From Alphaproteobacteria bacterium (GTDB taxonomy: Bacteria > Pseudomonadota > Alphaproteobacteria > SMXQ01), in assembly GCA_033720855.1 (NCBI GenBank), contig JAWWBR010000002.1, forward strand, positions 972 through 64,971: 64,000 nucleotides of DNA. Reading direction: 5' to 3'. This document shows, in pieces, positions 1 to 64,000 of the stretch. Positions within the stretch are counted from its first letter, which is position 1, and the number at the start of each line of letters is the position of its first letter. Position numbers and translations under genes: made by a program. Under the pieces are notes generated by a model that saw nothing but the letters and a program-made list of their open reading frames with translations, was not told where the DNA came from and searched no databases.

Positions 1-1255
1 TGTTGGCGTAATTCACGGTGCCGTCATGGGGATCACAGGTCAGAATATTGATCGGCATTTCCTCGACCATCTGCTTTATCCGGAAGTTCTCGCCCACGGC
101 GAGCTTCAGCTTGTCCAGGGCACGCCAGACCATCCCGATTTCGTCCCGGCGCTCGGTGCCGATGACCTCGATGTCGGTCCGACCATGGGTCAGCTTCTCC
201 ATGCCCGCAGCGAGCCGCACCAATGGATTGGAGATGGCGGAGCCGATGACGTAGGAAAACAGCACGATGAAGCCCAAGGCGACAAGCACGGCAAGCAACG
301 TATAGAACTTTGTCGCCTCGCCATTGGCGTCCAGGGTGGCGCGGGCGGCCTCGGCCTGTTCCTTGAAAGCCTTCACCATCTTCTCCATGACGGGCACGGT
401 CTTGGCATAGCTGGCACTGAGAAGCTTGAGATTGTCCCCCAAGGTGAGATAGCCCTTGGCCATGGCGGCGAAGGCCGACTGGTAGGCGGCCAAATGCCTG
501 GTGATCTCCGCCTTTTTCGCCGGTGGAAGCGGGGAGGCCGCGAGGCGCTTGCTGAAGGTTTCCGCGCGCTTGACCATGCGGGTGACGTATTTCTTGTCGA
601 GGCGGAGGAGGAAGTCCTTCTCATGGCGGCGCATCATCAGCATGGTCACCATCAGGTTATCGGCGCCGACACCTTTGAGGGCCGATTCGATATCGTGGAC
701 GGATTTCCGCGCATTGCCGCGAAGGCCGCTCTTCTCGTCGAGGCCGAGGGTCTTTTTCATCTCGACCACCTTGCGGAACTGGGCGCCGTAGGCATCGATG
801 AGCGGCTTGAGCGCCTGGATGTGGGCCTCGGTCTCCGGCGTCAGGCCACTTTTGTTCAGCGCGTCCAGATAGGTATAGACCTCCGCAAGATTCTTCTCGT
901 GGCGTTTGGCGTATTTGGTGCTGGAGCGCAGGAGAAAGTCCTTTTCGTTTCGCCGCAGCTGCAGCATGCCGATCTGGGTCGCATTCACCTTCGCTGCCCG
1001 GTTCTCTGCCGCTTCGAATTCATTAACAACCGCGATGCCCTCGCTCATCGAGAGATGGGTGAAGGTGCCGACGCCGGCCAGCGCGACTACGCCCACCAAC
1101 GCAAGGGCGCTCACCTGGTACTTGATCTTGAACCGAGACAGGAAGGCGCCGAAGCGGAGCAATTCCGCCAAACGGCCCAGGACCGACATCGCCGCCTTTG
1201 CGGGCGCCTTTTTAGCGTTTCCCGCGTCTTGCGAAACTTCTTGGGACATGTTCAT
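1..1255 (-). CDS. Methyl-accepting chemotaxis protein, N-terminal part. It has two TM segments, a 4HB/CHASE3-like periplasmic region with KDFLLR motifs, a HAMP domain and the start of a PAS domain (MPINILTCD). The C-terminal signalling domain lies beyond the window start.
   Basis: I translated the minus strand by hand. Met (MNMSQE...) is at 1253-1255 and the frame stays open to position 2. The ORF is absent from the track because it runs off the edge. HAMP and PAS motifs are recognisable. Confidence 0.75.
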   Translation of the reverse strand, partial: MNMSQEVSQDAGNAKKAPAKAAMSVLGRLAELLRFGAFLSRFKIKYQVSALALVGVVALAGVGTFTHLSMSEGIAVVNEFEAAENRAAKVNATQIGMLQLRRNEKDFLLRSSTKYAKRHEKNLAEVYTYLDALNKSGLTPETEAHIQALKPLIDAYGAQFRKVVEMKKTLGLDEKSGLRGNARKSVHDIESALKGVGADNLMVTMLMMRRHEKDFLLRLDKKYVTRMVKRAETFSKRLAASPLPPAKKAEITRHLAAYQSAFAAMAKGYLTLGDNLKLLSASYAKTVPVMEKMVKAFKEQAEAARATLDANGEATKFYTLLAVLVALGFIVLFSYVIGSAISNPLVRLAAGMEKLTHGRTDIEVIGTERRDEIGMVWRALDKLKLAVGENFRIKQMVEEMPINILTCDPHDGTVNYAN

Positions 1256-1661
1256 TTTCCTTTCAATCTGTCAGGAGTGCCGAGCCCTCCATTCCGGCGA
1301 TGGCACGCCACTTTGCCGGGAACATGCGATACATATTTCCTGGTTAAAGCTAATTAGTGAAAATCCTGTTAATGATAAAATATAAGATCCCAATAACATT
1401 ATATTATCCTATGATATACTATACATTTTGTTTCAGTTTATTACGTGTGTAACACAGAATTACAATCGAGCCCTACGATTTTCTGGTTAACCCGAATTCC
1501 CCTGGATGAAGCCAAGGGGAGGGGCTGCAAGCGCGGATCGACGCAAGGTTGCGCATTGCTTACCATCGCGCCAGACTGGGCCGTTCTAAGGAAGGCCGGG
1601 GGTGAACCCGCGAGGGTATCGCAGCCCGGGTGTCGTCCGCTGCCGAGGTCAACCGAACGTC
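1256..1661. promoter_or_regulatory. Divergent intergenic region between the MCP and the response regulator. About 1330-1500 is an unusually AT-rich stretch containing the inverted repeat TGTGTaACACA. A GC-rich leader of about 160 nt then precedes the response-regulator start.
   Basis: The base composition contrasts sharply with the GC-rich flanks. Genes diverge from this region on both strands. Confidence 0.4.
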
Positions 1662-2375
1662 ATGTTGGCGAAGCGAAATATCCTGATTGTCGAGGATGAT
1701 CTGGAGGTCTGTCGGGTCGTCGCCGCGCTGATGGAACAAGAGGGTGCACGCCTCACGCAAGTGCATAGGGGCGCGGAGGCCGAGGTCGCCCTCGGAGGAG
1801 AACCGTTCGACCTTGTGCTGCTGGACCTGAATTTACCCGACCAGCATGGGCTCGATATCCTGCGCAGTATACGTCAGTCATCGATGATGCCGGTCATCGT
1901 GCTGACGGCAAGAAGCGATGACATCGACCAGGTCCTCGGCCTCGAACTGGGCGCCGACGACTACGTGACAAAGCCGTTTTCCAGTCGCGTTCTGTTGGCG
2001 CGGATGAACAACGTCTTGCGGCATTGGGATTCAATGAACACGACGGAGAAGCCGGATTCCGTCCCGGACGCGGATATCGCCGGTTGGGGCTTCGATGCCG
2101 CCGACGCCAGTCTGGTATCGCCTTCGGGTGATCGCGTGCCCTTGACGGGGGCCGAATATCGGCTCCTGCGGACCTTATTGGCGCATCGAAACAGGGCCAT
2201 TTCGCGCCAGGAACTTTCGTTGGTGGTGCTGGGGCGAAAGCTCGAGAACAGCCGAAGCGTCGACGCGCTCGTCGCCCGCCTCAGGGTTAAAGTCAACGCC
2301 GCGGGAAAGGCGGCATCCGCGATCCGCACCGTCCATGGGGTGGGATACGGCCTCTTCACCGACGAGGCCCCATAG
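1662..2375 (+). CDS. OmpR-family two-component response regulator (REC plus winged-helix DNA-binding domain).
   Basis: ORF 1602..2375 on the + strand. I place the start at the internal Met of MLAKRNILIVEDD (1662). REC motifs include LLDLNLPD. The C-terminus matches OmpR-like wHTH (RTVHGVGY). Confidence 0.85.
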   Translation: MLAKRNILIVEDDLEVCRVVAALMEQEGARLTQVHRGAEAEVALGGEPFDLVLLDLNLPDQHGLDILRSIRQSSMMPVIVLTARSDDIDQVLGLELGADDYVTKPFSSRVLLARMNNVLRHWDSMNTTEKPDSVPDADIAGWGFDAADASLVSPSGDRVPLTGAEYRLLRTLLAHRNRAISRQELSLVVLGRKLENSRSVDALVARLRVKVNAAGKAASAIRTVHGVGYGLFTDEAP

Positions 2376-2413
2376 CCAAGTCGGGCCTTCCCCTGACAGC
2401 GCGATAGCGCGGG

Positions 2414-5044
2414 TTAGACGACAGCCGCGTCCAATGCCGCGCGCACCTTACGGGCGAGCTCCGACAGGCGGTATGGTTTATGGAGCAGAGTGGTCCTTTT
2501 ATCCAAGGCGCTCGAATCGAAATTGGATAACTCCGCATATCCGGAGGTGTAGAGCACCGGCAAACCGGGATGGCGTTTTTGGACCTCTGCGGCCAGTTCG
2601 CCGCCATTCATCCCCCCCGGCAGAACGACATCGGTGAACAAGAGATTGACGCGCGGGGCCTTTTCCAAGGCCCGGAGCGCGCTGTGGCCGTCGGCGGCCT
2701 CCACGATCCCGTATCCCAGCGCGGTCAAAAGCGAGACCGAGAGCGTGCGGACGTCGGCATCGTCCTCGACCACCAGCACGGTCTCGCCCCGCGACTCGGG
2801 TATGTCGTCGCCATCGGCCTCCGTCAGCTCTTCCTCCGCCTGTACCGAGCGGGGCAGGTAGAGCTTGATGGTGGTGCCAAGGCCCTCCTCGCTTTCTACC
2901 GTCACGTGGCCGCCCGATTGTTTGACAAAGCCGTAAACCATGGAGAGGCCAAGGCCGGTCCCGCGCCCCACTTCTTTGGTGGTGAAGAAGGGATCGAAAA
3001 CATGCTCCATCACATCCTTCGACATGCCCGTTCCGGTATCGCTCACCGCCACCATCACGTAATCTCCGGGCTTTGAGCCGGACTGAGCCCCGGCATCCTC
3101 GCCATCGAAGCGGGCATTGCCGGTCGTGATCGTCAAGGTGCCGCCCTGGGGCATGGCGTCCCGAGCGTTGATGGCAAGGTTGAGAATGGCGCTTTCCAGA
3201 AGATTCGGGTCGGCTTCGCAAAGCCACAGGCCGTCCTGACCGGTAACCTTGACCTCGATGGTCTCGCCCAAGGTGCGGCTCAACAAATCGGTCATCTCAC
3301 GGGTCAGTTTGCCGACGTCAAGAGCGACCGGGAACAAGGTCTGACGCCGGGAAAACGCCAGCAGTTGATGGGTCAGGGATGCACCGCGCTCGGTCGCGCG
3401 CTTGATCGCCGCCAAATAAGGACGCACATCGCCGCCCGACCGGGCGGCATCCTCGGCCAGTTCGACGTTGCCGAGGGCGACCGCGAGGAGATTGTTGAAA
3501 TCATGGGCGATGCCGCCGGTCAGCTGGCCCACCGCCTCCATCTTCTGAGCCTGCTGCAGCTGCTTTGCCGTCTCCCGTTGGGCGGTGACGTCTCGGACGA
3601 TCGCAAGAACCTGATCTTTTCCGCTCACCACCATGCGACAATCGAAGGACCTGTAGCCGTCTTCGAAATCAAGCTGGTATTCGAACTGTTGCAGTTGCTG
3701 GGTCCGTAGGGTGTCCGAAATCCGCTTCTTGTAGAGCTCGGCGATATCTGCGGGCAAAACCTCGTCGACACGGCGGCCGAGAAATTTCTCTGGCTCAACA
3801 AGGAGATCTTCCAGACTGGAAGCGTAATAATCCAAATGGACCCCTTCACGGGAGAGCATGAATATCAAATCCGGTTGCGCGGCCATGATTGCTCGGTATT
3901 TAGCTTCGCTCTCCCGAAGTTGTTGCGTGGTGTGTTGCTTCAAGCGCCGGTTTCTGACCACGGTGACCAGCCAAAAGCCGAGCCCTAGGGTAAGTGCCGC
4001 GATAGTCAGGCCGATGGCGAATCTGTGGGTTTTGGTAATCCGATCGCGGGCCAGCTGATGGCGGTCGTAGATCGCTTGCTTCTCCTCGAATTGACCCTTC
4101 ACCAGGCCGATATCCTTGAGGGCGGCGTGCATCCGCCCCCAACGCGCGTGGTTGATGTGGCCGAGGGTAATGACGTCGGCTTGGATCAGCCGGGCGACCT
4201 GTTCGATCTGAAAGCGATTGAAACCCCGCGCATCCTTGAGAGGAATTCGGCGCGGCAGTTCGGCGGCAATCCGGTCGGCGATTTCCTCGCCATGGGTCAG
4301 GGCGTACCGCCACCCTTTCAGAGAAGCCCGGATGAAGGCCTCGGCGGTCTCCGGAGACTGATCGAGAAGGCGCTTATGGGTGAAGAGAGCGCCGCCATAG
4401 AAATCGACCCCGTATGAGGACGGATAGAGGGCGGTCAATGCCAGGTTCAGTTCCCGCGCGATCCAGCCCGCGGATATCGTGAACCCCGCCGCGACGTCGA
4501 CATTTCCGGCGGAAAGATCGCGCAGGCCGAGCCGCAGGCGAATCGGCTGCGTTCGGATCCGCGCAGGCGGGATGTTTTCCGCCCGCAACATGGCCATCAG
4601 TTCGGGATAAGCCCTGCCATTAATTCCGCGGGTGGCGACCGTCAGCCGGGTCAGGTCGGCGGGTGAGCGCAATTCGGTGCCCGCCCGGGCGTAGAACGCG
4701 ACGGGACTGTGCTGATAAACCGAGGCAAGAATGACAAGGGGCCGACCCTGATCCCGGGCCTTGAGGATATCGATGGCGCCCACGCCAAAATCGGCCCGTC
4801 CCGTTGCGACTTCCTCGGTTGGTTTGTGAAATTTGCCGTCGGGTTCGAACGCGGAGCGAATGGTGACGGTCAAGCCTTCTTCGGCGTAAAAGCCCTTCCA
4901 CAGCGCGGCATAATAACCGGCGAACTGAAATTGGTGGTCCCACTGCAACTGTAGCGTGACCGTATTCGCTTTCGTGGCGGCCACGGCACCCAAAGGAAAG
5001 CCGAACGCGAAGGCTAAAATCGCTAAGCGCCAAAACCGCGACAT
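2414..5044 (-). CDS. Hybrid sensor histidine kinase. Domain order is signal peptide, periplasmic NMT1/SsuA-like solute-binding domain, TM, PAS, HisKA, HATPase_c, and a C-terminal REC receiver.
   Basis: ORF 2414..5230 on the - strand. The likely start is Met63 (MSRFWRLAILAFAF signal-like), whose codon is at 5042-5044. H-box GGIAHDFNNLL, G-box motifs and the receiver motif ETVLVVEDD are present. Confidence 0.85.
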   Translation of the reverse strand: MSRFWRLAILAFAFGFPLGAVAATKANTVTLQLQWDHQFQFAGYYAALWKGFYAEEGLTVTIRSAFEPDGKFHKPTEEVATGRADFGVGAIDILKARDQGRPLVILASVYQHSPVAFYARAGTELRSPADLTRLTVATRGINGRAYPELMAMLRAENIPPARIRTQPIRLRLGLRDLSAGNVDVAAGFTISAGWIARELNLALTALYPSSYGVDFYGGALFTHKRLLDQSPETAEAFIRASLKGWRYALTHGEEIADRIAAELPRRIPLKDARGFNRFQIEQVARLIQADVITLGHINHARWGRMHAALKDIGLVKGQFEEKQAIYDRHQLARDRITKTHRFAIGLTIAALTLGLGFWLVTVVRNRRLKQHTTQQLRESEAKYRAIMAAQPDLIFMLSREGVHLDYYASSLEDLLVEPEKFLGRRVDEVLPADIAELYKKRISDTLRTQQLQQFEYQLDFEDGYRSFDCRMVVSGKDQVLAIVRDVTAQRETAKQLQQAQKMEAVGQLTGGIAHDFNNLLAVALGNVELAEDAARSGGDVRPYLAAIKRATERGASLTHQLLAFSRRQTLFPVALDVGKLTREMTDLLSRTLGETIEVKVTGQDGLWLCEADPNLLESAILNLAINARDAMPQGGTLTITTGNARFDGEDAGAQSGSKPGDYVMVAVSDTGTGMSKDVMEHVFDPFFTTKEVGRGTGLGLSMVYGFVKQSGGHVTVESEEGLGTTIKLYLPRSVQAEEELTEADGDDIPESRGETVLVVEDDADVRTLSVSLLTALGYGIVEAADGHSALRALEKAPRVNLLFTDVVLPGGMNGGELAAEVQKRHPGLPVLYTSGYAELSNFDSSALDKRTTLLHKPYRLSELARKVRAALDAAVV

Positions 5045-5436
5045 GAGCAATGGCCTCCGCTCGCTCTCACGACCTGTTACCTTCCGTGACGGGGACAACA
5101 TCCCGCTTCTGCGGTGTACCGCTGTCGGACATGACCCTACTGCAACTTCGCGACGCAAAATGGCATCTATTTTAGGTGTCGGTCGATCCTCACCCCTGAC
5201 AGAAAATCTGGAATCACATGGTGAGCACAATCTGACCGCCCCAATCTGCGCGTTCCCGACGCCGACCGGGACACAACTCTATCAGAGCCCCCATGCGTGC
5301 GAAAGCCGCGTGCACCGGATCGATTCGACCTATCATCCAAGCGGAGGGTTGCGCTTTTTTTGCGATCCAGACGTTGGCCGCGTGACGGGGCGGGCACTGC
5401 CGGTAGCCAGCGCGATTCTGGCGAGGCGGAGCCGCC

Positions 5437-5868
5437 TCAGCCTTGGGTAACGTAAGTTCTAAGGGCCTCGGCCTCGGCCTCGATTTCCTGAACCCGGCAA
5501 CGCACCACGTCGCCGATGGATATGATCCCGGCGAGACTCCCGTCGATCAGAACCGGAAGATGGCGGATGCGCTTCTCGGTCATCGTCACCATAAGTTCGG
5601 CAATGTGGTCCTCGGGCTTGCAGGTCACCACGTCCCGCGTCATCAAAGCCGAAGCCGGCAGTTCCAGCGCCGCCGGTCCCTTGGCGGCGATGGCGGCAAC
5701 GATATCCCGTTCGGAAAGAATGCCGCTCACGCGGACGTCGTCGGCGCTGATGACGACGGCGCCGATTTTGGCCTCGTCCAACAACCTCGCGACATCCTCC
5801 ACCGATGCGTCCGGTTTAGCGGTGACGACCTGAGCGCCCTTGGACTTGAGAACGGATTCGACGTACAT
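5437..5868 (-). CDS. CBS-pair domain protein.
   Basis: ORF 5437..5868 on the - strand. The 143-aa product has the typical CBS tandem (GAVVISADD...GIISIGDVVR). Confidence 0.75.
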   Translation of the reverse strand: MYVESVLKSKGAQVVTAKPDASVEDVARLLDEAKIGAVVISADDVRVSGILSERDIVAAIAAKGPAALELPASALMTRDVVTCKPEDHIAELMVTMTEKRIRHLPVLIDGSLAGIISIGDVVRCRVQEIEAEAEALRTYVTQG

Positions 5869-5968
5869 GGCCGTCTCCCTCTACAAATCATATTGGCGTC
5901 AGTCTAACAGATCGCACCGTCGATGGTCGAAATAAAGCACGCCGTGCCGTGGAGCGGGAGAGGTGCCG

Positions 5969-6436
5969 TCAGGGCGAATCGCTCGATTGCGCAGGAACGC
6001 CGGGGCGGCTCGCGATGAAGACGCCGAGCGGGCCCATAACCAGCCCCAAGGCGAGAGGAAGCACCCAATTCTCGGCCGCGACGACGGCGACCAGCAGCCA
6101 ACTCAAGCTCATCAGGCAAAGTGCCGCGACCTTGGCGGAGCGAGGTATCGCGCGCCGCGCATGCCACGCCCGCAACGTCCGCCCGAGCCGGGGATGGGTG
6201 TAGAGCCAATGGTGAAAGCGTTGGGAGCTCTTGGAAAACAGCCAAAGCGCAATCAACAGGAATACCGTCGTCGGCACCAGCGGCAGGAACAGTCCGAGCA
6301 GGCCAAGGCCGACATTCACCCAGCCGAGCGCGACCAGCAGGAGGCGCGCGGGGCCGCAAAGATGCGGCTCCGGCTGCGTGCGGTCTTGGGCCTGTGCCGT
6401 GCCTGCCGCCGGCCTAAATCCGTGAGACTCGGTCAT
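5969..6436 (-). CDS. ybaN: YbaN/DUF454 family inner-membrane protein.
   Basis: ORF 5969..6595 on the - strand. The start is likely the internal Met of MTESHGF (codon 6434-6436). Two hydrophobic TM helices match the DUF454 topology. Confidence 0.7.
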   Translation of the reverse strand: MTESHGFRPAAGTAQAQDRTQPEPHLCGPARLLLVALGWVNVGLGLLGLFLPLVPTTVFLLIALWLFSKSSQRFHHWLYTHPRLGRTLRAWHARRAIPRSAKVAALCLMSLSWLLVAVVAAENWVLPLALGLVMGPLGVFIASRPGVPAQSSDSP

Positions 6437-6551
6437 GGCCGGCAGCCTAGGCCGCAGCGGTGAAAGACCGGTTAATCGGCAATCAGGCAATGCATCCGCC
6501 GGACCATTGCGCCACAGGTGGTGGCGGAGCGGATCCGCGGCGCGCCGGGCC

Positions 6552-6878
6552 TCAGTCCGCGCGTGCCGCCAATGCGCGCAGCCGGACCTGGCCAAGGAAC
6601 TGTTCGTCGGATTCGGGCACCAGGGTCAACATGAACTCGCCCTCCGGCGCGGCATTGACGGCGATCCGACGCGCCCGCGATGCATCCAGGGCCCGCACTT
6701 GGCGAACCACCATACTGGCGCTTCCCGCGGCGTCGGCGAAGACATAGCAGGCATTCCATATCCGGGGCTCGGGCTTGGAGGCGGGAACGGGGGACGAGGC
6801 CTTGGACGGGGAGCATGCCCGCCCAACGGCGTCCTTGCCGCGCACCGGCGCGGGTTTGGAGCGCGCAGACCGCACCAT
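6552..6878 (-). CDS. Hypothetical small protein of about 108 aa. It has a Pro/Ala/Ser-rich N-terminus and a conserved-looking C-terminal region (IWNACYVFADAAGSASMVVRQVRALD...FMLTLVPESDEQFLGQVRLRAL).
   Basis: This is part of minus ORF 6552..6926. The ATG at 6876-6878 overlaps the TAA stop of the upstream lipoprotein gene, giving a TAATG coupling. GC3 is about 80% across the ORF. I recognise no family for it. Confidence 0.35.
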   Translation of the reverse strand: MVRSARSKPAPVRGKDAVGRACSPSKASSPVPASKPEPRIWNACYVFADAAGSASMVVRQVRALDASRARRIAVNAAPEGEFMLTLVPESDEQFLGQVRLRALAARAD

Positions 6879-7180
6879 TACTGGGGATAGACCCTGACCC
6901 GACCGGGAACAGGCTTGTCGTAGCAATCGATCTTGCCGATTGATCGATAGCAGTAATTGTCGACGATCTTTTCCGAATGGCAGCGGCTCTGGGTCGCGAA
7001 CGACAAAGGAAGGCGAGCCTTTTCGCAGACGCGATAGACGGTGACCTTGCGCCCCTGGTCATCGATTGTGACGGTCTTGCCGACCTGGGTGGGACGATTA
7101 TCGAGCAGCACACAGCCGCCGAGGACCAATGCGATGCCCGCAAGGACAGCGGGCCGGGCTAGGGAACCGATTGTGGACAT
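6878..7180 (-). CDS. Small lipoprotein of about 100 aa, with signal peptide and lipobox LVLGGC.
   Basis: ORF 6878..7336 on the - strand. The start is likely MSTIGSLARPAVLAGIALVLGGC (codon 7178-7180). A GGAGG RBS lies upstream. Confidence 0.6.
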   Translation of the reverse strand: MSTIGSLARPAVLAGIALVLGGCVLLDNRPTQVGKTVTIDDQGRKVTVYRVCEKARLPLSFATQSRCHSEKIVDNYCYRSIGKIDCYDKPVPGRVRVYPQ

Positions 7181-7390
7181 GTACGAAAAACCTCCGCCGA
7201 CCAAGGTAGATCGGAATGGTAAAATTTGCCTTAATTGCCGTCTATTTCGGCCCCGCGTATTTGCAATAACCAGCTGATATTCATAAATTAATGCCCGCCA
7301 AAGCGGGACCGTCCGCGGGCGCGGCGGGAATTCCATAGTAGCGTCCTCGACCAGAACCTATATAAACATCCCCATGGTTCGCTTCCGGAG

Positions 7391-7714
7391 TTGTCCATGA
7401 AGAAATCTTTTGCCAGGTTCCATGTCGGCCAACCCATCCACCACAAGCTGTTCGACTATCGCGGCGTGATCGTGGACGTGGATGCCAGCTACCAAGGCAG
7501 TGCGGAATGGTATGAGCGGGTCGCGCGATCGAAGCCGCCCAAGGATGCGCCGTGGTATCACGTGCTGGTCGACGGCGCGGACCACTGGACCTACGTGGCG
7601 GAGCGCAATCTCGAGGAGGACCATTCGGGTGAACCCATCGATCACCCGGACCTTGGCGAGATCTTCAAGAATTATTCCGGCGGCCAGTATAATCGCCGCC
7701 AAGGGCTGAATTAG
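7391..7714 (+). CDS. hspQ: Heat shock protein HspQ (YccV-like hemimethylated-DNA-binding domain).
   Basis: ORF 7391..7714. The FHVGQPIHHKLFDYRGVIVDVD motif is characteristic of HspQ. Confidence 0.8.
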   Translation: MSMKKSFARFHVGQPIHHKLFDYRGVIVDVDASYQGSAEWYERVARSKPPKDAPWYHVLVDGADHWTYVAERNLEEDHSGEPIDHPDLGEIFKNYSGGQYNRRQGLN

Positions 7715-7806
7715 CCTCCGGCGATGGGATCGCGCCGAGAGAGGCCACAGGCCGGCTTCAACGGCCGCCCGCACGGAGCAGCGCAACACCGGTCCGATCA
7801 ACGGCC

Positions 7807-8634
7807 ATGAGCCATGACGACATGAAGAAAGGGGGGGATAACGCACCCCCCTCGGCGCAACCGCCTCACGGCCGGCAGTCTTTTAGCGCCCGACTCTTGC
7901 ACCGCATACGGAATTACCTGATTGCGGGGATTCTCGTGACCGCGCCGATCGGCCTGACGGTTTGGCTGTCCTGGGCGATCGTGACCTGGATCGACGACCG
8001 GGTGATGCCACTGGTGCCCTTCAAGTATCACCCCGAAGCCTACCTGCCGTTCTCAATACCTGGGCTCGGGCTGATTATCGTGCTGATCGGCCTGGTCTTG
8101 ATCGGCGCCCTCACCGCCAACCTGCTGGGCCGCACCTTCTTCAGGATGTCGGAGCGCTTGCTCGAACGCATGCCGATCATCCGTGGCGTCCACGCCACCA
8201 TCAAGCAGGTCTTCGAAACCGTCCTCAGCCATCAATCGGATGCCTTTCGCCAGGTCGTCCTGGTGGAATACCCCAGGCGCGGCATCTGGGCGCTCGGCTT
8301 TTTGACCGGCGAGACGGTGGGAGAGGTTCAAAACCTGACCAAGGAACGGGTGCTCAACATCTTCCTGCCGACCACCCCCAATCCTACCTCCGGGTTTCTT
8401 CTGTTCGTGCCCCAAGAAGACGTCGTCGTCCTCGACATGACGGTGGAGGAGGGGATCAAGATGGTGATGTCCGGCGGCATCGTTACGCCCGAGGACCGTC
8501 GCCCCTTGGAGGTCAGGAACACGCCCCAAGTATCCGGCAAGACCTTCGAGGACCTGGATATCCTTCGCGAGCGCAACAAAGGCCGCGCTGCGGCGGTTGC
8601 CGAACCGCTCGACGATCAGCCCGACCGCGCATAA
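7807..8634 (+). CDS. DUF502 family membrane protein.
   Basis: ORF 7807..8634. It has two N-terminal TM helices and a conserved DUF502 core (LVEYPRRGIWALGFLTGE). Confidence 0.8.
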   Translation: MSHDDMKKGGDNAPPSAQPPHGRQSFSARLLHRIRNYLIAGILVTAPIGLTVWLSWAIVTWIDDRVMPLVPFKYHPEAYLPFSIPGLGLIIVLIGLVLIGALTANLLGRTFFRMSERLLERMPIIRGVHATIKQVFETVLSHQSDAFRQVVLVEYPRRGIWALGFLTGETVGEVQNLTKERVLNIFLPTTPNPTSGFLLFVPQEDVVVLDMTVEEGIKMVMSGGIVTPEDRRPLEVRNTPQVSGKTFEDLDILRERNKGRAAAVAEPLDDQPDRA

Positions 8635-10712
8635 CCGACCGCCGCATCCCGCTCGAACAGGTAGAGCAGGACCCTAAGCGCCTCCCCGCGGGCGGAGGCG
8701 AGCCCGGCGTCCTTTTCCAGGATCAGCGCCGCGTCGTCCCGAGCGGTCTCCATGAGCGGGCCGTGGGCGGCGATATCGGCAATACGGAAGGACGGCAATC
8801 CCGATTGCCGCGTCCCGAGAATCTCGCCGGCCCCGCGCAAACGCAGATCCTCCTCGGCAATGCGGAAGCCGTCCTCGGTTTCGCGCAGGATCTTCAAACG
8901 TTCGCGCGCGGTCGCGGTCAGCCCCGGGCCGTAGAGGAGGAGACAGGTGGAGCGGGCCGCCCCGCGCCCTATGCGCCCGCGCAACTGGTGAAGCTGGGCA
9001 AGGCCGAAGCGCTCCGCGTGCTCCACCACCATCACCGTCGCCTCAGGAATATCGACGCCGACTTCGATCACGGTGGTGGCAACCAGGATGCGGATGCGCC
9101 CGTCGGCGAAGCCCGACATGGCGGCGTCTTTTTCCGGACCTTTCATGCGCCCATGGACCAAACCGGCCTTGCCGGGGAAAAGCCGTGAAAGCGCGCCGTA
9201 CCGTTCCTCGGCGGCGGCAAGGTCGAGGGCCTCGGAGTCCTCGACCAAAGGACACACCCAGAACACCTGCTGACCGCCCTGGGGCCCATCGCCGATGGCC
9301 CGGCCGACGGCGGCGACGACCTCGTCAAGGCGGGCCAACGGCACCGTCCGCGTGTCTACGGGCTGGCGGCCGGCGGGTTTTTCGGTGAGGCGGGAGACGT
9401 CGAGATCCCCATAGGCGAGCAGGGTGAGCGTGCGCGGGATCGGCGTCGCCGTCATCACCAGGACATCGGTGCCGCGCCCCTTCTCCGCGAGTTGCAGGCG
9501 CTGGGTGACGCCGAAGCGGTGCTGCTCGTCAACCACCGCGAGGGCGAGGTCGGCAAATTTTACGTCCTCTTGGATCAGGGCATGGGTGCCGACGAGGGCA
9601 TGGGTTTCTCCTGCGGCCAGGGCCTCCAGCAGGCGCCGGCGCGGCGCCCCTTTGTGACGGCCGGTCAGCAAGGCGACCTTTGCGCCGGCAGCCTCGAACA
9701 GGGGGGCGACGGCGGAAAAATGTTGGCGCGCGAGAATTTCCGTCGGCGCCATCAAGGCCGCCTGGCGGCCCGCGCCGAAAGCCTCCAACATCGCCAGCGC
9801 GGCGACCACCGTCTTGCCGCTGCCGACATCGCCCTGCAGCAGGCGCAGCATGCGAAGGTCCGATCCCATGTCGCCGAGGATCTCTGCGAGAGCCTGCGCC
9901 TGCGAGGCGGTTAAGGTGTAGGGAAGAACCGCGCGCGCCGCATCCCCTGCCGTGCCATCGGACCTCGTCGCCCGGCCGCCCTGTCGGCGCATATGCAGGC
10001 GCACCAAGGCCATGGCCAACTGGCTCGCCAGCAGCTCGTCATAGGCGAGCCTTTGCCGTTCCGCCGTCAGGGGGTCGAGATCGCTCTCTTCCTGGGGGCG
10101 ATGGGCGCCGCCGACCGCCGTCTTCCAGTCCGGCCAGCCTTCCCGCGCGCGGTGGGCCGGATCGAGCCATTCTGGAAGGTCGGGCAGCATGGAAAGCGCC
10201 GCTGCTACGGCCCGGTTCAGGGTCTTGGGCGACAGCCCCTGGGTCAGGCCATAAACCGGCTCCACCCCGGCCAGGCTGGCGCGCTCCTCGGGTAGGGCGA
10301 TATGATCGGGATGGGTGATCTGCACCGCACCTCGATAGTGTTCGACCTTGCCGGAAATCACCCGCTCGGCGCCCACCGGCAGGGTCTTCTCCAGCCAGTC
10401 GGGGCGGGCGTGAAAAAACACCAGCTCCACCTCGCCCGTTTCATCGGAACACAGAACCTTGTAGGGCAGACGCCGGTTCGGCGCGGGCACGTGCTTGTCG
10501 ACGGTCAGAAGCAGGGTCGCGATCCGTCCCGCCGGCGCATCCTTGACCAGGGGCTGGAAGCTGCGGTCGATGAGACCGGTTGGAAGATGCCACAACAAAT
10601 CGACCACATGAGGGCCGCCGGCCACGTGCTCGATCAGCTTCGCGTTGCGCGGCCCTATCCCAGGCAAGGTGGTGAGGCCCTTGAAGACAGGATAAAGAAT
10701 TTCGGGGCGCAT
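8616..10712 (-). CDS. recG: ATP-dependent DNA helicase RecG.
   Basis: ORF 8616..10712 on the - strand. Walker A GDVGSGKT and DEQHRFG are present. The wedge domain and the C-terminus are typical of RecG. Confidence 0.9.
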   Translation of the reverse strand: MRPEILYPVFKGLTTLPGIGPRNAKLIEHVAGGPHVVDLLWHLPTGLIDRSFQPLVKDAPAGRIATLLLTVDKHVPAPNRRLPYKVLCSDETGEVELVFFHARPDWLEKTLPVGAERVISGKVEHYRGAVQITHPDHIALPEERASLAGVEPVYGLTQGLSPKTLNRAVAAALSMLPDLPEWLDPAHRAREGWPDWKTAVGGAHRPQEESDLDPLTAERQRLAYDELLASQLAMALVRLHMRRQGGRATRSDGTAGDAARAVLPYTLTASQAQALAEILGDMGSDLRMLRLLQGDVGSGKTVVAALAMLEAFGAGRQAALMAPTEILARQHFSAVAPLFEAAGAKVALLTGRHKGAPRRRLLEALAAGETHALVGTHALIQEDVKFADLALAVVDEQHRFGVTQRLQLAEKGRGTDVLVMTATPIPRTLTLLAYGDLDVSRLTEKPAGRQPVDTRTVPLARLDEVVAAVGRAIGDGPQGGQQVFWVCPLVEDSEALDLAAAEERYGALSRLFPGKAGLVHGRMKGPEKDAAMSGFADGRIRILVATTVIEVGVDIPEATVMVVEHAERFGLAQLHQLRGRIGRGAARSTCLLLYGPGLTATARERLKILRETEDGFRIAEEDLRLRGAGEILGTRQSGLPSFRIADIAAHGPLMETARDDAALILEKDAGLASARGEALRVLLYLFERDAAVGYARSG

Positions 10713-10835
10713 GGACCGTCGTTTCCAACGAGGGTGGCTGACAGGACCGTCTGGAAGGCTTATATCCTACGCACACCGTCGCGCCCTGTCACTGGCTGGG
10801 GGCGGGGGGTTATTGTGCGTGAAGGATGAACCCCC

Positions 10836-11099
10836 GTGGACGACCTTGTGCTGAGACGCAAACGGCTACTCTACAAGGCCCGGCACCGCGGCACTCAGGA
10901 GAGCGACCTGGTGCTCGGCGGCTTTGCCGAGCGGCACGTTGGCACCTTCAGCGCGCCTGAACTCGATCAGTTCGAGGCCCTGGTGGAGCAAGCCGATGCC
11001 GAACTGATGGATTGGATCTCGGGCCGCGCTCCGGTGCCCCAAGGGCTTGAGGGATCGGTGTTTCAACTTCTTGTGAATTATAAAAACTCTATCATATGA
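10836..11099 (+). CDS. sdhE: Succinate dehydrogenase flavinylation/assembly factor SdhE (DUF339).
   Basis: ORF 10836..11099. The RKRLLYKARHRGTQESDLVLGGFAE motif is present. Confidence 0.8.
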   Translation: MDDLVLRRKRLLYKARHRGTQESDLVLGGFAERHVGTFSAPELDQFEALVEQADAELMDWISGRAPVPQGLEGSVFQLLVNYKNSII

Positions 11100-14000
11100 C
11101 ACTGCAAAATAAAGATTTTAAGGCATCGCCGATGAGCGATATTCTGATTGCGGCTGCGCCTGGACCGACCGACTGTTTTTGGCTGGCCGAACGGTTTCGC
11201 CGGGGCGATCTCAAGACCCTGCTTCACGTCGCGGTCGACGACCGCGCCCTGGAGCGAACCGCGGGCGCCCTCGGCACCCTGGTTCCGGGCATTGAAATCC
11301 TGCGCTTTCCGGCATGGGACTGTCTGCCCTACGACAGGGTCGGGCCCAACGGCGCGATCGCGGCCCGGCGCATCGAAACCTTGTGGACCCTGGCCCAGCG
11401 GCTCGACGGCGACGATACGCCCGATACGGGGCCCCGCGTGGTGCTGACCACGGTCAATGGTTTGGTGCAGAAAGTCCCGTTGCCCTCGGCTTTCCAGGAC
11501 GTCGCCTTCACCGTCGCGGCGGGGGCTCCCTTCGATGTCGACGAATTTCTCGCCTATGCCGCACGCAACGGCTACATGCGCACGGAAACGGTGATGGAAC
11601 CAGGCGAATTCGCCATTCGTGGCGGGATCGTCGACCTGTTCCCCTCGGCCCACGCCCAGCCGGTTCGCCTCGATCTATTTGGCGAGGAGATCGAGCAGAT
11701 CCGCCCCTTCGACCCGGTCTCGCAAATGACGAAAGGGGATGCCGAGACTGGCAGCATCATCCTCAAGCCGATGAGCGAGGTGGTCCTGACCGAGGACAGC
11801 ATCAATCGCTTCAGGCGCGGTTACCGCCAACAATTCGGCGCCGCCAGGGAGGGCGATCTTCTTTATGGCGCCATATCCGAGGGCCGACGTATCGCCGGCA
11901 TGGAACACTGGCTTCCACTGTTCCACGAAGGTATGGGGAGCCTTCTTGACTTCCTGCCGGAAGTGACGGTGAGCCTCGGCGCCGGTGTGGAGGATGGCCG
12001 GAATTTACGTCTCGAGCAGATCGAGGATTACTACGCCGCACGCCGAGACCTGGGTGCCGCCCATGGCGATAGCGGCGGCGAGATTTACAATCCGCTGCCC
12101 CCGGACCAGCTGTATCTCACTGGCTCGGCCTGGACCAAGGCCCTTTCCGATCACCGGCTCCTAACATTCGATGCCTTCTCACGGCCCTCGGGCGCCCCTG
12201 GGGTGGTCGATGCCGGCGCCCGACTGATGGCCAGTTTCGCAACCGCGGCCCGCAGCGAACAGGGCAACCCGTTCGACCTCGCCGTCGCTTTCGCAAGGGC
12301 ACAGGCCCGCGCCGGCGCGCGCGTCATCTTTGCCTGCGCCAGTGCCGGCAGCATGAGCCGCATCCATCGGCTTTGTGTCGAGCACGGGCTGCGTGAGATC
12401 GCGCCCTGCGCGAATTGGTACGAGGTCGAGGCGCTGGACCCCGCCGTGCCCGCGATCCTGGAGCTCGATCTGCAACAGGGGATTACCGCGCCCGGTCTCG
12501 CGGTCATCGCCGAGCCCGATATCCTCGGCCAGAAATTGACCCGGCCGCGGCGGCGCGGACGCTCGGCGGAGGCGTTCGCCGCCGAACTTTCGAGCCTGGA
12601 AGAGGGCGACCTGGTGGTTCACGTGGATCATGGCGTCGGTCGCTACGAGGGGCTCGAAACCCTTGAGGTGCCGAGCGCACAAGGCGGGCGCACCGCCGCC
12701 CATGACTGTCTGCGTCTGACATACGGGGGCGGGGACAAGCTCTACGTGCCGGTGGAAAACATCGATGTCCTGAGCCGCTACGGCGAGGACCAGGGGACGG
12801 TGGCGCTCGACCGGCTCGGCGGCGCCGCATGGCAGGCAAAGAAATCGCGCCTGCGTAAACGTATTCGCGAGATGGCCGAAGAGCTGTTGAAGGTCGCCGC
12901 CCAGCGCATGCTGGCCCGCGCCCGGCCCATGACGGCCGGCGGCAGCGAATACGAGGAATTCTGCGCGCGCTTTCCCTATGAAGAAACCGAAGACCAGCAG
13001 AGCGCCATCGCCGAAACCCTTGCCGACCTGGCCGGGGACCGGCCGATGGACCGGTTGATCTGCGGCGACGTGGGCTTCGGCAAGACCGAGGTTGCGCTGC
13101 GGGCGGCCTTCGCCACCGTCATGTCGGGACGCCAGGTGGCGGTGGTGGTGCCGACGACCCTTCTCGCACGACAGCATTTGGAGGTCTTTACCCAGCGATT
13201 CCAGGGCTTACCCGTCGAGATCGCCCAATTGTCACGCCTGGTGACGGCGGCGGAAGCGGCCCGCATCAAGGAAGGCTTGAGCGCGGGCCGGATCGACATC
13301 GTCATCGGCACTCATGCCCTGCTCGCCGAATCGGTCAAATTCCACGACCTCGGTCTTCTCGTGGTCGACGAGGAGCAACACTTCGGTGTTGCCCATAAGG
13401 AGCGCCTCAAGCGTTTGCGAACCAACGTCCACGTTCTCACCCTGACGGCGACGCCGATCCCGCGCACCCTGCAGCTGGCGCTGACGGGGGTCAAGGACAT
13501 GAGCATCATCGCCACTCCGCCGGTGGACAGGCTGGCCGTCCGCACCTTCGTATTGCCCTACGATCCGCTGGTGGTGCGCGAGGCGATCAAGCGCGAGATC
13601 CATCGCGGCGGTCAGTGCTTCTACGTCTGCCCGCGGATCAGCGACCTCGCCGCCGTCACCGCGCAGATCGGCGATATCGTTCCCGACGCCCGCCTGCGCT
13701 CGGTCCATGGCCGGATGTCGGCGGGTGACATCGAACGAACCATGGAGGATTTCTTCGAGGGAGCCTTCGATATCCTGGTATCGACCAATATCATCGAATC
13801 CGGGCTCGACCTTCCCAACGTCAACACCATCGTCATCCACCGGGCCGACATGTTCGGCCTGGGCCAGCTCTACCAGCTGCGCGGCCGGGTGGGGCGCTCC
13901 CGGGTACGCGCCTATGCCTACCTGACCCTGCCGCCCCGGCGCATCCTCACTCCCGGCGCCGCAAAGCGGCTCGAGGTGATGCAGACCCTCGACAGCCTTG

Positions 14001-14641
14001 GAGCCGGTTTCACCCTGGCGAGCCACGACCTCGACATTCGCGGCGCGGGCAACCTTTTGGGGGACGAACAATCCGGCCATATCCGCGAGGTCGGGGTGGA
14101 GCTTTACCAGCACATGCTCGAAGAGACCGTGGCCGAACTGAAGGGCGGCGCACCGGTCGAGGACGAATGGTCGCCACAGGTGAACGTCGACATTCCGGTT
14201 CTGATCCCGGAGTCCTATGTCGCCGATCTCGGCCTCAGGCTGAGCCTCTATCGCCGCATTGCCGGGTTGGTGACCCGCGATCAGGTGGAGGGTTTCGCGG
14301 CGGAATTGATCGACCGCTTCGGGCCCCTGCCGCGGGAGGTGGAGAACCTTCTCTCCGTCGTCACCCTGAAGCAGGGTTGCCGCGCCGCCGGCATCGAGAA
14401 GGTGGAGGCGGGCCAACGCGGGTGCCTGATTTCGTTCCGGGGCGACAACTTCGCCAACCCCGATGCGCTGATTGCCGCCATTGCCGGCAAGCCCGACAGT
14501 CTGCGCCTCAGGCCCGACCATACCCTGGTCATCAAGGCCGATTGGCCGACCCCCGAAAGGCAGATTGAGGGACTGGCGCAGCAGTTGGAGGTCCTTGGAC
14601 GGATGGCCGGGGCCGGAGGGGAGGCCGCGTCGGTCGGCTAG
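11096..14641 (+). CDS. mfd: Transcription-repair coupling factor Mfd.
   Basis: ORF 11096..14641, 1181 aa. The start overlaps the sdhE stop as ATGA. Helicase motifs GDVGFGKTEVA and DEEQHFGV are present, along with the TRCF domain. An alternative start is Met13. Confidence 0.9.
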   Translation: MTLQNKDFKASPMSDILIAAAPGPTDCFWLAERFRRGDLKTLLHVAVDDRALERTAGALGTLVPGIEILRFPAWDCLPYDRVGPNGAIAARRIETLWTLAQRLDGDDTPDTGPRVVLTTVNGLVQKVPLPSAFQDVAFTVAAGAPFDVDEFLAYAARNGYMRTETVMEPGEFAIRGGIVDLFPSAHAQPVRLDLFGEEIEQIRPFDPVSQMTKGDAETGSIILKPMSEVVLTEDSINRFRRGYRQQFGAAREGDLLYGAISEGRRIAGMEHWLPLFHEGMGSLLDFLPEVTVSLGAGVEDGRNLRLEQIEDYYAARRDLGAAHGDSGGEIYNPLPPDQLYLTGSAWTKALSDHRLLTFDAFSRPSGAPGVVDAGARLMASFATAARSEQGNPFDLAVAFARAQARAGARVIFACASAGSMSRIHRLCVEHGLREIAPCANWYEVEALDPAVPAILELDLQQGITAPGLAVIAEPDILGQKLTRPRRRGRSAEAFAAELSSLEEGDLVVHVDHGVGRYEGLETLEVPSAQGGRTAAHDCLRLTYGGGDKLYVPVENIDVLSRYGEDQGTVALDRLGGAAWQAKKSRLRKRIREMAEELLKVAAQRMLARARPMTAGGSEYEEFCARFPYEETEDQQSAIAETLADLAGDRPMDRLICGDVGFGKTEVALRAAFATVMSGRQVAVVVPTTLLARQHLEVFTQRFQGLPVEIAQLSRLVTAAEAARIKEGLSAGRIDIVIGTHALLAESVKFHDLGLLVVDEEQHFGVAHKERLKRLRTNVHVLTLTATPIPRTLQLALTGVKDMSIIATPPVDRLAVRTFVLPYDPLVVREAIKREIHRGGQCFYVCPRISDLAAVTAQIGDIVPDARLRSVHGRMSAGDIERTMEDFFEGAFDILVSTNIIESGLDLPNVNTIVIHRADMFGLGQLYQLRGRVGRSRVRAYAYLTLPPRRILTPGAAKRLEVMQTLDSLGAGFTLASHDLDIRGAGNLLGDEQSGHIREVGVELYQHMLEETVAELKGGAPVEDEWSPQVNVDIPVLIPESYVADLGLRLSLYRRIAGLVTRDQVEGFAAELIDRFGPLPREVENLLSVVTLKQGCRAAGIEKVEAGQRGCLISFRGDNFANPDALIAAIAGKPDSLRLRPDHTLVIKADWPTPERQIEGLAQQLEVLGRMAGAGGEAASVG

Positions 14642-15327
14642 GGGACACTCTCGGCGGCGAGTTCCAAGGCCCGAACGATGGCTTCGGGCGCCACCGCACC
14701 GGCAAGGGAGTAGCGCCCATCGATCAAAAAGAAAGGGACCCCGGTGATGCCGCGCTGCCGCGCAGCGGCGTCCTCGGCACGCAGGGCATCCGCCCCATCG
14801 CCGCTTAGACAGCTCGCGACACTATCGGCATCGAGGCCGATATCGGCCGCCAGCTTCGTCAAGACCTCTCGATCGCCTATATCGCGCCCCTGGGTGAAAT
14901 ACGCCGCGAAAAGACGCTCCACCGCGATCGATGCAAGGCCGGCGGCCTGCGCCTGCCGAATCAACCCATGAGCCATCAGGGTATTGGGTGTGCGACGGAT
15001 ACGATCGAACGCGAAATCGATGCCTTCGCCGCGCCCCTCCCGTCCGATCACCCTGTAAACCTCGGCCGCGCGCTCGGCGCTCCCGAACTTGGCGGCAAGA
15101 TAGGCGGACCGATCCATGCCCCCGGCCGCCATATTGGGGTTTAACTGAAAGACTCGCCAGCGGACGCGGGCTCGCCTCTCCGGGGTCGCCTCCGCCATTC
15201 GCGCCAACGCGCGGTCGAGGCGGCGTTTGCCGATCATGCACCATGGGCAAATGGGGTCGGAAAACACATCTATGACGGGTGGGTGCAAATGCGCTGTCCT
15301 CGATCGTTCACCCGAATCCGATAGCAT
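14638..15327 (-). CDS. DsbA-family thiol:disulfide oxidoreductase (FrnE/HCCA-isomerase-like) with a CPWC active site.
   Basis: ORF 14638..15327 on the - strand. The N-terminal region carries PICPWCMIGKRRL. Its stop overlaps the mfd stop as CTAG. Confidence 0.8.
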   Translation of the reverse strand: MLSDSGERSRTAHLHPPVIDVFSDPICPWCMIGKRRLDRALARMAEATPERRARVRWRVFQLNPNMAAGGMDRSAYLAAKFGSAERAAEVYRVIGREGRGEGIDFAFDRIRRTPNTLMAHGLIRQAQAAGLASIAVERLFAAYFTQGRDIGDREVLTKLAADIGLDADSVASCLSGDGADALRAEDAAARQRGITGVPFFLIDGRYSLAGAVAPEAIVRALELAAESVP

Positions 15328-15427
15328 GCCTGCATGCGTCTTGTGAATGGCCCGCAGGGAAGATTGGGCAAGAAGGTTTTATATCCGGAAAATCATAGTC
15401 CGTTGCCTACAGCGGAGAGGAGGCAAT

Positions 15428-15871
15428 CTAGACCATGAATTCGCGCCGCGTCAGGGGGAGGGCGAAGGGCTGACTTGAGTTCGCAAACCTTACCAGATGT
15501 GCCGGACAGCGGCGGCAGTCGCTGGCACCGAACCCTGCGATCGGCACCTCCGCCCCGGAAACTGCGGAAAAACGCGAGAACAAGCCGCATTCATCTCCTC
15601 CCGGCGCAACGATCACTGCAGCAATCCGTCCCGCCCGCGTTAGGCGATCGACATGCCAGCGCAAGGCTTTTTCTCGCCTCAGATGCCGCCCGACCCGGCC
15701 GGCGATGCCGCCCGGCCCATTGGCGCTGCCGCAATAGAGATAGAGCCCAGGGGCGAGCACACGGCCGCGGCGCCCGATACGCACCGCCACCGCGCTCTCG
15801 GAGTCGATGAGGAGCCCGTACGCGCCGCGGTCCGAGGGCAGGGTGATGTCAGTGTCAGCGTCCGTGATCAT
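15428..15871 (-). CDS. DUF123 domain protein (GIY-YIG/URI nuclease-like superfamily).
   Basis: ORF 15428..15970 on the - strand. The ATG at 15869-15871 is the likely start; the longer ORF begins with GTG. Motifs YGLLIDS...RIGRRG..LAPGLYLYCGSA..G..GRVGRHLRR and C-terminal Cys residues are present. Confidence 0.6.
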   Translation of the reverse strand: MITDADTDITLPSDRGAYGLLIDSESAVAVRIGRRGRVLAPGLYLYCGSANGPGGIAGRVGRHLRREKALRWHVDRLTRAGRIAAVIVAPGGDECGLFSRFSAVSGAEVPIAGFGASDCRRCPAHLVRFANSSQPFALPLTRREFMV

Positions 15872-16021
15872 GGCCCCGTCGCCGGCCCCCGCCCACGACG
15901 AGGCGAGCGGCTTGCGCCAAACTGACGTATGGTTATTGTTGCGCCAGGCGTCATGCGCGTACCCTAACACCGTTAACCGCAGCCGGCACCGTTCGGCAAT
16001 TGATGACAGAGGGCCTTATCA

Positions 16022-18499
16022 TTGAACACCGATCGCTTTGCAACTGTTGCGTATGGTCTGGCCCTGCTCGGAATCCTGCTGTTGCCATCGGCCGGTGCGG
16101 CCCTGGCGCAGGAGGACGTGCTTAACCCCGAGGTTCGCTACGATGTTCTTCGCCATCAGTTGAGCATGGCGATTCGCGCCAAGAAGCCTCGCGAAACCAT
16201 CGACATCATCGCCAAACTGCGAAAATCGCCTCTCGGCATCAGTGGCGAGATCTTGTTCTATGAAGGTCACGCCTATTATCAGCTGAAGGAGTGGACGAAT
16301 GCCTACCGCTCCCTCGTTGCCTACCTCAACACGGTTGGCCGCAAAGGCCGAAACTACAAGGTGGCGATCGGATTGTTTGTCGAGGCCGAGCGCGCGATCA
16401 AGTCCCGAAAACGCGAATCGGAAGCATCGGCGCGGGCCGAGCGCAGCTGGTCCTTGGCGGCGTCGGCGTACGACCGTCTCAAGCCGCAACGCGACGCCTG
16501 GCGGGAAAAGGTCGTGACCTTCGGCGGGCCCCGCAACGATTCCGCCTGGGTCATGGCGCGCAGGGCCGATGGGGGATTTCTGGTGGGCGGAACCTTCGAA
16601 CAAAAGGCGGACAAGAAGACACGGCAAAAAGCCAGCCGCAGCATGGGGCTGATGGCCTTGACCAAAAGCGGGCGCATGGCCTGGAACCGGATTCCCCTCG
16701 GCCCCGCAGAAGACGGCGCCATCAAGTCGCTGACGGCGCTGCCCGACGACGGCTTTCTGATCGGCGGCATTCACCGGGGCTTCCAGATCGCCGCCCGCAT
16801 GGATCGCAACGCCGTTCCCATCCGCAATCACGACGGCAAGCCCTGGGTCAGCCCCCTGGCAAAAGCCAAAGACGGCTCGATCGCGGAGGTCGTAAGGCTT
16901 GCCAACGGCGACGTGCTGGCGATCGGATCGGAGCGCGTCACCAAAGACGGCAAGAGTCCCCGGCTACCCTTCGTGGTTCGGCTGTCCAAAGACGGAAAGC
17001 CTTTGGGCAAGACCGTCTTTACCGGAGATGCGGCGCGGTTCTGGCACGACATTACCGCCGCCGTGAGGATGGAAGGCGGCGACATCCTCGCCGTCGGCAC
17101 GACCCGCCCGCAAGCCGCCTGGGACACCCGGTCGGGCCTAGGCTATCTGTTGCGCGTCACCGAAGATGCCAAGATGGTTTGGGCGCGGAGGGTGCCGGCC
17201 CGCGGTCAAGGCGAGATCCAATTTTCCGGCGTGGCTCGCGCCAAAGACGGCGGCCTTTTGGCCGTGGGACAAGAGGGCAAGCGCCTGCTGTTGTTCAAGG
17301 CTTCCGCTGCAGGCGAAGAGGAATGGCGCAAGACGCTCGCCTATCGCAGCCCCATGCCCGCCGGGGCAGGCGATCTTTGTGCGGTCTCCGACCTGATCCC
17401 GCAGCTGAAGAAATCCAGCAAGTTCCTCGACCGCCCGCTGCCGACGGCGGACCGGATCGCGGCGGTGCGCGGCCTGGCCTGTCCCCAAGGCGCGCCACTC
17501 GCATCGGCGACCGGCATAATCCGTCACCAGGATGGTTTTCTCGTCCTCGGCCTTCAGGCGCCGGGCCCAGGGGAAAAGGTCGATATCCGGCTAATCGCTT
17601 TGGACCACGCGGGTACTATCCAGTGGGACAAAGTCTATGGCCATGACGGTTTCGATATTGCCACCAGCGCCCTGCCCACCGAAGACGGCGGCGCCATCAT
17701 TGCCGGGGCGACCGATTCCATCGGCGCCGGCGGGCGTGACATCCTGATCTTCAAGGTCGACAAGGATGGCAACTTTGCGAACTGGTCGGCCCTCGGCCCA
17801 CCGGCCGGGCCGAAGCCGGCAACCGCCGCCAAGTCGCCCGCCGAAACGGCCGTCCCATCATCACCGAAACCCAAACCCGGGGCCGCCGCAACGCCGGAGG
17901 AGGGTAAGCCGAAGGATACAGACGCCAAGCAGGCCGCGCCATTGGCACCCGAGGCGGAGGCCGAGGCTGTTGCAACTCCGGAGGAGGGTAAGCCGGAGGA
18001 TACAGACGCCAAGCAGGCCGCGCCATCGGCGCCCGAGGCGGAGGCCGAGGCTGTTGCAACTCCGGAGGAGGGTAAGCCAGAGGATACAGACGCCAAGCAG
18101 GCTGGTTCCGGCGCGCCGCCTCGGCCCGAACCGGAAGCTCGAGCCGAGCCGGAAGCGGAAACGGAGGACGATGGCGCCCCCAAACCGGACGCGCCGGAGG
18201 CATCGGCTTCGCCCAAAGCGGTGATCGAGGACCCGGAGGCGACACCGGCCGCTGAAGACCCCGGCACCCCGAAAAAGGCGGATGCGGGCGCCGGGGACGA
18301 GTCGCTGGGGACGCCGAAGACGCAAGGGCAGGGCGCCTCTCCGCCCGGGGCTTCGCAAAACAGCGACGAGCCGCCCGCAACCTCGTTCCGCTCGATCTTC
18401 GGCTCCATCTTCGGCGGATCGGAGGAAGAGAAATCAGCCCCCACGGATCAGTCCGGCGACGGAGACAAGACGCCGCCGGCTTCCGGCGAGACGGAATAA
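16022..18499 (+). CDS. Large secreted or periplasmic protein. Domain order is signal peptide, an N-terminal helical (TPR-like) region, about seven beta-propeller-like DGG-[FL]-L-x-GG repeats, and an acidic Pro/Ala/Glu-rich C-terminal tail with 28-aa tandem repeats.
   Basis: ORF 16022..18499, 825 aa. The signal peptide cleaves at ALA-QE. Repeated motifs include ADGGFLVGG, DDGFLIGG, GGDILAVG, DGGLLAVG and DGGAIIAG. Confidence 0.75.
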   Translation: MNTDRFATVAYGLALLGILLLPSAGAALAQEDVLNPEVRYDVLRHQLSMAIRAKKPRETIDIIAKLRKSPLGISGEILFYEGHAYYQLKEWTNAYRSLVAYLNTVGRKGRNYKVAIGLFVEAERAIKSRKRESEASARAERSWSLAASAYDRLKPQRDAWREKVVTFGGPRNDSAWVMARRADGGFLVGGTFEQKADKKTRQKASRSMGLMALTKSGRMAWNRIPLGPAEDGAIKSLTALPDDGFLIGGIHRGFQIAARMDRNAVPIRNHDGKPWVSPLAKAKDGSIAEVVRLANGDVLAIGSERVTKDGKSPRLPFVVRLSKDGKPLGKTVFTGDAARFWHDITAAVRMEGGDILAVGTTRPQAAWDTRSGLGYLLRVTEDAKMVWARRVPARGQGEIQFSGVARAKDGGLLAVGQEGKRLLLFKASAAGEEEWRKTLAYRSPMPAGAGDLCAVSDLIPQLKKSSKFLDRPLPTADRIAAVRGLACPQGAPLASATGIIRHQDGFLVLGLQAPGPGEKVDIRLIALDHAGTIQWDKVYGHDGFDIATSALPTEDGGAIIAGATDSIGAGGRDILIFKVDKDGNFANWSALGPPAGPKPATAAKSPAETAVPSSPKPKPGAAATPEEGKPKDTDAKQAAPLAPEAEAEAVATPEEGKPEDTDAKQAAPSAPEAEAEAVATPEEGKPEDTDAKQAGSGAPPRPEPEARAEPEAETEDDGAPKPDAPEASASPKAVIEDPEATPAAEDPGTPKKADAGAGDESLGTPKTQGQGASPPGASQNSDEPPATSFRSIFGSIFGGSEEEKSAPTDQSGDGDKTPPASGETE
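17888..18112 (+). repeat. In-frame 84-bp tandem repeat, about 2.6 copies. It encodes ATPEEGKP(K/E)DTDAKQAAP(L/S)APEAEAEAV.
   Basis: Copies at 17888-17971 and 17972-18055 differ at about 4 positions. A third, partial copy runs 18056 to about 18112. Confidence 0.85.
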
Positions 18500-18533
18500 C
18501 CGATCGGCCGCCGGCCGAAAAAGCGAAGAAGAC

Positions 18534-19907
18534 CTATTTACCGATTCGCGGCTTGATGACCGCGATCAGCGAGGGCGCACCCTCGATCCCGAAATCGTTG
18601 TCGTTGAGCAGCGCGATCGTGCCATCACCCAATAGCGCCATGCCTTCCAGCTTCTCAGGTATGTCCCCATAGGCATCGCCGTCGAACGCAAGCGCCTTTG
18701 ACACTGGCCGGATGGCGGACCTGGATACAAGGATCTGCTCGAGGCTCGGCCGTGTCGACTCCCGGTCCCAGCGGGATCCGAGGATATTCGTCGCGGTGCC
18801 GAGGTCGACCGCGAAAAGTTTCGTGGACTTGCGAATTCGTTCCAGGACGAGAAGCCGATCGCCCCCTATGGCCGTCATCGCGCTGATCTTGACCGCGCTT
18901 TGTTTGTCCGAATCATCGCGGCGAAAGCTTTCCGGTCGCTCCAGCACGTAAACGAATTCACCCACTGCCTTTTGCGCGGTTCTGTCGAACTTATACAAAC
19001 GGATATTGCGGCTGCGCTTCGCGTCTTTTGCCCGGGGATTCGCGAGCGGGCCTTGGGTCGCGAAATAGAGGAACCGCTCGTCAGGGCTGAGGGCGAGGGA
19101 TTCCAGGCCGCGGTTCCTCCGGCGCTTGGCGAGCATTCGGGGCAACCCTCCGGAAACCTGGTACCTTTCGGTCCGGATTCCAGACTCCATGCCAAAGGGC
19201 ACGAGTCGCAAAGTGACCCGGCCCGACGGCGATACCCGCAACAGGGACGGCGCGCTCTCATCGGCGATCCAATAGCTCCCGTCGCCCAGCCTCACCATGG
19301 CCTCCGGGTCCACCGCGGCCATATCCCGCTTGAGCGCTTTTCCCTCGGCGTCGAAAGCAGGACGGGAGTCCCCCTTTCCGGGGGGAAGGAAAAGTCCGCT
19401 CAGCGGCTTGCCGTCCCGGTCTTTCAATACGACGCTGTCAAGCACCCGGAACCGTCCGTCGGCATCGAGCCGGAGCGTATAAATGGATGGGGCATAGGCG
19501 GGCAAGGGATGGATGAGGGCCTTTTTGAGGCCCGCGCAAAGGGCATCGCGCGTGAGGGTCGTCAGTTTTGCCCCTTTCTTGCAACCAAATAGGGGGCCGG
19601 CATCGGTGATCGTCTGCAAAACCATGGGCGGCATGGTGGGATGGCGAAAGGCACCGGAACCCAGGCCGGCTCGGAAGCGCAGGCTGATCCCATTTGGAAA
19701 GCGGGCAACCCCTAAATCCAGCCTGGGATCGGAGCTGGAATAAATTTTTGGCGATGAACCAGGCGCATCGGCCGCCCCACTCGCCGTCCCAGAACAAAAG
19801 AGCATTGCGGCGGTCAACAGGGCGCAAAAACCCCTGCCGTTCCTAAAAAACCGCCCCGCGCGCTCCCGGCCCACCCCCAGGGGCGGTATTTTCTTCTGCT
19901 CATCCAT
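18534..19907 (-). CDS. Secreted phytase-like esterase family protein (PF13449-like).
   Basis: ORF 18534..20024 on the - strand. The start is likely MDEQKK... (codon 19905-19907) with an AAGGGGGTG RBS. A signal peptide is present. The C-terminal LEGMALLGDGTIALLNDNDFG is characteristic of the family. Confidence 0.65.
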   Translation of the reverse strand: MDEQKKIPPLGVGRERAGRFFRNGRGFCALLTAAMLFCSGTASGAADAPGSSPKIYSSSDPRLDLGVARFPNGISLRFRAGLGSGAFRHPTMPPMVLQTITDAGPLFGCKKGAKLTTLTRDALCAGLKKALIHPLPAYAPSIYTLRLDADGRFRVLDSVVLKDRDGKPLSGLFLPPGKGDSRPAFDAEGKALKRDMAAVDPEAMVRLGDGSYWIADESAPSLLRVSPSGRVTLRLVPFGMESGIRTERYQVSGGLPRMLAKRRRNRGLESLALSPDERFLYFATQGPLANPRAKDAKRSRNIRLYKFDRTAQKAVGEFVYVLERPESFRRDDSDKQSAVKISAMTAIGGDRLLVLERIRKSTKLFAVDLGTATNILGSRWDRESTRPSLEQILVSRSAIRPVSKALAFDGDAYGDIPEKLEGMALLGDGTIALLNDNDFGIEGAPSLIAVIKPRIGK

Positions 19908-20107
19908 GGGGCACCCCCTTGAAGAACGCGCGCTCATTTCACGGTGAATTCCAAAAAACGGCCGATTTGAGAGACCTAAAAAAACGTTAGAAAACATGAG
20001 GATATCGGTGTGCTTGTTAAGCAAATCATAACCAAATTCCGATCATTTTAAAGGTATGCATCACGAATGAAACAAGTCCTGTTCCACCTAAGATAAAGGA
20101 AATTGTC

Positions 20108-21052
20108 ATGGGTAATGGAAATGCTGCCTTGACTTCCGCCGTGGCCCGCCGCATGCGGCGGGCGAAATACAGCGCCGTCACCGCGGTCCTAGGCGTTTCG
20201 GTTCTTGCCTTTTCGGCCTTCGGCGCCGCCGCCGAGACCAAGATCGTCTTCGGCGCCTATTCGTCGGACAAACCTTCGGCGATGATCGCGCAAGTGCACC
20301 CGACCCTTGATGCCATCGCCAAAAAGATGATGGAGATGTATGGCGAAAAGGTGTCGTTCCGCATGCAGATCGTGCGCGGCTACAAGAAGGGTGTCGATCA
20401 CCTGGTTGCGAAGAAATTCGATATCATGCGCCTGGGCCCCGCGTCCTACGTCATGGCCAAGAAACGCGCGCCGCAAATCACCATTTTGGCGATGGAGAAC
20501 AAGCACGGCAAGAAAACCTTCAACGGGATCATCGCCGTCCACAAGGACAGCACGCTGACAAGCCTCGACCAATTGCGTGGCCGGACCTTCGCATTCGGTT
20601 CCAAGCGTTCGACCTTGGGACGCTTCTTCGCCCAGCTGACCTTGACCGAGGCCGGCGTCCTTGCGAAGGACCTTGCGCGTTTCGAGTATCTCGGACGCCA
20701 CGACAAGGTGGGCCGAGCCGTTGGCGCCAAACTCTTCGAGGCCGGCGCCCTCGAGGGAACCACCTTTGCGAAGCTCGTGCGCAAGGGTGTTCCCATCCGC
20801 GCCCTGGCCAAATTTTCCAACGCCACGCGGCCCTGGATCGTCAGGGAAGGGATGAACCCCGGGCTTGCAGACAAGATTCGGAAGGCCATGCTTGCCGTGA
20901 CCGACAAGGCGGCCACCCGCGCGCTGCGGTTCGACGGCTTCCTGCCGGGCGACGATTCGGACTACGCGCCTACGCGGATGGCAATCCAGGAGAATCATCT
21001 ATTTTTCGAAGGTTTCACGGGCTTCAAAACCCAGCAGCAAAGCCGCCGCTGA
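20108..21052 (+). CDS. PhnD/SsuA/transferrin-family periplasmic substrate-binding protein.
   Basis: ORF 20108..21052. A signal peptide and the conserved PhnD-like core are present. An AAGGAAA RBS lies upstream. Confidence 0.8.
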   Translation: MGNGNAALTSAVARRMRRAKYSAVTAVLGVSVLAFSAFGAAAETKIVFGAYSSDKPSAMIAQVHPTLDAIAKKMMEMYGEKVSFRMQIVRGYKKGVDHLVAKKFDIMRLGPASYVMAKKRAPQITILAMENKHGKKTFNGIIAVHKDSTLTSLDQLRGRTFAFGSKRSTLGRFFAQLTLTEAGVLAKDLARFEYLGRHDKVGRAVGAKLFEAGALEGTTFAKLVRKGVPIRALAKFSNATRPWIVREGMNPGLADKIRKAMLAVTDKAATRALRFDGFLPGDDSDYAPTRMAIQENHLFFEGFTGFKTQQQSRR

Positions 21053-21084
21053 TTTGAAATCAGTGGCCCCCAAAACCCTGGCCG

Positions 21085-22563
21085 ATGGTGAGGGTGCGAG
21101 TGCCGCACTTTAGACTAAGTTCGCAAGTGCTTATTTCCCTGGTCCTGTTGGCGGTCATCACCGCCTTCGGGACCGGGCTTGCGATTCAATGGTTCGAAAG
21201 ATCCTACCTGGTGTCCCAGATCACCGAACGCGCCAATGACAAACTGCGCATCCTTGTCGCGTCGTCGCTGGACGATCTGATCAGTGAGGATGTCCCCCGC
21301 CTGGAGACGACCGTCCAACAGCTGGCGGAGAAAGACCCGAAGCTGGTCGGCGTCACCATCCTCAACGAAGAAAAGGCCGAACTCTTCGCGTGGCGGAAAA
21401 AGCCCTTTCCGCCGAGGGAAGACGTCTACGTTTTTTCGAATAAGGTTGATTTTCACGGCCAGCATTTCGGCACCATTACGATCCTTTGGAACAAAAGGCA
21501 GAGCGAACAGGCCTTTATCCTTCACTCCTACCGCATCGCGGTGTTCGTCAGCTCCACCTGTTTCGTGATCGGATTGCTGGCCTTCTTCGTCATTCGCATC
21601 CTCGTGGTCGAGCCCGTCCATACCATCGCCAATCGGGCGCTCAATTTCCGGCGACACATCTTTGACGACGGCAAAAAAGTGGGTTCCTACGCCTCTTCGG
21701 AGCTGAAGCGTCTGGATGACGCTGTGAACTCGTTGGGCGAACTGCTTCAGTCGCAGGAAATGAGGGAAACGGAACTCAAGACCGCCAAGGAACTTGCCGA
21801 GACCGCAAACCGCGCGAAATCGAATTTCCTTGCGAATATGAGCCATGAACTGCGTACCCCTTTGAACGCCATCTTGGGCTTCTCCCAAATCATGGAATCC
21901 CAAATATTCGGCCCCCTCGGCGACGCAAAGTACCTGGCCTACGTGAAGGACATCAGGGTCTCGGGCGACCATCTCTTGAAGATCATCACCGAAATCCTGG
22001 ACGTATCGAAAATCGAAGCCGGCAAGCTCAGCCTGGACATCGGCCGCGTGCACCTGCCCAAGACCATCAAGTATGCGCTTGGGCTTCTGAGTTCGGATAT
22101 CGAGAACGCCAAATTGGAGTTTATGGTCGACGTCCCCGATTCGGTGCCGGAGCTTCAAGCCGACGAGCTGCGGATGCGTCAGATCATCATCAATCTCGTG
22201 TCCAACGCGCTCAAATTCACGCCGGAGGGGGGAACCGTCTCTCTGAACTTGAAGTGGCGGCAGTCCGAGGGGGTGGAGATTTGCGTGAAGGACACCGGCG
22301 TCGGGATCACCGAAGATAAAATCCCCCGTATCCTGTTGCCGTTCGAGCAGATCCACGACGCCATGACGGAAGCGAACCAGGGGGCGGGACTTGGGTTGCC
22401 CCTCGCCAAGGCGCTGACCGAGCTTCAGGGCGGAAGGCTGACCCTGACAAGCACATTAGGCGAGGGGACCGAAGTCAGAATCTTCTTCCCGAGCGAACTT
22501 CTTCTTACCTCGGACGTGGATCTCCCAAGCGACGGGGAAGGGCCGGCGAAGAGGATTGCTTAG
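21085..22563 (+). CDS. Membrane sensor histidine kinase. Domain order is TM, periplasmic loop of about 130 aa, TM, HisKA, HATPase_c. There is no receiver domain.
   Basis: ORF 21085..22563. H-box [17 protein letters not shown]-box and G1/G2 boxes are present. It sits immediately downstream of the substrate-binding protein gene. Confidence 0.85.
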
Positions 22564-22564
22564 G

Positions 22565-23824
22565 CTAGAACCTCCCGAACCATCCCTCTTTCTTCTTTAT
22601 CTGGCACTCGGCCCGCCAGTTGGCCGGAATCGCGTCGGCGACAACCTTTCGGAACCGTTCGAGGGGGCAGAACCCGCCACCGCAGCCCGGGATCTCGATG
22701 GTCTTCTCGGCCTCCTTGGACACGAATTTCAGCCGCACCGAATAGGCTTTGGGCGCGGTTTCGTGAAGCTCGAACGCGTAACGGGAGCCGAGCGGCGGAA
22801 CGCGGCCCTTGAACAGCGGCCCCTCGGTCCGCGCGGTCTCGATCCCAAGCGCCGCTTCGAGCCCAAGCACCGTGCGCTGATGGCCGGAATAGATGTAAAG
22901 CTTGCGCGCGGTTTTGGGGTCTTTGGCGTATTTCAGGAAATTGCCCAGGACCTCGCCGACCATCGGCCCACCGGTCAAACGGCCCATCTTCTTGCCCAGG
23001 AATTGATGGTGATAGTTCCAATCCGAGAGCAGGCGCAGAAGCTCCATGTCCTTCTCGGTGATCTCGCTGGACAAGGGTTTCTTGTGGGCAATGAACGCCG
23101 TCAGGGGTTCATAGATTTCGTTGATCCCGTAGAGGATCCTTGCCGGACTCTTGCCCTCGTTGATGCCGGTAATCGACGCTATGCGCCGAAGGAACGGCTC
23201 GAAACGTTTCGCCTGCGCCTTGTAGAGCTTGCTCTTGGGAAGCGCCTTCACGAATTGCCGGTAGCGCTGGCAGTTCGCCTGACCGGTCCAGGGGCGCAGC
23301 ACGGCATCATTCCTGAGCGACACCGCGTGAATGGGCACCGGGGTGAAAGCCAAATCGGGGCGCGGTACCGCCTTGAGCGAATTATCGTAAACCGCGGGGT
23401 CCGGGCCTGTCCCCAGGGGGTAAAGGCCAAGCGCCAAAACCTGGGCGGTCTGCAATGCCCGGTCGGCATTGCTGGCCCGGAAATAGACTTCCTTGAGATT
23501 GTATCGCGGGGATATAAGCCCCAGCTGGTCGACGTACAACTTCCGCAATTCCTGGCCGTTGGCATAGGTCTTGGTCACACCGATGGCGGTGAGCTGCCGG
23601 TACCCCATGGGCCAGTCCGTCTTGAGCTTGGGCGGGCTGTATTTGGGCGAGATCACGCTGTGGCGGAACAGCAGGCTCACGGACCTTAGAGTCTTGCGGT
23701 CCGCCTCGAGGGCCTCAGAAGATTGGGCGATCGCCCCCTCGCTCACGATGCTCGAGAGCAATATCGTCGCGAGCGCGATCGCTGACCCAGCCAGCCAAGA
23801 GGAATTTTTCGCGCATGTAATCAT
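22565..23824 (-). CDS. Secreted histidine acid phosphatase-family protein (branch 2) with non-canonical active-site motifs: RHSVISP instead of RHGxRxP, and HQ instead of HD.
   Basis: ORF 22565..23824 on the - strand. A signal peptide is present. The overall AppA-like pattern is conserved (FRHS...P...G.L...G...RT..SA.A...GL.P ... SGHQ). Confidence 0.65.
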   Translation of the reverse strand: MITCAKNSSWLAGSAIALATILLSSIVSEGAIAQSSEALEADRKTLRSVSLLFRHSVISPKYSPPKLKTDWPMGYRQLTAIGVTKTYANGQELRKLYVDQLGLISPRYNLKEVYFRASNADRALQTAQVLALGLYPLGTGPDPAVYDNSLKAVPRPDLAFTPVPIHAVSLRNDAVLRPWTGQANCQRYRQFVKALPKSKLYKAQAKRFEPFLRRIASITGINEGKSPARILYGINEIYEPLTAFIAHKKPLSSEITEKDMELLRLLSDWNYHHQFLGKKMGRLTGGPMVGEVLGNFLKYAKDPKTARKLYIYSGHQRTVLGLEAALGIETARTEGPLFKGRVPPLGSRYAFELHETAPKAYSVRLKFVSKEAEKTIEIPGCGGGFCPLERFRKVVADAIPANWRAECQIKKKEGWFGRF

Positions 23825-24527
23825 GAGACGTCTCCATTGCCATGGCGTATTTCGATAGGGTTTGCTGCTCCATGCCCAGATACCGAAGCTTTTGCAGAAG
23901 GGTTTCCGATATCCGGTCGTTGAACTTCAATTCGACGATGAAATGGGTCGGCGGCACGACCGCGATAAGGTCCCCGGGCGGTACGTTCAAGGTGGTGGAA
24001 AGGGAGCAATGCAGTTCCTCGTCTAAGGTAAGGCGGACATTGTCCTGGAACTGCCCGTTGAGCGCGGTCCGGTAATAGACCACGGTCGTGACCGGGGAGA
24101 GGGCAAAGCGGTCGTGCAAATATTTGAATTCCGCGAGAACCGAGTTTTCGAGTTCGCGATCGCTCAGAAACAGCGGACCGCGTGAGAGAAGACGCCGGGC
24201 AAGATCCAAGTCGATCGGCACACGCCGTTTCTCGACGATGCGGTCGTAGCGCGCCTTCAGTTCCAAAAAGACCGCGGATGGCGGTGCGGACGGTGCGGAT
24301 CTGTAGAGGCGAATGCGGGGCTTGATGCGAACCAAATCGCCTTCGCGTTTTTCACCGTAAAAACGGTAATTGGGCGAATCGAAATATATCGAGTAGTTGA
24401 CGTATGTCCCCTGGCTGTCGCCGTTGGGGTCAGTCGAGAAAAAGCCGCCGATCGTCTCCCGCAGTTCCGCTTTGCGCGTCGCCTCGACGAGATACTTGAT
24501 CTCATATCTGTTGGTGAAAGCGAACAT
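23715..24527 (-). CDS. VTC-domain (polyphosphate-polymerase-like) protein.
   Basis: ORF 23715..24527 on the - strand. The YEIKYLV... motif of VTC/CYTH-like domains is present. The 3' end overlaps the phosphatase gene by about 110 nt in another frame. Confidence 0.7.
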   Translation of the reverse strand: MFAFTNRYEIKYLVEATRKAELRETIGGFFSTDPNGDSQGTYVNYSIYFDSPNYRFYGEKREGDLVRIKPRIRLYRSAPSAPPSAVFLELKARYDRIVEKRRVPIDLDLARRLLSRGPLFLSDRELENSVLAEFKYLHDRFALSPVTTVVYYRTALNGQFQDNVRLTLDEELHCSLSTTLNVPPGDLIAVVPPTHFIVELKFNDRISETLLQKLRYLGMEQQTLSKYAMAMETSHDYMREKFLLAGWVSDRARDDIALEHRERGGDRPIF

Positions 24528-24599
24528 TCACTGGGACCGCGGATCAAGCTTCCTAGCAACGGGCCGTAGAGCGCCGGCCTAAATCGATCAATTGGTCCC

Positions 24600-25289
24600 T
24601 CATGCGTTGACCGTGCCTTCACCGACCAGCAGGCTCACCGACAGCGGATTAACCGCCTGGGACAGCTTTTCCACGAGCTGGTCGTAATCGACCCCTCGCT
24701 TGAGGTGCACCTCATAGACGACGTCTTCCAAATCGTCGCCGGTTTCCATGCGGCTCACGGAAACCACCGACATGCGATCGCACATGGTTTTGCAGAGCTC
24801 CGCAATCCTGTCCCGGTCTCCGGGCCGCATGCGCATCTTCAGGACATAACCACTGGACCGCACGTCGCCGAAGCGCCAGTAATGCATGGCCACCACGACG
24901 ATGATCATGAAGCCGACGAAAATACCCGCGAAATCATAGAACCCGGTGCCGCAAGCCATGCCCACGGCGATGCCGGCGAAGAGAAAGACGAGATCCTTGG
25001 TGTCCTTGACCGGTGTCCGGAATCTGACGATCGACATGGCCCCCACCAGGGCAAAGGCACGGGCGATGTCGGAGCCGATGATGACCATGATCAGGGTGAC
25101 GGTAATGCCAACCAGAATGAGGGCTTGGACAAACGACTTGGAGTAGGAATACCCGCCATGGGTCGCCATGTAGAGTTTGGCGAGAATGCCGTTGAGGACT
25201 GCGGTCAGAAGCAGGGCCAACCCGATGTCGAGTGGGGTCGCCGAACTCAAGAGCGCCGTTTCTTGCAAAATCTGGTCGCTGAAATCCAT
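24600..25289 (-). CDS. DUF4956 domain membrane protein, the usual partner of bacterial VTC-domain proteins.
   Basis: ORF 24600..25289 on the - strand. Several TM helices are present. The DUF4956 signature region is IVRFRTPVKDTKDLVFLF. Confidence 0.7.
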   Translation of the reverse strand: MDFSDQILQETALLSSATPLDIGLALLLTAVLNGILAKLYMATHGGYSYSKSFVQALILVGITVTLIMVIIGSDIARAFALVGAMSIVRFRTPVKDTKDLVFLFAGIAVGMACGTGFYDFAGIFVGFMIIVVVAMHYWRFGDVRSSGYVLKMRMRPGDRDRIAELCKTMCDRMSVVSVSRMETGDDLEDVVYEVHLKRGVDYDQLVEKLSQAVNPLSVSLLVGEGTVNA

Positions 25290-25590
25290 CCTGACTGCAT
25301 CCTCCCTGTAAGGTCGCGGGTCTCACATTCGAAACCGCCACGCGCACTCAACCCAGAACCGACCGCACCGCGAAAGCCATCTCTCCGGTCATCACCCCGA
25401 CACCGGGGGAACCATGGCGTGAGTCAATGCTGTTGAGAGCCCCCAAGGTGCCTGTAACCGGCTATCGGCCATAAACCCATACCTCACACCGAGGATTCTC
25501 AGGCGCAATAAGCCAACCAGCCCGGTTAACAAACTTGGTAAAGAGTTTATTAACAGCCTGTGAATAATTGCAAGTGCATAATTATTAAAA

Positions 25591-25606
25591 GATTATCATG
25601 ATAATC
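25591..25606. promoter_or_regulatory. Perfect 16-bp palindrome GATTATCATGATAATC inside an AT-rich island (about 25525-25650). It is a candidate operator for a metalloregulator (Fur/Zur-like hexamer content) or another dimeric transcription factor.
   Basis: I read this directly from the sequence. It lies about 300 bp upstream of the DUF4956-VTC-phosphatase operon start. A flanking TTAACA...TTAACA direct repeat and a small hairpin (25654-25669) are nearby. Confidence 0.45.
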
Positions 25607-25776
25607 ACACAGGCCTTTGAGCGAATTACGCTAAGCACCTGATTTCATGACAACATAGGGGGGCTTCGCAAGTGCGAAGAGGCCTGTCGCGGCCCGCAGC
25701 GACCCAGGGGATGTGGTTCCCCTGCCAGGACAGACCAAAAATAGCGGTGGTTTTTTGAGGGTGCCCGGAAGCGCGG

Positions 25777-26112
25777 CTAGCGCCCCATGCCGAGGAGCCC
25801 CCGCGTCCACCATTCAGGGCGGCCGCGACGCCGTTTCAAGACCTCGCGGCGACAGGTTGCGGGCACGGGATGCCGGCTTATCAGACGCTCGAACAGCTTC
25901 GGGGAAACCAGGGCGGCGAGCTTCATGACCATCGCCTCGGACAGGTAGGGCTGCTGAATGATCGCAGCATGAAGCGATTCATCGCGGGGGTCCGCATCCA
26001 GCGCGGCCATCATCTGCGCTTCTTTCGCCTCGGCGCTATCATCGTCGGGCTGATCGATCGCCGACGCCTCGTCAGGCTGCCGCGCGAGAGGATCCAACAT
26101 TGAAGAATTCAT
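25777..26112 (-). CDS. Hypothetical small acidic protein of about 111 aa.
   Basis: Part of ORF 25777..26340 on the - strand. The start is likely MNSSML (codon 26110-26112) with a GGAGG RBS. I recognise no family for it. Confidence 0.4.
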   Translation of the reverse strand: MNSSMLDPLARQPDEASAIDQPDDDSAEAKEAQMMAALDADPRDESLHAAIIQQPYLSEAMVMKLAALVSPKLFERLISRHPVPATCRREVLKRRRGRPEWWTRGLLGMGR

Positions 26113-26329
26113 GGGCCTACCTCCGCGCAGATTGTGGCCGCCGTACGTAAAGGAAGTGTTAAAGCCGCGCACCGGTGGGCCCGTCGCGGCCTTGGAACAT
26201 GGCGCGTTAGCAGGTCGCGCGAGCCGGGCCGGACGCGTATGCGGCCAGGCGGAATGCATAATGGAAGGAGACGAACCGTAGGATCGCGCTATACTCAAAA
26301 AAAACGACCGCGCAGGCTCGAAGCGCCGC

Positions 26330-27157
26330 ATGACACACACCGCGGGGAGGCCGACAATGACCGCCAGTCCGATTCGCTATCTCGCGTTCCTCAGCGACGA
26401 TCCGGGAGCGCTCGCCGATTTCTACGCGGGCCATTTCGGCCTTGACGAGCTGGGCCGCTCCAATGAAGGCGACGTCTCGCTGAGCGATGGATTCTACAAC
26501 ATCACATTCCTGCGCCGACGCCCGGATCTTCAGGAATTGCACACCGATACCGGTCTCCACCATGTGGGCCTGCAGGTCGACGACATCGGCGAAGCGACCC
26601 GGGCCTACCTGCGCACGGTGCCCGACGGGGTCATCATAGGTGAACGCGGCGGCCTGCATTTCGGCGAACGCCGGTTTTTCGATCCCGAGTGCAATCCGGT
26701 GACGGTCTCGACCGGCAGCTTCGGGGCGCCCGAGAAGCGTGATCCGAGGCTGCCACGGATCGCCCATATCGCGCTCAATGCGCTGATCCCCCAGCGCATG
26801 CTCGAGTTCTATTCCGCGGTCTTCGGATTCCGCGAGGTCAACACCAGCCTCACCTACCGGGAGCGCGGACGCCTCAACCGCTTTGCCGGCGACGGCGTGA
26901 CCAATCTCGCCATCCACCCGTTCTACAACGACTCCGTCGGCCACGAGGCGCGCTACGGGGTCAACCATTTCGGCTTCCTGGTCGACGATATCGAGCGCAA
27001 GCTGGACGTTCTGTCAAAGGAGATCGAAATCGCGGCTCGGCCGGAAGACCGGCCGTTTGCCGAATACCGGCTGTTCGACCCCGAAGGCAACAAGTTCGAC
27101 CTCTCCCAAAACAAAGGCTGGGAGGTCGACGTCGACAAATGGGATACCGCGGCATGA
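26330..27157 (+). CDS. Two-domain VOC (glyoxalase/bleomycin-resistance/extradiol dioxygenase) family protein.
   Basis: ORF 26330..27157. Two repeated VOC modules each contain LHHVGLQVDD / NHFGFLVDD motifs. Confidence 0.75.
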   Translation: MTHTAGRPTMTASPIRYLAFLSDDPGALADFYAGHFGLDELGRSNEGDVSLSDGFYNITFLRRRPDLQELHTDTGLHHVGLQVDDIGEATRAYLRTVPDGVIIGERGGLHFGERRFFDPECNPVTVSTGSFGAPEKRDPRLPRIAHIALNALIPQRMLEFYSAVFGFREVNTSLTYRERGRLNRFAGDGVTNLAIHPFYNDSVGHEARYGVNHFGFLVDDIERKLDVLSKEIEIAARPEDRPFAEYRLFDPEGNKFDLSQNKGWEVDVDKWDTAA

Positions 27158-28209
27158 GCACCGAGCTGGAAGGGGGCGCGGCCAACTGCGTCATCGATTG
27201 CGCCGGTGTAAACAAGGATACCCGGCTGTTCGTCGTCAGCGAAACCGGCGCCGTGGACGAGGCGGTCGCCGATGCCGTGGAGCGGGCGGGCCGCGATGCA
27301 GGTGCCCGGGTCGAGACCGTCTGGGTCGACCCCATCCCCAAGGAGACGCCCGATGCCATCCCCGAGGCGGCGCTCACCGCCTATCGCGAGGGCGACATCG
27401 TCATTTCCCATTTCCCCTCGCTGACCCGGGAGGCGCTCCATCCCCATTTCCCCGGCGAGACCCGGGTGCGTGTTCCCAACCGGGCACGGACGGTAGAGCT
27501 GCTGTCATCCGAGTGGGCTCGATTTCCCTACGGGGTGCAGCTTGCCTTGGCCACAAGGCTGCAGGAAAAGATGACGCCGGGTAAATCCTGGCGAATCACC
27601 AGCCCCGCGGGGACCGACCTCAGGGGCGTCTTTGGCGGCGCCGGCGGCCTGGTGGGATCGGCGTTCTTCGTCGACGGCGGCGAGACGGGCAGGGCGCGCA
27701 AGAACTTCCCCGGCGGGGTCCACGACCCGCGCGCCTCAGCCGAGTTGGACGGCGTGCTGATCGTGGAATACATGGATCACGTCGAACAGTCCGAGGACGA
27801 CCCGCCCTTGCGGCTCGAGATCAAGGACTGCCGTATCACGGAAATCACCGGCGGCGCGGAGGATGGCCGCCTGCGCGACGCCATCGCCGCCAGCGACGGC
27901 TGGATCGATTCCTGGCATGCCGGCGACAACCCGTGCACCCTGACACCGGTGACGCGGGGGAAAAACAGCCGCTCCTGGTTTGGCTACGGCCACTGCAGTC
28001 CGGCGATCATGCACTATCACTTGGGCCGCACCCATGAGACCACGAACCTGGCGTCGTTCGACCATACCCTGGTGGTCGACGGCGAGACGCTCTACCAGGA
28101 TGGGCAGCTTGGCCCCGATTTGCTCGAGGACGCCATAGTGGCCGATGCCATCAAGGCCGCGGAAGTCAGCGACGACATGCTGGCGACCCGGCCGATGCCC
28201 ATGTGGTAG
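27154..28209 (+). CDS. AmpS/NicX (COG2309, M29-aminopeptidase-like; 2,5-dihydroxypyridine dioxygenase-like) family protein. The assignment is tentative.
   Basis: ORF 27139..28209. The ATG at 27154 overlaps the upstream stop as ATGA. The family call is from recalled similarity only. Confidence 0.45.
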   Translation: MSTELEGGAANCVIDCAGVNKDTRLFVVSETGAVDEAVADAVERAGRDAGARVETVWVDPIPKETPDAIPEAALTAYREGDIVISHFPSLTREALHPHFPGETRVRVPNRARTVELLSSEWARFPYGVQLALATRLQEKMTPGKSWRITSPAGTDLRGVFGGAGGLVGSAFFVDGGETGRARKNFPGGVHDPRASAELDGVLIVEYMDHVEQSEDDPPLRLEIKDCRITEITGGAEDGRLRDAIAASDGWIDSWHAGDNPCTLTPVTRGKNSRSWFGYGHCSPAIMHYHLGRTHETTNLASFDHTLVVDGETLYQDGQLGPDLLEDAIVADAIKAAEVSDDMLATRPMPMW

Positions 28210-28217
28210 GCGGCGGC

Positions 28218-29963
28218 CTATTCCATTCTTTCGAGATTGCCGAGACGCAGCACCGCCTCGGTGACGATCTGCACGTCGCGGAGCAGATTGCTCAGCAGCT
28301 TGAACTCGTTGGGTTTATGGGCGCGGCCCCTCTGCCCGGGCACCCCGGGCCCGAACTGCACGCCGTTGGGAAGCTGACGCGCCGAGGTATAGCCGTTGGA
28401 TGACCGCGGCTTGGCGTCGATCCCGCTCACCTCGCGGAAGGTCACAAGCAGGTGTTGGATCCACGGCCCCTTGGGATCGCGATACATGGGTCGTTTGATC
28501 TTGACGCTGATGGATACGTCGGTCCCGGTGCGCCGCTTCCAGGTATCGAGCGCGCGCCTGATCTCGTCAACCAGCTGATCTCGATCCTTGCCACGGGGTG
28601 CGCGCGGATTGACCACAAGATGTAGCGCGCCGTCTTTGACCTTCACGTAGGTGACCGGCGTCGTCAGCGCCCCCATGAAGGGATCGGAATATCCGATACC
28701 GAGCTTTCCGCCGTGATAGTTCAGGCCCCAGTTGTCCGAGACATAGGCGGCGGCATCGGTGAAATGGTTGCGTTTGAGGGGCGCCGCGCGGCGCACCTGA
28801 TGGAGGAAATCGAACAGCCTGGAAACCGGATTGACGCCGCGCGACGGGCGCGCCGAATGGGCACCCTCGCCGAAAACCGTGAGCCTGACGCGATCGCCCT
28901 CGACCCGGGTTTCGATCTTGAAGTTCGCGCCATTGGCGGCGACGTAGCGCGCCGCCAGTGGGTCGAGGGCGCGTTTCAGGGCCGGCGCGTCGGCGGCCGC
29001 GATCACGGCCAGGGCCTCGGCAGGGATCTGATTGAAAACCACGCCGCCGGTAGCGTGGAGGATCTCGCCACCGGGGCCCGATCCCTTGCGCACCGGAAAC
29101 TTCGCCATAACGATCCCGAAGCCCTTCTCCGCGACGCCCACGGGATAGCGTCCGTCCAGCACCAGGTTGTAGGGCGCCAGGGTGGTCTTGGTCTTGTAGT
29201 ACTCGGTCGCCGAACCCCCTGTTTCCTCCGTGGTCTCTATCGCCAGGCGGATGGTCTTGGAGGGGATGAAGCCTTCCCGCTTGATGGACCCGAGCACATA
29301 GAGCGCGGCGGCGATGGAACCCTTGTTATCGGAGGCCCCGCGGCCGTACATGCGATCGCCCATCACCGTCAGTTTGAACGGATCCAGCTTCTTTCCATCC
29401 CTGAGCAACCACTTGGCAGGGTTGACGGGAACCACATCGGAATGGGTGAAGATGCCGATCGAACCGGATCCTGTTCCCTTCAGGGTGACTTCGAAAATGC
29501 GGTTATCGAAGTTGCGGAAGGCGAGGCCGAACTTTCGGGCGACCGCTTCGATGGCCCTGCCCATACGGTGGATGTTGGGATTGTCGTGCTGAGCCAGGTT
29601 CTCCTTCTTGTCGGTGGGGATGGCAACGAACCGGGCGAGCGTCGCGATGAGCTCATCGCGGTATTTGATCCGGGTGTAAAGCCCAAGCAAGCGATACAGA
29701 TTGACCCGGTCGGCATCGTCGAGGGCCGCCTTCGTCTGACGCCGGTCAAGGGCCCGGGCCAGGCCGTCGTGCGCCAGTCCCGGCCGCAGGTCTTTTGCGA
29801 AGGTAGCGAAATCCCGTGGGCGCGTCGCGGAGACGCGCTGCAGCAGTTCTTCCAAGCCGGCCTTCTGGATGACCTCCTGTGCGGACGTGGAACCGGGCAG
29901 GGCGGTCAAAAGGGATGCCACCCCCAGAGAACACAGGAATAGTCGAGACAATCTCTTGCCCAT
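28218..29963 (-). CDS. Secreted M20-family metallopeptidase (Sapep/dipeptidase-like).
   Basis: ORF 28218..30038 on the - strand. The start is likely MGKRLSRLFL... (codon 29961-29963) with a GGGGGAT RBS. M20 motifs HSDVVP and GASDNKG are present. Confidence 0.8.
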   Translation of the reverse strand: MGKRLSRLFLCSLGVASLLTALPGSTSAQEVIQKAGLEELLQRVSATRPRDFATFAKDLRPGLAHDGLARALDRRQTKAALDDADRVNLYRLLGLYTRIKYRDELIATLARFVAIPTDKKENLAQHDNPNIHRMGRAIEAVARKFGLAFRNFDNRIFEVTLKGTGSGSIGIFTHSDVVPVNPAKWLLRDGKKLDPFKLTVMGDRMYGRGASDNKGSIAAALYVLGSIKREGFIPSKTIRLAIETTEETGGSATEYYKTKTTLAPYNLVLDGRYPVGVAEKGFGIVMAKFPVRKGSGPGGEILHATGGVVFNQIPAEALAVIAAADAPALKRALDPLAARYVAANGANFKIETRVEGDRVRLTVFGEGAHSARPSRGVNPVSRLFDFLHQVRRAAPLKRNHFTDAAAYVSDNWGLNYHGGKLGIGYSDPFMGALTTPVTYVKVKDGALHLVVNPRAPRGKDRDQLVDEIRRALDTWKRRTGTDVSISVKIKRPMYRDPKGPWIQHLLVTFREVSGIDAKPRSSNGYTSARQLPNGVQFGPGVPGQRGRAHKPNEFKLLSNLLRDVQIVTEAVLRLGNLERME

Positions 29964-30074
29964 CGCATCCCCCGTTATGACGCGGTTCTCCATGATCACG
30001 GCTGCGGGCCTGGGCGCCGGAAAAAAGGGCCGGGGCAAATGCCGCCGGCCCCTCTTTTCAAGGCGGCGATCGTT

Positions 30075-31304
30075 TTATGACTTGCAGTCGATTGTCTTGG
30101 CTTCGAACCGCCCGTTGCGGTCCGCCGCCGTGACCGTGCAAGCCATCCCGGCTTTCAGCGCCTTGCGCTTGCCCTTGGCGCCATTGATCATGATCTTGCT
30201 GCGGGACTTGGAGACCCGCACCTTCTTGCCGCCGATCTCGAGCACCCGGCCGCCCTTCTTGACCGAGACCAAATTTCCCTTGAGCTTATCGACGGGAACC
30301 GCCATCAGGCCCTTGAAGCGGGCGACGACGCTTTCCGGCGCATTCAGCACCTGGGCATAGATCTTGACCATGTCCTCGCCGCTGGTATAGCCGATCGAGC
30401 GGCGCGCCTTTTTGGCTTCGGCGAGCAGGTCCTTGTCCTTCAACGCGTCGCGGAAGGCCACGCGCAGCGCCTTCAAGACATCGGGCTTGAGGCCAGGCGG
30501 CCCAAAGAATGGCCGGCCGGCAATGTCTTGTCCGCCGGCAAAGGCGGCCAGCGCCGCACCGTTCTTGCTCATCACCTCGGTCGCCTGCTCGGCGCCGTCG
30601 GTTTCCGGATGGTAGCCCATGCGGCCGAGGATGGTGAGCTTCTCGTCCCTGATGAAGGTGCGCAGGCTCTCGTAGCTGCCGCTGGTGGCCTCGACGTCCC
30701 CGCGGGCGATGGCCAGAACTTTTTCCTCGCTGCCGTCGTATCCGGTTATGACGCGGACGGGATAGCCGTCCACCTCCAGCAACTTGACCCTCTGGTAGGA
30801 GGCGCTGCCGCGGCCGGTGCCCGAAAACTTGATCTCGCCTTTATAGGTCTTGAGTTGGGTCAGGGATTTCACCGGATGATCGCCCTTGATCACCCAGACC
30901 CAGGTTGACGCGGTGGTCGAGCCGATCGGGTTCAACTTGGCCACGTCATACTTGATACCGGGCTCGTTCAGTTTCTGGGCCAATGTCACGCCGCGGGTCA
31001 GGATCGCGATCACGGTGCCGTCCCGCTTGGCCCGATTCATCAGGTAATTGGCGGCAACGATACCGCCGGCGCCCGACATGTTGGTGGCAATCGATCTCGG
31101 CTTGCCCGGCAGGTACTTGGGCATGTGCCGCGCGATCAAGCGACCGTAGAAGTCATAGCCTCCGCCGGGGCTAGAGCGGATGACGACGTTGAAGGTCTTG
31201 CCTTTCCAACTGGGACCGGCGGCCGCCGCCTGGTCGACGCACAACGCGCCGAGGCCGATTACGGCTCCAAGACCGAGGCTTAAAAAGACCGATTTCCTTG
31301 ACAT
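30075..31304 (-). CDS. tctC: Tripartite tricarboxylate transporter substrate-binding protein (TctC/Bug family) with an extra C-terminal domain of about 75 aa ending ...AGMACTVTAADRNGRFEAKTIDCKS.
   Basis: ORF 30075..31304 on the - strand. A signal peptide is present. The Bug-family core motifs (IRSSPGGGYDFYGRLIARHM..., AGGIVAANY) are present. It sits immediately downstream of tctB and tctA. Confidence 0.8.
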   Translation of the reverse strand: MSRKSVFLSLGLGAVIGLGALCVDQAAAAGPSWKGKTFNVVIRSSPGGGYDFYGRLIARHMPKYLPGKPRSIATNMSGAGGIVAANYLMNRAKRDGTVIAILTRGVTLAQKLNEPGIKYDVAKLNPIGSTTASTWVWVIKGDHPVKSLTQLKTYKGEIKFSGTGRGSASYQRVKLLEVDGYPVRVITGYDGSEEKVLAIARGDVEATSGSYESLRTFIRDEKLTILGRMGYHPETDGAEQATEVMSKNGAALAAFAGGQDIAGRPFFGPPGLKPDVLKALRVAFRDALKDKDLLAEAKKARRSIGYTSGEDMVKIYAQVLNAPESVVARFKGLMAVPVDKLKGNLVSVKKGGRVLEIGGKKVRVSKSRSKIMINGAKGKRKALKAGMACTVTAADRNGRFEAKTIDCKS

Positions 31305-31389
31305 ACCGAAGTCTCCCGTCTGTCGTGAATTTCTCTTTGATTGGCGTTTCGATCCCCATTACGTGCTGCCGGTGGGGAACACTCCATCC

Positions 31390-31878
31390 CTAATCCCATC
31401 CCAACATTTCGAACACCACGCCCGGCGGGAAGGGAAGGTGCAGCAGGTTGTTGAACAGCAGCCAAGTCGCTCCTCCGGCGACCACCGGCATGGCAATGGT
31501 GACAACCCACCCCTCGCGGTGCCGCAGGAGATACAGGAATACCATCACCGGAATGGCGACGAAAAAGCCCAGAACCCAGAGGGCAAAGCCGAAGGCATAA
31601 ACCCAGACAAACAGTTCGAAGGCCCGCTTTCTGCCCTCCACGGAAGCTTCTTCCTCGGTGAAATCGACGTCGGCGCCGGTCTCACGGGATTCCGGGGTCT
31701 GTGAGAAAAACACCTCGCGCACGATCTGCCAGGTCAGTAGCGCAAGGGCGATGATGGCGATCGTATAGGGGTAGAGGCGCGCCTGCTCCGGCATGTCCTT
31801 CGACTCGTAAAGCACATAGGCGAAGACGATGATGAAGAATACGGTCAGCAGCGAGCGAATCTGGAGACGGATTCCCAT
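31390..31878 (-). CDS. tctB: Tripartite tricarboxylate transporter TctB small membrane subunit.
   Basis: ORF 31390..31878 on the - strand. The product has four TM helices and lies between tctA and tctC. Confidence 0.75.
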   Translation of the reverse strand: MGIRLQIRSLLTVFFIIVFAYVLYESKDMPEQARLYPYTIAIIALALLTWQIVREVFFSQTPESRETGADVDFTEEEASVEGRKRAFELFVWVYAFGFALWVLGFFVAIPVMVFLYLLRHREGWVVTIAMPVVAGGATWLLFNNLLHLPFPPGVVFEMLGWD

Positions 31879-31879
31879 G

Positions 31880-33376
31880 TCAGACCTCCACGTTCCGCTC
31901 GAAGCGTTTTGAGAACCTGTCCTGCCACAGCGGGTAGGCGACGCTCGCCACCAACAGGGCGAAGATCACCAGAACCCCCGGCCGGAACAGGAACCCGAAG
32001 CCATAAAGCTGGACCGAGGTCCACATATAGCGTTCAGCGATGGGGCCCAGAACCAGGCCCAAAAGCAGCGGCGGACGCGGCCAACCGGCCATCCGCATGA
32101 AATACCCCAGGGTCCCGAAGGCGATCATCACCAGGATGTCCTCGAAGCGCCCGGATGCGGCGAAGCTGCCGATGACCGCCATCGCCAGGATCATCGGAAT
32201 CATCAAGGTGGGACGCAGTTTGGTCGCCATCGCCAGCTGCCGTGTGAAGGCCAGACAGAGGATCGAGGTCAGCACGCTGCCGATCAGCAGAAGCCAGATC
32301 ATGGAGAACGTGACGTCGAGGTCCTTGGTCAGCATGTCCTTGCCCGGCGTGATGCCGACGATGATCAAACCGCCGAAGATCAGGGCCAGGGTACTGGAAC
32401 CGGGGATACCGAAGGCGAGGGTCGGGATCAACGACCCGCCCTCCTTGGCATTGGTCGCGGCGTCGACGCCGATCACGCCGCGCACGTCGCCGGTGCCGAA
32501 GGTTTCCCGCGCCCCCTTGCAGGTTTGCTTGGCGTGGCCGTAGGCGAACCAGTCCGCGACCGAAGAGCCCAGGCCGGGAATGATGCCGACCCAAACGCCG
32601 ATAAAGCTGCAGCGGAGAATCAGCCACCAGTGCTTGAAGGCATCCTTGATTCCCTGCCGCCGCCCGGTGGTGAGGTCACCCAGAGGAACGTCGGAGATTC
32701 CGGTCCCCTTGCTCGCCATGTAGAGCATTTCCGGAATGGCGAACAGGCCAATGGTCATGGGGACCAGCTTGATGCCGTCGACCAGGTAGAGCTGATCGAA
32801 GGTAAAGCGATGGATGCCGGTCAGGATATGCACCCCGATCATCGATATCGCCAGGCCGAAGGCGCCGACGATGATGCCCTTGACCGGGGCCTTTCCGGAA
32901 AGGGCGCCGACCATGGCGACGCCGATCATGACCAGCATGAAGAATTCAGGCGGGCCCAGCAGAAGCACTAGAGGCCGGAGCACGGGGATCGCAGCCAACA
33001 GCACGATGGCGCCGATGATGCCGCCGATGGCCGAGGAGGTGAAGGCCGCGGCCAGCGCCCGCGCCGCCTCGCCCTTCTTGGCCATGGGATAGCCGTCCAT
33101 GATGGTCGCCTGGGAGCCACCCCCGCCCGGCACGCTGAACAGGATGGAGGTAATCGAATTGGCGGTGTTGCTGACCGCCCAGATGCTGACGATGAGCGCC
33201 ACCGCCTCGAATTTGTTGAGAACGAAGGCAATGGGCAGAAGCAGGGCAATGGCGGTCTTCGAACCGATGCCCGGCATCGCCACCAGGGTGGAGCTGATGA
33301 CGATGCCGAACATCATCAGCAGAAATGCCTTCCAATGGAGTATGCCCAACAGGCCTTCGATGGCAGCTTCAATCAC
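31880..33376 (-). CDS. tctA: Tripartite tricarboxylate transporter TctA large permease subunit.
   Basis: ORF 31880..33376 on the - strand. The 498-aa product is a multi-TM protein with the TctA (DUF112) pattern. Confidence 0.9.
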   Translation of the reverse strand: MIEAAIEGLLGILHWKAFLLMMFGIVISSTLVAMPGIGSKTAIALLLPIAFVLNKFEAVALIVSIWAVSNTANSITSILFSVPGGGGSQATIMDGYPMAKKGEAARALAAAFTSSAIGGIIGAIVLLAAIPVLRPLVLLLGPPEFFMLVMIGVAMVGALSGKAPVKGIIVGAFGLAISMIGVHILTGIHRFTFDQLYLVDGIKLVPMTIGLFAIPEMLYMASKGTGISDVPLGDLTTGRRQGIKDAFKHWWLILRCSFIGVWVGIIPGLGSSVADWFAYGHAKQTCKGARETFGTGDVRGVIGVDAATNAKEGGSLIPTLAFGIPGSSTLALIFGGLIIVGITPGKDMLTKDLDVTFSMIWLLLIGSVLTSILCLAFTRQLAMATKLRPTLMIPMILAMAVIGSFAASGRFEDILVMIAFGTLGYFMRMAGWPRPPLLLGLVLGPIAERYMWTSVQLYGFGFLFRPGVLVIFALLVASVAYPLWQDRFSKRFERNVEV

Positions 33377-33587
33377 GGTCTTAGCCCCCCGGCGGCCGGT
33401 TCGATCGCGAATTCATTCCGCCTTTACCTACCCGTACCGCGTGTTGTGTTGAAGGACGCTAACCCAACGCCAGCCTTGTTTCAATGATCCATATTGCCGA
33501 ACGCCTCGCCCGCGGCCGCGTCCTGCGCTAGCATCAGGACACAAAGGGGCGGCGGGAGCGCCGCGGCCAAAGGACAGGGAGACGGTC

Positions 33588-34382
33588 ATGGAGCTCAACA
33601 CCGAGAAGATGCTCGCCGAAAAGGAAAACGGCATCGGTTGGATGACCTTCAATCAGCCCGAGCGGCGAAATGCCATCTCCCACGAGATGCGCGAGGCGAT
33701 CCTCACCATCCTCGACGATTTCGAGGCCGATCCCGCGGTCCGCGTGATTGTCATGACCGGCGCCGGCGACAAGGCGTTCGTCTCCGGCTCCGACATCTCC
33801 CGTGGGGAAAAGGGCGAGGCAACGCCGGAGCAGCTTGAACGGCAGGGCCAGCTCTCGAACCTGGTCCGGGACCGGTACCTCAGCCTGAACAAGCCGCTGA
33901 TCGCCATGATCCGCGGCTACTGCCTGGGCGGCGGAGTGGCGACGGCGCTCTATGCGGATCTCCGCATCGCCGCCGAAGATGCCCAGTTCGGCATCCCGGC
34001 GGCCAGGCTCGGCAATGCCTATAATTGGAGCTATACGCGCATGTTGGTGGATATCGTCGGCGCCGCGCGAGCCAAGGAGATCCTGATCACTGCGCGCCGC
34101 TACTCGGCCGCGGAATCGCTCCAGATGGGCCTGGTGCACCAGGTCGTGGCGCCTAACGCGCTTGAACAGACGGTACGGGACATCGCCGCGGCTATCGTCG
34201 ACAACGCGCCGCTCTCGGTCATCGCCGCAAAGGCGATGATCGACGAAATCGTGAAGGATCCCGATGCGCGCGACATGAATAGGGTCCGTGCCGTCCGCAA
34301 GGCCTGTATCGAAAGTGCCGACTTCGCCGAGGGCCGGCGCGCATTCAACGAAAAGCGCAAGCCGGTCTGGACCGGGACCTGA
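33588..34382 (+). CDS. Enoyl-CoA hydratase/isomerase (crotonase) family protein.
   Basis: ORF 33588..34382. The crotonase fold motifs are VIVMTGAGDKAFVSGSDI ... GYCLGGG. Confidence 0.85.
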   Translation: MELNTEKMLAEKENGIGWMTFNQPERRNAISHEMREAILTILDDFEADPAVRVIVMTGAGDKAFVSGSDISRGEKGEATPEQLERQGQLSNLVRDRYLSLNKPLIAMIRGYCLGGGVATALYADLRIAAEDAQFGIPAARLGNAYNWSYTRMLVDIVGAARAKEILITARRYSAAESLQMGLVHQVVAPNALEQTVRDIAAAIVDNAPLSVIAAKAMIDEIVKDPDARDMNRVRAVRKACIESADFAEGRRAFNEKRKPVWTGT

Positions 34383-34463
34383 GGCGGACGGCCGGGCGAC
34401 GCGCCAATCGAAAGGGGCGGCTACCTCAGAGCCGCCCCTGTACATTTTGTCTTTATTTTCAGC

Positions 34464-35486
34464 CTATTGCATCAGCTTCTTGAACTGCGCCATGACCATG
34501 TCCGATGCGCCGAGGATGTCCAGATTGGTCTTGCGCATTTGCTCCGGGTCGGTCGGCGATATGCCCTTCCGCGCCTTCTTGGCCTCGGCCAGCAGCTTCG
34601 GATCCTTGAGCGCGGCCGCGAACGCCGCCCGCAGGATCTTTACCCGGTCGGCAGGAACGTTGGGGGCCGTGTAGAAGGGGCGCCCCGCCTCCAGCGGCGC
34701 CACCAGCAGGCTGGCCAGGGAGCGCCGCTCGGCCGAGACCACGTCGCGCAGATCAACGAGATCGCGCGGCAGCTCGGGGTGATCGGCCCCGAGCTTGCCG
34801 ATGATCTTGAATTTTTCCTCTTTGATCGCCGTGCGCATGGTTTCGTAGCTGCCGGCCGTCATCTCGACCTCGCCGCGGGCCACCGAAAGCACCTTTTCGC
34901 CCGTCGAGCCGTAGCCGGTGATGATCCTCATGGGATAGCCGTCCAGTTTCATCACCATCGAGCGCTGATAGGCGCCGCCGCCGGGCCCCGTGGTGCCGAC
35001 CTTGATCTCCCTTCCGCCGCGTTTGATGTCCTTGAGAGAGTTCAACGCCGAAGTCTGCGCGACAAGGAACACCGCCGTGCTGGACGCGGTGCTGCCGAGC
35101 GGAATCAGATTGCGGACATCGTATTTGACGCCTTTGTTCTTGCTTCTCTGGACGACGGCGATGGCACGGCTCAGGATGGCGATCTCGGTGCCGTCCCGCT
35201 TGGCCCGGTTGTGCATGTAATTGGCCGCAACGATACCGCCCGCGCCCTTCATGTTGATGGGGATGGAATTGGGATTGCCGGGAATATGGCGCGGCATGTG
35301 GCGCGCCATCAGGCGGCCGTAGAAATCATTGCCGCCGCCGGGGCTCGACCGGATGATCACTTTGAGGGTTTTGTCCTTGTAGAAATCCTCCGCCGCCATC
35401 GCCGGCGCCGGGTCAGCAAGCATGGCGGTCGTCGCCAAGGCCGCACAGGTCATCGTGGTCGCAAACGATCGTTGCCAAAATCTCAT
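34464..35486 (-). CDS. TctC/Bug-family periplasmic substrate-binding protein with no C-terminal extension.
   Basis: ORF 34464..35576 on the - strand. The start is likely MRFWQRSFATT... (codon 35484-35486). The Bug core motif is IRSSPGGGNDFYGRLMARHM. Confidence 0.8.
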   Translation of the reverse strand: MRFWQRSFATTMTCAALATTAMLADPAPAMAAEDFYKDKTLKVIIRSSPGGGNDFYGRLMARHMPRHIPGNPNSIPINMKGAGGIVAANYMHNRAKRDGTEIAILSRAIAVVQRSKNKGVKYDVRNLIPLGSTASSTAVFLVAQTSALNSLKDIKRGGREIKVGTTGPGGGAYQRSMVMKLDGYPMRIITGYGSTGEKVLSVARGEVEMTAGSYETMRTAIKEEKFKIIGKLGADHPELPRDLVDLRDVVSAERRSLASLLVAPLEAGRPFYTAPNVPADRVKILRAAFAAALKDPKLLAEAKKARKGISPTDPEQMRKTNLDILGASDMVMAQFKKLMQ

Positions 35487-35694
35487 GAGTCCGCCTCTCT
35501 GCCTAGTGTGATGGGCGATACCGCCCGATAATGCTTTACGCTTGTTGTTCGTCAAAGCATGAGCGCTCGGCGCCATCCTGTCAACGACCCCAGCGCGCGT
35601 CCCTAGACAGCTCTGACCGTCGCCTGTAGCCTAACCGCCAATACCCGACCGGCCATCAAGGCCCTGAGGCAAGGGATCAACACGGAGCAACGCC

Positions 35695-36906
35695 ATGGCT
35701 ATCCCGCCGCCGTCGACCGCCCTCAACGGGCTGACCGTCCTCGACATGACCCAGGCCCGCGCCGGCCCCGTCTGCGTCCGCCAGCTTGCCGACTGGGGCG
35801 CCAACGTGATCAAGATCGAGAGGCCCGGCGACCCGCCCGATTGGGCCGGGCGTTATGAGGCGGATTTCCAGAGCAAGCATCGTAACAAGCGTTGCATGGT
35901 GCTCGACCTCAAAAGCAAGGAGGGCCGAGCGGTTCTCGATCGGATGGTGGCCAAGGCCGATGTCGTGGTCGAGAATTTCCGGCCGGCGGTAAAGGAGCGG
36001 CTGGGCTTCGATTACGATTCGCTGGCCAAGATCAATCCCCGCATCATCCTTGCCAGCATCTCCGCCTTCGGCCAGGACGGCCCGTACAAGGACCGGCCGG
36101 GCCTCGACCAGATCGTCCAGGGCATGTCCGGGTTCATGTCGGTGACCGGCGCCCCCGGCGGCGGGCCCATCCGCGCCGGCATCGCCATCGCCGACGTGGC
36201 GGCGGGCCTGTTCTGCGCCCTCGGCATCCTCACCGCGCTATACGAACGCGAGCGCTCGGGCCGCGGCCAGTGGGTGCAGACCTCGCTGATGGAGGCGCTC
36301 CTGTCGATGATGGACCTCCACGCCGCGCGGTATCTCATCAACGATATCGTGCCCGAGCAAGTCGGCAACGAGCATCCCACCGGCGTGCCCACCAACACCT
36401 ACAAGACCTCGGACGGGTATGTCAGCATTTCGATCATGCCGCGCATGTGGCCCGACCTTTGCCGCGCCATCGAGCGCGAGGATGCCGCCGAAGACCCCAG
36501 GTTTGACACCCGCGAGGCGCGCCGCGCCCATCGCGAGGAGTGCAACGGCATGATCGCCGAAGCCATGGCAAAATTCACCACCGAGGAAATGCTCGAACGG
36601 CTCGCCGCCAGCGATATTCCGTCCGGGCCGGTCTATACCATCGACCAGACTTTCGCCGATCCGCAGGTCCAGCACCTCAACCTGGCCCAGGAGCTCAACT
36701 CTCCCTCCATGGGCGATTTCCAATTGCTCTCACAGGCGTTCCGGCTCAGCCGCACGCCCACCGGCAACTGGTCGGGAATCCCCGAATATGGCGAGAACAC
36801 CGAAGAGGTGCTGGCCGAGTTCGGCTTCTCCGAGGAGGAGATCGTCGAGCTGGAACGCAACGGGACCGTGACCTCTCAGGGAACGGCGACGGCCGAGGCG
36901 GGATGA
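35695..36906 (+). CDS. Family III CoA-transferase (CaiB/BaiF/Frc-like).
   Basis: ORF 35695..36906. The N-terminal LNGLTVLDMTQARAGP and VENFRP motifs are typical. Confidence 0.85.
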   Translation: MAIPPPSTALNGLTVLDMTQARAGPVCVRQLADWGANVIKIERPGDPPDWAGRYEADFQSKHRNKRCMVLDLKSKEGRAVLDRMVAKADVVVENFRPAVKERLGFDYDSLAKINPRIILASISAFGQDGPYKDRPGLDQIVQGMSGFMSVTGAPGGGPIRAGIAIADVAAGLFCALGILTALYERERSGRGQWVQTSLMEALLSMMDLHAARYLINDIVPEQVGNEHPTGVPTNTYKTSDGYVSISIMPRMWPDLCRAIEREDAAEDPRFDTREARRAHREECNGMIAEAMAKFTTEEMLERLAASDIPSGPVYTIDQTFADPQVQHLNLAQELNSPSMGDFQLLSQAFRLSRTPTGNWSGIPEYGENTEEVLAEFGFSEEEIVELERNGTVTSQGTATAEAG

Positions 36907-36951
36907 AACCACACCGCTTTACAGGCTGACGGGTTTCAGCCGGCCTTTTCC

Positions 36952-37725
36952 TCAGGCGATGGTGACGTAGCGAGCGCCGTTGACGTGCAGCATCTGGCCG
37001 CTCATGTATCGGCACCCGCCGGCACAGAGGTAGAGCGCCAAGTCGGCGATTTCCTCCGGCTCGGCGGAGCGGCCCATGGGGCTGTCGCCGCGGCCAGTGC
37101 GGTGCTCGTTGCGGTCGCCGCTGGGCTTTTTCGCCGTATCCACGCGGCCCGGAACGATGCAGTTCACGGTGATGTTATGGGGGGCGAGCTCGGCCGCAAG
37201 CGCCCCGGTCATCCCCGCGATCCCGGCCTTGGCGGTGGCGACGTGGCAGCGGTTGGCAACGCCCGAATGGCCGGACCCGCCACCGATGTTGACGATGGTC
37301 CCGCCGCCGCGCTCGATCATGTGCGGCGCGCAGTTCTTGACGCAGAAGAAGAAGCCGTCGAGCGAGGTCTCCATGGTCGCCCGCCACTCCTCGGCCGTGA
37401 GTTCGGGCAATGGACGATAGCTGCGGATATTGGCGTTGTTGACAAGGATATCCACGCCGCCGAAGCGCGAGACCGTCTCCGCCACCATGGCCTCGACCTC
37501 GTCGAATTTCCGTATATCGGCACAGTGGGAGAGGGCGCTGCCGCCGTCGGCCTCGATCTCGCTGACGGTCGCTGCCGCCGCCTCGGCGGAGGTCAGGTAG
37601 TTGACGACCACGCTGGCACCGGCACCCGCCAGCATCTTCGCGATGACGCTGCCAATATTCTGGGCGGCACCCGTGACAATGGCGACTTTACCGTCGAGAC
37701 CGGTCCCGTAATCCCGAACACTCAT
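36952..37725 (-). CDS. SDR-family oxidoreductase (3-oxoacyl-ACP reductase-like).
   Basis: ORF 36952..37725 on the - strand. The TGAAQNIG Rossmann motif and the catalytic motif region are present. Confidence 0.85.
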   Translation of the reverse strand: MSVRDYGTGLDGKVAIVTGAAQNIGSVIAKMLAGAGASVVVNYLTSAEAAAATVSEIEADGGSALSHCADIRKFDEVEAMVAETVSRFGGVDILVNNANIRSYRPLPELTAEEWRATMETSLDGFFFCVKNCAPHMIERGGGTIVNIGGGSGHSGVANRCHVATAKAGIAGMTGALAAELAPHNITVNCIVPGRVDTAKKPSGDRNEHRTGRGDSPMGRSAEPEEIADLALYLCAGGCRYMSGQMLHVNGARYVTIA

Positions 37726-37916
37726 GGCCTGTCATCCGCAGGTTCGAACGCGCGGTTGCGCGGAAGGTCGGGTTTGTGATCGGGCATTTCTCGGCCTCCA
37801 ACTCTTGGCTGTTGCGGGCGGTTCCGGTACCGCCGCCGTTGACACTGGCCAAACAATAGCAGGAATTGGCCTGACGGCCACGATGCGCGGCGCCGGACGC
37901 GGCAAGCGCCCGATCG

Positions 37917-38735
37917 TCATTTCCGCGTAAACAGCCGGTTTTTCGCGCCGCCCTCCACACGCGCCGCGGGCGAGAGGCCGGCTTGCTCCAGCAACGGGAC
38001 GATCTCACCGTCGAAGCGCGCGCGATTGCGGCCTTCGACCTCGATGATCACGCTGCGCGCCCCACCGAGCACCTTCGCCGCCCCCTTCAAAATCGGGATT
38101 TCGATACCGTCGACATCCAGCTTGACATGGGCCGGCGGCGGCAGATCGAAGCGCTCCACCAGGTCGTCGGCGGCATAGGCGAGGACCGCTTGGCGAAAGC
38201 GCGGCTCGAAGGCCGAGAACTGGCTCTCGGGCTGCCCGATGGTGCTGAAGGCGTGACCCGGCTCGAAGCCGCTCATGAACAGCGCCGTGGCTTCGCTGCG
38301 TTCGCCGAGGGCGAGGCAATAGGGGGCCAACCGGTCGCCCAGACCGTTCAACTCCGTATGGGCGACCAGCAGCCCGAAATTGATCCCGCTCGGCTCGAAG
38401 GCAAGGACCTCGGCCCCGGCTTTGGCGGCGTAACAGGAAAAAATCCCGACATTGGCGCCGATGTCCCAAAGCACGTCCCCCGCCGCGACTTGGTCATCGA
38501 TCCAGGCGATGGTCTCCGGTTCGTCCTGCTGAAAGGTGTGGAGGGCGCTCGCCGCCGCCGCGCCCAGATTGGAGTAGAATCTGATCGGGCCATGTGGGGT
38601 CTCTACGGTATGGACCGACGCGCGGTCGAAGTGATCGCGCACGCGGGCATAGACCCGCGCCCTCTGCCGCGCCGAGGTGGGCAGGGTAATCATCCGGGCG
38701 AAGCCGGCAACCAGGCTTGCCAGCGTCCGGCTCAC
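37917..38735 (-). CDS. FkbM-family methyltransferase.
   Basis: ORF 37917..38735 on the - strand. DIGANVGIFS, FEP and the LKLDVDGIE motifs are present. Confidence 0.75.
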   Translation of the reverse strand: MSRTLASLVAGFARMITLPTSARQRARVYARVRDHFDRASVHTVETPHGPIRFYSNLGAAAASALHTFQQDEPETIAWIDDQVAAGDVLWDIGANVGIFSCYAAKAGAEVLAFEPSGINFGLLVAHTELNGLGDRLAPYCLALGERSEATALFMSGFEPGHAFSTIGQPESQFSAFEPRFRQAVLAYAADDLVERFDLPPPAHVKLDVDGIEIPILKGAAKVLGGARSVIIEVEGRNRARFDGEIVPLLEQAGLSPAARVEGGAKNRLFTRK

Positions 38736-38871
38736 GGGCGCCAGCCGATCACGCGATCGGTCCAGTGCCCGACCGCGCGCCAGGCGGGGTGTAGCGTCAT
38801 TGCCAGCCTCCCGAGATCAAGCTTCTGGGCGTAGTTCCCAGGGGCCGCCCGCATCGATCGCGGAGCCCGGG

Positions 38872-39615
38872 TCAGCCCAAATGCTTGGCGAAGAACGCAA
38901 AGACCTTTTCCCAGCCGTCCTGGGCCTGCTCGTAACGGTAGCGCCCCGCGGCGTAATTGAAGAACGCGTGGCCCGCATCGTCGTAGCGGTGAAACTCGTA
39001 GTCCTTTCCCTGGGCCTTCAGTTCCGCCTCGATCCTGTCGACCTGCTCGGTGTCGGGATTGCCGTCGTCATTGCCGAACAGGCCCAGCAGCGGCACCGAG
39101 ATCTCCGGCGTCATGTCGATCGGAGCGACCGGCTGATTGTCGTTCAGCTTTGCCGGCGGCGACGTCACGTTGCCGCCCCAGCAGTCCACGGCGCAGTCAA
39201 GCCCCGGCATCTTCGCTGCCGCCATATAGGCGACCCGGCCACCGGAGCAGAAGCCGATCAGCCCGATCTTTCCGTTCGAGGTGGGAAGGTCACGGAGATA
39301 AGATTCGCCGCCGGAGAGATCGTCGATGACGAATTCGTCGATCTGGCCGCCCATTTCCCGGACCCGATCCGCCTTCTCCGAAGGGGTACCCGGCCCTTGA
39401 CGAAAATGCAGGTCCGGCGACACCGCGTTGTAGCCGTGATGGGCGACCTTGCGCACCACCTCCCGGGTCCATTCGTCCCATCCCGGCATATGATGGACGA
39501 CGATCACGCCGCCGAGCGGACCGGCGCCGAGCGGCCTCGCCGCGTAGGCATCGATCAATTCCCCGTCATGGCCGTGGACCCGAACGGTCTCGGCGATCAT
39601 TCCCTCATAGGACAT
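38872..39615 (-). CDS. Dienelactone hydrolase family protein.
   Basis: ORF 38872..39690 on the - strand. The start is likely MSYEGM (codon 39613-39615) with a GGAGGGA RBS. The GFCSGG nucleophile motif is present, and the DLH fold ends in DAGHAF. Confidence 0.8.
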   Translation of the reverse strand: MSYEGMIAETVRVHGHDGELIDAYAARPLGAGPLGGVIVVHHMPGWDEWTREVVRKVAHHGYNAVSPDLHFRQGPGTPSEKADRVREMGGQIDEFVIDDLSGGESYLRDLPTSNGKIGLIGFCSGGRVAYMAAAKMPGLDCAVDCWGGNVTSPPAKLNDNQPVAPIDMTPEISVPLLGLFGNDDGNPDTEQVDRIEAELKAQGKDYEFHRYDDAGHAFFNYAAGRYRYEQAQDGWEKVFAFFAKHLG

Positions 39616-39820
39616 CGATCTTTTCCTCCCTCCAAGCTTTGGATATTCCCCACAGCATGATAAGCGCGCGCCACCCTTGCAAGGGAGCAAAAAAGCTCGA
39701 CCGCGATGGGCAGTTGAACCCCTTGCTGTGGTCGGCTAGCATCCCCTCCGAAATGTCGTCGACCGCTCAAGCTCAGAAACAATGGGTTGCGGTCTGGTTT
39801 TTTCAACACGGGAGACTCGA

Positions 39821-41137
39821 ATGTTTTCTATCCCCATAAAATCGGGAGGGCTCGGCGCCCTTGCTTTATCTACAGTGATTGCCACGGGCTTCGGCGCCGG
39901 CATGGCCGGCACCGCCGAGGCCGTGAACTTCAAGGGCAAGACCATCACGGTCGTGATCGGCTACGCCGCCGGCGGCGGCTACGACCGCTATGGCCGCCAG
40001 GTGGCACGCCACATCGGCCGGCATCTGCCGGGCAACCCCCAAGTCATCGCCCAGAACCGGCCCGGCGCCGGCAGCTACAAGGCGGTCAACTACATCTATC
40101 ACCAGGCGCCCAAGGACGGCACCGTATTCGGCACCTTCGCCCGCTCGGTTCCGATTCTGTCGTTTGCCGGCAAGCTGAAACAAGCGGACTTCGACCCGCG
40201 CAAACTGACCTGGATCGGCACCTCCTCGAGCTATAAGGGGGAGAGCTATCTGATGGTGGTGCGCAAGGATACGGGCATCAAGTCCATCGAGGATATGCAG
40301 AAACTCAAGAAGCCGCTCAACTTCGCGGCCACCTCGTTCGGTTCCGACGGCACCGACGTGCCGATCATTCTTAAGGACATCCTTCGCATCAACGTTCAAC
40401 CCTTGCGCGGCTATCCCGGCGGCAACACCCTTTACCTCGCGGTCGAACGCGGCGAGGCTCAGGCGCGGATGGTCGGCTACGCCTCGATGAAGACGGCGAT
40501 GCCGCACTGGCTCGACCCCGCCAAGACCCCGATCCGCGTGGTTTTGCAGTTCGCTACAAAGACGCGTCTGCCGGAATTTCCTGACGCGCCGACAGCGCGG
40601 GAACTGATGACCAATCAGGCCGACCGGGACCTTATCGAAATGCTCGAGGCCCCGTTCTTCATGGCCCGGCCCTTCGCGGGGCCTCCGGGGCTGAAACCCG
40701 ACGTGACGAAGGCGCTGCGCAAGGCGTTCATGGACGCCCATGCGGATCCCCTATATATCGCCGAAGCCAAGAAGGTTCGGCTTCTCACCAGCCCGTCCGA
40801 CGGAGAGACCGTGCAGAATCTCGTCGAAGAGCTGGGCAAGAAGCCGCGGGCCCTCTACGACCGCTACTCTAAGCTCCTCGCAAACCCGAAATCGCCGGTT
40901 CGCCAGGTCCAGTGGCAGACCGTCACCGGAACCATCACCAAGGTCAACAAGCGCGGCAGCAAGTTCTCGATCAAGGTCGACGGCAAGGTTCACAATGGTC
41001 GCATGCGCGGCCGTTACACCAAGGCCAAGATCGACGGCAAGAAGGCCAGCCGCAAGAAGATCAAGGCCGGCATGACCTGCACGATCAAGTGGGAAGGCCC
41101 GAAGAGCTACGCTGGGGAGATGGACTGCAAGTCCTAA
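39821..41137 (+). CDS. TctC/Bug-family substrate-binding protein with a C-terminal extension homologous to that of the gene at 30075-31304 (...KAGMTCTIKWEGPKSYAGEMDCKS).
   Basis: ORF 39782..41137. The start is likely MFSIPIKSGG... (39821). A signal peptide and the Bug core are present. Confidence 0.8.
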   Translation: MFSIPIKSGGLGALALSTVIATGFGAGMAGTAEAVNFKGKTITVVIGYAAGGGYDRYGRQVARHIGRHLPGNPQVIAQNRPGAGSYKAVNYIYHQAPKDGTVFGTFARSVPILSFAGKLKQADFDPRKLTWIGTSSSYKGESYLMVVRKDTGIKSIEDMQKLKKPLNFAATSFGSDGTDVPIILKDILRINVQPLRGYPGGNTLYLAVERGEAQARMVGYASMKTAMPHWLDPAKTPIRVVLQFATKTRLPEFPDAPTARELMTNQADRDLIEMLEAPFFMARPFAGPPGLKPDVTKALRKAFMDAHADPLYIAEAKKVRLLTSPSDGETVQNLVEELGKKPRALYDRYSKLLANPKSPVRQVQWQTVTGTITKVNKRGSKFSIKVDGKVHNGRMRGRYTKAKIDGKKASRKKIKAGMTCTIKWEGPKSYAGEMDCKS

Positions 41138-41164
41138 ACAGCTCCACCAACCAAACTCGAACCA

Positions 41165-41194
41165 AGGGCGGGGCCTCGGCTCCGCCCTTTTTCC
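41165..41194 (+). terminator. Rho-independent terminator. The stem is GGGCGGGGCC...GGCTCCGCCC, followed by TTTTTCC.
   Basis: A GC hairpin plus T-run lies 28 nt after the stop of the TctC-like gene. Confidence 0.7.
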
Positions 41195-41333
41195 GTTCGT
41201 GGCTCCGGCATCCCTGGAAAAAGCCCGATCCGGTGGCCCTCAATCGCTTTGTCTTTTCCGCCCCATGTTTTATGAGTAGTGATCCCGGCTGACACACGAT
41301 CGCAAGACACCGCAGCCGGTCACAAGCCCGCGG

Positions 41334-42581
41334 ATGCCGGGCCGGAGCAAACGAGAACGAGGACGACCCAGGTTGGCCGATACCGCCACCGACGAGATAC
41401 CCCTGCGCGTGCAAAACGCGGTCTATGCATCGGGCTATCTCTCCACCAGCATGCAGAACATGGCGGGACTTCTCGTTCCGCTTTGGGTCGTTGCGACCCT
41501 GCAACCTTCCGCCTTCGTGATCGGGATCATCCTGGGTGCGCGGAACTTCCTGCCGACCCTGCTGTCGATACATGGCGGCGCCATGATGGACCATCTCGGC
41601 GCCAAGCGGGTGATGATGGTCTTCGCCGTCGTCGGCGTCATCGTCCACCTTATCTTTCCCATGGCCGACTGGGTGTGGGCGGTCATCCTCCTGCAGATGC
41701 TGGGCGGCCTGGCGACGACCATGTCGTGGGTAGGGACCCAAACCCTGATCGGGCAGATCATGAAGGGGGATGCCATCCATTCGGGGCGGCTGAGCTCGGC
41801 GGCGTTGATCGGCAACCTGACGGTGCCGCCGATCATCGGCGCGGCATGGGATCATCTCGGCGCGTGGGGCGGGTTTCTGACCATGGCCTTGTGGTCGGCG
41901 GGAGTGTTCGTCGCCGCGCTCATCTTGCCCGCGCCCTCCAAAGAGCTTGCCCGTGCCGGAGACCGCATTCGCGCCCGCGACTTCATCCCCCGCCTGTCGA
42001 GCTATGTGGAGGCGTTCGCGATGCTCGCGGTCCCCGTCATCGCCCTGGTGGTGATGATTTCGGTCCTGCGCAACACCACCTATGCCGTCCGCGGCTCGTT
42101 TTACGTCGTCTATCTCGAAAGCATCAACCTGACCGGTACCGAGATCGGCTTTCTGATGTCCGCCGCCGGCCTGTTCGGTGCAGGCGCGGCCCTGCTCGCC
42201 GGCCGCCTGGCGAAAATCGTCAAACCGCTGATCCTGCTGTTCATCACCGTTGCGGGCACGATCGTCTTCATCTCCATCCCGCCTTTGTTCGACACCTATT
42301 GGGTGTTGATGATCGTCGCCGGAGTTTGGGGTGCCTCGGCCGGCATGAGCATGCCCCTGATGCTGTCGATCCTATCCCAGGCGGCCGATGCCCAGTCCCA
42401 GGGCAAGGGGGTCGGTGTGCGCATCACCGCCAACCGCATGGCCTCAACGGTGCTGCCGGTCATCATGGGCGCGGTCGCGGATGCGTCTGGCATCGGCGGA
42501 AGCTTCCTGATCATCGGCGCGGCAATGATCTTCGCCCTAGGGGGTATCGCCCTTTTCGCACGGCGCGTCGCCGGGGCCTGA
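41334..42581 (+). CDS. MFS transporter.
   Basis: ORF 41334..42581, 415 aa. The product has about 12 predicted TM helices and an MFS-like loop motif. Confidence 0.8.
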   Translation: MPGRSKRERGRPRLADTATDEIPLRVQNAVYASGYLSTSMQNMAGLLVPLWVVATLQPSAFVIGIILGARNFLPTLLSIHGGAMMDHLGAKRVMMVFAVVGVIVHLIFPMADWVWAVILLQMLGGLATTMSWVGTQTLIGQIMKGDAIHSGRLSSAALIGNLTVPPIIGAAWDHLGAWGGFLTMALWSAGVFVAALILPAPSKELARAGDRIRARDFIPRLSSYVEAFAMLAVPVIALVVMISVLRNTTYAVRGSFYVVYLESINLTGTEIGFLMSAAGLFGAGAALLAGRLAKIVKPLILLFITVAGTIVFISIPPLFDTYWVLMIVAGVWGASAGMSMPLMLSILSQAADAQSQGKGVGVRITANRMASTVLPVIMGAVADASGIGGSFLIIGAAMIFALGGIALFARRVAGA

Positions 42582-42683
42582 CGCCAGGCGGGCCTCGCCG
42601 ACGAGGTATACGGCCCATGACGGGACGCGCCCTTGAGAGGCGTTTTGGTTTAGAATTCATATTTTGAGGGAGGATGCGGCGCG

Positions 42684-43538
42684 ATGCGATTGTGCAGGTT
42701 CGGCCATGACCGTTTGGGACTCGTCGTCGGCGATGAGGTTGTCGACGTCAGCGCCGCCCTCGATAGCCTCGAGCCGGTCCGTTGGCCCTATCCCAGCGGC
42801 GATGCGCTCATTTCCAACGTCGCGGCGCTGCAGCCCGCGATCGAGGCCGCAGCCGAGGCCGGCGCCCGTGAGCCGCTTGCCGAGATCGCCCTCCGGAGCC
42901 CCGTCGCCAACCCCGGCAAGATCATCGGCATCGCCCGCAACCGCCGGGACCTCGCCAAGGAGTCCAATCCACTGGGAAGGGGAAGCCAGAGCCGGCAGGA
43001 CGGCGATCCGGTTCACATGTTCATCAAGGCGACCAGTGCCCTGGCCGGACCTTCGGACGGCATCGCCTTGCGCTTCCTCGACAGGCGGAACGATCCCGAA
43101 GCCGAACTGACGGTGGTGATCGGTACGGGCGGGACCGATATTCCCCGAGAGGCGGCGCTCGATCACGTGTTTGGCTACTGCATCGGCCTCGATATCAGCC
43201 TGCGCGGCACGGAAAGCCCGAGTTCAAGAAAATCCATCGACAGCTATGCCGTCCTCGGGCCCTGGATCGTCACCAAGGACGAGCTTCCCGACCCGGACAA
43301 CGTCGAGAATTCGCTTCGGGTCAACGGCCAGTTGGTGCATGAGGCGAACACCCGGGACTTCGCCTTTGACGTCGCCACCCTGATCGCGCATGCCTCGAGC
43401 TTTTATACGCTCTATCCGGGCGACGTCATCATGGCGGGCACCCCCGCCATCTCAGAGCCGGTTCACCCCGGCGACGTCATCTCAGCCCGCTTCGAGGGCA
43501 TCGGCGAGATGACCGTCGCGGTCGGGGCGCACGCCTGA
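42684..43538 (+). CDS. Fumarylacetoacetate hydrolase (FAH) family protein (HpaG/2-keto-4-pentenoate hydratase-like).
   Basis: ORF 42684..43538. The FAH C-terminal fold motifs are present (GDVIMAGTP...PGDVI). Confidence 0.85.
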   Translation: MRLCRFGHDRLGLVVGDEVVDVSAALDSLEPVRWPYPSGDALISNVAALQPAIEAAAEAGAREPLAEIALRSPVANPGKIIGIARNRRDLAKESNPLGRGSQSRQDGDPVHMFIKATSALAGPSDGIALRFLDRRNDPEAELTVVIGTGGTDIPREAALDHVFGYCIGLDISLRGTESPSSRKSIDSYAVLGPWIVTKDELPDPDNVENSLRVNGQLVHEANTRDFAFDVATLIAHASSFYTLYPGDVIMAGTPAISEPVHPGDVISARFEGIGEMTVAVGAHA

Positions 43539-43549
43539 GGGGCGGCCGA

Positions 43550-44869
43550 TCAGGACGGTCCTTTTTGCCCCTCGGGACCGGTGTATTTGAGGATTTCCAG
43601 TCCCTTGAAACGGTCAATCAGGAAAATCCGCCCGGCATCGTCGACGAACACATCGTTGGACTGCACGGTCTCGGTTCCCGGCATTGGCTCGGGAATGAAA
43701 TAGCCGACCTCCTCGGGCTTCATGGGATCGGCGATATCGACCACACGCAGGCCGCCGCGGAACCAGGCGACATAGACCAGGCTGTCGGTCATGCGCTCGT
43801 GGCACTGATGGGCACCGAAGCGCGCCACCCGCGGGCTCAGATCGCCAAGCCGGTGGGGCGTCGATTCCTCCAGCACCGTGAAGGACGAAAGCGGTTGGGG
43901 ATCGGTCTCGTCGCTGACGTCGAACAACCACATGAACGCCGGCACCTGCCCCTCACGCGGGCGGCCCGGCTGCTCGTCGACCACCACCGCGACATCGCGG
44001 CCGCCCAGGGGGAAGGGCATGCGGGCGAAGGTATGGGTCGAGGGGCGGAACGGCGGATGATAGTTGTAGTGGCTCAGCATGCGCGGTTTGGTGATGTCGC
44101 TGATATCGAGAATGACGATGCCGGCGGCATGGTAGCTGACATAGAGGCGATCGCCGAAGCGCAGCGGGTGGTGGCATTCGTAGCGCAGTTCGGTCTCCGG
44201 CGTCTCGCCGCCGGCGACCCATTGGCCCGGCAGCCACCAGCGCGAGACCTCCCGGGGATTGGCCGGGTCGGAGAGATCCACGATCACCACGATATTGCGC
44301 GCGTAGCCCTCCATGCCGGTGGAAAGGTAGGCATAGGTGCCATCGAAATCGAACCGGTGTACGCCGTTGCCGTGGGTTTTGAAGAACGCCGTCTCGCGCG
44401 GGTTGGCGGGATCGGAAATATCGAAAACCCGCATGCCGCCGGAATCGTACTCGCTCTCCGCCGCTTTCAGCATGGCGGGGATGTCCTCGGCCCTGTAATT
44501 GAACACCGCGGCCAGTTCACTGTCGCTGGGCGCGCGGCCGAGCTCGGTGGTTAGCCGTTCGCGGGCGGCCGGCAGTTGCAGGCCCGCCGCGCGGAGGTGG
44601 CGGGTATGGTTCTCGTTGTTGATGACCATCACGTCGCCATGGACCCGGACCTTGTGGGAATGGTTGCCCGGCTCGATCTCGAGGCGGCTCAAAAGCTTGG
44701 GGTTCTCGATATCGGAAATGTCGATGATCGAGGTCCCTGCCGGCGGATCGATATGGCCGACGAAGGCGAGATCCCCCTGCACCGTGATCTGCCCGCCGCC
44801 GGGGATATCCATGCGGCTGATCCGTTCCACGTTCTTGGCGACATCGCCGATTGCCGAGGCATCCATCAC
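43550..44869 (-). CDS. LVIVD-repeat beta-propeller protein with no signal peptide.
   Basis: ORF 43550..44869 on the - strand. Repeated motifs include RVFDISDPANP, IVDLSDPANP, ILDISDITKP and VVDIADPMKP. Confidence 0.75.
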   Translation of the reverse strand: MMDASAIGDVAKNVERISRMDIPGGGQITVQGDLAFVGHIDPPAGTSIIDISDIENPKLLSRLEIEPGNHSHKVRVHGDVMVINNENHTRHLRAAGLQLPAARERLTTELGRAPSDSELAAVFNYRAEDIPAMLKAAESEYDSGGMRVFDISDPANPRETAFFKTHGNGVHRFDFDGTYAYLSTGMEGYARNIVVIVDLSDPANPREVSRWWLPGQWVAGGETPETELRYECHHPLRFGDRLYVSYHAAGIVILDISDITKPRMLSHYNYHPPFRPSTHTFARMPFPLGGRDVAVVVDEQPGRPREGQVPAFMWLFDVSDETDPQPLSSFTVLEESTPHRLGDLSPRVARFGAHQCHERMTDSLVYVAWFRGGLRVVDIADPMKPEEVGYFIPEPMPGTETVQSNDVFVDDAGRIFLIDRFKGLEILKYTGPEGQKGPS

Positions 44870-44961
44870 TTAACTCCTTCTCTTTCGCATCGGCCCATAC
44901 CGCCTGGTAACGATATCGCCGGATTGGTGGTACTTGGCAGCCGCAAGCATAAAGCCCGCCG

Positions 44962-46059
44962 TCACTGCCGGAACAACGTGCAGGCCTCGGGACGAAAGGC
45001 CAGGTACAAGGTCTCGCCGAGGCCGAGCTCGGCGTTCTGTTCGACCTTGGCGCGAATGACCTGATCGCCGACCGAAACCTGGCAGTCGATGGAATCGCCC
45101 AGGAACACCGCTTGCTGCAACTGGCCCTTAACGACGTTGAGGCCGTTCTCCTGGGTCATGGTTCGCGACGCGTTCATGCTTTCGGGCCTGACGGCGACGA
45201 CCACCTTGTCGCCGACGCCGACACCGGGGGGCAGGGCACAGGCCACCGCACTGCCGCCGATATCTACCCTGGCCATGCCGTTTTCCGGGGCCGCGGCCAC
45301 GCCGCCCCGGAAGAAGTTCACCTGGCCCACGAACTGGGCGACGAAGGGCGTTTCCGGCTTGAGGTAGATCTCGCGCGGCGTGCCCTGCTGCAGGATGCGC
45401 CCTTCCAGCATCACCGCGATCCGGTCCGACATGGCCAAGGCCTCGAGCTGATCATGGGTCACGTAAAGCGAGGTGATGCCGAGCTTGCGGGTAAGCTCCT
45501 TGATCTCCAGGCGCAATTCCTCGCGCAGCTTGGCATCCAGATTTGACAGCGGCTCGTCGAGCAGCAACACCTCGGGCCGGGACACCAGGGCCCGGGCCAG
45601 GGCGACCCGCTGCTGCTGGCCGCCCGACAGGAACGGCGTCGGCCGGTCGGCGAGCTCCTCCATCTTCACCAGCCTGAGCGCCTCCATCACCCGTTCGGTG
45701 CGCGCGGGGTTGGGCACGCGCGACTTCATCTGCTTGAGGGGAAAGGCGACATTGTTGAACACCGTCATGTGGGGCCAGATGGCATAGGATTGAAACACCA
45801 TGCCGATGGGCCGCAGATTGGCCGGCAACGATCGTCCGCCGCCGGCGACGGTCTTGTCACCGATGACGATTTCGCCGCCGTCGGGATACTCCAGCCCGGC
45901 AAGGCACCGAAGGGTGGTCGATTTGCCGCAGCCCGACGGCCCGAGAAGCGTGTAGAACTCGCCCGGCTCGATGTCGAAATCGATGCCGGCCAGCGCCGTT
46001 ACCCGCCCCTGAGCGGTATCGTAGTTCTTGACCAATCGGCGGACGCTGACCTTCATCAT
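44962..46059 (-). CDS. ABC transporter ATP-binding protein (FbpC/PotA type with a C-terminal TOBE domain).
   Basis: ORF 44962..46059 on the - strand. Walker A GPSGCGKST, the LSGGQQQRVALAR signature and Walker B LLLDEP are present. Confidence 0.9.
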   Translation of the reverse strand: MMKVSVRRLVKNYDTAQGRVTALAGIDFDIEPGEFYTLLGPSGCGKSTTLRCLAGLEYPDGGEIVIGDKTVAGGGRSLPANLRPIGMVFQSYAIWPHMTVFNNVAFPLKQMKSRVPNPARTERVMEALRLVKMEELADRPTPFLSGGQQQRVALARALVSRPEVLLLDEPLSNLDAKLREELRLEIKELTRKLGITSLYVTHDQLEALAMSDRIAVMLEGRILQQGTPREIYLKPETPFVAQFVGQVNFFRGGVAAAPENGMARVDIGGSAVACALPPGVGVGDKVVVAVRPESMNASRTMTQENGLNVVKGQLQQAVFLGDSIDCQVSVGDQVIRAKVEQNAELGLGETLYLAFRPEACTLFRQ

Positions 46060-46066
46060 GCGGTAC

Positions 46067-47833
46067 CTATCTCTGTTCGCTGATCTGGGTAATGAAGCGG
46101 CGCAACAGCAGCGTCAAGGGGATCAGCACCAGAATCATCAAAACCCCAAGGGCCGACGACAGGGACGCCGAACCCTCGTCCCAATATTCCCACAGGAGAA
46201 CGGCGAAGACCTCGTTATCCCGGCTCGCCAGCATGATGGGGATGGAGAAGGACCTCAGCGCATGCACCGCGACCCAGATCCAGCCGGCGGCGAAGGCGGG
46301 GAAAAGGAGCGGCAGGGTGATCGCGAACATGGTGCGCATGGTGCCGGCACCGGCGACATAGGCGGCCTGCTCGAGCTCCTTTTGCACCTGCATGATGGCG
46401 CTGTTCATCAGCCGCGTTCCGAACGAGATGTAGGAAACCACCAGTCCCATCACCAGGATGGTCATGGAACCGTAGATGCCGAGGTACCTGAGGGGCGGGC
46501 TGAGATAGGCCATGATCAGCGCCAGCGCGATGACGATGCCGGGGATAGCGTGGGGGATAAACACGAAACTGTCGAGCAGTCCGGCGCCGCGCACCTGGGA
46601 ACGCACGATCCCCCAGGAGGTTATGAAGGCGAACAGCATCGTCACCGTCGCCGTGACCAGCATCAGATAGAGCGTGTTCCAGACCACGTCGAGGACGCGC
46701 TCGGTCTCGAACACCTCGATGTAGTTGGAAAGGGTGAGCAAGGGTAGGGCGCTTGCCGAGGGGATGCGGTAGCTCGGCAGGAACGAGGTCCAGGCGAGGA
46801 TGATGAACGGCGCCACCACGGCGACCAGGAAATAGACCACGAACATGCCGAAGGCAGGCCAGCGCCAGCGGCCGATGCTGGTCACCCGGGGACGAAAGCC
46901 CTTGCCGGTGATGGTCGAGTACTTCTCCGAATTGCGCACCACGCGGCGGTAGCCGATCAGCAGCAACACCATGATCAACATGTAGGTCACGCCGAAAACG
47001 GCGGCGAGGCCGTAATCGAGGGGCGCCTGGATGCGGGTGGTGAAGTAGATCAGGGTCGAGAGCACGAAGATGCCGCCCGGAAGCCCGACCGCAAGGGGGG
47101 CTTCGAAGCTCTCCATGCTGGAGATGAAGGAATACATCCCCGCCGCCAGCACCGCCGGCAACATCGCCGGCAGGGTGACCTGCATGAAAGTGCCGAAGGT
47201 GCCGGCCTTGGAGACCCGCGCCGCCTCCTCGAGGCTCGGGTCCATCATGCGGAACGAGCCCACCACCATCAAAAACACGGTGGTCACGCCGCGCACGCCG
47301 TCGAGGAAGATCAGGCCGCCCAACGAGTAGATGTTGATCGGCCCTTGATCGAAGGTGATGCCGATCAGGCCGAACGCGTCGCGCAACAGCATGTTGAGCG
47401 CCCCCACCTTGGGCGACAGCAGCAGCGTCCAGCCGAGGGCGAAGAGGACGCCCGGGATCGCCATGGGGATCAGAATCAGGACCCAGGCGAGGTTGCGGAA
47501 CGGCATATCGGTGCGTTCGATCAGCCAGGCGAACAGCACCGCGATGGCCAGGGTCACGAAGGTGCCGACGGCCGAGATCCAAATGGTCGTCCCCAAGGCC
47601 TTGTAGAAGATCGGCAGGGAAAAGGCCGAAACGTAGTTGTCCAGCGTCCAGCCTTCGGGCACCGAGGGGTGTCCTTCGAGGAAGCTGTTGATGATCAGAC
47701 GCACCACCGGCACCAGGATCAGGAACACCAGCACGGCGCTGACGCCCAGCACCATTGCGTTGTTCCTGATCCGGTCCCAGGTGCCGCCGAGCCGCCCGAG
47801 GAGACTCGGGCGGGCGGCGGGATCGGAGTACAT
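46067..47833 (-). CDS. ABC transporter permease, fused double-domain (FbpB-like iron(III)/polyamine type).
   Basis: ORF 46067..47833 on the - strand. The 588-aa product has two permease halves, each with an EAA-like loop. Confidence 0.85.
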   Translation of the reverse strand: MYSDPAARPSLLGRLGGTWDRIRNNAMVLGVSAVLVFLILVPVVRLIINSFLEGHPSVPEGWTLDNYVSAFSLPIFYKALGTTIWISAVGTFVTLAIAVLFAWLIERTDMPFRNLAWVLILIPMAIPGVLFALGWTLLLSPKVGALNMLLRDAFGLIGITFDQGPINIYSLGGLIFLDGVRGVTTVFLMVVGSFRMMDPSLEEAARVSKAGTFGTFMQVTLPAMLPAVLAAGMYSFISSMESFEAPLAVGLPGGIFVLSTLIYFTTRIQAPLDYGLAAVFGVTYMLIMVLLLIGYRRVVRNSEKYSTITGKGFRPRVTSIGRWRWPAFGMFVVYFLVAVVAPFIILAWTSFLPSYRIPSASALPLLTLSNYIEVFETERVLDVVWNTLYLMLVTATVTMLFAFITSWGIVRSQVRGAGLLDSFVFIPHAIPGIVIALALIMAYLSPPLRYLGIYGSMTILVMGLVVSYISFGTRLMNSAIMQVQKELEQAAYVAGAGTMRTMFAITLPLLFPAFAAGWIWVAVHALRSFSIPIMLASRDNEVFAVLLWEYWDEGSASLSSALGVLMILVLIPLTLLLRRFITQISEQR

Positions 47834-47860
47834 CGGCCTCAGTCCCGGTCGTCGGACGAC

Positions 47861-48922
47861 CTACCTGGCCTTGGGGAACCCCCAAGCCTGGATGATCTCG
47901 CCGCTGGCCGCCGCTTCGGCCTTGCCCGAGGCTTCCCATCCACCCCAGACCGGCTTGGCGCCGCTTTGCTGCAGCATCTTCCAGGACTTCGAGCCCTTGA
48001 CGAAGGGTGACGAACGGCCCTGAAGGTAGTAGTGGGACTGCCCCTCGGCCGAGGCCAGGAAACCGACCACCAACACCGCCGCGTTGGGCGCTTTCGAATC
48101 CTTCATCAGCGCCAGCGCCTCGCCAACCTGGATCGGCAGGTCCTTGGGCATGACGAACGCGAGCGGCGCCGTCGGATCGCGCCGTTTCACGTTGACCAGC
48201 GCGTGCAGCCCCATGCCGCAGGCGATAGGAAATTCGCCAGTCGCGACCTTGGTGCCGGTATCGGTGTTGCCGGTGCTCCAGACCGGACTATTGGCCTTGA
48301 GCTTGCGATGGAAGGCGAGGCTCTTCTCGCGTCCCCATCCGGCCCACAGGGCGGTGTACGCCCGCGGCCGCGTCATCACCCCGACCTTGCCCTTCCAGCG
48401 GGCCGATATACAGTCGTCCCAACCGGTGGGAACCTTGTCCTTCGGCACCAGCTTGGTGTTGTAGAGAATGCCGTATTTGCTGAAGCCGGTCGCGGCGAAG
48501 TAGCCGTCGGGGCTGAAGGTCTCGGCATCGAGATCGGGGAAGTAGTTGCGGAACGGCACTTTGACGATGGCGCCGGCCTTCTTGTATTGCTCCCGCAATT
48601 CGCCGGAGACATTCACCAAGTCGAACTTGTTCACGCCGCCGATGGCCTCGTTGAGGATGCGTTCGCGGCTGGCCAGCCCGCGCACGCGGGTGACCTTGAT
48701 CTTGACGCCGGTGTTTTTTCTGATCGCCTTGGTGAGCGCCTTACGGAGTTTCTTGCGCCAGGTGACGGCAAGGTGGACCGTGCCCTCACTTTTCGCGCGG
48801 GCCTTGACTTCCTCGAGGGTCTTACCCAGTTCGGCGGCGCTGCCCTGGGGTATTCCCAGGCCCATCACCGCAACGAGCGCAATCAGCGCCGGGGTGAAAC
48901 GGATTCTCGGAAAAGATACCAT
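47861..48922 (-). CDS. ABC transporter periplasmic substrate-binding protein (family 1, FbpA-like).
   Basis: ORF 47861..48994 on the - strand. The start is likely MVSFPRIRFT... (codon 48920-48922), with a signal peptide. It is the first gene of the operon. Confidence 0.8.
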   Translation of the reverse strand: MVSFPRIRFTPALIALVAVMGLGIPQGSAAELGKTLEEVKARAKSEGTVHLAVTWRKKLRKALTKAIRKNTGVKIKVTRVRGLASRERILNEAIGGVNKFDLVNVSGELREQYKKAGAIVKVPFRNYFPDLDAETFSPDGYFAATGFSKYGILYNTKLVPKDKVPTGWDDCISARWKGKVGVMTRPRAYTALWAGWGREKSLAFHRKLKANSPVWSTGNTDTGTKVATGEFPIACGMGLHALVNVKRRDPTAPLAFVMPKDLPIQVGEALALMKDSKAPNAAVLVVGFLASAEGQSHYYLQGRSSPFVKGSKSWKMLQQSGAKPVWGGWEASGKAEAAASGEIIQAWGFPKAR

Positions 48923-49357
48923 GCCTGTGTCCTCCCTTACCTTTGATGGCACTTGACTTGTGAAACTATACGCGTGCCCGGACGGGCCTGCCAACCGGGA
49001 GCTTCGCGGCCGGCGGTCCCGGCTCGTCGCCGCGATCCCGGCGGGCCGGCATATGCGAGAATGTCGGGATCGGCGCTCCGGCGCGCGCTATGCGCGACGA
49101 CCCGGTCGACGGTCTGATCCATGGTCTCCCCCTGTGCTCCCGCGCGTTAAGCGCGGCGGCGCCGTTGGCCCGGCGCCGTCTGGTATTTCGCCCTCGTGAT
49201 GTTAGCGCAAATCGCTCATCGGGAAAGGCCTATTCGGGAACCGCTGATACCCGGCAAACTCACGGCCGCGTGAAGGCGCCGGTTGACGAATTCCTCGTGC
49301 CGACCGGACGCCTGAGTGGCATCTGGAATCCCCTTACCATGCGTGGTTAGATGCCGC

Positions 49358-50434
49358 ATGCATTACCCCTCCTTTTGCAAGTTTCTCGTGTTCGCCGTCA
49401 TCATCGCCGGCACCATCGTCCCCGCCCAGGCCGAGCAAAAGCCGGATCCGATCTCCGCCACGGTCACTTTGGAGCTCCAGAACGATTGGAATTTCAAATC
49501 CGACGACCCGGCTGAGGAGCGGAACGACACCTTCGCCACCATAGAGGCGGCCATCACCGCGACGCTGGCGCCCAGGATTGCCCTCAAGTCCCTGTTCGTG
49601 TTCGAACCCGTTCTCGACCCCGGCCCCGGCGAAGACCGGTTTTTCGAAGATCTCGGCCTCTACGTCGAGGAGGTTTACGGCACCTACGACGATGGCGCGC
49701 TGGTCTTACGCATCGGCAAGTTCGGACAGAAATTCGGCATCGCCTGGGACCGCACGCCCGGCATCTGGGGCGGTGACTTGGCCGATTACGAGATTTCAGA
49801 ACAGATCGGCATCGCCGCGGAGCTGCGCATTGGCGACCGGCAAAGCGGCACCCACAGCCTGACCTTCGGCACATTTTTCGCAGACACCACGGCGCTCTCC
49901 GATTCGGCGTTCGCCAGCCGCGGCCGCTTGCGGAAATCCGATGGCGGGGCGGGCAATACCGAGGATTTCTCGTCCTTCTCTATCGCCGTCGATGGTGCGG
50001 AGGTACCGTCCCTGCCCGGGTTTGCCTACCACCTGGGCTATCTTTACCGGGACTCCGAAGGTTCCGGCGAACATGCCGAAACCGGTTTCGCCATCGGTGT
50101 CACCCAAGAGTTCGCCTTGGCCCCGATGACCCTGGCCTTACTCCTCGAATGGGCGCGGCTTGCGGATTTCAAAGGCACCGCCCAAACCGATGCCGAATTC
50201 CTCACCACCGCCGCCGAGATGCGGCGCGGCCCCTGGTCCCTGGTTCTCTCCTGGACGGGACAGGAAACCAGGGCCCCGGGGACGGGAGACAACGATGACA
50301 GCCAGACCGAGATTTCGCTCGGCTATACCTTCGAGAACAAGGTCAAGCTCAGCGGCGGTTGGCGCCACCTGGACACGGCCGGCATCGTGACCGAAACCCT
50401 GGGACTGTTCCTCGAATACGAATTCGGGCTTTGA
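49358..50434 (+). CDS. Putative outer-membrane beta-barrel protein of unknown function.
   Basis: ORF 49316..50434. The start is likely MHYPSFCKFLVFAVIIAGTIVPAQA (49358). A signal peptide is present, with amphipathic alternating beta-strand patterning and an aromatic-rich C-terminus (LEYEFGL). Confidence 0.55.
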   Translation: MHYPSFCKFLVFAVIIAGTIVPAQAEQKPDPISATVTLELQNDWNFKSDDPAEERNDTFATIEAAITATLAPRIALKSLFVFEPVLDPGPGEDRFFEDLGLYVEEVYGTYDDGALVLRIGKFGQKFGIAWDRTPGIWGGDLADYEISEQIGIAAELRIGDRQSGTHSLTFGTFFADTTALSDSAFASRGRLRKSDGGAGNTEDFSSFSIAVDGAEVPSLPGFAYHLGYLYRDSEGSGEHAETGFAIGVTQEFALAPMTLALLLEWARLADFKGTAQTDAEFLTTAAEMRRGPWSLVLSWTGQETRAPGTGDNDDSQTEISLGYTFENKVKLSGGWRHLDTAGIVTETLGLFLEYEFGL

Positions 50435-50567
50435 CCGCGCGCCCGGTGCGCCCGCGGACCGATCGGTCGGATCCCTAGGAAAAAGAGGGCTCCATCGGCG
50501 CGGTGGAGGAGGCCGGCGATAAGGCGCCGATGGAGCCGGAGGCCTCTAGGGGTAGGCCGGGAGGGGC

Positions 50568-51383
50568 CTAATCCTCGGCGACGTCGACGCAGCTTTCCAC
50601 CGAGGTTTGATTGCCGCTGGCCTCACGCGACAAGACCGCGAATTTGAACGCGGTACCGAGCGCCATGAAGGCTGCGGGGACGGTGAGGGTGGTCGCGTCG
50701 GCCGGAAGATCGACCCGGTAGACGAGTACCGGCTCCGGTTCCTCGCGCTCGACCGTCACCTCGTAACCGGTAATGACGATCCCCGGGTCGCTGGTACCGA
50801 TGGTCGGATGGGAGGTCGTCACCGCATCCCAGGCGATCACCAAATCGACCCCTGCGCCCAGCTCGATCGGCGTCTCGCAATCGCTGACCGGACTGGTGAT
50901 GTTGGCGGGAGCGGGCATCACGTGGGTGAATAGCGCCTCACCCTCGAGCGTGTCGCCTTCGATGCCGACGGCTTCGATCTCATATTCCCCTTCGGGGAAC
51001 CGTTCGAAGAATTCCTCGGCGGTGAGTTCGTCGAATCCGGGCTCCGCGCTTTCGAAGAACAGTTCGGTCAGGCCCTGCTTGGCAAGGCGTCCCTTGTTCA
51101 TCACATCGAGGATCACGCGTTTGCTGGGATCGACGATCTTGAGCCGCTTCCAGCCCTCGCCGTCGATCAGGGCGTGGAAGCCCAGATCGCCGTCGGTATC
51201 GTTGAGTTCGGCAAGGACGACCGCCTCGGCGAGGGGGATTTCCTCGGCCAAGACCGGCGACGGCGCGAGGGCCGCTATGGCGATGGCTGCAACCGATGCC
51301 CTAATCCATTCAGGCATCCCACGGCGGGGGCCCGAGGAGGCGGGCAGGTGGGCAGGAAGGGCCGGTTGAAGGGGGTATCGCAT
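50568..51383 (-). CDS. Secreted acidic protein of unknown function.
   Basis: ORF 50568..51638 on the - strand. The start is likely MRYPLQ... (codon 51381-51383) with an AAGGAG RBS. A signal peptide (AIAIAALAPSPVLA) and two Cys residues are present. Confidence 0.55.
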   Translation of the reverse strand: MRYPLQPALPAHLPASSGPRRGMPEWIRASVAAIAIAALAPSPVLAEEIPLAEAVVLAELNDTDGDLGFHALIDGEGWKRLKIVDPSKRVILDVMNKGRLAKQGLTELFFESAEPGFDELTAEEFFERFPEGEYEIEAVGIEGDTLEGEALFTHVMPAPANITSPVSDCETPIELGAGVDLVIAWDAVTTSHPTIGTSDPGIVITGYEVTVEREEPEPVLVYRVDLPADATTLTVPAAFMALGTAFKFAVLSREASGNQTSVESCVDVAED

Positions 51384-51708
51384 GGGCTTTCTCCTTATCC
51401 AAAAGTCGGGGCCTTGGTCCCCGGATCGCGCCGCCGCCCAGTCTTCCCGCATGGTCCGGAAACGGTCGGAGGTGCGCCAAACGCGACCATCATCAGCCAC
51501 GCCCTCTCCGCAGATAAATCGGACGGCCGCAGGAAAAAGATCATGCATGTGCCGGATGCCGGGCCCGGACCGCCGCCGATTTATCCGCCATTCGACGGAG
51601 CGCGCGCGAAAACGAGCGCCGACCGCGGTCGTCCGCATGGTTAGAAACGGTCGCGCTGCCTACGGGTGCGGCGGCACAAACGAGAGATGGTGGTGCCGGG
51701 ACCGCCGG

Positions 51709-52260
51709 TCAGTGCGGCCAGTGGCCGTCGCCGGCCATTTCGGGGGCGAACACATCATCGAGAAAATAGGCGGAAAAAGCGGTCTTGCCGGGCAAGTTCG
51801 ATTTGCCGTAGATCGATTGGGCCTGCTGGCGCACGGTCGCCTCCGAGGTCCCCCTCAGGGAGGCGATCTCCTTGTGGCTCAGGCCTTTGAGTATGAGCAG
51901 GCCGATTTCCCTTTCGGCCGCCGTCATGCCCCACTCATCGAACTGCTTCTCCATTTCGACCCGCACCCCGGCCATGTAGGATTCGACCTTGGAGCGCCAG
52001 TGGTCGCCCTGCGACCGGGCCGCATCCAACTCCCGGATCAGGGTCAGTCTCTCTTCGTGCTGGCTGTGGATGCGCTGGGCCAGCAGGGCGACGCCGACGG
52101 CGGCACCGATGGTGAGAAGGATGGTGAGCGCATCGACGGCGACGTCGAGGAGGGAAATCTCGTCGCTCTCAGTGGCGATTTCGAGGGTAAGCAACAGGGC
52201 GAAGCAACCGAGGCCGAACGCCGCCAACACGAGCCTGACCTGTTTTTCGCTGAGAACCAT
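51709..52260 (-). CDS. Membrane-anchored LuxR/GerE-family transcriptional regulator, with two N-terminal TM helices and a C-terminal HTH.
   Basis: ORF 51709..52260 on the - strand. The HTH is LTAAEREIGLLILKGLSHKEIASLRGTSEATVRQQAQSIYGK. Confidence 0.7.
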   Translation of the reverse strand: MVLSEKQVRLVLAAFGLGCFALLLTLEIATESDEISLLDVAVDALTILLTIGAAVGVALLAQRIHSQHEERLTLIRELDAARSQGDHWRSKVESYMAGVRVEMEKQFDEWGMTAAEREIGLLILKGLSHKEIASLRGTSEATVRQQAQSIYGKSNLPGKTAFSAYFLDDVFAPEMAGDGHWPH

Positions 52261-52568
52261 GTCTTGCTCCTCCGTTCCGCCGCCGGGCGGCCCAATCTTG
52301 AGGATTCAGGCTGACATAATCCTCCGCCGAGCGATATCGCACAAACGTTAGATGCCATGAGAGACGAAGAGCGCCACCGGCCAACGCCTCCGACCGCCTG
52401 CCTGTCGGCCGTCGATGCGCCAGGGTTACGCCTCTCCTGAGCCCAGGCCTGGGCCCGGCGGCAGGTGGAATGCCGAGCCGCGAGATGACGGTCCCGGTGC
52501 AGAATTAGCCGTTGCATTAGCCCGGTTTTAGGTGCACCTCACTGTCCACTCGATCGAAATTCATCAAG

Positions 52569-54707
52569 GTGATCATGACGGTCAATCCGCAGGACCTTCT
52601 TGAATCGGCGCTTCACGATGCCCGTGCAGAGCGGTTTACGGCTGCGGAGAAGACGCTGCGCCTGCTGCTGAGCGAACCCCTGAACCAACAGGATAGGGCC
52701 GCTGTCCAAGGGCTGCTTGGTGCGGTCTGTGCCTCCTTGGGCGATCATCCCGCCGCGGTTGAAGAGCTCGAGAGCGCCGCCGCCGCGCTCCCCGATGATG
52801 CATCGATCGCCGCCAACCTATCGGTCTCCCTGAGGGAGGTCGGCCGCCTGGATGACGCCATAGCCGCCGGCAAGAAGGCGACCGCGTTGCATCCTCAATT
52901 TGCCGAAGCCCATTGCAATCTGGGGGTTGCGCTGAGGACCAAAGGCGATTTGGCGGGCGCCGCGGTCAGTTACCGGCGCGCCTTGCAGGTCCGCCCCGAT
53001 TTTGCCGAGGCCCACAACAATCTGGGAATCGTCCTTAGGGACATGGGTGAGCTCGAGGACGCCATCACCAGCTACCGCAGGGCGCTCGAGCTTCGCCCCG
53101 ACTATGCCGAGGCCCACAACAACCTCGGCGTCGCGCTGAAGGACAAGGGCGCGTGTGACGACGCCGTCGCCGCCTACCGAAGGGCGCTCGAGCTTCGCCC
53201 CGACTATGCCGAGGCCCACAACAACCTCGGCGTCGCCCTCAAGGACAAGGGCGCGTGTGACGACGCCGTCGCCGCCTACCAAAGGGCGCTTGAGCTTCGC
53301 CCCGGCTATGCCGAGGCCCACAACAACCTCGGCGTCGCCTTGCTGGATAGGGGCGATGCCGAAGACGCCGCCGCGAGCTTCCAACGGGCGCTCGAGCTTC
53401 GCCCCGGATACGCCGAGGCCCACAGCAATCTCGGCATCGCCTTCAAGGACCTCGGCCGTCTGGAAGACGCCATCGCAAGCTATTTGGATGCGTTGCGCGC
53501 GAAGCCCGATCTTGCCGAGGCCCATGACAACCTGTGCGAATTGTACGAAAGAACCAACAAGGTGCCCGAATTCGAAAAGGCTCTCGCCAATGCACAACGG
53601 GTCCTGAAGGAAGACTCGCCGAAGATCCTGCTGCGACGGGCCCAGCTCGCGAGCCGAAAGGAGCGCTTCGAAGAGGCGATTTCCGATCTGGAGAAAATCA
53701 GAGCCGAGGATTTCAACCCGCAGTTCAGGAGTATCTACCTCGTCCTGCTGGGCAAAACCTACGATCGGCTTCAGCGCTTCGACGACGCCTTCAGCGCGTT
53801 TTGCGCGGTCAACGAGCTGGCGGAAGCCTCTCCGCAGTATCAACGCTTCGATCCCGACAAGTTCCTCGACGCCGTCCTATCCAGGAGAGACTCCTGGAGA
53901 TCGGGCACGGCGCCGGCCTGGACGGTCCCAGAGGCCGGCCCTGCCGAGCCGTCACTGACTTTTCTGGTGGGCTTCCCGCGGTCGGGAACGACACTGCTGG
54001 ATACCATCCTCCGCGGCCATCCGGAGATCAGCGTCGTCGAGGAGATGCCGATGGTCGACACCATGAGAGCGGCCTTCGGGCGGCCCGAAACCGTCGACTC
54101 CCTCAACCGGTTGTCCGAAGGCGACATCGAGCAACTGCGGGCGACCTATGCCCAGGAGCTCGATCGGCAGATCCCCCCCTCGCAACGGCGCAAGGTCGTG
54201 GTCGACAAATATCCACTCAACATCACCAGCGTCGGCCTCATCCACCGGGTGTTCCCGAAAGCCAAATACATCTTTATCGAGCGCCATCCCTGCGACTGCG
54301 TTCTCAGCTGCTTCATCCAGAACTTCGATGCCAACGACGCCATGGCGAATTTCCTGAGCCTCGAGCGGACGGCCACGCTCTACGATGCGGTGATGGGGCT
54401 GTGGCAGGCCTACAGGAGCCGCCTCGACCTCGAGGTTCACGAATTGCGATACGAGGCGCTGGTTCACGACCTCGAGGACGCCTGCCGGCCGCTGATCGAT
54501 TTTCTCGGCCTCGAGTGGAACGACAACGTCCTCAACTATCGGGAAACGGCCTTGAACCGGGAGACCATCAAGACGCCCAGCTACAACCAGGTCATCAAGC
54601 CGCTCTATTCCCAAGCCATCGGGCGGTGGAAGAATTACGAGGACAAGTTCGCGCCCGTTCTGCCGATCCTGAAGCCCTGGATCGAGGCCTTCGGTTACGA
54701 GGACTGA
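52569..54707 (+). CDS. TPR-repeat protein with a C-terminal sulfotransferase domain.
   Basis: ORF 52569..54707. About 10 TPR units (AEAHNNLG...) are present. The sulfotransferase PAPS-binding motif GFPRSGTTLL and the 3'-PB motif region are present. Confidence 0.85.
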   Translation: MIMTVNPQDLLESALHDARAERFTAAEKTLRLLLSEPLNQQDRAAVQGLLGAVCASLGDHPAAVEELESAAAALPDDASIAANLSVSLREVGRLDDAIAAGKKATALHPQFAEAHCNLGVALRTKGDLAGAAVSYRRALQVRPDFAEAHNNLGIVLRDMGELEDAITSYRRALELRPDYAEAHNNLGVALKDKGACDDAVAAYRRALELRPDYAEAHNNLGVALKDKGACDDAVAAYQRALELRPGYAEAHNNLGVALLDRGDAEDAAASFQRALELRPGYAEAHSNLGIAFKDLGRLEDAIASYLDALRAKPDLAEAHDNLCELYERTNKVPEFEKALANAQRVLKEDSPKILLRRAQLASRKERFEEAISDLEKIRAEDFNPQFRSIYLVLLGKTYDRLQRFDDAFSAFCAVNELAEASPQYQRFDPDKFLDAVLSRRDSWRSGTAPAWTVPEAGPAEPSLTFLVGFPRSGTTLLDTILRGHPEISVVEEMPMVDTMRAAFGRPETVDSLNRLSEGDIEQLRATYAQELDRQIPPSQRRKVVVDKYPLNITSVGLIHRVFPKAKYIFIERHPCDCVLSCFIQNFDANDAMANFLSLERTATLYDAVMGLWQAYRSRLDLEVHELRYEALVHDLEDACRPLIDFLGLEWNDNVLNYRETALNRETIKTPSYNQVIKPLYSQAIGRWKNYEDKFAPVLPILKPWIEAFGYED
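53073..53276 (+). repeat. Near-identical 102-bp tandem duplication encoding two consecutive TPR units (YRRALELRPDYAEAHNNLGVALKDKGACDDAVAA). Flanking units are progressively more diverged.
   Basis: Copies at 53073-53174 and 53175-53276 differ at about 4 nt. Confidence 0.8.
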
Positions 54708-54813
54708 CGCGGCCCGCCGGGCCATCGATCGGCCGGCGGGGGAAACATCCCGGGCACGGAGGGGCGCATTCCCGCCCTCGGCTCGTTAGGTCCCGCAATT
54801 CATCGAACGAAAA

Positions 54814-54903
54814 TGGCGGAGAGGGAGGGATTCGAACCCCCGGAGCCTCTCGGCTCAACGGTTTTCAAGACCGCCGCATTCGACCACTCTGCCACCTCTC
54901 CGC
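54814..54903 (-). tRNA. tRNA-Ser with anticodon UGA, 90 nt with a long variable arm.
   Basis: The reverse complement reads GCGGAGAGGTGGCAGAGTGGTCGAATGCGGCGGTCTTGAAAACCGTTGAGCCGAGAGGCTCCGGGGGTTCGAATCCCTCCCTCTCCGCCA. It has a 7-bp acceptor stem, a TGA anticodon in a CT-TGA-AA loop, a GTTCGAATC T-loop and an encoded CCA. Confidence 0.85.
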
Positions 54904-55047
54904 ATGGCGATCACATAGCCCCAGGCGCCGCCATCCGCAACCCCGTAGCGTGAAACCGGCGGCGGCGCCGGCCCGCGGACAAACGGCTGATGGGAGGTCA
55001 AGCGCCCCGTCGCGGGCAAGCCCTGGGCCCGGCCGGGCGCCGGTGCC

Positions 55048-55551
55048 TCAATCGGCGGCAGCGGAGGTCCCGCCGTCGGGCTGACCGGGTTCCGTCGTCT
55101 CCGTCGCTTCCACGACCAGTGTCGCCCCGGTGACATCCACCACCTTGACGGCCGTGCCGGCGCGCAGTTCCGTGCCGCCCGGCGCCAGCTTGACCGACCA
55201 GACGGTGTCGCCGATGCGGACCTTGCCGTGCCCGTTTTCGGTATCGCCGACCAGAAGATAGGACGACCCGACATGGCTGCGGCCGCGCTGGTTGAGGCCG
55301 GGGCGATCGCTGGGTTTGGTGGTGCGCCCGATCACCATCCGGGCGGTGACGGTGGTGATCACCGCGACCACGGCGAAGATCACGACCTGGACCTCCACCG
55401 GCATCGCCGGGAACAAAAGCAAGCACAGGCCGGCGACGATGCCGGCGATGCCGAGCCACAGGAAGGCGATGCCGGGAACGAAGATTTCGATGATGATGAA
55501 CACCGTCGCCAGGGCGAACCAGTGCCAGAAAGCCAGATCGTCAAAGGACAT
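55048..55551 (-). CDS. NfeD-family membrane protein (short form, OB-fold C-terminus), the partner of SPFH proteins.
   Basis: ORF 55048..55551 on the - strand. The product has three TM helices followed by a beta-rich C-terminus. It is located directly downstream of the SPFH gene. Confidence 0.8.
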   Translation of the reverse strand: MSFDDLAFWHWFALATVFIIIEIFVPGIAFLWLGIAGIVAGLCLLLFPAMPVEVQVVIFAVVAVITTVTARMVIGRTTKPSDRPGLNQRGRSHVGSSYLLVGDTENGHGKVRIGDTVWSVKLAPGGTELRAGTAVKVVDVTGATLVVEATETTEPGQPDGGTSAAAD

Positions 55552-55608
55552 GGGTCGGTCTCTCCGTTTCTGCGCGCCGCTTGGGCGAACCCCGTCTCCG
55601 CTCGGCCA

Positions 55609-56607
55609 TCAGGTGCCGGTGCGCGGAATGGCGCTGCCGCCCGACGGACTGCCGCCACCGCCACCCGTCCCACCGCCGGGCCCGGTGCGGGGCAGGGCGT
55701 CTCGGGCAATCTCGGCGATGCCGGCGATGGAGCCGATGACGCTGGAGGCCTCCAGGGGCATCATGATGAGCTTCTGGTTGTTGGACGAGGCGATATCCTT
55801 CAGCGCCTCGACGTAGCGCTGGGCGACGAAGTAGTTGATCGCCTGCACATCGCCGGAGGCGATCGCCTCGGACACCATATTGGTGGCCCGGGCCTCGGCC
55901 TCCGCCTCGCGTTCGCGCGCCTCGGCATCGCGGAAGGCGGCCTCGCGGCGCCCCTCGGCTTCCAGAATGGCAGATTGCTTTTCGCCCTCGGCCTTGAGGA
56001 TCTGCGCCTGGCGCTCGCCCTCTGCGGTAAGGATCTCGGCCCGCTTGTCGCGCTCCGCCTTCATCTGCCGGGCCATCGCATCGACCAATTCGGCCGGGGG
56101 TGAAATGTCCTTGATCTCGATCCGCGTCACCTTGACGCCCCAGGGCGTCGTCGCCTCGTCGACCACGGTCAGCAGCTGCGCGTTGATGCGGTCGCGCTGG
56201 GACAGCAGTTCGTCGAGGTCCATCGATCCCATCACCGTCCGGATGTTGGTGGTTGTGAGGTTGAGGATGGCAAGCTGCAACTGACGCACCTCGTAGGCGG
56301 CGCTGGCCGCATCGACGACCTGGTAGAAAACCACGCCGTCCACCGCGACCATGGCATTGTCCCTGGTGATGACCTCCTGGTTGGGGACATCGAGCACCTG
56401 CTCCATCATGTTGAGCTTGGCACCGACCCGGTCGATCATCGGAACGATCAGGTGAAGCCCCGGCCGAAGGGTGTGGGTATAGCGGCCGAAACGCTCGATG
56501 GTGTACTCGAAGCCCTGGGGCACGGTCTTGACGCCGAGGAAAATGACGACGATGGCCAGGCCAAGGAAACCAATCACGAAAATGGTGAACGGCGTTATCA
56601 AAGCCAT
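55609..56607 (-). CDS. SPFH/Band-7 (stomatin-like, QmcA-type) protein.
   Basis: Part of ORF 55609..56817 on the - strand. The start is likely [13 protein letters not shown] (codon 56605-56607) with a GGAGG RBS. It has an N-terminal TM, an SPFH core, a coiled-coil EAEAR region and a Gly-rich tail. Confidence 0.85.
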
Positions 56608-56895
56608 GATGAACCTCCGGTATGTGCGTCGTGAGACGCCGACGCTGGACCACCGGCCGGTACATTGCGCGACGGTCAAAGGAAGCAGAAAAGCGACTGA
56701 AACGCCGTTCCAACTACTCAAAAAGTATAAAAATTCTCTAAAGGACGAAATACATGCGAAAGGCAGGCGAGGGCACATCGAAATAGGCATTTTCAATTCT
56801 GTTTTTAATACTCGCAAAATTTGTTTTGCATTTTATCCATATGTCGCGGGAAATGCCTATAATGCGTCCGCCATCCGTCAACGGCCATCGGGATT

Positions 56896-58269
56896 ATGAT
56901 CGTGTCGAGCCCACCGGAACACCACAGCCCCCAAGAACCGGTCCTTGAACCGGAATTGGAACCCTCCGCCAGACGAGAAACAGAATCGTGGGATATCCCG
57001 CTGGAAGAGGGCGCCTTGGTGGCCACCCGAATCCCGCGGCCCGACGCGCGCAACAGCCCGCGCTTGGAAATGTACGCCCGCCTTCTGGCGGCGCTCGGCG
57101 CACTGTTCCTTCTCGGCGCCGTTTTGATGTGGATGTTCCTCGCCGATCCCGGTGTCGTCTCCCGGCTCTTCTTCGGCGGCGGCACCGTCACCAGCATCGG
57201 CGTGCTCAAACTCGGCGGTGCGTTCACCATTGGCGCCGTGCTTCTCGGCCTGATCCTTCATCCCGTCATGCGCGCCCTGATCCTGTCCAAGGTCGCGCCG
57301 CGAACCCTCGATGCCGGACAGCGCGCCGCCATCGAAATGGTGCCGAGCCCGATGTTCTTCGTCAATGCCGAGGCACGCATCGAAGAGGTGAATTCGGCCT
57401 TCGCCAAGGCCATGGGCCGTTCCGTGAACACCATCATCGGCCGCAGCCTGTATGACCTGATTCCCAAGGACCAGCAGGAGGAGGCCTACAAGGCATTCCT
57501 CAAAGCGACCTCCGGCGAAGAGGACAGGTTCCTCTGCATGTTCAACACGCGGCACGGCCCACGCACGTTTCAGATCCAGGCCGAGCCCTACCAGGGACAC
57601 AATGCCGATACGCGCTATCTCGTCGGGACCGCCATCGACGTCACCGAGGAAGTGGATGCGGCAGACGCCCTGCAGTCGCAGTACCGCAACCTGCGCACCG
57701 CCACCGCCCAGACGCTCGAAGAGATGGCGCACGTCGTGGAGATCCGCGATCCCTACCTGCACGGCCACCACGCCCGTGTGACCAAGCTGGTGGGCGCGAT
57801 CTGCGACGAGCTCAAACTTCCGGCCGAGGAGAAAGAGGGCATCGAAGTCGCGGCCCGCGCCCATGACATCGGGACCATCCAGATCCCCTTCGAGATCCAG
57901 ATCAAGCCCGGTCAGTTGAGCGAGGCGGAATGCGCCATCGTCGAGCTGCACGCCCAGGCGGGCGCCGACATCCTGGCGCGGGTCGATTTCCCCTGGCCGG
58001 TGGCCAAGATCGTCGCCCAGCACCATGAATTCTTCGACGGCACGGGCTACCCCAACGGCATCAAAGGCAAAGACATCCTGATCGGCGCCCGCATTCTCGC
58101 CGTCGCCGATGCCTACGATGCCTTGACCTCGCAGCGCCCCTACCGCGCCGCCATCAGCCGGGGCGAGGCGCTGCAACGCCTGATGACCCTATCGGGAACC
58201 CATTACGACCCGCGGGTGGTCACGGCCTTGACCACCATTCTGCAGAAGACCACATCGGAACTCCGCTGA
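56896..58269 (+). CDS. HD-GYP domain c-di-GMP phosphodiesterase with an N-terminal TM region and a PAS-like sensor.
   Basis: ORF 56896..58269. HD motifs are HHARVTKL ... HDIG ... HHEFFDGTGYP ... DAYDALTS. Confidence 0.8.
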   Translation: MIVSSPPEHHSPQEPVLEPELEPSARRETESWDIPLEEGALVATRIPRPDARNSPRLEMYARLLAALGALFLLGAVLMWMFLADPGVVSRLFFGGGTVTSIGVLKLGGAFTIGAVLLGLILHPVMRALILSKVAPRTLDAGQRAAIEMVPSPMFFVNAEARIEEVNSAFAKAMGRSVNTIIGRSLYDLIPKDQQEEAYKAFLKATSGEEDRFLCMFNTRHGPRTFQIQAEPYQGHNADTRYLVGTAIDVTEEVDAADALQSQYRNLRTATAQTLEEMAHVVEIRDPYLHGHHARVTKLVGAICDELKLPAEEKEGIEVAARAHDIGTIQIPFEIQIKPGQLSEAECAIVELHAQAGADILARVDFPWPVAKIVAQHHEFFDGTGYPNGIKGKDILIGARILAVADAYDALTSQRPYRAAISRGEALQRLMTLSGTHYDPRVVTALTTILQKTTSELR

Positions 58270-58354
58270 GGCCACGGCATGACCTGACGGACGGCCTGCC
58301 GCAAGATCGGCGCGCCCCAAGGCGGCCCGCGGCGCGGCAGGCGCGGGGTATCCG

Positions 58355-60352
58355 CTAGCGTCCGAACAGGCCTTTCAGTCCTTCTTCGATCGGCGATGAG
58401 GACGGTTTTTCCGTCGGCTGCGTGGTGGTGCCCGACCCGGAGGATCCACCGCCCATCCCCGGAATCAGCCCCTTGACGCCCTCCAGCGCCTTTTCCGGCT
58501 GCTTGGCGATGCCGCCGAGCGCCGCGCCGAGATCCGGCGTGTAGCTGATGTCGTGCCAGGGCCCCTTGACGTTCACCGGCACCGAAATGCCGGTCGCCGA
58601 GGCGGCGCCGCCCTGTCCCGTGGCCGTCGCCACGAGTTTCGGCTCGACCCGGTAATCGATCGTGCGCTTGGGCAAGTCCACGGTCCCCTTGCCGGTCAGC
58701 CTCAGCAGCGGCGACTTCAACAAGAGATCGTTGTTGGTCAGGATCCCCCGCCGGATGACGAAGGTCCCGCCCATCTCAGAGAAGTCCGTCTTCTGGGTTT
58801 CCCGCGCGCTGGAATCGAGGAATGCGCTCTTCACGTTCCGCACCATGGCGCCCAGGTTGACCCCCTTGATGGCGCCATCCCGGAAGGTGACCTTGCCGTT
58901 GCCGGCGAGGGCCTCGATCATCTGGCGCTGGCTGCGGCCCTGGGTGTTGATACTGACGTCGGCATCGGCGGCCCCTTCGATGCGATCGAAATTCATGGCA
59001 TCGCGCATGAACGGATTGGCCTGGAATTTGGTCAGGGTCGAGGTCAGGGTCACCGAGGGCACGGCACTGCCACCCCGGGTCGTGACCTTGGCCTTACCGA
59101 CGCCGCCGTAGAGCGCCATCTTGGAAAGGTCGGTGACCAACGTGCCGTTGTTCAGGGTCACCTTGAGGACCGATTCGCCGATCTTGATCTTGCGCATGAC
59201 GATACCGGCGACCGTGAGGTCCAGGGCCGCATTCATCGCGTCGAGGGCCTTCAGATCGATGGGATCGTCGCTCCAGTCGCCGGGGCCCTGCTGTGCCGTC
59301 CCGGATTTGGCCGGTGCCGCCTGTTCGGGCGGCAAGTAGGGGTTAAGGTCGAGCTCGCCCAGTTTCAGCGCCGCGGTGATCAGCGGCTTGCGGCCGCGCT
59401 GGTCGAACGCCAGGCTGCCCTCGCCCGCGATCGCATCGAGGCTGAGCTTGGCATTGCGAAAGGCCGTCACCTTGCCCTTCATGTCGAGGTCGCCGGAAAT
59501 CTTGAGCGGCCCCAGGCCGGTGCCCGGCGCGTTCAATGGCGACCCTGCCCAGGCCGCGAGCTTGCGCACCGAGGGAACCGCGAGGTCGATGCGCCCGGCG
59601 ACGGCGACCGCCGGGCCCGTGGACGCCTTGCCCTTGAAGGACAACCCCACCGGCGCCGACTTGAGAGAGATATCGACACCGGTGCTGCGCCCGGCAAGGG
59701 CCGCGTTGGGATCGGAGAGCACCGCGGTCAGGGTCAGCTGTTCCTTGTTCCACACCACCGACCCTTCGGCGCGCATGGGACTGGAGAGGGAGGGGAGGGC
59801 GACCTTGAGATTGATGTCGTCGACGCTATGGGCGGCGCCGGTCTTCATATCGAGATAGCTGATGCGGCCGTCGACCAGACGTACGTCGCCGAGCTTCAGT
59901 CCGCCGAGACCGGGCCCGCCCGCCGCCGCGCCGGCCTCGGGCTTGGCCGCGCCCGGTTTGGCGCCGGTGCCGAAATCCCAGTTGCCGCGCCCTTGCCGGT
60001 CGACCTCGAGGTTGATGACCGGCTTCTCCGCGACCAGGGCATCGACCTCCAGGTTGCCGCCCAGCAGCGGGAAGATGCCGACCTTCACCGTCAGCCGGTC
60101 CAGGGTCATCATGTTCTCGGCCTTGCCGCCCTTGGCATTGCCGAGCGATACCTTGCCGGCGACGAATTCGGCGCGCGGCAGGACGGAAAGCTTGAAATCG
60201 CCGTCGATTCGCGCCTTGCGCCCGGTGGCCTGCTCGATGCCGGCGACGATCTCGCGCTTGTAGACCTCGACCGGGATGAAGGCGGGCACGATCAGGGCGG
60301 CCGCGATCACCAGAACGACCAGCACCCCAAGACCGATGAGAACCTTTTTCAT
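58355..60352 (-). CDS. AsmA-family protein.
   Basis: ORF 58355..60394 on the - strand. The start is likely MKKVLIGLGV (codon 60350-60352) with a GGGGAGAG RBS. It has an N-terminal TM anchor and the AsmA-like repetitive beta-rich body. Confidence 0.8.
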   Translation of the reverse strand: MKKVLIGLGVLVVLVIAAALIVPAFIPVEVYKREIVAGIEQATGRKARIDGDFKLSVLPRAEFVAGKVSLGNAKGGKAENMMTLDRLTVKVGIFPLLGGNLEVDALVAEKPVINLEVDRQGRGNWDFGTGAKPGAAKPEAGAAAGGPGLGGLKLGDVRLVDGRISYLDMKTGAAHSVDDINLKVALPSLSSPMRAEGSVVWNKEQLTLTAVLSDPNAALAGRSTGVDISLKSAPVGLSFKGKASTGPAVAVAGRIDLAVPSVRKLAAWAGSPLNAPGTGLGPLKISGDLDMKGKVTAFRNAKLSLDAIAGEGSLAFDQRGRKPLITAALKLGELDLNPYLPPEQAAPAKSGTAQQGPGDWSDDPIDLKALDAMNAALDLTVAGIVMRKIKIGESVLKVTLNNGTLVTDLSKMALYGGVGKAKVTTRGGSAVPSVTLTSTLTKFQANPFMRDAMNFDRIEGAADADVSINTQGRSQRQMIEALAGNGKVTFRDGAIKGVNLGAMVRNVKSAFLDSSARETQKTDFSEMGGTFVIRRGILTNNDLLLKSPLLRLTGKGTVDLPKRTIDYRVEPKLVATATGQGGAASATGISVPVNVKGPWHDISYTPDLGAALGGIAKQPEKALEGVKGLIPGMGGGSSGSGTTTQPTEKPSSSPIEEGLKGLFGR

Positions 60353-60446
60353 GACACTCTCCCCTGTTCGGGCACCCCGTGCTCGATGCCGCATCGCGTT
60401 GCAATACTACTATATGTATGCGCCCGACCCTAAGGTTGAAAGGGCC

Positions 60447-60782
60447 TCAATCGTCGAACCAGGTCCGCTGCCAGGGAATCACCTTGATGCTGCGCTGGCC
60501 CTCGCGGCAATAGGGCTCGGTCTGCGCCAACGCCTCGGCCTCGGCCAGGCTGCCGCCGCGGACGACGATGAAGCCGCCGGCCTGGCGTCCGCCGTCGGTA
60601 AAGCGCCGTCCTTCCGAATCCCTGGCCGACCCGGCGCCCATCAGTCGCCCCTCGTCCTTGAGATTCTGAATGAAGGCCGTGTGCTGTTTGGCGAGCTCGT
60701 CATCGCTGAGCGACGTCGGCGGCGGATCGGTCTCCATCGCCGACAACAAGACGTAGAGCTGATCGACCAGCCGCTCGTTCAT
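60447..60782 (-). CDS. YciI-like (dimeric alpha/beta-barrel) family protein.
   Basis: Part of ORF 60447..61151 on the - strand. The start is MNERLVDQLYVLL (codon 60780-60782) with an AGGGAGGG RBS. It forms an ATGA overlap with the upstream amidohydrolase stop. Confidence 0.7.
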   Translation of the reverse strand: MNERLVDQLYVLLSAMETDPPPTSLSDDELAKQHTAFIQNLKDEGRLMGAGSARDSEGRRFTDGGRQAGGFIVVRGGSLAEAEALAQTEPYCREGQRSIKVIPWQRTWFDD

Positions 60783-62260
60783 GGCGATTTCCCTCCCTGG
60801 CCCAGGACCTTGGCCGCGGCATCCTCGACCGCGGTGCCCTTGAAGAAGTCGGGATTGACCTCTCCGTGCAGCCGCACGATGTTGGCGAAGGTGAAATCGC
60901 GGAAGTCGTTGTCGTCGATCAGGCCCTTGTCGACGAGACTGTGAGCCTGGACCAAGGTTTCGGTCATGTCGGGCACGTCCCAATGGGACACGTCGGAAGA
61001 GAACATGGCCGCCAGCCGCGCTTCCTCGTGGTTGAGCTCCGAATTGAACGCCATCGCCACGGTCCGGTCGTCGGCCTCGCAGCCGAAGAAGAACTTGGGC
61101 ACGAACAGATCGTAGATGTCCTCTTCCTTCTCGATCTCGCAGGCGGCCCAATCGTTCATGAAGTCGTAATCCTCGACATTGAACCCGGGCCGTGCGCCCA
61201 TCATCTTGTCGTCGTGGTCCTTGAAATTGTCTAGATAGGGCGCGTAGGCGTCGCCGCCGTACTCGGCGACCAGCTCACGCAGCAGATCGCGGTCGATCTG
61301 CGCCGGATCGAGGTTTTCCTTGAGGGCAGCGATGTTGCGCTTTTCCCAATGCTCGAACAGGTCGTTGTAGAGCATCACCGCCCAGGCGACGCCGCCCTCG
61401 AGGAAGCCGAAGCGCAGTTCGGGGAAACGGCGGGTGACGCCACCCAGGAACAGCGCCTTGCAGGAGGCGTCGTTGGCCGCGGCGAAGGAGCCGAGATGGT
61501 TGTAGACGTAGTTGGTGGTCGAGCGCCGCGCTCCCCAGCCCTGGCCGCCGACGTGACAGGTCGGCGCCACCTTGAGGTCGACGCATTTCTGCCACATCGG
61601 ATCGTAATCGTAGGGGCTGTCGAGGGCCAGCGGGTCGATCCAGGAGACGTACTGGGAGACGTGCGGTGCCTCGCGCTCGACGATCGGGATCGGCCGGTAA
61701 TTGAGATCGGTCAGCTGAATCGCCTTCAGGCCCAATTCGTTGACCGAATACTCCAGTTCCTCGATGGCCTCCTCGGGGGTCCAGGTGGGAATCACCGCCG
61801 CCGGCGTCATGCGGTCGGCGTAGGGTGCGAACAGGTCCCTGTTCATGGTGTTGACGGCGCGGCAGCCGGCGCGTCGCAGCTCCTCGTCGCGGGTGTTCGC
61901 GAAGAAGAATTGCGACGAATAGACCACGGCGAAATCGATCCCCATGTCGTCGAGGCGCGCGCGGAACAAGTTCGGCAACATCGCGGTGGCGAGGTCGAGG
62001 GTGTTTTTCGAGGGCATCGTCCAGAACGGCGGCCGACGGGTCTGCTTGTCGAAACGTTCCTCGGGCGTTTGCTTCTGCCAGCTGCCGCCGCCAAAACGCA
62101 CCTCGCGGTAGTGGGCGACCAGATCGGGGCCTCCCGCATCCTTGAGGTAGTCGAGCAGAATCGGGTGGTATTCCTGGGTGTGTCCGTCGCCATCGACGAC
62201 CGGATGGTCGAGTTTCTGGCGCAGCTTGAGCGAACGGGACTCGGTCTGATCGAACGGCAT
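60779..62260 (-). CDS. Amidohydrolase_2 (PF04909; ACMSD/metal-dependent hydrolase-decarboxylase superfamily) protein.
   Basis: Part of ORF 60779..62905 on the - strand. The start is likely MPFDQTE (codon 62258-62260) with a GGGAGGA RBS. A TIM-barrel amidohydrolase-like HxH region is present. The upstream 215 codons of the ORF are low-complexity non-coding read-through. Confidence 0.7.
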   Translation of the reverse strand: MPFDQTESRSLKLRQKLDHPVVDGDGHTQEYHPILLDYLKDAGGPDLVAHYREVRFGGGSWQKQTPEERFDKQTRRPPFWTMPSKNTLDLATAMLPNLFRARLDDMGIDFAVVYSSQFFFANTRDEELRRAGCRAVNTMNRDLFAPYADRMTPAAVIPTWTPEEAIEELEYSVNELGLKAIQLTDLNYRPIPIVEREAPHVSQYVSWIDPLALDSPYDYDPMWQKCVDLKVAPTCHVGGQGWGARRSTTNYVYNHLGSFAAANDASCKALFLGGVTRRFPELRFGFLEGGVAWAVMLYNDLFEHWEKRNIAALKENLDPAQIDRDLLRELVAEYGGDAYAPYLDNFKDHDDKMMGARPGFNVEDYDFMNDWAACEIEKEEDIYDLFVPKFFFGCEADDRTVAMAFNSELNHEEARLAAMFSSDVSHWDVPDMTETLVQAHSLVDKGLIDDNDFRDFTFANIVRLHGEVNPDFFKGTAVEDAAAKVLGQGGKSP

Positions 62261-62497
62261 TTCATCCTCCCATGACGGCAACGGCAGATCCCGTGCGGCG
62301 GCCTCCATGGGATCGCCGCGCGTCTCGGAAAAGGGTACTCCTCGGGCCCGGTGGCGGCAAGGTCGATCCCGGAGGCCTGAGCGGGCCGCGATGCCGGCAT
62401 CGATTGCGCCGGCACGGCCATTGCCGGCGGCCTGGGCGCCTTGGCCATTGCGCCCGGCGCGCGGCTGTGGCACAAGGGCCGCAACACGGAGGCCCCC

Positions 62498-63535
62498 ATG
62501 ACCCGCCGTCGATTTTTGTTGTTCGTTCTCGTTGGCGCCCTGCTGGCAGCGCCGTCCGGGGCCGGTGCCGCCACGCCGATAGCCCAGGCGGACGGGTTCG
62601 CCGCCTGGCTCAAGCAGGTGTACCAGGAGGGCCTGGAGCGGGGCATTTCCAAGGCCACCCTGGATACCGCCCTGACCGGATTGACGCCGCTGGAGCGCGT
62701 GATCAAGCTGGACCGGCGCCAGCCCGAGTTCACCCAGACCTTCCGCGAATACATCAATCGACGGGTCAGCCCCTGGCGCGTCAGCACCGGACGCGAGCGC
62801 CTTGCCACCCATGGCACGGTGCTGAAGGCGGTCGGCCAACGCTTCGGCGTACAGCCCCGCTTCATCGTGGCGCTGTGGGGCATAGAGACCAATTTCGGCC
62901 GTCATACCGGCGGGTTTTCGGTGGTCCGCGCGCTGGCGACGCTGGCCTTCGACGGCCGCCGGTCAGCCTATTTCCGCAAGGAATTGTTCAACGCGCTGAC
63001 GATCATCGATCAAGGGCATATCGCCGCCGCCGACATGAAGGGCTCCTGGGCGGGCGCCATGGGCCAGAATCAGTTCATGCCCTCCAGTTTCCTGTCCTAC
63101 GCGATCGATTACGACGGCGACGGCCGGCGCGACATCTGGGGCACCCTCGAGGACGTCTTCGCCTCCGCGGCCAACTATCTGCGGCGCGCCGGCTGGCGCG
63201 CGGACCAGACCTGGGGCCGCGAGGTGACGCTGCCCGACGGCTTCGACCAGAGCCTCGCCGCCCTGATGCCGCAGGACAAGCCGCGAGGCTGCCGGGCGCT
63301 GCGCAAATTGACGGTGGCCAAGACGCTGCCCGAATGGCACGCCATGGGGCTGCGCCGGGCCGACGGAGGACCGCTTCCCACGCGTCCGCTCGAGGCCTCC
63401 TTGGTCCTGCCCGACGGGCCGGGCGGTCCGGCCCTCCTGGTCTACCAAAACTTTCGCGCGACCTTGCGCTGGAACTGTTCGGTCTCTTTCGCTGCCGCCG
63501 TGGGCATGCTGGCCGACGCGCTGGTGCGGCGCTAA
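62498..63535 (+). CDS. Lytic murein transglycosylase (MltB family).
   Basis: Part of ORF 62441..63535. The start is likely MTRRRFLLFVLVG (62498). The IVALWGIETNFG catalytic Glu region and the C-terminal PG-binding-like domain are present. Confidence 0.85.
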   Translation: MTRRRFLLFVLVGALLAAPSGAGAATPIAQADGFAAWLKQVYQEGLERGISKATLDTALTGLTPLERVIKLDRRQPEFTQTFREYINRRVSPWRVSTGRERLATHGTVLKAVGQRFGVQPRFIVALWGIETNFGRHTGGFSVVRALATLAFDGRRSAYFRKELFNALTIIDQGHIAAADMKGSWAGAMGQNQFMPSSFLSYAIDYDGDGRRDIWGTLEDVFASAANYLRRAGWRADQTWGREVTLPDGFDQSLAALMPQDKPRGCRALRKLTVAKTLPEWHAMGLRRADGGPLPTRPLEASLVLPDGPGGPALLVYQNFRATLRWNCSVSFAAAVGMLADALVRR

Positions 63536-63568
63536 TGGGCGGGCGGCCTGACCGTAAGGGGGAGACGG

Positions 63569-64000
63569 AAACGAGGTGATGGGAAGGTATCGACGATCTG
63601 GGGTGGCGGTGATCGTGCTCATGGCGCTCGGCAGTTGCTCGGAAACGCAACTGGTGGTCCACACGGCGAAAACCATCGCCCGCGACAGTTCGCCGCCGGC
63701 GCGCGGCGTCTACAAGATCGGCAAGCCCTATAAGATCGGCGGCGTCTGGTACTACCCCAACGTCGATTACAATTACCGGGAAACCGGCATAGCCTCCTGG
63801 TATGGTCCCAAATTCCATGGCAACGGGACCGCCAACGGCGAACGCTTCGACCAGAACGCCATCACCGCGGCGCACCGCACCCTTCCGTTGCCCAGCATGG
63901 TGCGGGTCACCAACCTGGAAAACGGCCGTGCCATTCGCGTGCGGGTCAACGATCGCGGCCCCTTCGCCCATGGCAGGATCATCGACCTTTCCCGGCGGGC
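63569..64000 (+). CDS. rlpA: Septal ring lytic transglycosylase RlpA (DPBB domain), 5' part. It continues beyond the window end.
   Basis: ATG 63569, or GTG 63566, after an AAGGGGGAG RBS. Motifs [16 protein letters not shown]...ASWYG..FHG..TANGE.F...[22 protein letters not shown] are present. The ORF is absent from the track because it is open-ended. Confidence 0.8.

What the first reader, a model, noticed from the sequence alone, without database searches (positions are those of the whole stretch)
16022..18499. Large secreted beta-propeller-like repeat protein with a repetitive acidic tail encoded by 84-bp tandem DNA repeats
The protein has seven or more degenerate D-G-G-[FL]-L-x-(G/A)-G-containing blades after an N-terminal helical region. 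It also has a 240-aa Pro/Ala/Glu/Lys-rich C-terminus. Part of that tail is encoded by two nearly perfect 84-bp repeats plus a partial third copy at 17888-18112. Perfect in-frame tandem repeats are slippage-prone. They could give length-variable surface or periplasmic tethers. The terminal ...SFRSIFGSIFGG motif is unusual. I recognise no family for the whole protein.
Basis: seen in the sequence. Interest (0 to 1): 0.5.

Follow-up and report, generated by a model that had tools for sequence, protein, structure and literature searches.

The report
Exported propeller protein with repeat-variable tail
This gene encodes an exported protein of unknown function, found only in a few uncultured Alphaproteobacteria: a helical cap and a seven-bladed beta-propeller of a known repeat class, then a floppy spacer that changes length by tandem duplication and ends in a short conserved sticky helix.

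Summary
Window 16022-18499 (+) is one 825-aa ORF. It has a Sec-type signal peptide, a helical N-domain (about aa 30-164) and a seven-bladed beta-propeller (165-592). A disordered Pro/Ala/Glu/Lys tail of about 233 aa follows. An in-frame 84-bp x 2.6 tandem array lies at 17888-18102 and is the only near-perfect tandem repeat in the 64 kb.

The full architecture occurs in about six 50%-identity clusters, all from uncultured Alphaproteobacteria/Rhodospirillales.

Across the family the 566-aa core has almost no indels. The tail varies from 52 to 203 aa and from net -26 to +47 charge, with different in-frame repeats (84, 39/78 or 15 bp) in different lineages. Near-identical sister-lineage proteins differ by whole repeat units.

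A C-terminal amphipathic motif (TSFxxIFGSIFGG and variants) is conserved throughout.

My best reading is an envelope binding module on a spacer of loosely constrained length that ends in a docking or anchoring helix. Function is unproven. Interest is modest.

The parts
16008..16013 (+). Shine-Dalgarno-like AGAGGG, 8 nt upstream of the TTG start
   Evidence: Read in the sequence. This is an inference.
16022..18499 (+). CDS of 825 aa, stop codon included. Appears monocistronic here: the upstream DUF123 gene is divergent and the downstream phytase-like gene is convergent.
   Evidence: The protein is identical to P0015, NCBI MDX1482930.1, 'MAG: hypothetical protein, Alphaproteobacteria bacterium'.
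16022..16108 (+). Predicted Sec signal peptide, aa 1-29, with cleavage A-L-A|Q. It has no lipobox Cys.
   Evidence: Sequence. A29 and Q30 are nearly invariant in the family. pLDDT is below 50. No signal-peptide predictor was available, so this was read by eye.
16109..16513 (+). Helical N-domain, aa 30-164. It has four shorter helices in a TPR-like arrangement, then a helix of about 52 residues (112-163). Net charge is +10.
   Evidence: AF2 pLDDT is about 90-96. Sub-threshold TPR_2/TPR_6 hits fall at the same place (aa ~76-98) in 4 of 6 relatives.
16514..17797 (+). Seven-bladed beta-propeller, aa 165-592, of the delta-60/DUF5122/CylK class. The first strand (165-167) probably closes blade 7.
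17354..17485 (+). Helical insert between blades 5 and 6, aa ~445-488. It holds the only two cysteines, C453 and C487, which probably form a disulfide.
   Evidence: AF2 helices 447-454, 458-468 and 476-486. Both Cys are invariant in 16 sequences. The disulfide is an inference.
17798..18376 (+). Intrinsically disordered Pro/Ala/Glu/Lys spacer, aa 593-785, net charge -23.
   Evidence: pLDDT is 30-40. The region cannot be aligned across the family and its length is 52-203 aa.
17888..18102 (+). In-frame 84-bp tandem array, 2.6 copies. The 28-aa unit is ATPEEGKP[KE]DTDAKQAAP[LS]APEAEAEAV.
   Evidence: TRF score 395, 96% match. Unit comparison is and repeat spacing.
18377..18418 (+). Conserved C-terminal amphipathic motif ATSFRSIFGSIFGG, aa 786-799. 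At DNA level it is partly a 12-bp x 2.5 repeat (18386-18415).
   Evidence: S788, I792, G794, F797 and G798 are invariant. Variants are kept in distant relatives. AF2 gives a short helix at 789-796 with low pLDDT. Helical hydrophobic moment is 0.35-0.60.
18419..18496 (+). Charged, polar terminal extension, aa 800-825. It has no hydrophobic segment.

Best explanation
The gene encodes a Sec-exported cell-envelope protein, most likely periplasmic, built from three functional parts.

1. **A rigid, basic head.** A TPR-like helical domain sits next to a seven-bladed propeller of the delta-60/DUF5122/CylK class, which carries a disulfide-stapled helical insert. I take the head to be a ligand- or partner-binding module, not a CylK-type enzyme.
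2. **A disordered Pro/Ala-rich charged spacer.** Its presence and composition are selected. Its sequence, charge and length are not. It grows and shrinks by in-frame tandem duplication and slippage, and the 84-bp array is the latest such event in this lineage.
3. **A short conserved amphipathic helix at the far end.** Its pattern is phi-x-x-phi-phi-x-x-phi-F-G-G. It acts as the docking or anchoring tip, binding a partner protein's hydrophobic groove (favoured) or a membrane surface.

The protein would then work as a tethered binding module whose reach is set by the spacer.

**Shown:** the domain anatomy, the propeller class, the conservation pattern and the repeat-driven length change among close relatives.
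**Inferred:** export, the disulfide, the binding role, the tip's role and the cellular location.
For: **Anatomy.**
- Two independent AF2 models agree, with core pLDDT about 90 and pTM 0.59 and 0.70.

**Propeller class.**
- The profile search hits 35,590 cluster representatives through repeated blade matches.
- Sampled hits pass PF17164 and TIGR02608 and match CylK by sequence at E 3e-21.

**Conservation pattern.**
- The core is 566-567 aa in all 12 close relatives, with 76% mean column identity.
- The tail is 52-203 aa with net charge -26 to +47, yet always 15-27% Pro.
- The C-terminal motif is kept even in relatives only 30-37% identical: TLGSIFSIL, SLGDLLDQLF, DLFDLLGGIF, DLFDLIEGLF, LRELLNSLFGG.

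**Repeat dynamics.**
- Proteins 95-100% identical to P0002 differ by 13-aa and 26-aa tail units and nowhere else in length, apart from different start-codon calls.
- Tail repeat periods are 84, 39/78 and 15 bp in different lineages, all multiples of 3.

**Export.**
- A signal-peptide-like N-terminus and an invariant Cys pair are present.
Against: - There is no experimental or annotation evidence of function. Every source calls it hypothetical.
- AF2 does not dock the tip onto the head; pLDDT is below 40 in both models. Self-docking is therefore unsupported and the partner is unknown.
- The tip and its flanks are acidic or neutral, which argues against binding to anionic bacterial membranes.
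- The exact peptide SIFGSIFGG also occurs in unrelated proteins such as DnaJ G/F regions. It is not a specific signal by itself.
- Gene neighbourhood gives no partner. A MASE8 histidine kinase follows the gene only in one clade and not here.
- Copy number is the same in the only two assemblies of this species.
- Short-read assembly could have collapsed or mis-set the copy number of a 215-bp array.
- Many invariant polar residues in the propeller (for example H342, H541, E304, D309) leave room for catalysis.
Confidence: 0.45

Rival explanations
1. The head is an enzyme. As in CylK or virginiamycin B lyase, a cleft between the N-domain and the top face of the propeller would be an active site. 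The tail would only localise the enzyme.
For: - The closest solved structure is an enzyme whose active site lies between its N-domain and the propeller's top face (PMC8916777, read).
- The propeller has many invariant His, Asp, Glu and Arg residues.
- Both domains are modelled with high confidence and pTM reaches 0.70, which is compatible with a fixed interface.
Against: - CylK's catalytic Arg105 comes from a Ca-binding beta-roll domain. That domain is absent here and a helical domain takes its place.
- No biosynthetic or halogenase genes lie nearby.
- Most invariant residues sit at blade-periodic positions (DGG, W, R/K-x-D-x-x-G) and look structural. This is my reading.
- Most delta-60/DUF5122 proteins are multi-domain surface proteins with Ig/PKD modules.
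Confidence: 0.2
2. The 84-bp array is a contingency locus: programmed, rapid length variation of a surface-exposed tail for antigenic or phage-receptor variation.
For: - The repeat is near-perfect and in frame.
- Unit-number differences exist among near-identical sister-lineage proteins.
- Tail expansions have arisen repeatedly and independently.
Against: - There are only 2.6 copies of a long 84-bp unit, so the slippage rate should be low.
- Copy number is identical in both available assemblies.
- Changes alter length, not on/off state.
- The pattern fits relaxed constraint on a spacer equally well.
- Surface exposure is not shown.
Confidence: 0.1
3. The protein is a BamB-like or PQQ-type propeller lipoprotein of the outer-membrane assembly machinery. 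The first reader raised this possibility.
For: It is an exported propeller with a helical, TPR-like partner domain, which loosely recalls BamB with BamD. This is a resemblance only.
Against: - There is no lipobox and no Cys in the signal peptide.
- It has seven blades, not eight.
- No PQQ or BamB Pfam or NCBIfam hit appears at E <= 1.
Confidence: 0.02
4. The repeat, or its copy number, is an assembly artefact of a short-read metagenome assembly.
For: - The source is a metagenome-assembled genome.
- The array (215 bp) is longer than typical short reads, so the copy number could be collapsed.
Against: - Two assemblies that differ by one residue elsewhere (G603A) give the same 825-aa product.
- The units are not identical (4 of 84 differences), which helps the assembler place them.
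- The reading frame and the downstream conserved motif are intact.
Confidence: 0.08

Closest known systems
delta-60 repeat / DUF5122 beta-propeller proteins (TIGR02608, PF17164; related to SBBP propellers such as Leptospira LipL53-type lipoproteins)
   Same: - The blade signature matches: ...G..D.a..v..t.DGG.i.aG.t.s.G.GG.D.l..K.d..G...W...
- The profile of this family hits tens of thousands of such proteins, typically in 7 or 13-14 blade-sized stretches.
- Sampled hits pass the curated models.
- They too are exported or surface proteins of unknown function.
   Different: - The window protein and its full-length relatives do not reach either curated model, even at E <= 1.
- They have a unique helical N-domain, a Cys-stapled helical insert between blades 5 and 6, and the spacer-plus-tip C-terminus. 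Typical family members carry Ig/PKD modules instead.
CylK (PDB 7RON/7ROO/7FH6), Friedel-Crafts alkylating enzyme of cylindrocyclophane biosynthesis
   Same: - It has seven blades, and its propeller's top face is capped by an N-terminal domain.
   Different: - CylK's N-domain is a Ca-binding beta-roll that supplies the catalytic Arg105 (PMC8916777). Here the N-domain is helical.
- CylK is a cytoplasmic cyanobacterial natural-product enzyme encoded with a CylC halogenase. This protein has a signal peptide, lies in a housekeeping neighbourhood (recG-mfd-dsbA) and carries a long disordered tail.
SSB-type 'folded core + variable disordered linker + conserved hydrophobic/acidic tip' design. This is an analogy in logic, not homology, and is drawn from my own knowledge.
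   Same: - A conserved folded domain is followed by a Pro/Gly/Ala-rich linker of highly variable length and sequence.
- The linker ends in a short conserved amphipathic tip, which in SSB is the partner-docking element.
   Different: - The fold, the cellular compartment (cytoplasm versus envelope) and the motif sequence are all unrelated.
- No partner is known here.
C-terminal amphipathic-helix membrane anchors: periplasmic PBP5/PBP6, and the cytoplasmic MinD tail ...GFLKRLFGG. This comes from my own knowledge and was used as a lead only.
   Same: - A short terminal amphipathic helix.
- The ending (L/I)FGG resembles the MinD tail.
   Different: - Known anchors have basic polar faces that bind anionic lipids.
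- This tip is neutral or acidic, has acidic flanks, and is followed by 10-28 further charged residues.

Membership tests
BamB / PQQ-like propeller lipoprotein | Lipoprotein signal peptide with a lipobox Cys at +1 | tested here: not met
   The only Cys residues are at 453 and 487. The signal peptide ends A-L-A|Q.
BamB / PQQ-like propeller lipoprotein | Eight-bladed propeller that matches the PQQ/PQQ_2 models | tested here: not met
   Both AF2 models show seven blades. No Pfam or NCBIfam hit appears at E <= 1.
delta-60 repeat / DUF5122 beta-propeller | Passes the curated HMM (PF17164 or TIGR02608) | tested here: not met
   No hit at E <= 1 for the window protein. None for the full-length relatives P0031, P0033 and P0035 at E <= 0.01.
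delta-60 repeat / DUF5122 beta-propeller | Blade-level homology to bona fide members | tested here: met
   The family profile hits P0041, P0058, P0072, P0077 and P0096 at E 1e-55 to 1e-93 in 6-14 blade-sized stretches. These pass PF17164. P0041, P0077 and P0096 also pass TIGR02608.
delta-60 repeat / DUF5122 beta-propeller | Seven-bladed fold of the CylK type | tested here: met
   [not shown]
CylK/BrtB alkyl-halide alkylating enzymes | N-terminal Ca-binding beta-roll domain that supplies Arg105 | tested here: not met
   The N-domain is all-helical. The requirement is taken from PMC8916777.
CylK/BrtB alkyl-halide alkylating enzymes | Equivalents of Tyr473 and Asp440 on the propeller's top face | not tested
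   No residue-level structural alignment was available.
CylK/BrtB alkyl-halide alkylating enzymes | Co-localised CylC halogenase or biosynthetic genes | tested here: not met
   The neighbours are recG, mfd, a DsbA-like gene, DUF123, a phytase-like gene, a PhnD-like binding protein and a histidine kinase.
TPR repeat domain (N-terminal region) | Match to the TPR HMMs | tested here: inconclusive
   Only sub-threshold hits (E 0.09-0.7) were found. They fall at the same position in 4 of 6 relatives. AF2 shows helical hairpins.
Known C-terminal sorting signals (PEP-CTERM, GlyGly-CTERM, LPXTG-type) | A motif followed by a transmembrane helix and a basic cluster at the extreme C-terminus | tested here: not met
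   After the motif come 10-28 polar or charged residues with no hydrophobic stretch. No NCBIfam sorting-domain hit was found.

The most novel reading that the evidence does not exclude
The variable Pro/Ala-rich spacer plus the conserved phi-phi-x-x-phi-phi-x-x-phi-F-G-G tip may be an undescribed envelope 'tether-and-tip' device. The tip would dock to a specific partner: an envelope protein, or the basic head of a neighbouring copy, which would give head-to-tail assemblies. Repeat-driven spacer length would then set the reach of the propeller across the periplasm.
Probability: 0.2. Interest if true: 0.55.

Novelty: new variant of a known kind. Interest (0 to 1): 0.3.

Why it matters
If the reading is right, this is a clean natural example of an exported bacterial protein with two contrasting parts. 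The folded binding head is under tight constraint. A disordered spacer evolves freely by in-frame tandem duplication, yet a short terminal docking helix is preserved.

The practical gains are modest:
- It gives a structural class (delta-60/CylK-type propeller) to a 'hypothetical protein' family that no curated model captures.
- It flags a conserved C-terminal motif worth testing.
- It shows that the CylK propeller class extends into non-enzymatic-looking envelope proteins of Alphaproteobacteria.

It does not bear on any major open question.

Tried and rejected
1. **Curated family scans.** Pfam and NCBIfam scans of the whole protein gave nothing at E <= 1. A PDB sequence search with the core profile gave nothing at E <= 10.
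2. **Search with the C-terminal motif alone.** A 64-column profile of the C-terminus then found nothing at E <= 10. It did not even recover the family, because the motif is too short for a database of 5.8 billion sequences. The result is uninformative and cost one capped search.
3. **Metagenome scan with a back-translated SIFGSIFGG pattern.** Only L018 (the P0010 contig) belongs to the family. The rest are chance frames or unrelated proteins: DnaJ G/F regions, transporter N-termini and giant repeat proteins. I found no sign that the 9-mer is a general C-terminal signal.
4. **Self-docking of the tip.** In two AF2 models, including a short-tailed homolog, the tip forms a helix but with pLDDT below 40. 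Self-docking is not supported.
5. **Functional link to the neighbouring histidine kinase.** The MASE8 kinase follows the gene only in the P0009/P0010/P0012 clade. The window's kinase shares only the catalytic core with it (39% identity). In L010 no kinase follows at all. I read this as shared backbone synteny, not an operon.
6. **Acidic tail pairing with the basic head as a conserved electrostatic device.** Rejected, because tail charge ranges from -26 to +47 in the family.
7. **AlphaFold-database fold search (afdb50).** The library was not available.
8. **Literature.** Searches for DUF5122 and for delta-60 repeat found nothing functional.
Full report
**Check of the observation.**
- Window 16022-18499 (+) is a single 825-aa ORF with a TTG start. 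An AGAGGG Shine-Dalgarno-like site lies 8 nt upstream.
- Tandem Repeats Finder reports an 84-bp array at 17888-18102: 2.6 copies, 96% match, no indels, score 395.
- The array is in frame. Units 1 and 2 differ at 4 of 84 nt, and unit 2 differs from the partial third unit at 1 of 47 nt.
- It is the only near-perfect tandem repeat in the 64-kb window.
- Seven DGG[FL]LxGG-like segments lie at aa 183, 242, 295, 352, 409, 503 and 555.
- The tail after residue 592 is A/P/E/K-rich, with net charge -23 over aa 593-785.
Two small corrections apply: the array ends at 18102, and the tail is about 233 aa.

**Structure.**
- AlphaFold2 was run on a 12-sequence family alignment. It gives a confident helical domain (H25-163, pLDDT about 90-96). 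It also gives seven four-stranded blades (aa 165-579), and the strand at 165-167 is placed to close the last blade.
- A three-helix insert (447-486) lies between blades 5 and 6. The tail is disordered (pLDDT 30-40) and contains one short helix at 789-796.
- A second model, of the short-tailed homolog P0012 with 16 sequences, reproduces all of this at mean pLDDT 80 and pTM 0.70.
- The protein's only two cysteines, C453 and C487, flank the insert. They are invariant in all 16 relatives.
- The N-terminus looks like a Sec signal (basic residue, hydrophobic core, A-L-A|Q). It has no lipobox. I read this by eye and did not run a predictor.
- Together these features point to an exported, disulfide-bonded protein. 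That conclusion is an inference.

**Which propeller.**
- No Pfam or NCBIfam model hits at E <= 1, and a PDB sequence search is empty.
- A profile of the 566-aa core was searched against 1.84 billion cluster representatives. It gave 35,590 hits at E <= 1e-3. Nearly all are proteins matched in 7, 13-14 or more blade-sized stretches by the last-blade region of the profile.
- Sampled hits pass PF17164 (DUF5122 beta-propeller) and TIGR02608 (delta-60 repeat). They also touch the SBBP lipoprotein model, and they match CylK by sequence at E 3e-21.
- The blades therefore belong to the delta-60/DUF5122/CylK class, in a form too diverged for the curated models.
- The protein is not BamB/PQQ-like: it has seven blades, no lipobox and no model hit.
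- It is not a CylK-type enzyme. CylK needs a Ca-binding beta-roll N-domain that supplies Arg105 (PMC8916777). Here the N-domain is helical, with only sub-threshold but positionally consistent TPR matches.

**The family.**
- Only 12 close relatives exist among 5.8 billion clusters (53-64% identity, 692-825 aa, all 'hypothetical').
- Only about six 50%-identity clusters match the profile end to end: P0004, P0031, P0033, P0035 and P0042, plus the 380-aa P0032, which matches only profile positions 2-340. P0102 matches without the helical domain.
- Genome hits are all metagenome-assembled Alphaproteobacteria or Rhodospirillales.
- The window protein is identical to NCBI MDX1482930.1 from an 'Alphaproteobacteria bacterium' MAG.

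**Conservation pattern.** This is the most informative result.
- The core is 566-567 aa in every close relative, so it has almost no indels, and its mean column identity is 76%.
- The tail cannot be aligned. It is 52-203 aa long, its net charge runs from -26 to +47, and it is always 15-27% Pro and rich in Ala and charged residues.
- At its end, every member keeps an amphipathic motif. In close relatives it is TS[FI]xxIFGSIFGG. In relatives only 30-37% identical it is TLGSIFSIL, SLGDLLDQLFQG, DLFDLLGGIFSG, DLFDLIEGLFGG or LRELLNSLFGGG.
- The hydrophobic residues follow an i, i+1, i+4, i+5, i+8, i+9 pattern, and the helical moment is 0.35-0.60.
- After the motif come 10-28 polar or charged residues with no transmembrane segment. 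This rules out the known CTERM-type sorting signals.

**Repeat dynamics.**
- In the cluster of P0002, full-length proteins 95-100% identical to P0002 come from different MAGs. Apart from different start-codon calls, they differ in length only by in-frame tail units: minus one 13-aa TPPEKQAGDGETK unit in two of them, and plus 26 aa in one.
- TRF on the homologous genes finds tail arrays with periods of 84 bp (this window), 39/78 bp (L001) and 15 bp (L004, L010). All are multiples of three and unrelated in sequence.
- At this exact locus the two available assemblies differ by one residue elsewhere and both have 2.6 copies. Variation here is plausible but not shown.
- Short-read collapse of a 215-bp array cannot be excluded.

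**Context.**
- The gene sits in a conserved backbone of recG, sdh5, mfd and a dsbA-like gene, then in some relatives a response regulator and an Hpt gene, then DUF123, then the target.
- In this window it is flanked by a divergent DUF123 gene and a convergent phytase-like gene, so it appears monocistronic.
- A MASE8 histidine kinase follows the gene in one clade but not here and not in L010.
- I take the synteny as inheritance, not as functional coupling.

**Mechanism.** What follows is my preferred reading; the numbers are my own estimates, not measurements.
- I propose an exported head that binds something. On this reading it is tethered through a spacer whose length is only loosely constrained. 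The spacer would end in a tip helix that docks to a partner protein or to a membrane surface.
- I favour protein docking, because the tip and its flanks are neutral to acidic.
- I cannot name the partner. AF2 does not dock the tip on its own head. A metagenome scan shows that the 9-mer also occurs in unrelated proteins, so it is not a recognisable general signal.
- An enzymatic head remains a real alternative, at roughly 0.2. My confidence in the anatomy is about 0.85 and in the mechanism about 0.45.

**Verdict.** This is a real, correctly described feature. The protein belongs to a small, undescribed, lineage-restricted architecture built on a known propeller class, so I rate it a new variant of a known kind. 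Interest is modest at 0.3. The conserved spacer-plus-tip C-terminus is the part most worth an experiment.

Noticed in passing
window 52992-53476, inside ORF 52569-54707 (+): There is a second tandem array: 102 bp x 4.8, 82% match. The 34-aa units read RPDYAEAHNNLGVALKDKG...AVAAYQRALEL, which is an ordinary run of TPR repeats in a 712-aa protein.
   Followed up: no
window 18386-18415: The conserved C-terminal motif is itself a 12-bp x 2.5 DNA repeat (TTCGGCTCCATC, SIFG-SIFG). The same 12-bp periodicity appears in the homologs L001, L002, L003 and L008. The motif may have arisen by a micro-duplication that then became fixed.
   Followed up: partly
L029, L043 and L073 (metagenome loci): The exact peptide SIFGSIFGG occurs in apparently DnaJ-like Gly/Phe-rich regions (..FESIFGSIFGGRRSR..). 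It also occurs near the start of ~450-aa ORFs in L049, L059 and L080 that I did not identify. The 9-mer is not specific to this family.
   Followed up: partly
window 18534-20024 (-), 20108-21052 (+), 21085-22563 (+): Downstream lie a phytase-like (PF13449) exported protein, a PhnD-type phosphonate-binding protein and a HisKA/HATPase histidine kinase. In the P0009, P0010 and P0012 clade a MASE8 kinase follows the target directly instead. This block looks like a lineage-specific insertion.
   Followed up: partly
P0002 cluster; L001: Gene callers chose different starts for near-identical orthologs. Some models begin at MRHDVL/VRHDVL and so lose the signal peptide. Public annotations of this family are inconsistent about export.
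   Followed up: no
window 15428-15970 (-): A DUF123 (GIY-YIG-like) gene is the divergent upstream neighbour. It is kept next to the target in L008, L009 and L010 but absent in L005-L007.
   Followed up: no

Follow-up and report, generated by a model that had tools for sequence, protein, structure and literature searches.

What do the phosphorus-related genes at positions 18534–25776 of the window (the whole 64,000-nucleotide stretch of DNA analysed here, from an uncultured alphaproteobacterium) do together? The preliminary description read them as an organophosphate—possibly phytate—scavenging and polyphosphate module: two secreted hydrolases, a PhnD-like binding protein with a histidine kinase, and a VTC/DUF4956 gene pair. 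The five Pfam domains that it had placed in this region were all recovered where predicted, above the curated Pfam cut-offs that hold for every match used in our domain calls. The proposed functional unit, however, has to be redrawn: it is a five-gene module, and the PF13449 gene lies outside its core. The features of the locus are as follows.

18534–19907, minus strand: PF13449 'esterase-like activity of phytase' protein, 457 aa (Pfam E 1e-45)
19908–20107: divergent AT-rich intergenic region between the esterase and the PhnD-like/kinase genes (41.5% GC)
20108–21052, plus strand: PtxB/PhnD-like periplasmic binding protein, 314 aa, with signal peptide (PF12974, E 2.8e-44)
21085–22563, plus strand: membrane sensor histidine kinase, 492 aa (Pfam HisKA and HATPase_c)
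22565–23824, minus strand: HAP*, a histidine-phosphatase-fold protein, 419 aa, signal peptide at approximately residues 1–34 (PF00328, E 1e-23)
23715–24527, minus strand: stand-alone VTC domain protein, 270 aa (PF09359, E 3.6e-29)
24600–25289, minus strand: DUF4956 membrane protein, 229 aa, the first gene of the operon (PF16316, E 1.1e-14)
25290–25776, minus strand: promoter/leader region of the DUF4956-VTC-HAP* operon (from composition)
25777–26340, minus strand: DUF2336-like ORF (annotated as 111 aa, 25777–26112; weak PF10098 match)

A conserved five-gene module

The proposal that the phosphatase, VTC and DUF4956 genes form a minus-strand operon is borne out: they are spaced by one 72-nt gap and one 110-nt overlap, and the order DUF4956-VTC-HAP* is repeated in more than 25 other loci. 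The kinase and HAP* stop codons lie 1 nt apart in convergent orientation (sequence 22561–22567). An antisense ORF (22556–23689, plus strand) has no Pfam match.

Co-conservation was assessed in 39 non-redundant related loci (52–83% identity; denominators vary by gene). Their conserved core is DUF4956-VTC-HAP*, convergent with binding protein-histidine kinase. In 28/29 loci the gene immediately upstream of HAP* is VTC; DUF4956 is present in 18/23 and the binding protein in 21/21, and in 26/26 the kinase gene lies downstream of HAP*. A PhnD-like protein and a kinase are present as first described, but, far from being a side feature, these two accompany HAP* more constantly than any other gene. 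Co-occurrence does not extend to PF13449, which was found in 2 of the 15 loci with enough flank and only among the closest relatives (L001, L023 and L024). The esterase therefore falls outside the core, as a neighbour specific to this lineage. Its start is more likely 19907, as in the MAG annotation (the Pfam listing gives the ORF as 18534–20024, minus strand). The N-terminal segment falls below the hydropathy threshold, a probable signal peptide being read from the sequence only, and the protein has no NCBIfam match and no PDB sequence relative.

Within the module, HAP* is linked more tightly to the sensor pair than to VTC, because locus L017 has no VTC or DUF4956 within 10 kb and three loci retain VTC without DUF4956. 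In L017, binding protein, HAP* and kinase form one co-directional block; the kinase shares the HAP* strand, and its homology starts at the sensor region. After this block come genes for a hybrid kinase, a response regulator and a SpoIIE-type signalling protein. Loci L010–L012 contain an extra binding-protein copy and an ORF resembling only the sensor part of the kinase.

The module occurs in Kiloniellales/Pelagibius-like alphaproteobacteria, sometimes with a DUF2336 gene upstream. In the window, the ORF at this position matches PF10098 below the cut-off (E 1.7e-4); loci of Pelagibius and Kiloniellales have a clear PF10098 gene there, and tblastn matches in at least ten loci make it a recurrent same-strand neighbour upstream of the operon. 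Nearly all of the loci belong to a single order, almost all being from MAGs of Kiloniellales, Pelagibius or Rhodospirillales, so shared ancestry may account for some of the synteny.

HAP* has a phosphatase fold with an altered active site

Both its sequence and its predicted structure place HAP* among secreted proteins of the prostatic-acid-phosphatase (PAP) type, not of the phytase type. We place its start at 23824 (419 aa, including the signal peptide) and not at the 393-aa start of the MAG; the N-terminal hydrophobic segment exceeds the hydropathy threshold. It aligns at residue level with human PAP (E 2e-37), two disulfides of which are conserved. The signal peptide and these cysteines mark HAP* as a predicted extracytoplasmic protein. 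An AF2 model (pLDDT 80.9, pTM 0.82) retrieved 2hpa at a TMt of 0.87 and phytases at ~0.6 in Foldseek; the fold matches prostatic, Francisella and Legionella acid phosphatases at TM 0.82–0.87.

Inspection of the catalytic motifs revealed two points of interest. Firstly, they read RHSVISP in place of RHGxRxP and HQ in place of HD. In human PAP numbering, Arg15, Asp258 and Thr259 are replaced by I58, Q316 and R317, while R54, H55 (the nucleophile His), R122 (R79) and H315 (H257) are kept; of the prostatic-type enzymes, HAP* thus retains the equivalents of R11, the nucleophile, R79 and H257. Secondly, the altered state is clade-wide: RHG[IV][IV][ST]P with HQR persists to 38–40% identity, the second Arg becoming Ile or Val, the general-acid Asp becoming Gln and the next residue Arg throughout. 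More distant relatives (≤33% identity), in contrast, predominantly carry the canonical RHGDRxP and HD, which indicates that the twin substitution with HQR reflects selection for an altered pocket, not decay. With two catalytic-motif residues gone, a phosphomonoesterase or phytase role is doubtful, and the clade-wide replacement of Arg15, Asp258 and Thr259 means that ordinary phosphomonoesterase chemistry is not expected of HAP*. Of the secreted 'histidine acid phosphatase' described earlier, the PF00328 domain and export signal stand; the catalytic assignment is undercut by the two replaced residues. In one relative of HAP*, Lamin-tail domains are fused to the protein; the CotH of a sampled distant VTC-DUF4956 locus has this accessory domain too.

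Other histidine-phosphatase-fold proteins hint at what such a pocket may do. The phosphatase domain of PPIP5K/Vip1, by analogy, also has the canonical Asp replaced, and pyrophosphate-bond hydrolysis does not depend on the acid: the E991A variant exceeds the wild type in activity, giving phosphoanhydride hydrolysis without it. Unlike HAP*, Vip1 keeps RHxxR and needs the second Arg (R551A is strongly deleterious); it is also eukaryotic, cytosolic and inositol-pyrophosphate-specific. AppA lacking its Asp traps phospho-histidine, and the corresponding entry, 7z32, is among the Foldseek results for HAP*. The flea salivary acid-phosphatase pseudoenzyme 8gdl keeps the fold, has lost the catalytic residues and binds ligands only; it matches HAP* less closely in structure (TMt 0.75), and in HAP*, by contrast, the nucleophile His and most of the phosphate pocket remain.

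VTC and DUF4956

The VTC family profile matches the catalytic domain of yeast Vtc4 (3g3q, E 3.5e-15). All Vtc4 catalytic-tunnel residues are retained and invariant in the bacterial family: E9/K11 (K200 in Vtc4), R71/R73 (R264/R266), E89/K91 (E279/K281), K100 (K294), Y151/R153 (Y359/R361), R165 (R373), E199/K201 (E426/K428) and S225/K226 (S457/K458). The protein is therefore classed as a triphosphate-tunnel enzyme of Vtc4 type, putatively a polyphosphate polymerase. The hydropathy profile contains no hydrophobic segment, and so no TM segment or export signal. In contrast to the eukaryotic VTC complex (yeast Vtc4; 3g3q, 7ytj, 8i6v), with which it shares the tunnel domain, the bacterial protein has neither an SPX domain nor a three-helix TM channel domain fused to it, and has an unrelated, MgtC-like protein as membrane partner. 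Identity is at least 43% within the VTC clade of the module and does not exceed 36% against CotH-linked VTCs; a sharp gap separates this clade, and likewise the HAP* clade, from its nearest relatives.

That membrane partner, DUF4956, has approximately five TM helices (residues 19–137, hydropathy profile) and a C-terminal cytoplasmic ACT-like beta-alpha-beta-beta-alpha-beta domain (AF2 model, pLDDT 73.6). The architecture resembles MgtC, to which the match is sub-threshold (E 0.013); the literature gives the same MgtC-like TM plus ACT-type architecture for the DUF4956 homologue SIR_1592 of S. intermedius. In Pelagibius, the DUF4956 and VTC genes overlap by 8 nt. MgtC-like proteins are not known to be channels. 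A role for bacterial VTC/DUF4956 proteins in polyphosphate is presumed from homology; the literature searched contained no experiment showing polyphosphate synthesis or export by any of them.

The sensor pair

The binding-protein gene lies 32 nt upstream of the co-oriented kinase gene, and no ABC permease or ATPase gene adjoins it. Its product has an N-terminal hydrophobic signal segment above the hydropathy threshold and scores below the NCBIfam PhnD and TIGR01098 cut-offs. PtxB phosphite-binding proteins are its best PDB matches (E 1.2e-23), AioX being distant (E 1.4e-3); RLGPASY, FGxxRSTLGR and LGRHDKVGRAVG are nearly invariant among orthologues and probably represent PtxB-like anion-binding motifs. 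In the kinase, TM helices at residues 16–34 and 151–169 flank a periplasmic loop of ~115 residues (hydropathy profile). Pfam finds no receiver domain in it, no response regulator gene adjoins it, and it falls below every NCBIfam equivalog cut-off, including that of PhoR (144 bits vs 334).

Arsenite sensing by AioX-AioS-AioR offers an analogy: AioX, also of the PtxB/PhnD family and encoded beside a membrane histidine kinase without an ABC transporter, acts as ligand sensor for the kinase AioS, and thus shows this binding-protein family in the role of kinase co-sensor. The systems differ in the sequence distance to AioX, in the adjoining response regulator gene, which is missing here, and in the HAP-fold protein that always accompanies the present module.

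Control regions

The operon has its own AT-rich control region, as first noted: the core at 25527–25610 has 27% GC, against 63% in the window, whose 64 kb hold only three other AT-rich islands. The promoter region contains a perfect 16-bp palindrome, GATTATCATGATAATC, at 25591–25606 (unique in the window; 0.05 matches expected at ≤3 mismatches), and the inverted repeat GTTAAYAAAC/GTTTRTTAAC. A block, CTTGCAATT...TTAATAA...ACCA..TTT.TTAAC, is common to the window and L001, where the palindrome is not conserved. The leader is ~230 nt long (fold z-score −1.3), and the promoter/leader region has no Rfam match. A second island, 19908–20107, is the divergent esterase/PhnD promoter region; the two islands have no common 10-mer at ≤1 mismatch, and no operator common to both control regions was found. 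No Pho box rises above background, and the window contains no pst, pho, ppk or ppx genes, in agreement with the earlier view that no canonical pst/pho locus lies here.

What the module may do

On homology alone, we tentatively favour, at a probability of roughly 0.4, an envelope polyphosphate module whose periplasmic partner would handle a phosphoanhydride-type ligand and be coupled to a phosphorus-oxyanion sensor. VTC would polymerise phosphate from ATP, as yeast Vtc4 does, and DUF4956 would hold it at the inner membrane, perhaps via the ACT-like domain. Exported, periplasmic HAP* would not have ordinary phosphomonoesterase or phytase activity; since it retains the nucleophilic His and a cationic pocket without the general acid, it would be suited to (i) attacking or trapping a phosphoryl group with a good leaving group, as in a phosphoanhydride (polyphosphate, PPi), possibly forming a long-lived phospho-histidine, or (ii) just binding such a ligand. 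The binding protein and kinase would report a periplasmic phosphorus oxyanion, in the manner of AioX-AioS, and tie the process to a putative response regulator. Gene content, the state of the catalytic residues, export signals and co-conservation are observations, from which polyphosphate synthesis, the HAP* ligand and the signal sensed are inferred. We counted for this reading the confirmed domains, the intact Vtc4 residues, the MgtC-like and ACT-like parts of DUF4956, the co-conservation in 39 loci, the export features of HAP* and its clade-defining substitutions, the exported or membrane-anchored CotH of distant loci and the Lamin-tail domains common to a CotH and a HAP* relative, the conserved PtxB-like motifs, Vip1 E991A, AppA 7z32 and AioX-AioS. 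Counted against it were the VTC protein without a TM domain, MgtC-like proteins not being known channels, L017 without VTC/DUF4956, the three loci with VTC but no DUF4956, the near-restriction of the loci to one order, the deleterious Vip1 R551A, the pseudoenzyme 8gdl, and the failure to find a response regulator, Pho box or common operator.

It is somewhat unlikely that the genes instead encode a three-component sensor, in which HAP*, as a non-catalytic or substrate-trapping receptor, and the PtxB/PhnD-like protein present the kinase with an external phosphorylated compound, VTC/DUF4956 being a co-regulated cytoplasmic output (polyphosphate storage) or a neighbour whose product never meets HAP*. 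The constancy of the sensor pair, the signalling block of L017, the partial duplication in L010–L012, the two missing catalytic residues and the 8gdl and AioX-AioS precedents are all consistent with such a sensor. However, four pocket residues, the nucleophile His among them, never vary, and beside the former Asp an Arg has been acquired, a pattern that suggests chemistry, or at least a phospho-ligand, not a generic receptor; moreover, in 28/29 loci HAP* is predicted to share a transcript with VTC and not with the kinase.

The original model—two secreted hydrolases releasing phosphate, perhaps from phytate, the PhnD-like protein and kinase sensing or taking up phosphorus compounds, and VTC/DUF4956 storing phosphate as cytoplasmic polyphosphate under phosphate-responsive control—is unlikely. 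It accounts for the five Pfam families, the export signals of HAP* and the binding protein, together with the probable signal of the esterase, the kinship of the binding protein to phosphite/phosphonate binders, the intact VTC residues, and the adjoining PF13449 gene in the window and its closest relatives. Against this, 13/15 related loci lack PF13449, HAP* is PAP-like with an altered active site throughout its clade, the binding protein has no transporter genes beside it, the kinase is not a PhoR equivalog, and the phosphate-control genes and Pho box are absent.

Independent action of five genes that stay together only because their carriers are close relatives would suit the taxonomy, the partly syntenic flanking housekeeping genes such as DUF2336 and the two converging transcription units, but is improbable given that the five genes persist at 40–60% protein identity while outer flanks vary, that insertions between HAP* and kinase in L002/L048 cost neither gene, that the rearranged L017 keeps HAP*, binding protein and kinase adjacent, and that the VTC and HAP* clades are separated as for co-evolving partners.

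A variant of the VTC-DUF4956-CotH trio

The favoured polyphosphate module has a known counterpart. VTC-DUF4956-CotH trios are known from Firmicutes, Bifidobacteria and others, such as S. intermedius SIR_1593/1592/1594 next to pel and C. perfringens NELoc-2; in this analysis, the examples are L021 and L022. The literature and the two distant loci sampled here, whose CotH has a signal peptide or TM anchor, support the earlier remark that CotH is the usual third partner, and a secreted phosphatase-type protein, HAP*, does sit in the CotH position. Both systems pair a stand-alone VTC gene with an adjacent DUF4956 gene (MgtC-like TM plus ACT), and in both the third protein is extracytoplasmic and belongs to a phosphoryl-transfer superfamily. 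They differ in the fold of that protein (histidine phosphatase, not CotH kinase), in gene order (here DUF4956 then VTC, in the trio VTC then DUF4956), in the binding-protein/kinase pair always present here without a pel cluster, and in the distinct VTC clade. The module of these Kiloniellales/Pelagibius-like bacteria is thus an undescribed variant of the known trio, not a phytate-scavenging cluster, in which HAP* and the sensor pair take the place of the secreted CotH kinase.

Gene content of the cluster

An ORF listing and a Pfam scan of each product bore out the gene calls that the preliminary description had made for the cluster. The six genes are listed below, in window positions.

Genes of the cluster, with Pfam support
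18534–20024, minus strand: PF13449 'phytase-like esterase' (E 1e-45; start more likely at 19907)
20108–21052, plus strand: PhnD-like binding protein, PF12974 (E 2.8e-44)
21085–22563, plus strand: HisKA/HATPase_c histidine kinase, without a receiver domain
22565–23824, minus strand: His_Phos_2 protein, hereafter the HAP-like protein (E 1e-23)
23715–24527, minus strand: VTC domain protein (E 3.6e-29)
24600–25289, minus strand: DUF4956 protein (E 1.1e-14)

No NCBIfam model reached its cut-off against these six proteins. The source contig is from an alphaproteobacterial MAG, and the surroundings of the cluster consist of housekeeping or unrelated genes (recG, mfd, dsbA, tctABC, an M20 peptidase gene and a glyoxalase-family gene). 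The cluster (18534–25289) has a GC content of 58.6%, against 63.2% for the whole window. In the public MAG annotation the HAP-like gene starts 26 codons late (giving 393 aa instead of 419), which is why the signal peptide is absent from that annotation; residues 1–30 of the protein are kept in homologues. With the corrected start, the 3' end of the VTC gene and the 5' end of the HAP-like gene overlap by 110 nt, as they do in the related locus L025. Antisense ORFs in the region, such as 22556–23689 (+) and 21115–22356 (−), were set aside as high-GC shadows; the first of these gave no family match in Pfam.

Two further proteins in the window deserve mention. Adjoining the PF13449 gene, 16022–18499 (+) encodes a protein of 825 aa that has a signal peptide and a Pro/Ala/Glu-rich C-terminal third carrying tandem repeats (ATPEEGKPEDTDAKQAAPxAPEAEAEAV), for which Pfam and NCBIfam scans returned no match. 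At 52569–54707 (+) lies a gene for a 712-aa protein with numerous TPR repeats and a C-terminal sulfotransferase domain.

Conservation of the gene arrangement

Related loci were gathered via an alignment of HAP-like homologues (16 loci from genomes and 25 from metagenomes, to which exact look-ups added several contigs). The window proteins were placed on these by tblastn, and arrangements were counted over 39 non-redundant loci. Among loci with enough flank, the VTC gene lies immediately upstream of the HAP-like gene in 28/29, DUF4956 upstream of VTC in 18/23, and the PhnD-like gene past the kinase in 21/21. The kinase gene itself is downstream of the HAP-like gene in all 26 loci with enough flank, convergently so in 25. 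The PF13449 esterase does not belong to the set, being found in only 2 of 15 loci with enough flank, both of them closest relatives (83% identity).

The outer flanks of the module vary from locus to locus. One Pelagibius genome carries HSP70-like and GntR genes as an insertion that separates the kinase gene from the HAP-like gene; the set is otherwise intact. Three Kiloniellales loci (L010, L011 and L012/L019; e.g., L019 11404–12967) are without DUF4956; these carry an extra PhnD-like gene, and a 188-aa ORF whose resemblance to the kinase is confined to the TM/periplasmic sensor part. A rearranged order is seen in the related locus L017 (9004–16188), where a single strand encodes, in order, a PhnD-like protein, a HAP-like protein, a hybrid kinase, then a response regulator and a HisKA/receiver/SpoIIE protein; DUF6272 and STAS proteins come next. 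The series has the look of a partner-switching cascade. Within 10 kb of it there is neither a VTC nor a DUF4956 gene. A DUF2336-like gene is the same-strand upstream neighbour of the operon (25777–26340, minus strand), and recurs in at least 10 loci (L019 8242–8706, L048 5195–5905 and L050 5255–5953 among them); the literature on DUF2336 yielded nothing useful.

The anatomy is secure: a conserved DUF4956–VTC–HAP-like operon, convergent with a PtxB-like binding protein/kinase gene pair. No arrangement like it was found in the literature searched.

The VTC and DUF4956 proteins

Bacterial polyphosphate (polyP) biology has PPK1 and PPK2 as its foundation. Genes that encode a VTC domain alone occur widely and are not known to have a demonstrated function. 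The VTC domain in the window scores 102.4 bits against PF09359 (Pfam gathering cut-off 23), and a profile built from an alignment of 25 family members, including distant relatives, matches the catalytic domain of yeast Vtc4 at E 3.5e-15. Residues that are invariant, or almost so, among the bacterial proteins align to Vtc4 K200, R264/R266, E279/K281, K294, Y359/R361, R373, E426/K428 and S457/K458 (numbering verified on the natural-numbered chain 8i6v_E). From the Vtc4 literature, we take these positions to be catalytic tunnel residues. The protein is 270 aa long and consists of the VTC domain alone; Pfam and hydropathy revealed no SPX domain, TM domain or hydrophobic segment. It differs in this from the eukaryotic VTC complex, which has a fused TM channel domain and an SPX regulatory domain. 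Its sequence suggests a soluble, putative Vtc4-type polyP polymerase. The VTC proteins linked to HAP-like genes form a separate clade, with at least 43% identity inside and at most 36% to other VTCs.

The DUF4956 protein has approximately five TM helices followed by a C-terminal beta-alpha-beta-beta-alpha-beta domain (AF2 model, pLDDT 73.6), which in fold searches resembles ACT domains and the C-terminal domain of MgtC. The match of its TM part to MgtC (PF02308) is sub-threshold at E 0.013. A Streptococcus intermedius homologue has been described with a like architecture, an MgtC TM domain joined to an ACT domain (mBio 2025). A Vtc1-like channel role was considered for DUF4956 and found unsupported, the C-terminal domain giving ACT/ferredoxin-like matches only in fold searches.

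Fold and active site of the HAP-like protein

The preliminary description had called this protein a secreted histidine acid phosphatase. The fold and secretion signal stand. The protein scores 84.8 bits against PF00328 (cut-off 23.6), and aligns over its full length with human prostatic acid phosphatase (PAP; E 2e-37), including the C-terminal PGCxxxCPLERF...EC segment; four conserved cysteines align to two PAP disulfides. Superposed on PAP, an AF2 model (pLDDT 80.9) gives a TMt of 0.87 (Foldseek); for the enzymes of Francisella and Legionella the values are 0.82–0.85. The N-terminal signal sequence is kept in homologues. The closest similarity is not to phytases: phytases and Agp reach a TMt of only ~0.6, ranking below PAP, Map and ACP6.

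What does not stand is the catalytic signature, namely the RHGxRxP motif with both arginines and the HD motif.

Active-site residues of human PAP and their counterparts in the HAP-like protein
R11: R54, kept
H12 (nucleophile): H55, kept
R15: I58, Arg to Ile/Val
R79: R122, kept
H257: H315, kept
D258 (general acid): Q316, Asp to Gln
T259: R317, Thr to Arg

The RHGxRxP motif reads RHSVISP, with Ile or Val at the second Arg clade-wide, while the HD motif has become HQR, invariant within the clade. An exhaustive search of 1.84 billion representatives demonstrates that this clade is isolated: scores of 552 bits give way to 220, 194 and 151 in turn. The signature RHG[IV][IV][ST]P plus HQR is retained down to 38–40% identity, and more distant matches nearly all carry the canonical RHGDRxP and HD. 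Such a pattern points to a pocket selected to be different rather than one that has decayed. One relative from the protein search (P0327; 40% identity, RHGIITP/HQR) is fused to two Lamin-tail domains, a domain also found on the CotH protein of the distant locus L021.

In HAP enzymes, the Asp protonates the leaving group and aids hydrolysis of the phospho-histidine. In AppA, removal of the Asp traps the phospho-histidine intermediate (PDB 7z32). Taken with this enzymology, the altered active site makes the HAP-like protein unlikely to be a general phosphomonoesterase or phytase. The Vip1 phosphatase is a HAP fold that cleaves a phosphoanhydride; the residue at its Asp position is dispensable (E991A is more active), and loss of the second Arg is harmful. 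By analogy, the HAP-like protein could react with, trap or bind a ligand of the phosphoanhydride type, although it has Ile/Val at the second Arg position that Vip1 needs.

The binding protein and kinase pair

The binding protein scores 151.8 bits against PF12974 (cut-off 27) and lies under the equivalog cut-offs of both the PhnD model TIGR03431 (80.6 versus 261.1) and TIGR01098 (82.2 versus 112). It is nearest to PtxB phosphite binders and PhnD (E 1e-23 to 1e-16), and the anion-binding motifs of the family are nearly unchanged in its orthologues. No phnC/phnE-type ABC transporter genes adjoin it; its neighbours are the kinase and esterase genes. The kinase gene follows after 32 nt (a pairing seen in 21/21 loci), and its stop codon lies 1 nt from that of the convergent HAP-like gene. 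The kinase has two TM helices enclosing a periplasmic loop of ~115 residues, and is far under the cut-off of PhoR models (144 versus 334 bits). The arrangement is like that of AioX–AioS, in that a PtxB-family binding-protein gene sits directly upstream of the gene for a membrane kinase with a periplasmic loop; kinship of the binding protein itself with AioX is weak (E 1.4e-3).

There is no receiver-domain gene within ~15 kb of the pair, and thus no same-operon response regulator; L017, in contrast, has response regulators downstream. The sole response regulator in the window is an OmpR-type protein (1602–2375, plus strand), 16 kb off and beside its own hybrid kinase (2414–5230, minus strand). 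The two form a separate two-component system, and the periplasmic part of the kinase is an NMT1/THI5-like binding-protein domain. A second PhnD-like protein is encoded at 34464–35576 (−), near a CoA-transferase gene and tctABC; its PF12974 match is sub-threshold (E 7.5e-6; 25.9 bits versus a cut-off of 27).

The control region

The AT-rich control region reported for the cluster is confirmed: the sequence upstream of the operon (25290–25776) has a core at 25527–25610 with 27% GC. The core lies in an AT-rich island, of which the window has only four (1281–1520, 19921–20140, 25461–25680 and 56681–56860). Another is the divergent esterase/PhnD intergenic region; no operator common to the two was found. 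The cluster is not a canonical pst/pho locus, as had been noted: the 64-kb window contains no pst, pho, ppk or ppx genes, and the best Pho box candidate upstream of the operon (9–10/14 positions) equals the background of random 400-nt windows and was discounted as evidence.

Two sequence elements were noted. Firstly, at ~215 nt upstream of DUF4956, six Pelagibius loci (L002, L003, L005, L006, L008 and L013) have in common an 11-bp direct repeat, GAAACAATTCTGTCACAATT and then TCTTGGT. The repeat has the format of an OmpR/PhoB-type site and is Pho-box-like; it is conserved only among the Pelagibius loci, with no convincing counterpart in the window. Secondly, a perfect 16-bp palindrome, GATTATCATGATAATC (25591–25606), lies in the promoter core; it is unique in the window and reminiscent of a Fur-type box. 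Since its conservation does not extend to the closest relative (L001), it stays a lead; a nearby TTAATAA...TTAAC block is conserved with that relative. A riboswitch or structured leader was rejected (no Rfam match, fold z-score −1.3, no motif common to the leaders).

A variant of the VTC–DUF4956–CotH trio

The module is a variant of a known trio. CotH, a secreted kinase, had been named as the usual third partner of VTC and DUF4956, and both our distant loci and the literature agree: two distant homologues of VTC (loci L021 and L022), one on a metagenome contig and one in a Lachnospiraceae MAG, lie in VTC, DUF4956, CotH arrays, with CotH proteins that carry a signal peptide or TM anchor. The same trio has been reported in Clostridium perfringens NELoc-2 and beside Gram-positive pel clusters, where deletion of the DUF4956 or CotH gene reduces Pel-dependent aggregation. 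VTC and DUF4956 genes are adjacent here too, with DUF4956 before VTC and the opposite order in the two distant loci. No CotH match (PF08757) was found among neighbours within ~10 kb, nor in the called genes of related loci. A literature search on DUF4956 combined with VTC returned no paper.

Possible function

We infer, with a rough probability of 0.4, a mechanism in three parts: (i) VTC, together with DUF4956, would make polyP at the membrane, (ii) the periplasmic HAP-like protein would handle a ligand of the phosphoanhydride type, and (iii) a P-oxyanion sensor would be coupled to this process.

Given L017 and the DUF4956-less loci, the HAP-like gene has its closest tie with the sensor pair; its tie with VTC is a very frequent one. 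In the main rival explanation, possible if doubtful, the HAP-like protein, binding protein and kinase would be a three-component environmental sensor, with VTC as output only. The phytate scavenging and storage cluster of the preliminary description is rather improbable, weakened as it is by the unconserved PF13449 esterase, the altered HAP-like active site and the absence of Pho features. Less probable again, and offered as speculation, is a general role for VTC–DUF4956 in bacteria. The space outside the cytoplasmic membrane being ATP-free, polyP would there be a high-energy phosphoryl donor, supplied by VTC–DUF4956 and spent by the product of the third gene—a secreted CotH kinase in Firmicutes and Bifidobacteria, the HAP-like protein here. 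The latter would have been turned into a polyP-dependent phospho-histidine enzyme or phosphotransferase: without its general acid it would hydrolyse the phospho-enzyme more slowly, the relocated Arg would suit a polyanionic donor, and the binding protein/kinase pair would monitor the donor-spending process. Pure inherited synteny is unlikely, because the genes in L017 are rearranged and yet remain adjacent.

The module adds two handles missing from CotH-type loci: a dedicated sensor kinase pair, and a partner enzyme whose rewired site predicts action on, or labelling by, phosphoanhydrides rather than phosphomonoesters. Genetics and biochemistry are feasible, because the module is present in the cultured strain Pelagibius litoralis DSM 21314 (L005/L050). 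If polyP handling in the envelope proves true, it would point to a PPK-independent, possibly extracytoplasmic polyP chemistry in marine alphaproteobacteria, and would also shed light on those CotH-linked trios that are connected with Pel biofilm production.

Follow-up and report, generated by a model that had tools for sequence, protein, structure and literature searches.

To our knowledge, few kinases that depend on a solute-binding protein (SBP) have been characterized, and the only signals that we know of for proteins of the Pfam family PF12974 in SBP-dependent sensing are the arsenic oxyanions recognized by AioX, ArxX, and ArrX and, for XAC2383, a ligand that is poorly defined. XAC2383 is reportedly a PF12974-type periplasmic receptor that is co-transcribed with, and encoded beside, XAC2382, a protein of the membrane that has only one periplasmic domain, of the Cache type. 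In AioX-type systems, a stand-alone periplasmic PF12974 SBP is found beside a kinase that has two transmembrane (TM) segments and an sCache-like periplasmic domain, and it is the SBP that is regarded as binding the ligand on behalf of its partner kinase (PMC8050422, PMC5908839). The gene pair described here is an uncharacterized member of this known class (AioX/AioS; XAC2383/XAC2382), the true precedents being AioX/AioS, ArrX/ArrS, and XAC2383/XAC2382, all of which use PF12974 proteins. The family also serves as a periplasmic kinase sensor in TtrS and ThsS, the tetrathionate and thiosulfate kinases; there it is fused into the kinase, whereas our locus encodes a separate secreted SBP and a kinase with an sCache-like domain of its own.

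The preliminary description of this DNA had likened the pair to LuxP/LuxQ and TorT/TorS. TorT belongs to a binding-protein family other than PF12974. According to a review, LuxP is a member of Peripla_BP_4 and not of PF12974, the sensors of LuxQ and HptS are bimodular and dCache-like, and that of TorS is a bimodular four-helix bundle. Both the SBP and the sensor families thus differ, and the likeness is a functional analogy only; LuxP/LuxQ, TorT/TorS, and HptA/HptS are analogues of the pair and not members of its class.

Organization of the locus

The whole stretch of DNA analyzed (the window) is 64 kb long. The pair and the elements between its genes are as follows.

20108..21052, + strand: SBP gene, encoding a 314-aa secreted SBP of the PtxB/PhnD superfamily (ORF list, Pfam)
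21050..21062, no strand: 6-1-6 palindrome TGATTTGAAATCA, which opens with the SBP stop codon TGA
21053..21084, + strand: intergenic spacer of 32 nt, or 47 nt with the GTG start at 21100
21085..22563, + strand: kinase gene, encoding a membrane sensor histidine kinase of 492 aa (487 aa from GTG 21100) without receiver domain

Both open reading frames lie where they had been placed initially, 32 nt apart when the kinase starts at ATG 21085. Gene callers are split between this start and GTG 21100, which has a Shine-Dalgarno-like GAGGG 5 nt upstream. In relatives, the spacer between the SBP and sensor genes measures 3 to 100 nt. No terminator on the + strand was found in the SBP-kinase spacer, which is consistent with co-transcription of the two genes. 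Scans for promoters and terminators around the operon gave results at or below shuffle expectation, and an Rfam scan of the 18-27 kb region of the window returned no match. The Pho-box CTGTCATN4CTGTCAT, with up to 3 mismatches, was matched 3 times against 2.5 expected, with no match in a promoter region.

The inverted repeat reported earlier does exist and does overlap the stop codon, but it is located at 21050-21062 and not, 2 nt off, at 21052-21064. The window contains 28 perfect palindromes of the 6-1-6 type, this one included, and none of the 17 related loci inspected has it, not even the one that is 80% identical, so we regard it as a chance feature. Upstream of the DUF4956 operon (see below) there is a palindrome of 16 bp; this, too, was dropped as a regulator site, since it is unconserved in relatives.

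Transporter and regulator genes were surveyed by a Pfam scan of the approximately 50 ORFs of the entire window. The sole ABC transporter (genes at 44962-48994) comes with an SBP_bac_8 protein of its own, and none is encoded within 24 kb of the pair. Similarly, the sole response regulator gene (1602-2375) is 17.7 kb off and adjoins a different hybrid kinase gene (2414-5230). These data bear out the initial statements that neither a permease or ATPase nor a cognate response regulator is encoded in the vicinity.

Conservation and genomic context of the gene pair

The sensor family was gathered by a full-length kinase search and an exhaustive profile search; a search with the kinase N terminus only matched two fragments. 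A transporter-independent SBP gene conserved beside the gene for a kinase with a periplasmic domain is one mark of the functional class of SBP-dependent sensor kinases, and an SBP gene was found directly upstream of the sensor-module gene in 21 of 23 informative contexts. Of the Kiloniellales/Pelagibius loci, 14 are long enough for this order to be read, and all of them have it; it was also kept in more distant lineages in which the flanking genes are unrelated. SBP genes were equally found upstream of genes for GGDEF-EAL and hybrid-kinase proteins bearing the same periplasmic module, and the SBP and the sensor module were duplicated together in two genomes. The pairing is tight and independent of the output, and on comparative-genomic grounds its conservation strongly supports the original reading of binding-protein-dependent sensing.

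In none of the contexts examined is the pair accompanied by genes for an ABC, TRAP, or TTT transporter, and ptxAC/phnCE genes are absent both from the related loci and from within 24 kb of the pair in the window. No receiver gene adjoins the pair in the window or in at least 20 related contexts; some relatives have a kinase with a fused REC domain instead. The layout of an SBP with a two-TM kinase is the same as in the three-component systems for arsenic oxyanions, AioX/AioS/AioR, ArxXSR, and ArrXSR; unlike in these, there is no linked response regulator gene and there are no aio, arx, or arr enzyme genes. The GGDEF-EAL members with an upstream SBP gene recall XAC2383/XAC2382, in which the output is a diguanylate cyclase, whereas that of the window protein is a histidine kinase.

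A conserved, convergent operon (22565..25289) neighbors the pair and contains three genes, identified by Pfam.

22565-23824, - strand: gene for a secreted histidine acid phosphatase (His_Phos_2)
23715-24527, - strand: gene for a VTC domain protein
24600-25289, - strand: gene for a DUF4956 protein

This operon is syntenic with the pair in 12 to 13 of 14 Kiloniellales loci and is absent from beside the pair in more distant lineages. As a candidate target of regulation it is confined to this clade. We found no literature linking DUF4956 with VTC. A gene for a phytase-like protein also flanks the pair in the clade of the window. In two other loci (L019 and L022), genes for TauE/SafE anion exporters are located approximately 5 kb or less from the pair.

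The binding protein and its ligand

The SBP matches the Pfam family Phosphonate-bd, PF12974, with an E value of 2.8e-44 (151.8 bits versus a gathering cut-off of 27). A signal peptide of the Sec type occupies residues 1-42 (n-region RRMRRAK, hydrophobic core, and AAA followed by E at the cleavage site), and the mature protein has the class II two-lobe binding fold. The AF2 model (pLDDT 86.7) consists of a helix at residues 11-36 followed by an alpha/beta fold, and its best Foldseek matches were PtxB, XAC2383 (the solved structures of which include chloride- and ATP-bound forms), ArrX, and AioX; PhnD was matched as well. The nearest solved structures are those of the PtxB/PhnD/HtxB group (Foldseek E=1.9e-23, TM 0.78-0.80), SBPs of phosphite and phosphonate ABC transporters that share with our protein the Pfam family, the fold, and the oxyanion-ligating residues. 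AioX and ArrX are detectable relatives in sequence and structure, but AioX is matched much less strongly (E=1e-10) than PtxB (E=5.6e-31). Orthology to XAC2383 was rejected, since its match (E=6.3e-13, against 5.6e-31 for PtxB) places it in a different SBP subfamily; XAC2383 was also not detected at E<=1e-3 among the matches of a family SBP linked to GGDEF-EAL.

The earlier term "PhnD-like periplasmic binding protein" is accurate as far as PF12974 membership is concerned, but the SBP falls below every NCBIfam equivalog cut-off, including those for PhnD (TIGR03431, 80.6 bits versus 261.1) and PtxB. The residues that ligate the oxyanion in PtxB and PhnD, namely, Tyr, Ser-Thr, and His-Asp, are kept as Y92, S168-T169, and H198-D199, and Y92, S168, T169, and H198 are invariant in the SBP family. 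The specificity-determining cap is Tyr in PtxB and Asp in Escherichia coli PhnD (PMC5700983), whereas the corresponding position is R241 in our SBP and Arg (100/124) or Lys (23/124) in the family. A phosphite-specific PtxB identity was therefore discarded, given that the Tyr cap (Y208 in Te_PtxB, which makes a P-H...pi contact) is replaced. Further differences from PtxB and PhnD are the replacement of the third Ser of the S-T-S loop by Leu/Ile, that of the second pocket Tyr by Phe138, and additional invariant Arg/Lys residues beyond the oxyanion core. The SBP subfamily is marked by the signature R108, R172, R197-H-D-K, and T240-[RK]-P-W. Membership of the AioX/ArxX/ArrX subfamily (Cys106; Tyr88/Tyr131/Ser161/Ser163/His192/Asp210) was also rejected. 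An alignment made transitively through PtxB and PhnD puts Phe138 in place of the second Tyr and Leu170 in place of the second Ser. The arsenite-ligating Cys106 has no counterpart, as the SBP contains zero cysteines, which excludes an AioX-type arsenite mechanism.

The ligand proposed initially, a phosphonate or other oxyanion, is a reasonable guess. What the pair senses outside the cell is probably a phosphate-like anion, a link to phosphorus that is suggested only by superfamily membership, the basic pocket, and the clade-specific neighbors. A genuine though lesser possibility is that the architecture is as proposed and that the ligand contains no phosphorus, being another oxyanion, for example arsenate, sulfate, thiosulfate, tetrathionate, selenate, or bicarbonate. 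It accords with the use of PF12974 sensors for arsenite/arsenate and, in fused form, for tetrathionate/thiosulfate, with a sub-threshold match of the SBP to a putative selenate SBP family, and with the nearby TauE/SafE genes in L019 and L022. It is opposed by the missing cysteines, in the case of the AioX arsenite mechanism, by the nearest relatives in sequence and structure, which bind phosphite or phosphate, and by the flanking genes in the window's clade, which encode a periplasmic acid phosphatase, a VTC (polyphosphate-polymerase-type) domain protein, and a phytase-like protein.

The kinase and its periplasmic domain

The kinase contains the Pfam domains HisKA and HATPase_c and no receiver domain. 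Its parts were delimited as follows.

21124..21192, + strand: TM1, approximately residues 14-36 (hydropathy; continuous helix 11-67 in AF2)
21193..21528, + strand: periplasmic sensor domain, approximately residues 37-148 (~112 aa), PDC/sCache-like alpha-alpha-beta4, no Pfam model
21271..21306, + strand: acidic motif D-D-x-I-S-E-D-x-P-R-L-E, residues D63-E74, at the junction of sensor helices 1 and 2
21529..21609, + strand: TM2, approximately residues 149-175 (hydropathy, AF2)
21610..21774, + strand: HAMP-like linker, approximately residues 176-230, with invariant P177
21814..22023, + strand: HisKA (DHp) domain, Pfam residues 244-313, phospho-acceptor H254 in an SHELRTP motif
22162..22494, + strand: HATPase_c domain, Pfam residues 360-470

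The linker is recognized as Pfam HAMP in 15 of 69 family members. Hydropathy and AF2 reduce the periplasmic loop, previously put at about 130 aa, to about 112 aa, and the domain modeled by AF2 is minimal, with two helices and four strands in approximately 100 aa and no helical insert between the strands. An identity with the CHASE8 sensor (PF17152) was rejected, since the window kinase gave no match at E<=10; in relatives, CHASE8 matches were sub-threshold only (E=0.003-0.015, 16-18 bits versus a cut-off of 27), and a distant relation is possible. The best-conserved residues of the sensor are those of the acidic motif, which is conserved among 66 orthologues and occurs in a loose form in 115 of 146 distant family members as well as in the GGDEF-EAL and hybrid-kinase partners. 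We propose that this motif is the docking site of the SBP and that it probably forms a surface site and not a pocket.

The kinase domain could alternatively sense the ligand directly, with the SBP as an accessory that buffers or presents the ligand or, in its apo form, acts as an inhibitor. The PDC/sCache domains of CitA, DcuS, and PhoQ-type kinases bind ligands directly, and two family members (L021 and L028), which we counted against docking of an SBP, have no adjoining SBP gene. Direct sensing is nevertheless quite unlikely in view of the minimal size of the domain, the concentration of conservation in a motif that is apparently exposed, the SBP gene adjoining the sensor gene in nearly all contexts, and the co-duplication of both. 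That the SBP is an ordinary component of an ABC transporter encoded elsewhere, lying by coincidence beside an unrelated orphan kinase, is highly improbable: PF12974 is mainly a family of transporter SBPs, the nearest solved relatives PtxB and PhnD are transport proteins, and orphan SBP genes exist, but the adjacency is conserved across unrelated flanks and three output types, not a single permease or ATPase gene was found in any context examined, the PhnD equivalog score is far below its cut-off, and the specificity cap is altered to Arg/Lys.

Proposed mechanism and wider meaning

We consider it likely that the SBP and the kinase form a bipartite periplasmic sensor, in which the SBP docks at the acidic motif and the kinase relays to a response regulator encoded elsewhere. 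The ligand, the docking site, and the regulator that receives the signal are inferred parts of this model, as are the physical interaction between SBP and sensor and the sign of regulation. The SBP would be exported and would capture a small, probably phosphate-like oxyanion in the cleft between its lobes. In its liganded form, it would dock at the acidic motif, on the membrane-distal apex of the sCache-like domain, and the resulting change in signaling would pass by way of TM2 and the HAMP linker into the HisKA/HATPase core (H254). The recipient of the phosphoryl group would then be a response regulator or receiver whose gene lies elsewhere in the genome.

A more far-reaching and rather unlikely extension is that the pair represents a widespread, structurally uncharacterized receptor family of approximately 1,000 clusters at 50% identity, in which the near-invariant, unusually basic SBP pocket recognizes a single common signal of the phosphate type from outside the cell, for instance orthophosphate, pyrophosphate, polyphosphate, a nucleotide, or an inositol phosphate. 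In Kiloniellales, it would control the VTC-type polyphosphate enzyme, the DUF4956 protein as the membrane partner of this enzyme, and the periplasmic acid phosphatase. If true, bacteria would be able to sense external phosphorus independently of PstS-PhoR.

The family around this pair is much larger and unnamed; it combines one conserved pocket signature and a conserved sensor motif with kinase, phosphorelay, and c-di-GMP outputs. Identification of the ligand would annotate hundreds of signaling proteins at once and could reveal a second route, besides Pst-PhoR, by which bacteria keep track of external phosphorus or of some other common anion. The same cluster is present in the cultured strain Pelagibius litoralis DSM 21314 (L002/L016), which makes the system experimentally accessible.

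A proposed bipartite sensor composed of a binding protein and a kinase

The best-supported model for the secreted binding protein (SBP) and the two-TM histidine kinase encoded just downstream is a bipartite sensor. In this model, the SBP would capture a small oxyanion and dock onto the sCache-like domain of the kinase, the proposed docking site being the exposed acidic apex motif of the sensor domain. Docking would then alter autophosphorylation at H254 via TM2 and a HAMP-like linker containing the invariant P177.

Genes of the locus and a transporter identified in the Pfam scan of the window
18534-20024 (-): secreted Phytase-like (PF13449) protein, divergent from the SBP gene
20108-21052 (+): SBP, 314 aa, Pfam PF12974
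21085-22563 (+): kinase, 492 aa, HisKA and HATPase_c
22565-25289 (-): operon for DUF4956 (membrane protein), a VTC-domain protein and a secreted acid phosphatase of the histidine type (His_Phos_2)
30075-33376: TctCBA transporter

Both open reading frames (ORFs) were found where the preliminary description had placed them, 32 nt apart if the kinase begins at ATG 21085. Public gene calls differ in this start, either ATG 21085 (492 aa) or GTG 21100 (487 aa), and the spacer may be 47 nt because a GAGGG motif is located 5 nt 5' of the latter. Pfam identified Phosphonate-bd (PF12974, E=2.8e-44) in the SBP, as well as HisKA (residues 244-313) and HATPase_c (360-470), without a receiver domain, in the kinase. 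The inverted repeat TGATTTGAAATCA, previously reported at the SBP stop codon, lies at 21050-21062, 2 nt from its reported place. The 64-kb window has 28 such perfect 6-1-6 palindromes, and this one is missing from every related locus, even the closest relative (80% SBP identity); it was judged to be noise. The G+C content of the segment from the SBP gene to the DUF4956 gene (20000-26000) is 55-59% versus 63% for the whole window, which may stem from AT-rich intergenic DNA or from a history of its own.

A Pfam scan of ~50 GC3-supported ORFs over the entire window revealed a single ABC transporter (44962-48994), which has its own SBP_bac_8 protein, and a single response regulator (1602-2375, +, OmpR type), which adjoins a different hybrid kinase (2414-5230). 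Because of these results, the terms "stand-alone" for the SBP and "orphan" for the kinase hold at the scale of the window. This hybrid kinase (938 aa, -) has a fused NMT1/SsuA-type binding-protein domain as periplasmic sensor, along with PAS, HisKA, HATPase_c and REC domains, and is thus the fused counterpart of the split arrangement at 20108-22563. Additional orphan-looking binding proteins are encoded at 34464-35576 (-), 30075-31304 (-) and 39782-41137 (+). One has weak PF12974 and TctC matches and two belong to the TctC family, only one of which adjoins tctBA; stand-alone SBPs appear to be numerous in this genome.

Conservation of the gene pair

A scan of species-representative genomes retrieved 15 loci; their genomes are all of Kiloniellales, Pelagibius or Rhodospirillales type, and the cultured Pelagibius litoralis DSM 21314 is among them. 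In tblastn searches with the window genes, each of the 14 loci that extend downstream of the SBP gene showed the kinase gene next, in the same orientation. At loci L019, L020 and L022, more distant orthologues of the kinase (35-44% identity) also have an SBP gene directly upstream (gaps of 10, 15 and 31 nt, respectively), with all flanking genes different. The contexts of four distant members of the sensor family were inspected: a PF12974 gene is located directly upstream of GGDEF-EAL proteins in L024 (28-nt gap) and L027 (3-nt gap) and of a PAS hybrid kinase in L026 (37-nt gap), and none adjoins the hybrid kinase of L028. The binding-protein-dependent sensing proposed in the preliminary description is backed by strong comparative evidence, the SBP gene adjoining the sensor gene in 21 of 23 informative contexts regardless of the output domain.

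The members with no PF12974 gene nearby are a 493-aa kinase (L021:8001-9482), with no SBP gene within 8 kb, and the 1157-aa hybrid kinase with Hpt of L028 (L028:4001-7474). Both keep the ISEDxP motif, and their SBPs may be encoded elsewhere or the kinases may work without one. Two loci (L010:12715-14278 and L012:6387-7893) encode an additional SBP paralogue (49% identity) and, after it, a protein of 188 aa that consists only of TM1, periplasmic domain and TM2, with the family motif and no kinase core. The SBP and sensor module have therefore been duplicated as a unit, and the sensor-only protein could be a decoy or adaptor.

The sensor module and its outputs

Hydropathy and an AlphaFold2 (AF2) model covering residues 1-195 of the kinase and computed from 21 orthologues (pLDDT 85 overall, >90 in the periplasmic part), place TM1 at ~14-36 and TM2 at ~149-175. 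The periplasmic loop, initially estimated at about 130 aa, therefore measures ~112 aa. In the model, TM1 forms part of one long helix (11-67); after it come a short helix (70-83), four strands (87-94, 99-104, 114-123, 126-136) and finally TM2. For the periplasmic domain, Pfam gave nothing even at E<=10, and the CHASE8 matches of its relatives were all sub-threshold. Best conserved are D63-D-x-I-S-E-D-x-P-R-L-E74 at the junction of helices 1 and 2, F128-G129 and W135.

Searched with a profile of the sensor module, 1.84 billion cluster representatives yielded 970 proteins (111-1931 aa) at E<=1e-3, of which 371 reach E<=1e-10; many proteins of 160-290 aa were also obtained, which may be of the sensor-only kind or contig-end fragments. 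The window pair is part of a large unnamed family. Among 69 sampled members, HATPase_c was present in 63, a receiver in 43, Hpt in 16 and GGDEF plus EAL in 5. The architecture itself will not surprise a specialist; the family size, the invariant pocket and the ligand question make it a worthwhile and directly testable target.

None of the contexts examined contained an adjacent response regulator, and the nearest receiver in P. litoralis is part of a separate PilS-like system. The window kinase probably passes its signal to a receiver or regulator encoded at an unlinked site, since its core is closest to phosphorelay-type kinases (TorS, BarA, DivJ and LuxQ models), most family members are hybrids with REC, with or without Hpt, and REC is fused to the orthologues in L011 and L020.

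The SBP subfamily and its ligand

The SBP has a Sec-type signal peptide (basic n-region, hydrophobic core, AAA|E), and its AF2 model shows a helix (11-36) preceding the first strand at residue 44. The family profile matched best PtxB proteins (5lv1, E=5.6e-31; 5jvb; 5o2j), then phosphate-bound cyanobacterial PhnD (7s6g) and XAC2383 (5ub3, 6.3e-13), and more weakly AioX (1e-10), ArrX (3e-9) and E. coli PhnD (1.8e-4). Foldseek, run on the AF2 model, also ranked PtxB first (E=1.9e-23, TM 0.78-0.80), followed by XAC2383, ArrX and AioX. SBPs of the distant GGDEF-EAL and hybrid-kinase members carry the entire pocket signature at an overall identity of only 39-46%, and XAC2383 was undetected at E<=1e-3 with a GGDEF-EAL-linked SBP as query. 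Judged from these sequence data, the group is a coherent subfamily, without a solved structure, distinct from PtxB, PhnD, AioX and XAC2383, and probably recognizes one ligand class.

Ligand residues were mapped using profile alignments and the PtxB paper. The ligand-binding His of Te_PtxB (H160) aligns with the invariant H198-D199, the S-T-S loop with S168-T169-L170, and the first pocket Tyr with Y92. The phosphite specificity of PtxB is due to the Tyr cap Y208, replaced by Asp in E. coli PhnD (PtxB paper); the window SBP has R241 there, and of 124 homologues 100 have Arg and 23 have Lys. R108, R172, R197, K/R200 and R246 are also invariant basic residues. The basic pocket and its Arg/Lys cap suggest a tetrahedral oxyanion with an additional oxygen or negatively charged group (for example phosphate, pyrophosphate, a phosphoester or a nucleotide), a tentative assignment that falls somewhat short of probable. 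Conserved neighbours in the window's clade point to phosphorus metabolism; they comprise the periplasmic acid phosphatase, the VTC domain (polyphosphate-polymerase type) and DUF4956, joined in the two closest genomes by the phytase-like protein. The ligand is one that we infer, since this synteny vanishes outside the clade and two other lineages have TauE-type anion exporters close to the gene pair.

Comparison with known systems

The closest logic is that of AioX/AioS, in which a PF12974 SBP is likewise paired with a kinase having an sCache-like sensor (review table PMC8050422; PMC5908839). However, the arsenite site of AioX (Cys106) cannot exist in the window SBP, which has no cysteine; the pair also lacks a linked regulator and arsenic enzymes, and its SBP is of another subfamily. 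It also resembles XAC2383/XAC2382, reportedly a receptor-cyclase pair, but differs in SBP subfamily and output. Because of these differences, the pair belongs to neither system. In TtrS and ThsS the PF12974 domain is fused, whereas the window SBP is separate. The earlier comparison with LuxP/LuxQ and TorT/TorS-like systems stands as an analogy, not as membership. The SBP is not a PhnD or PtxB transporter protein: no transporter genes accompany the pair in the window or in related loci, the cap is altered, and the scores lie far under all NCBIfam equivalog thresholds (PhnD, phosphate/phosphite/phosphonate and putative selenate SBPs).

Flanking genes

In Kiloniellales, the convergent His_Phos_2, VTC domain and DUF4956 block follows the SBP-kinase pair in 12-13 of 14 loci (tblastn), and this arrangement is lost outside the window's clade. 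The VTC domain is the catalytic fold of the eukaryotic polyphosphate polymerase Vtc4. A DUF4956-VTC connection in bacteria was not found in the literature, and the operon is possibly a polyphosphate system of bacteria that awaits characterisation. About 300 nt upstream of it, an AT-rich stretch contains the perfect 16-bp palindrome GATTATCATGATAATC (25591-25606), which looks like a Fur-box-like operator but is unconserved in the closest relative and was rejected. The element CAATTCTGTCACAATTAATCTTGGTTTTT, a possible promoter or regulator site common to Pelagibius loci and absent from the window, is conserved ~170-200 nt upstream of DUF4956 in L003, L005 and L006, with variants in L002, L004 and L007.

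On the other side, the Phytase-like gene is shared by the window and its closest relative (L001) and is missing from the other Kiloniellales loci. The ORF at 16022-18499 (+) encodes a predicted secreted protein of 825 aa without a Pfam match, whose C-terminal third is composed of acidic Pro/Ala/Glu-rich tandem repeats (...ATPEEGKPEDTDAKQAAPSAPEAEAEAV...).
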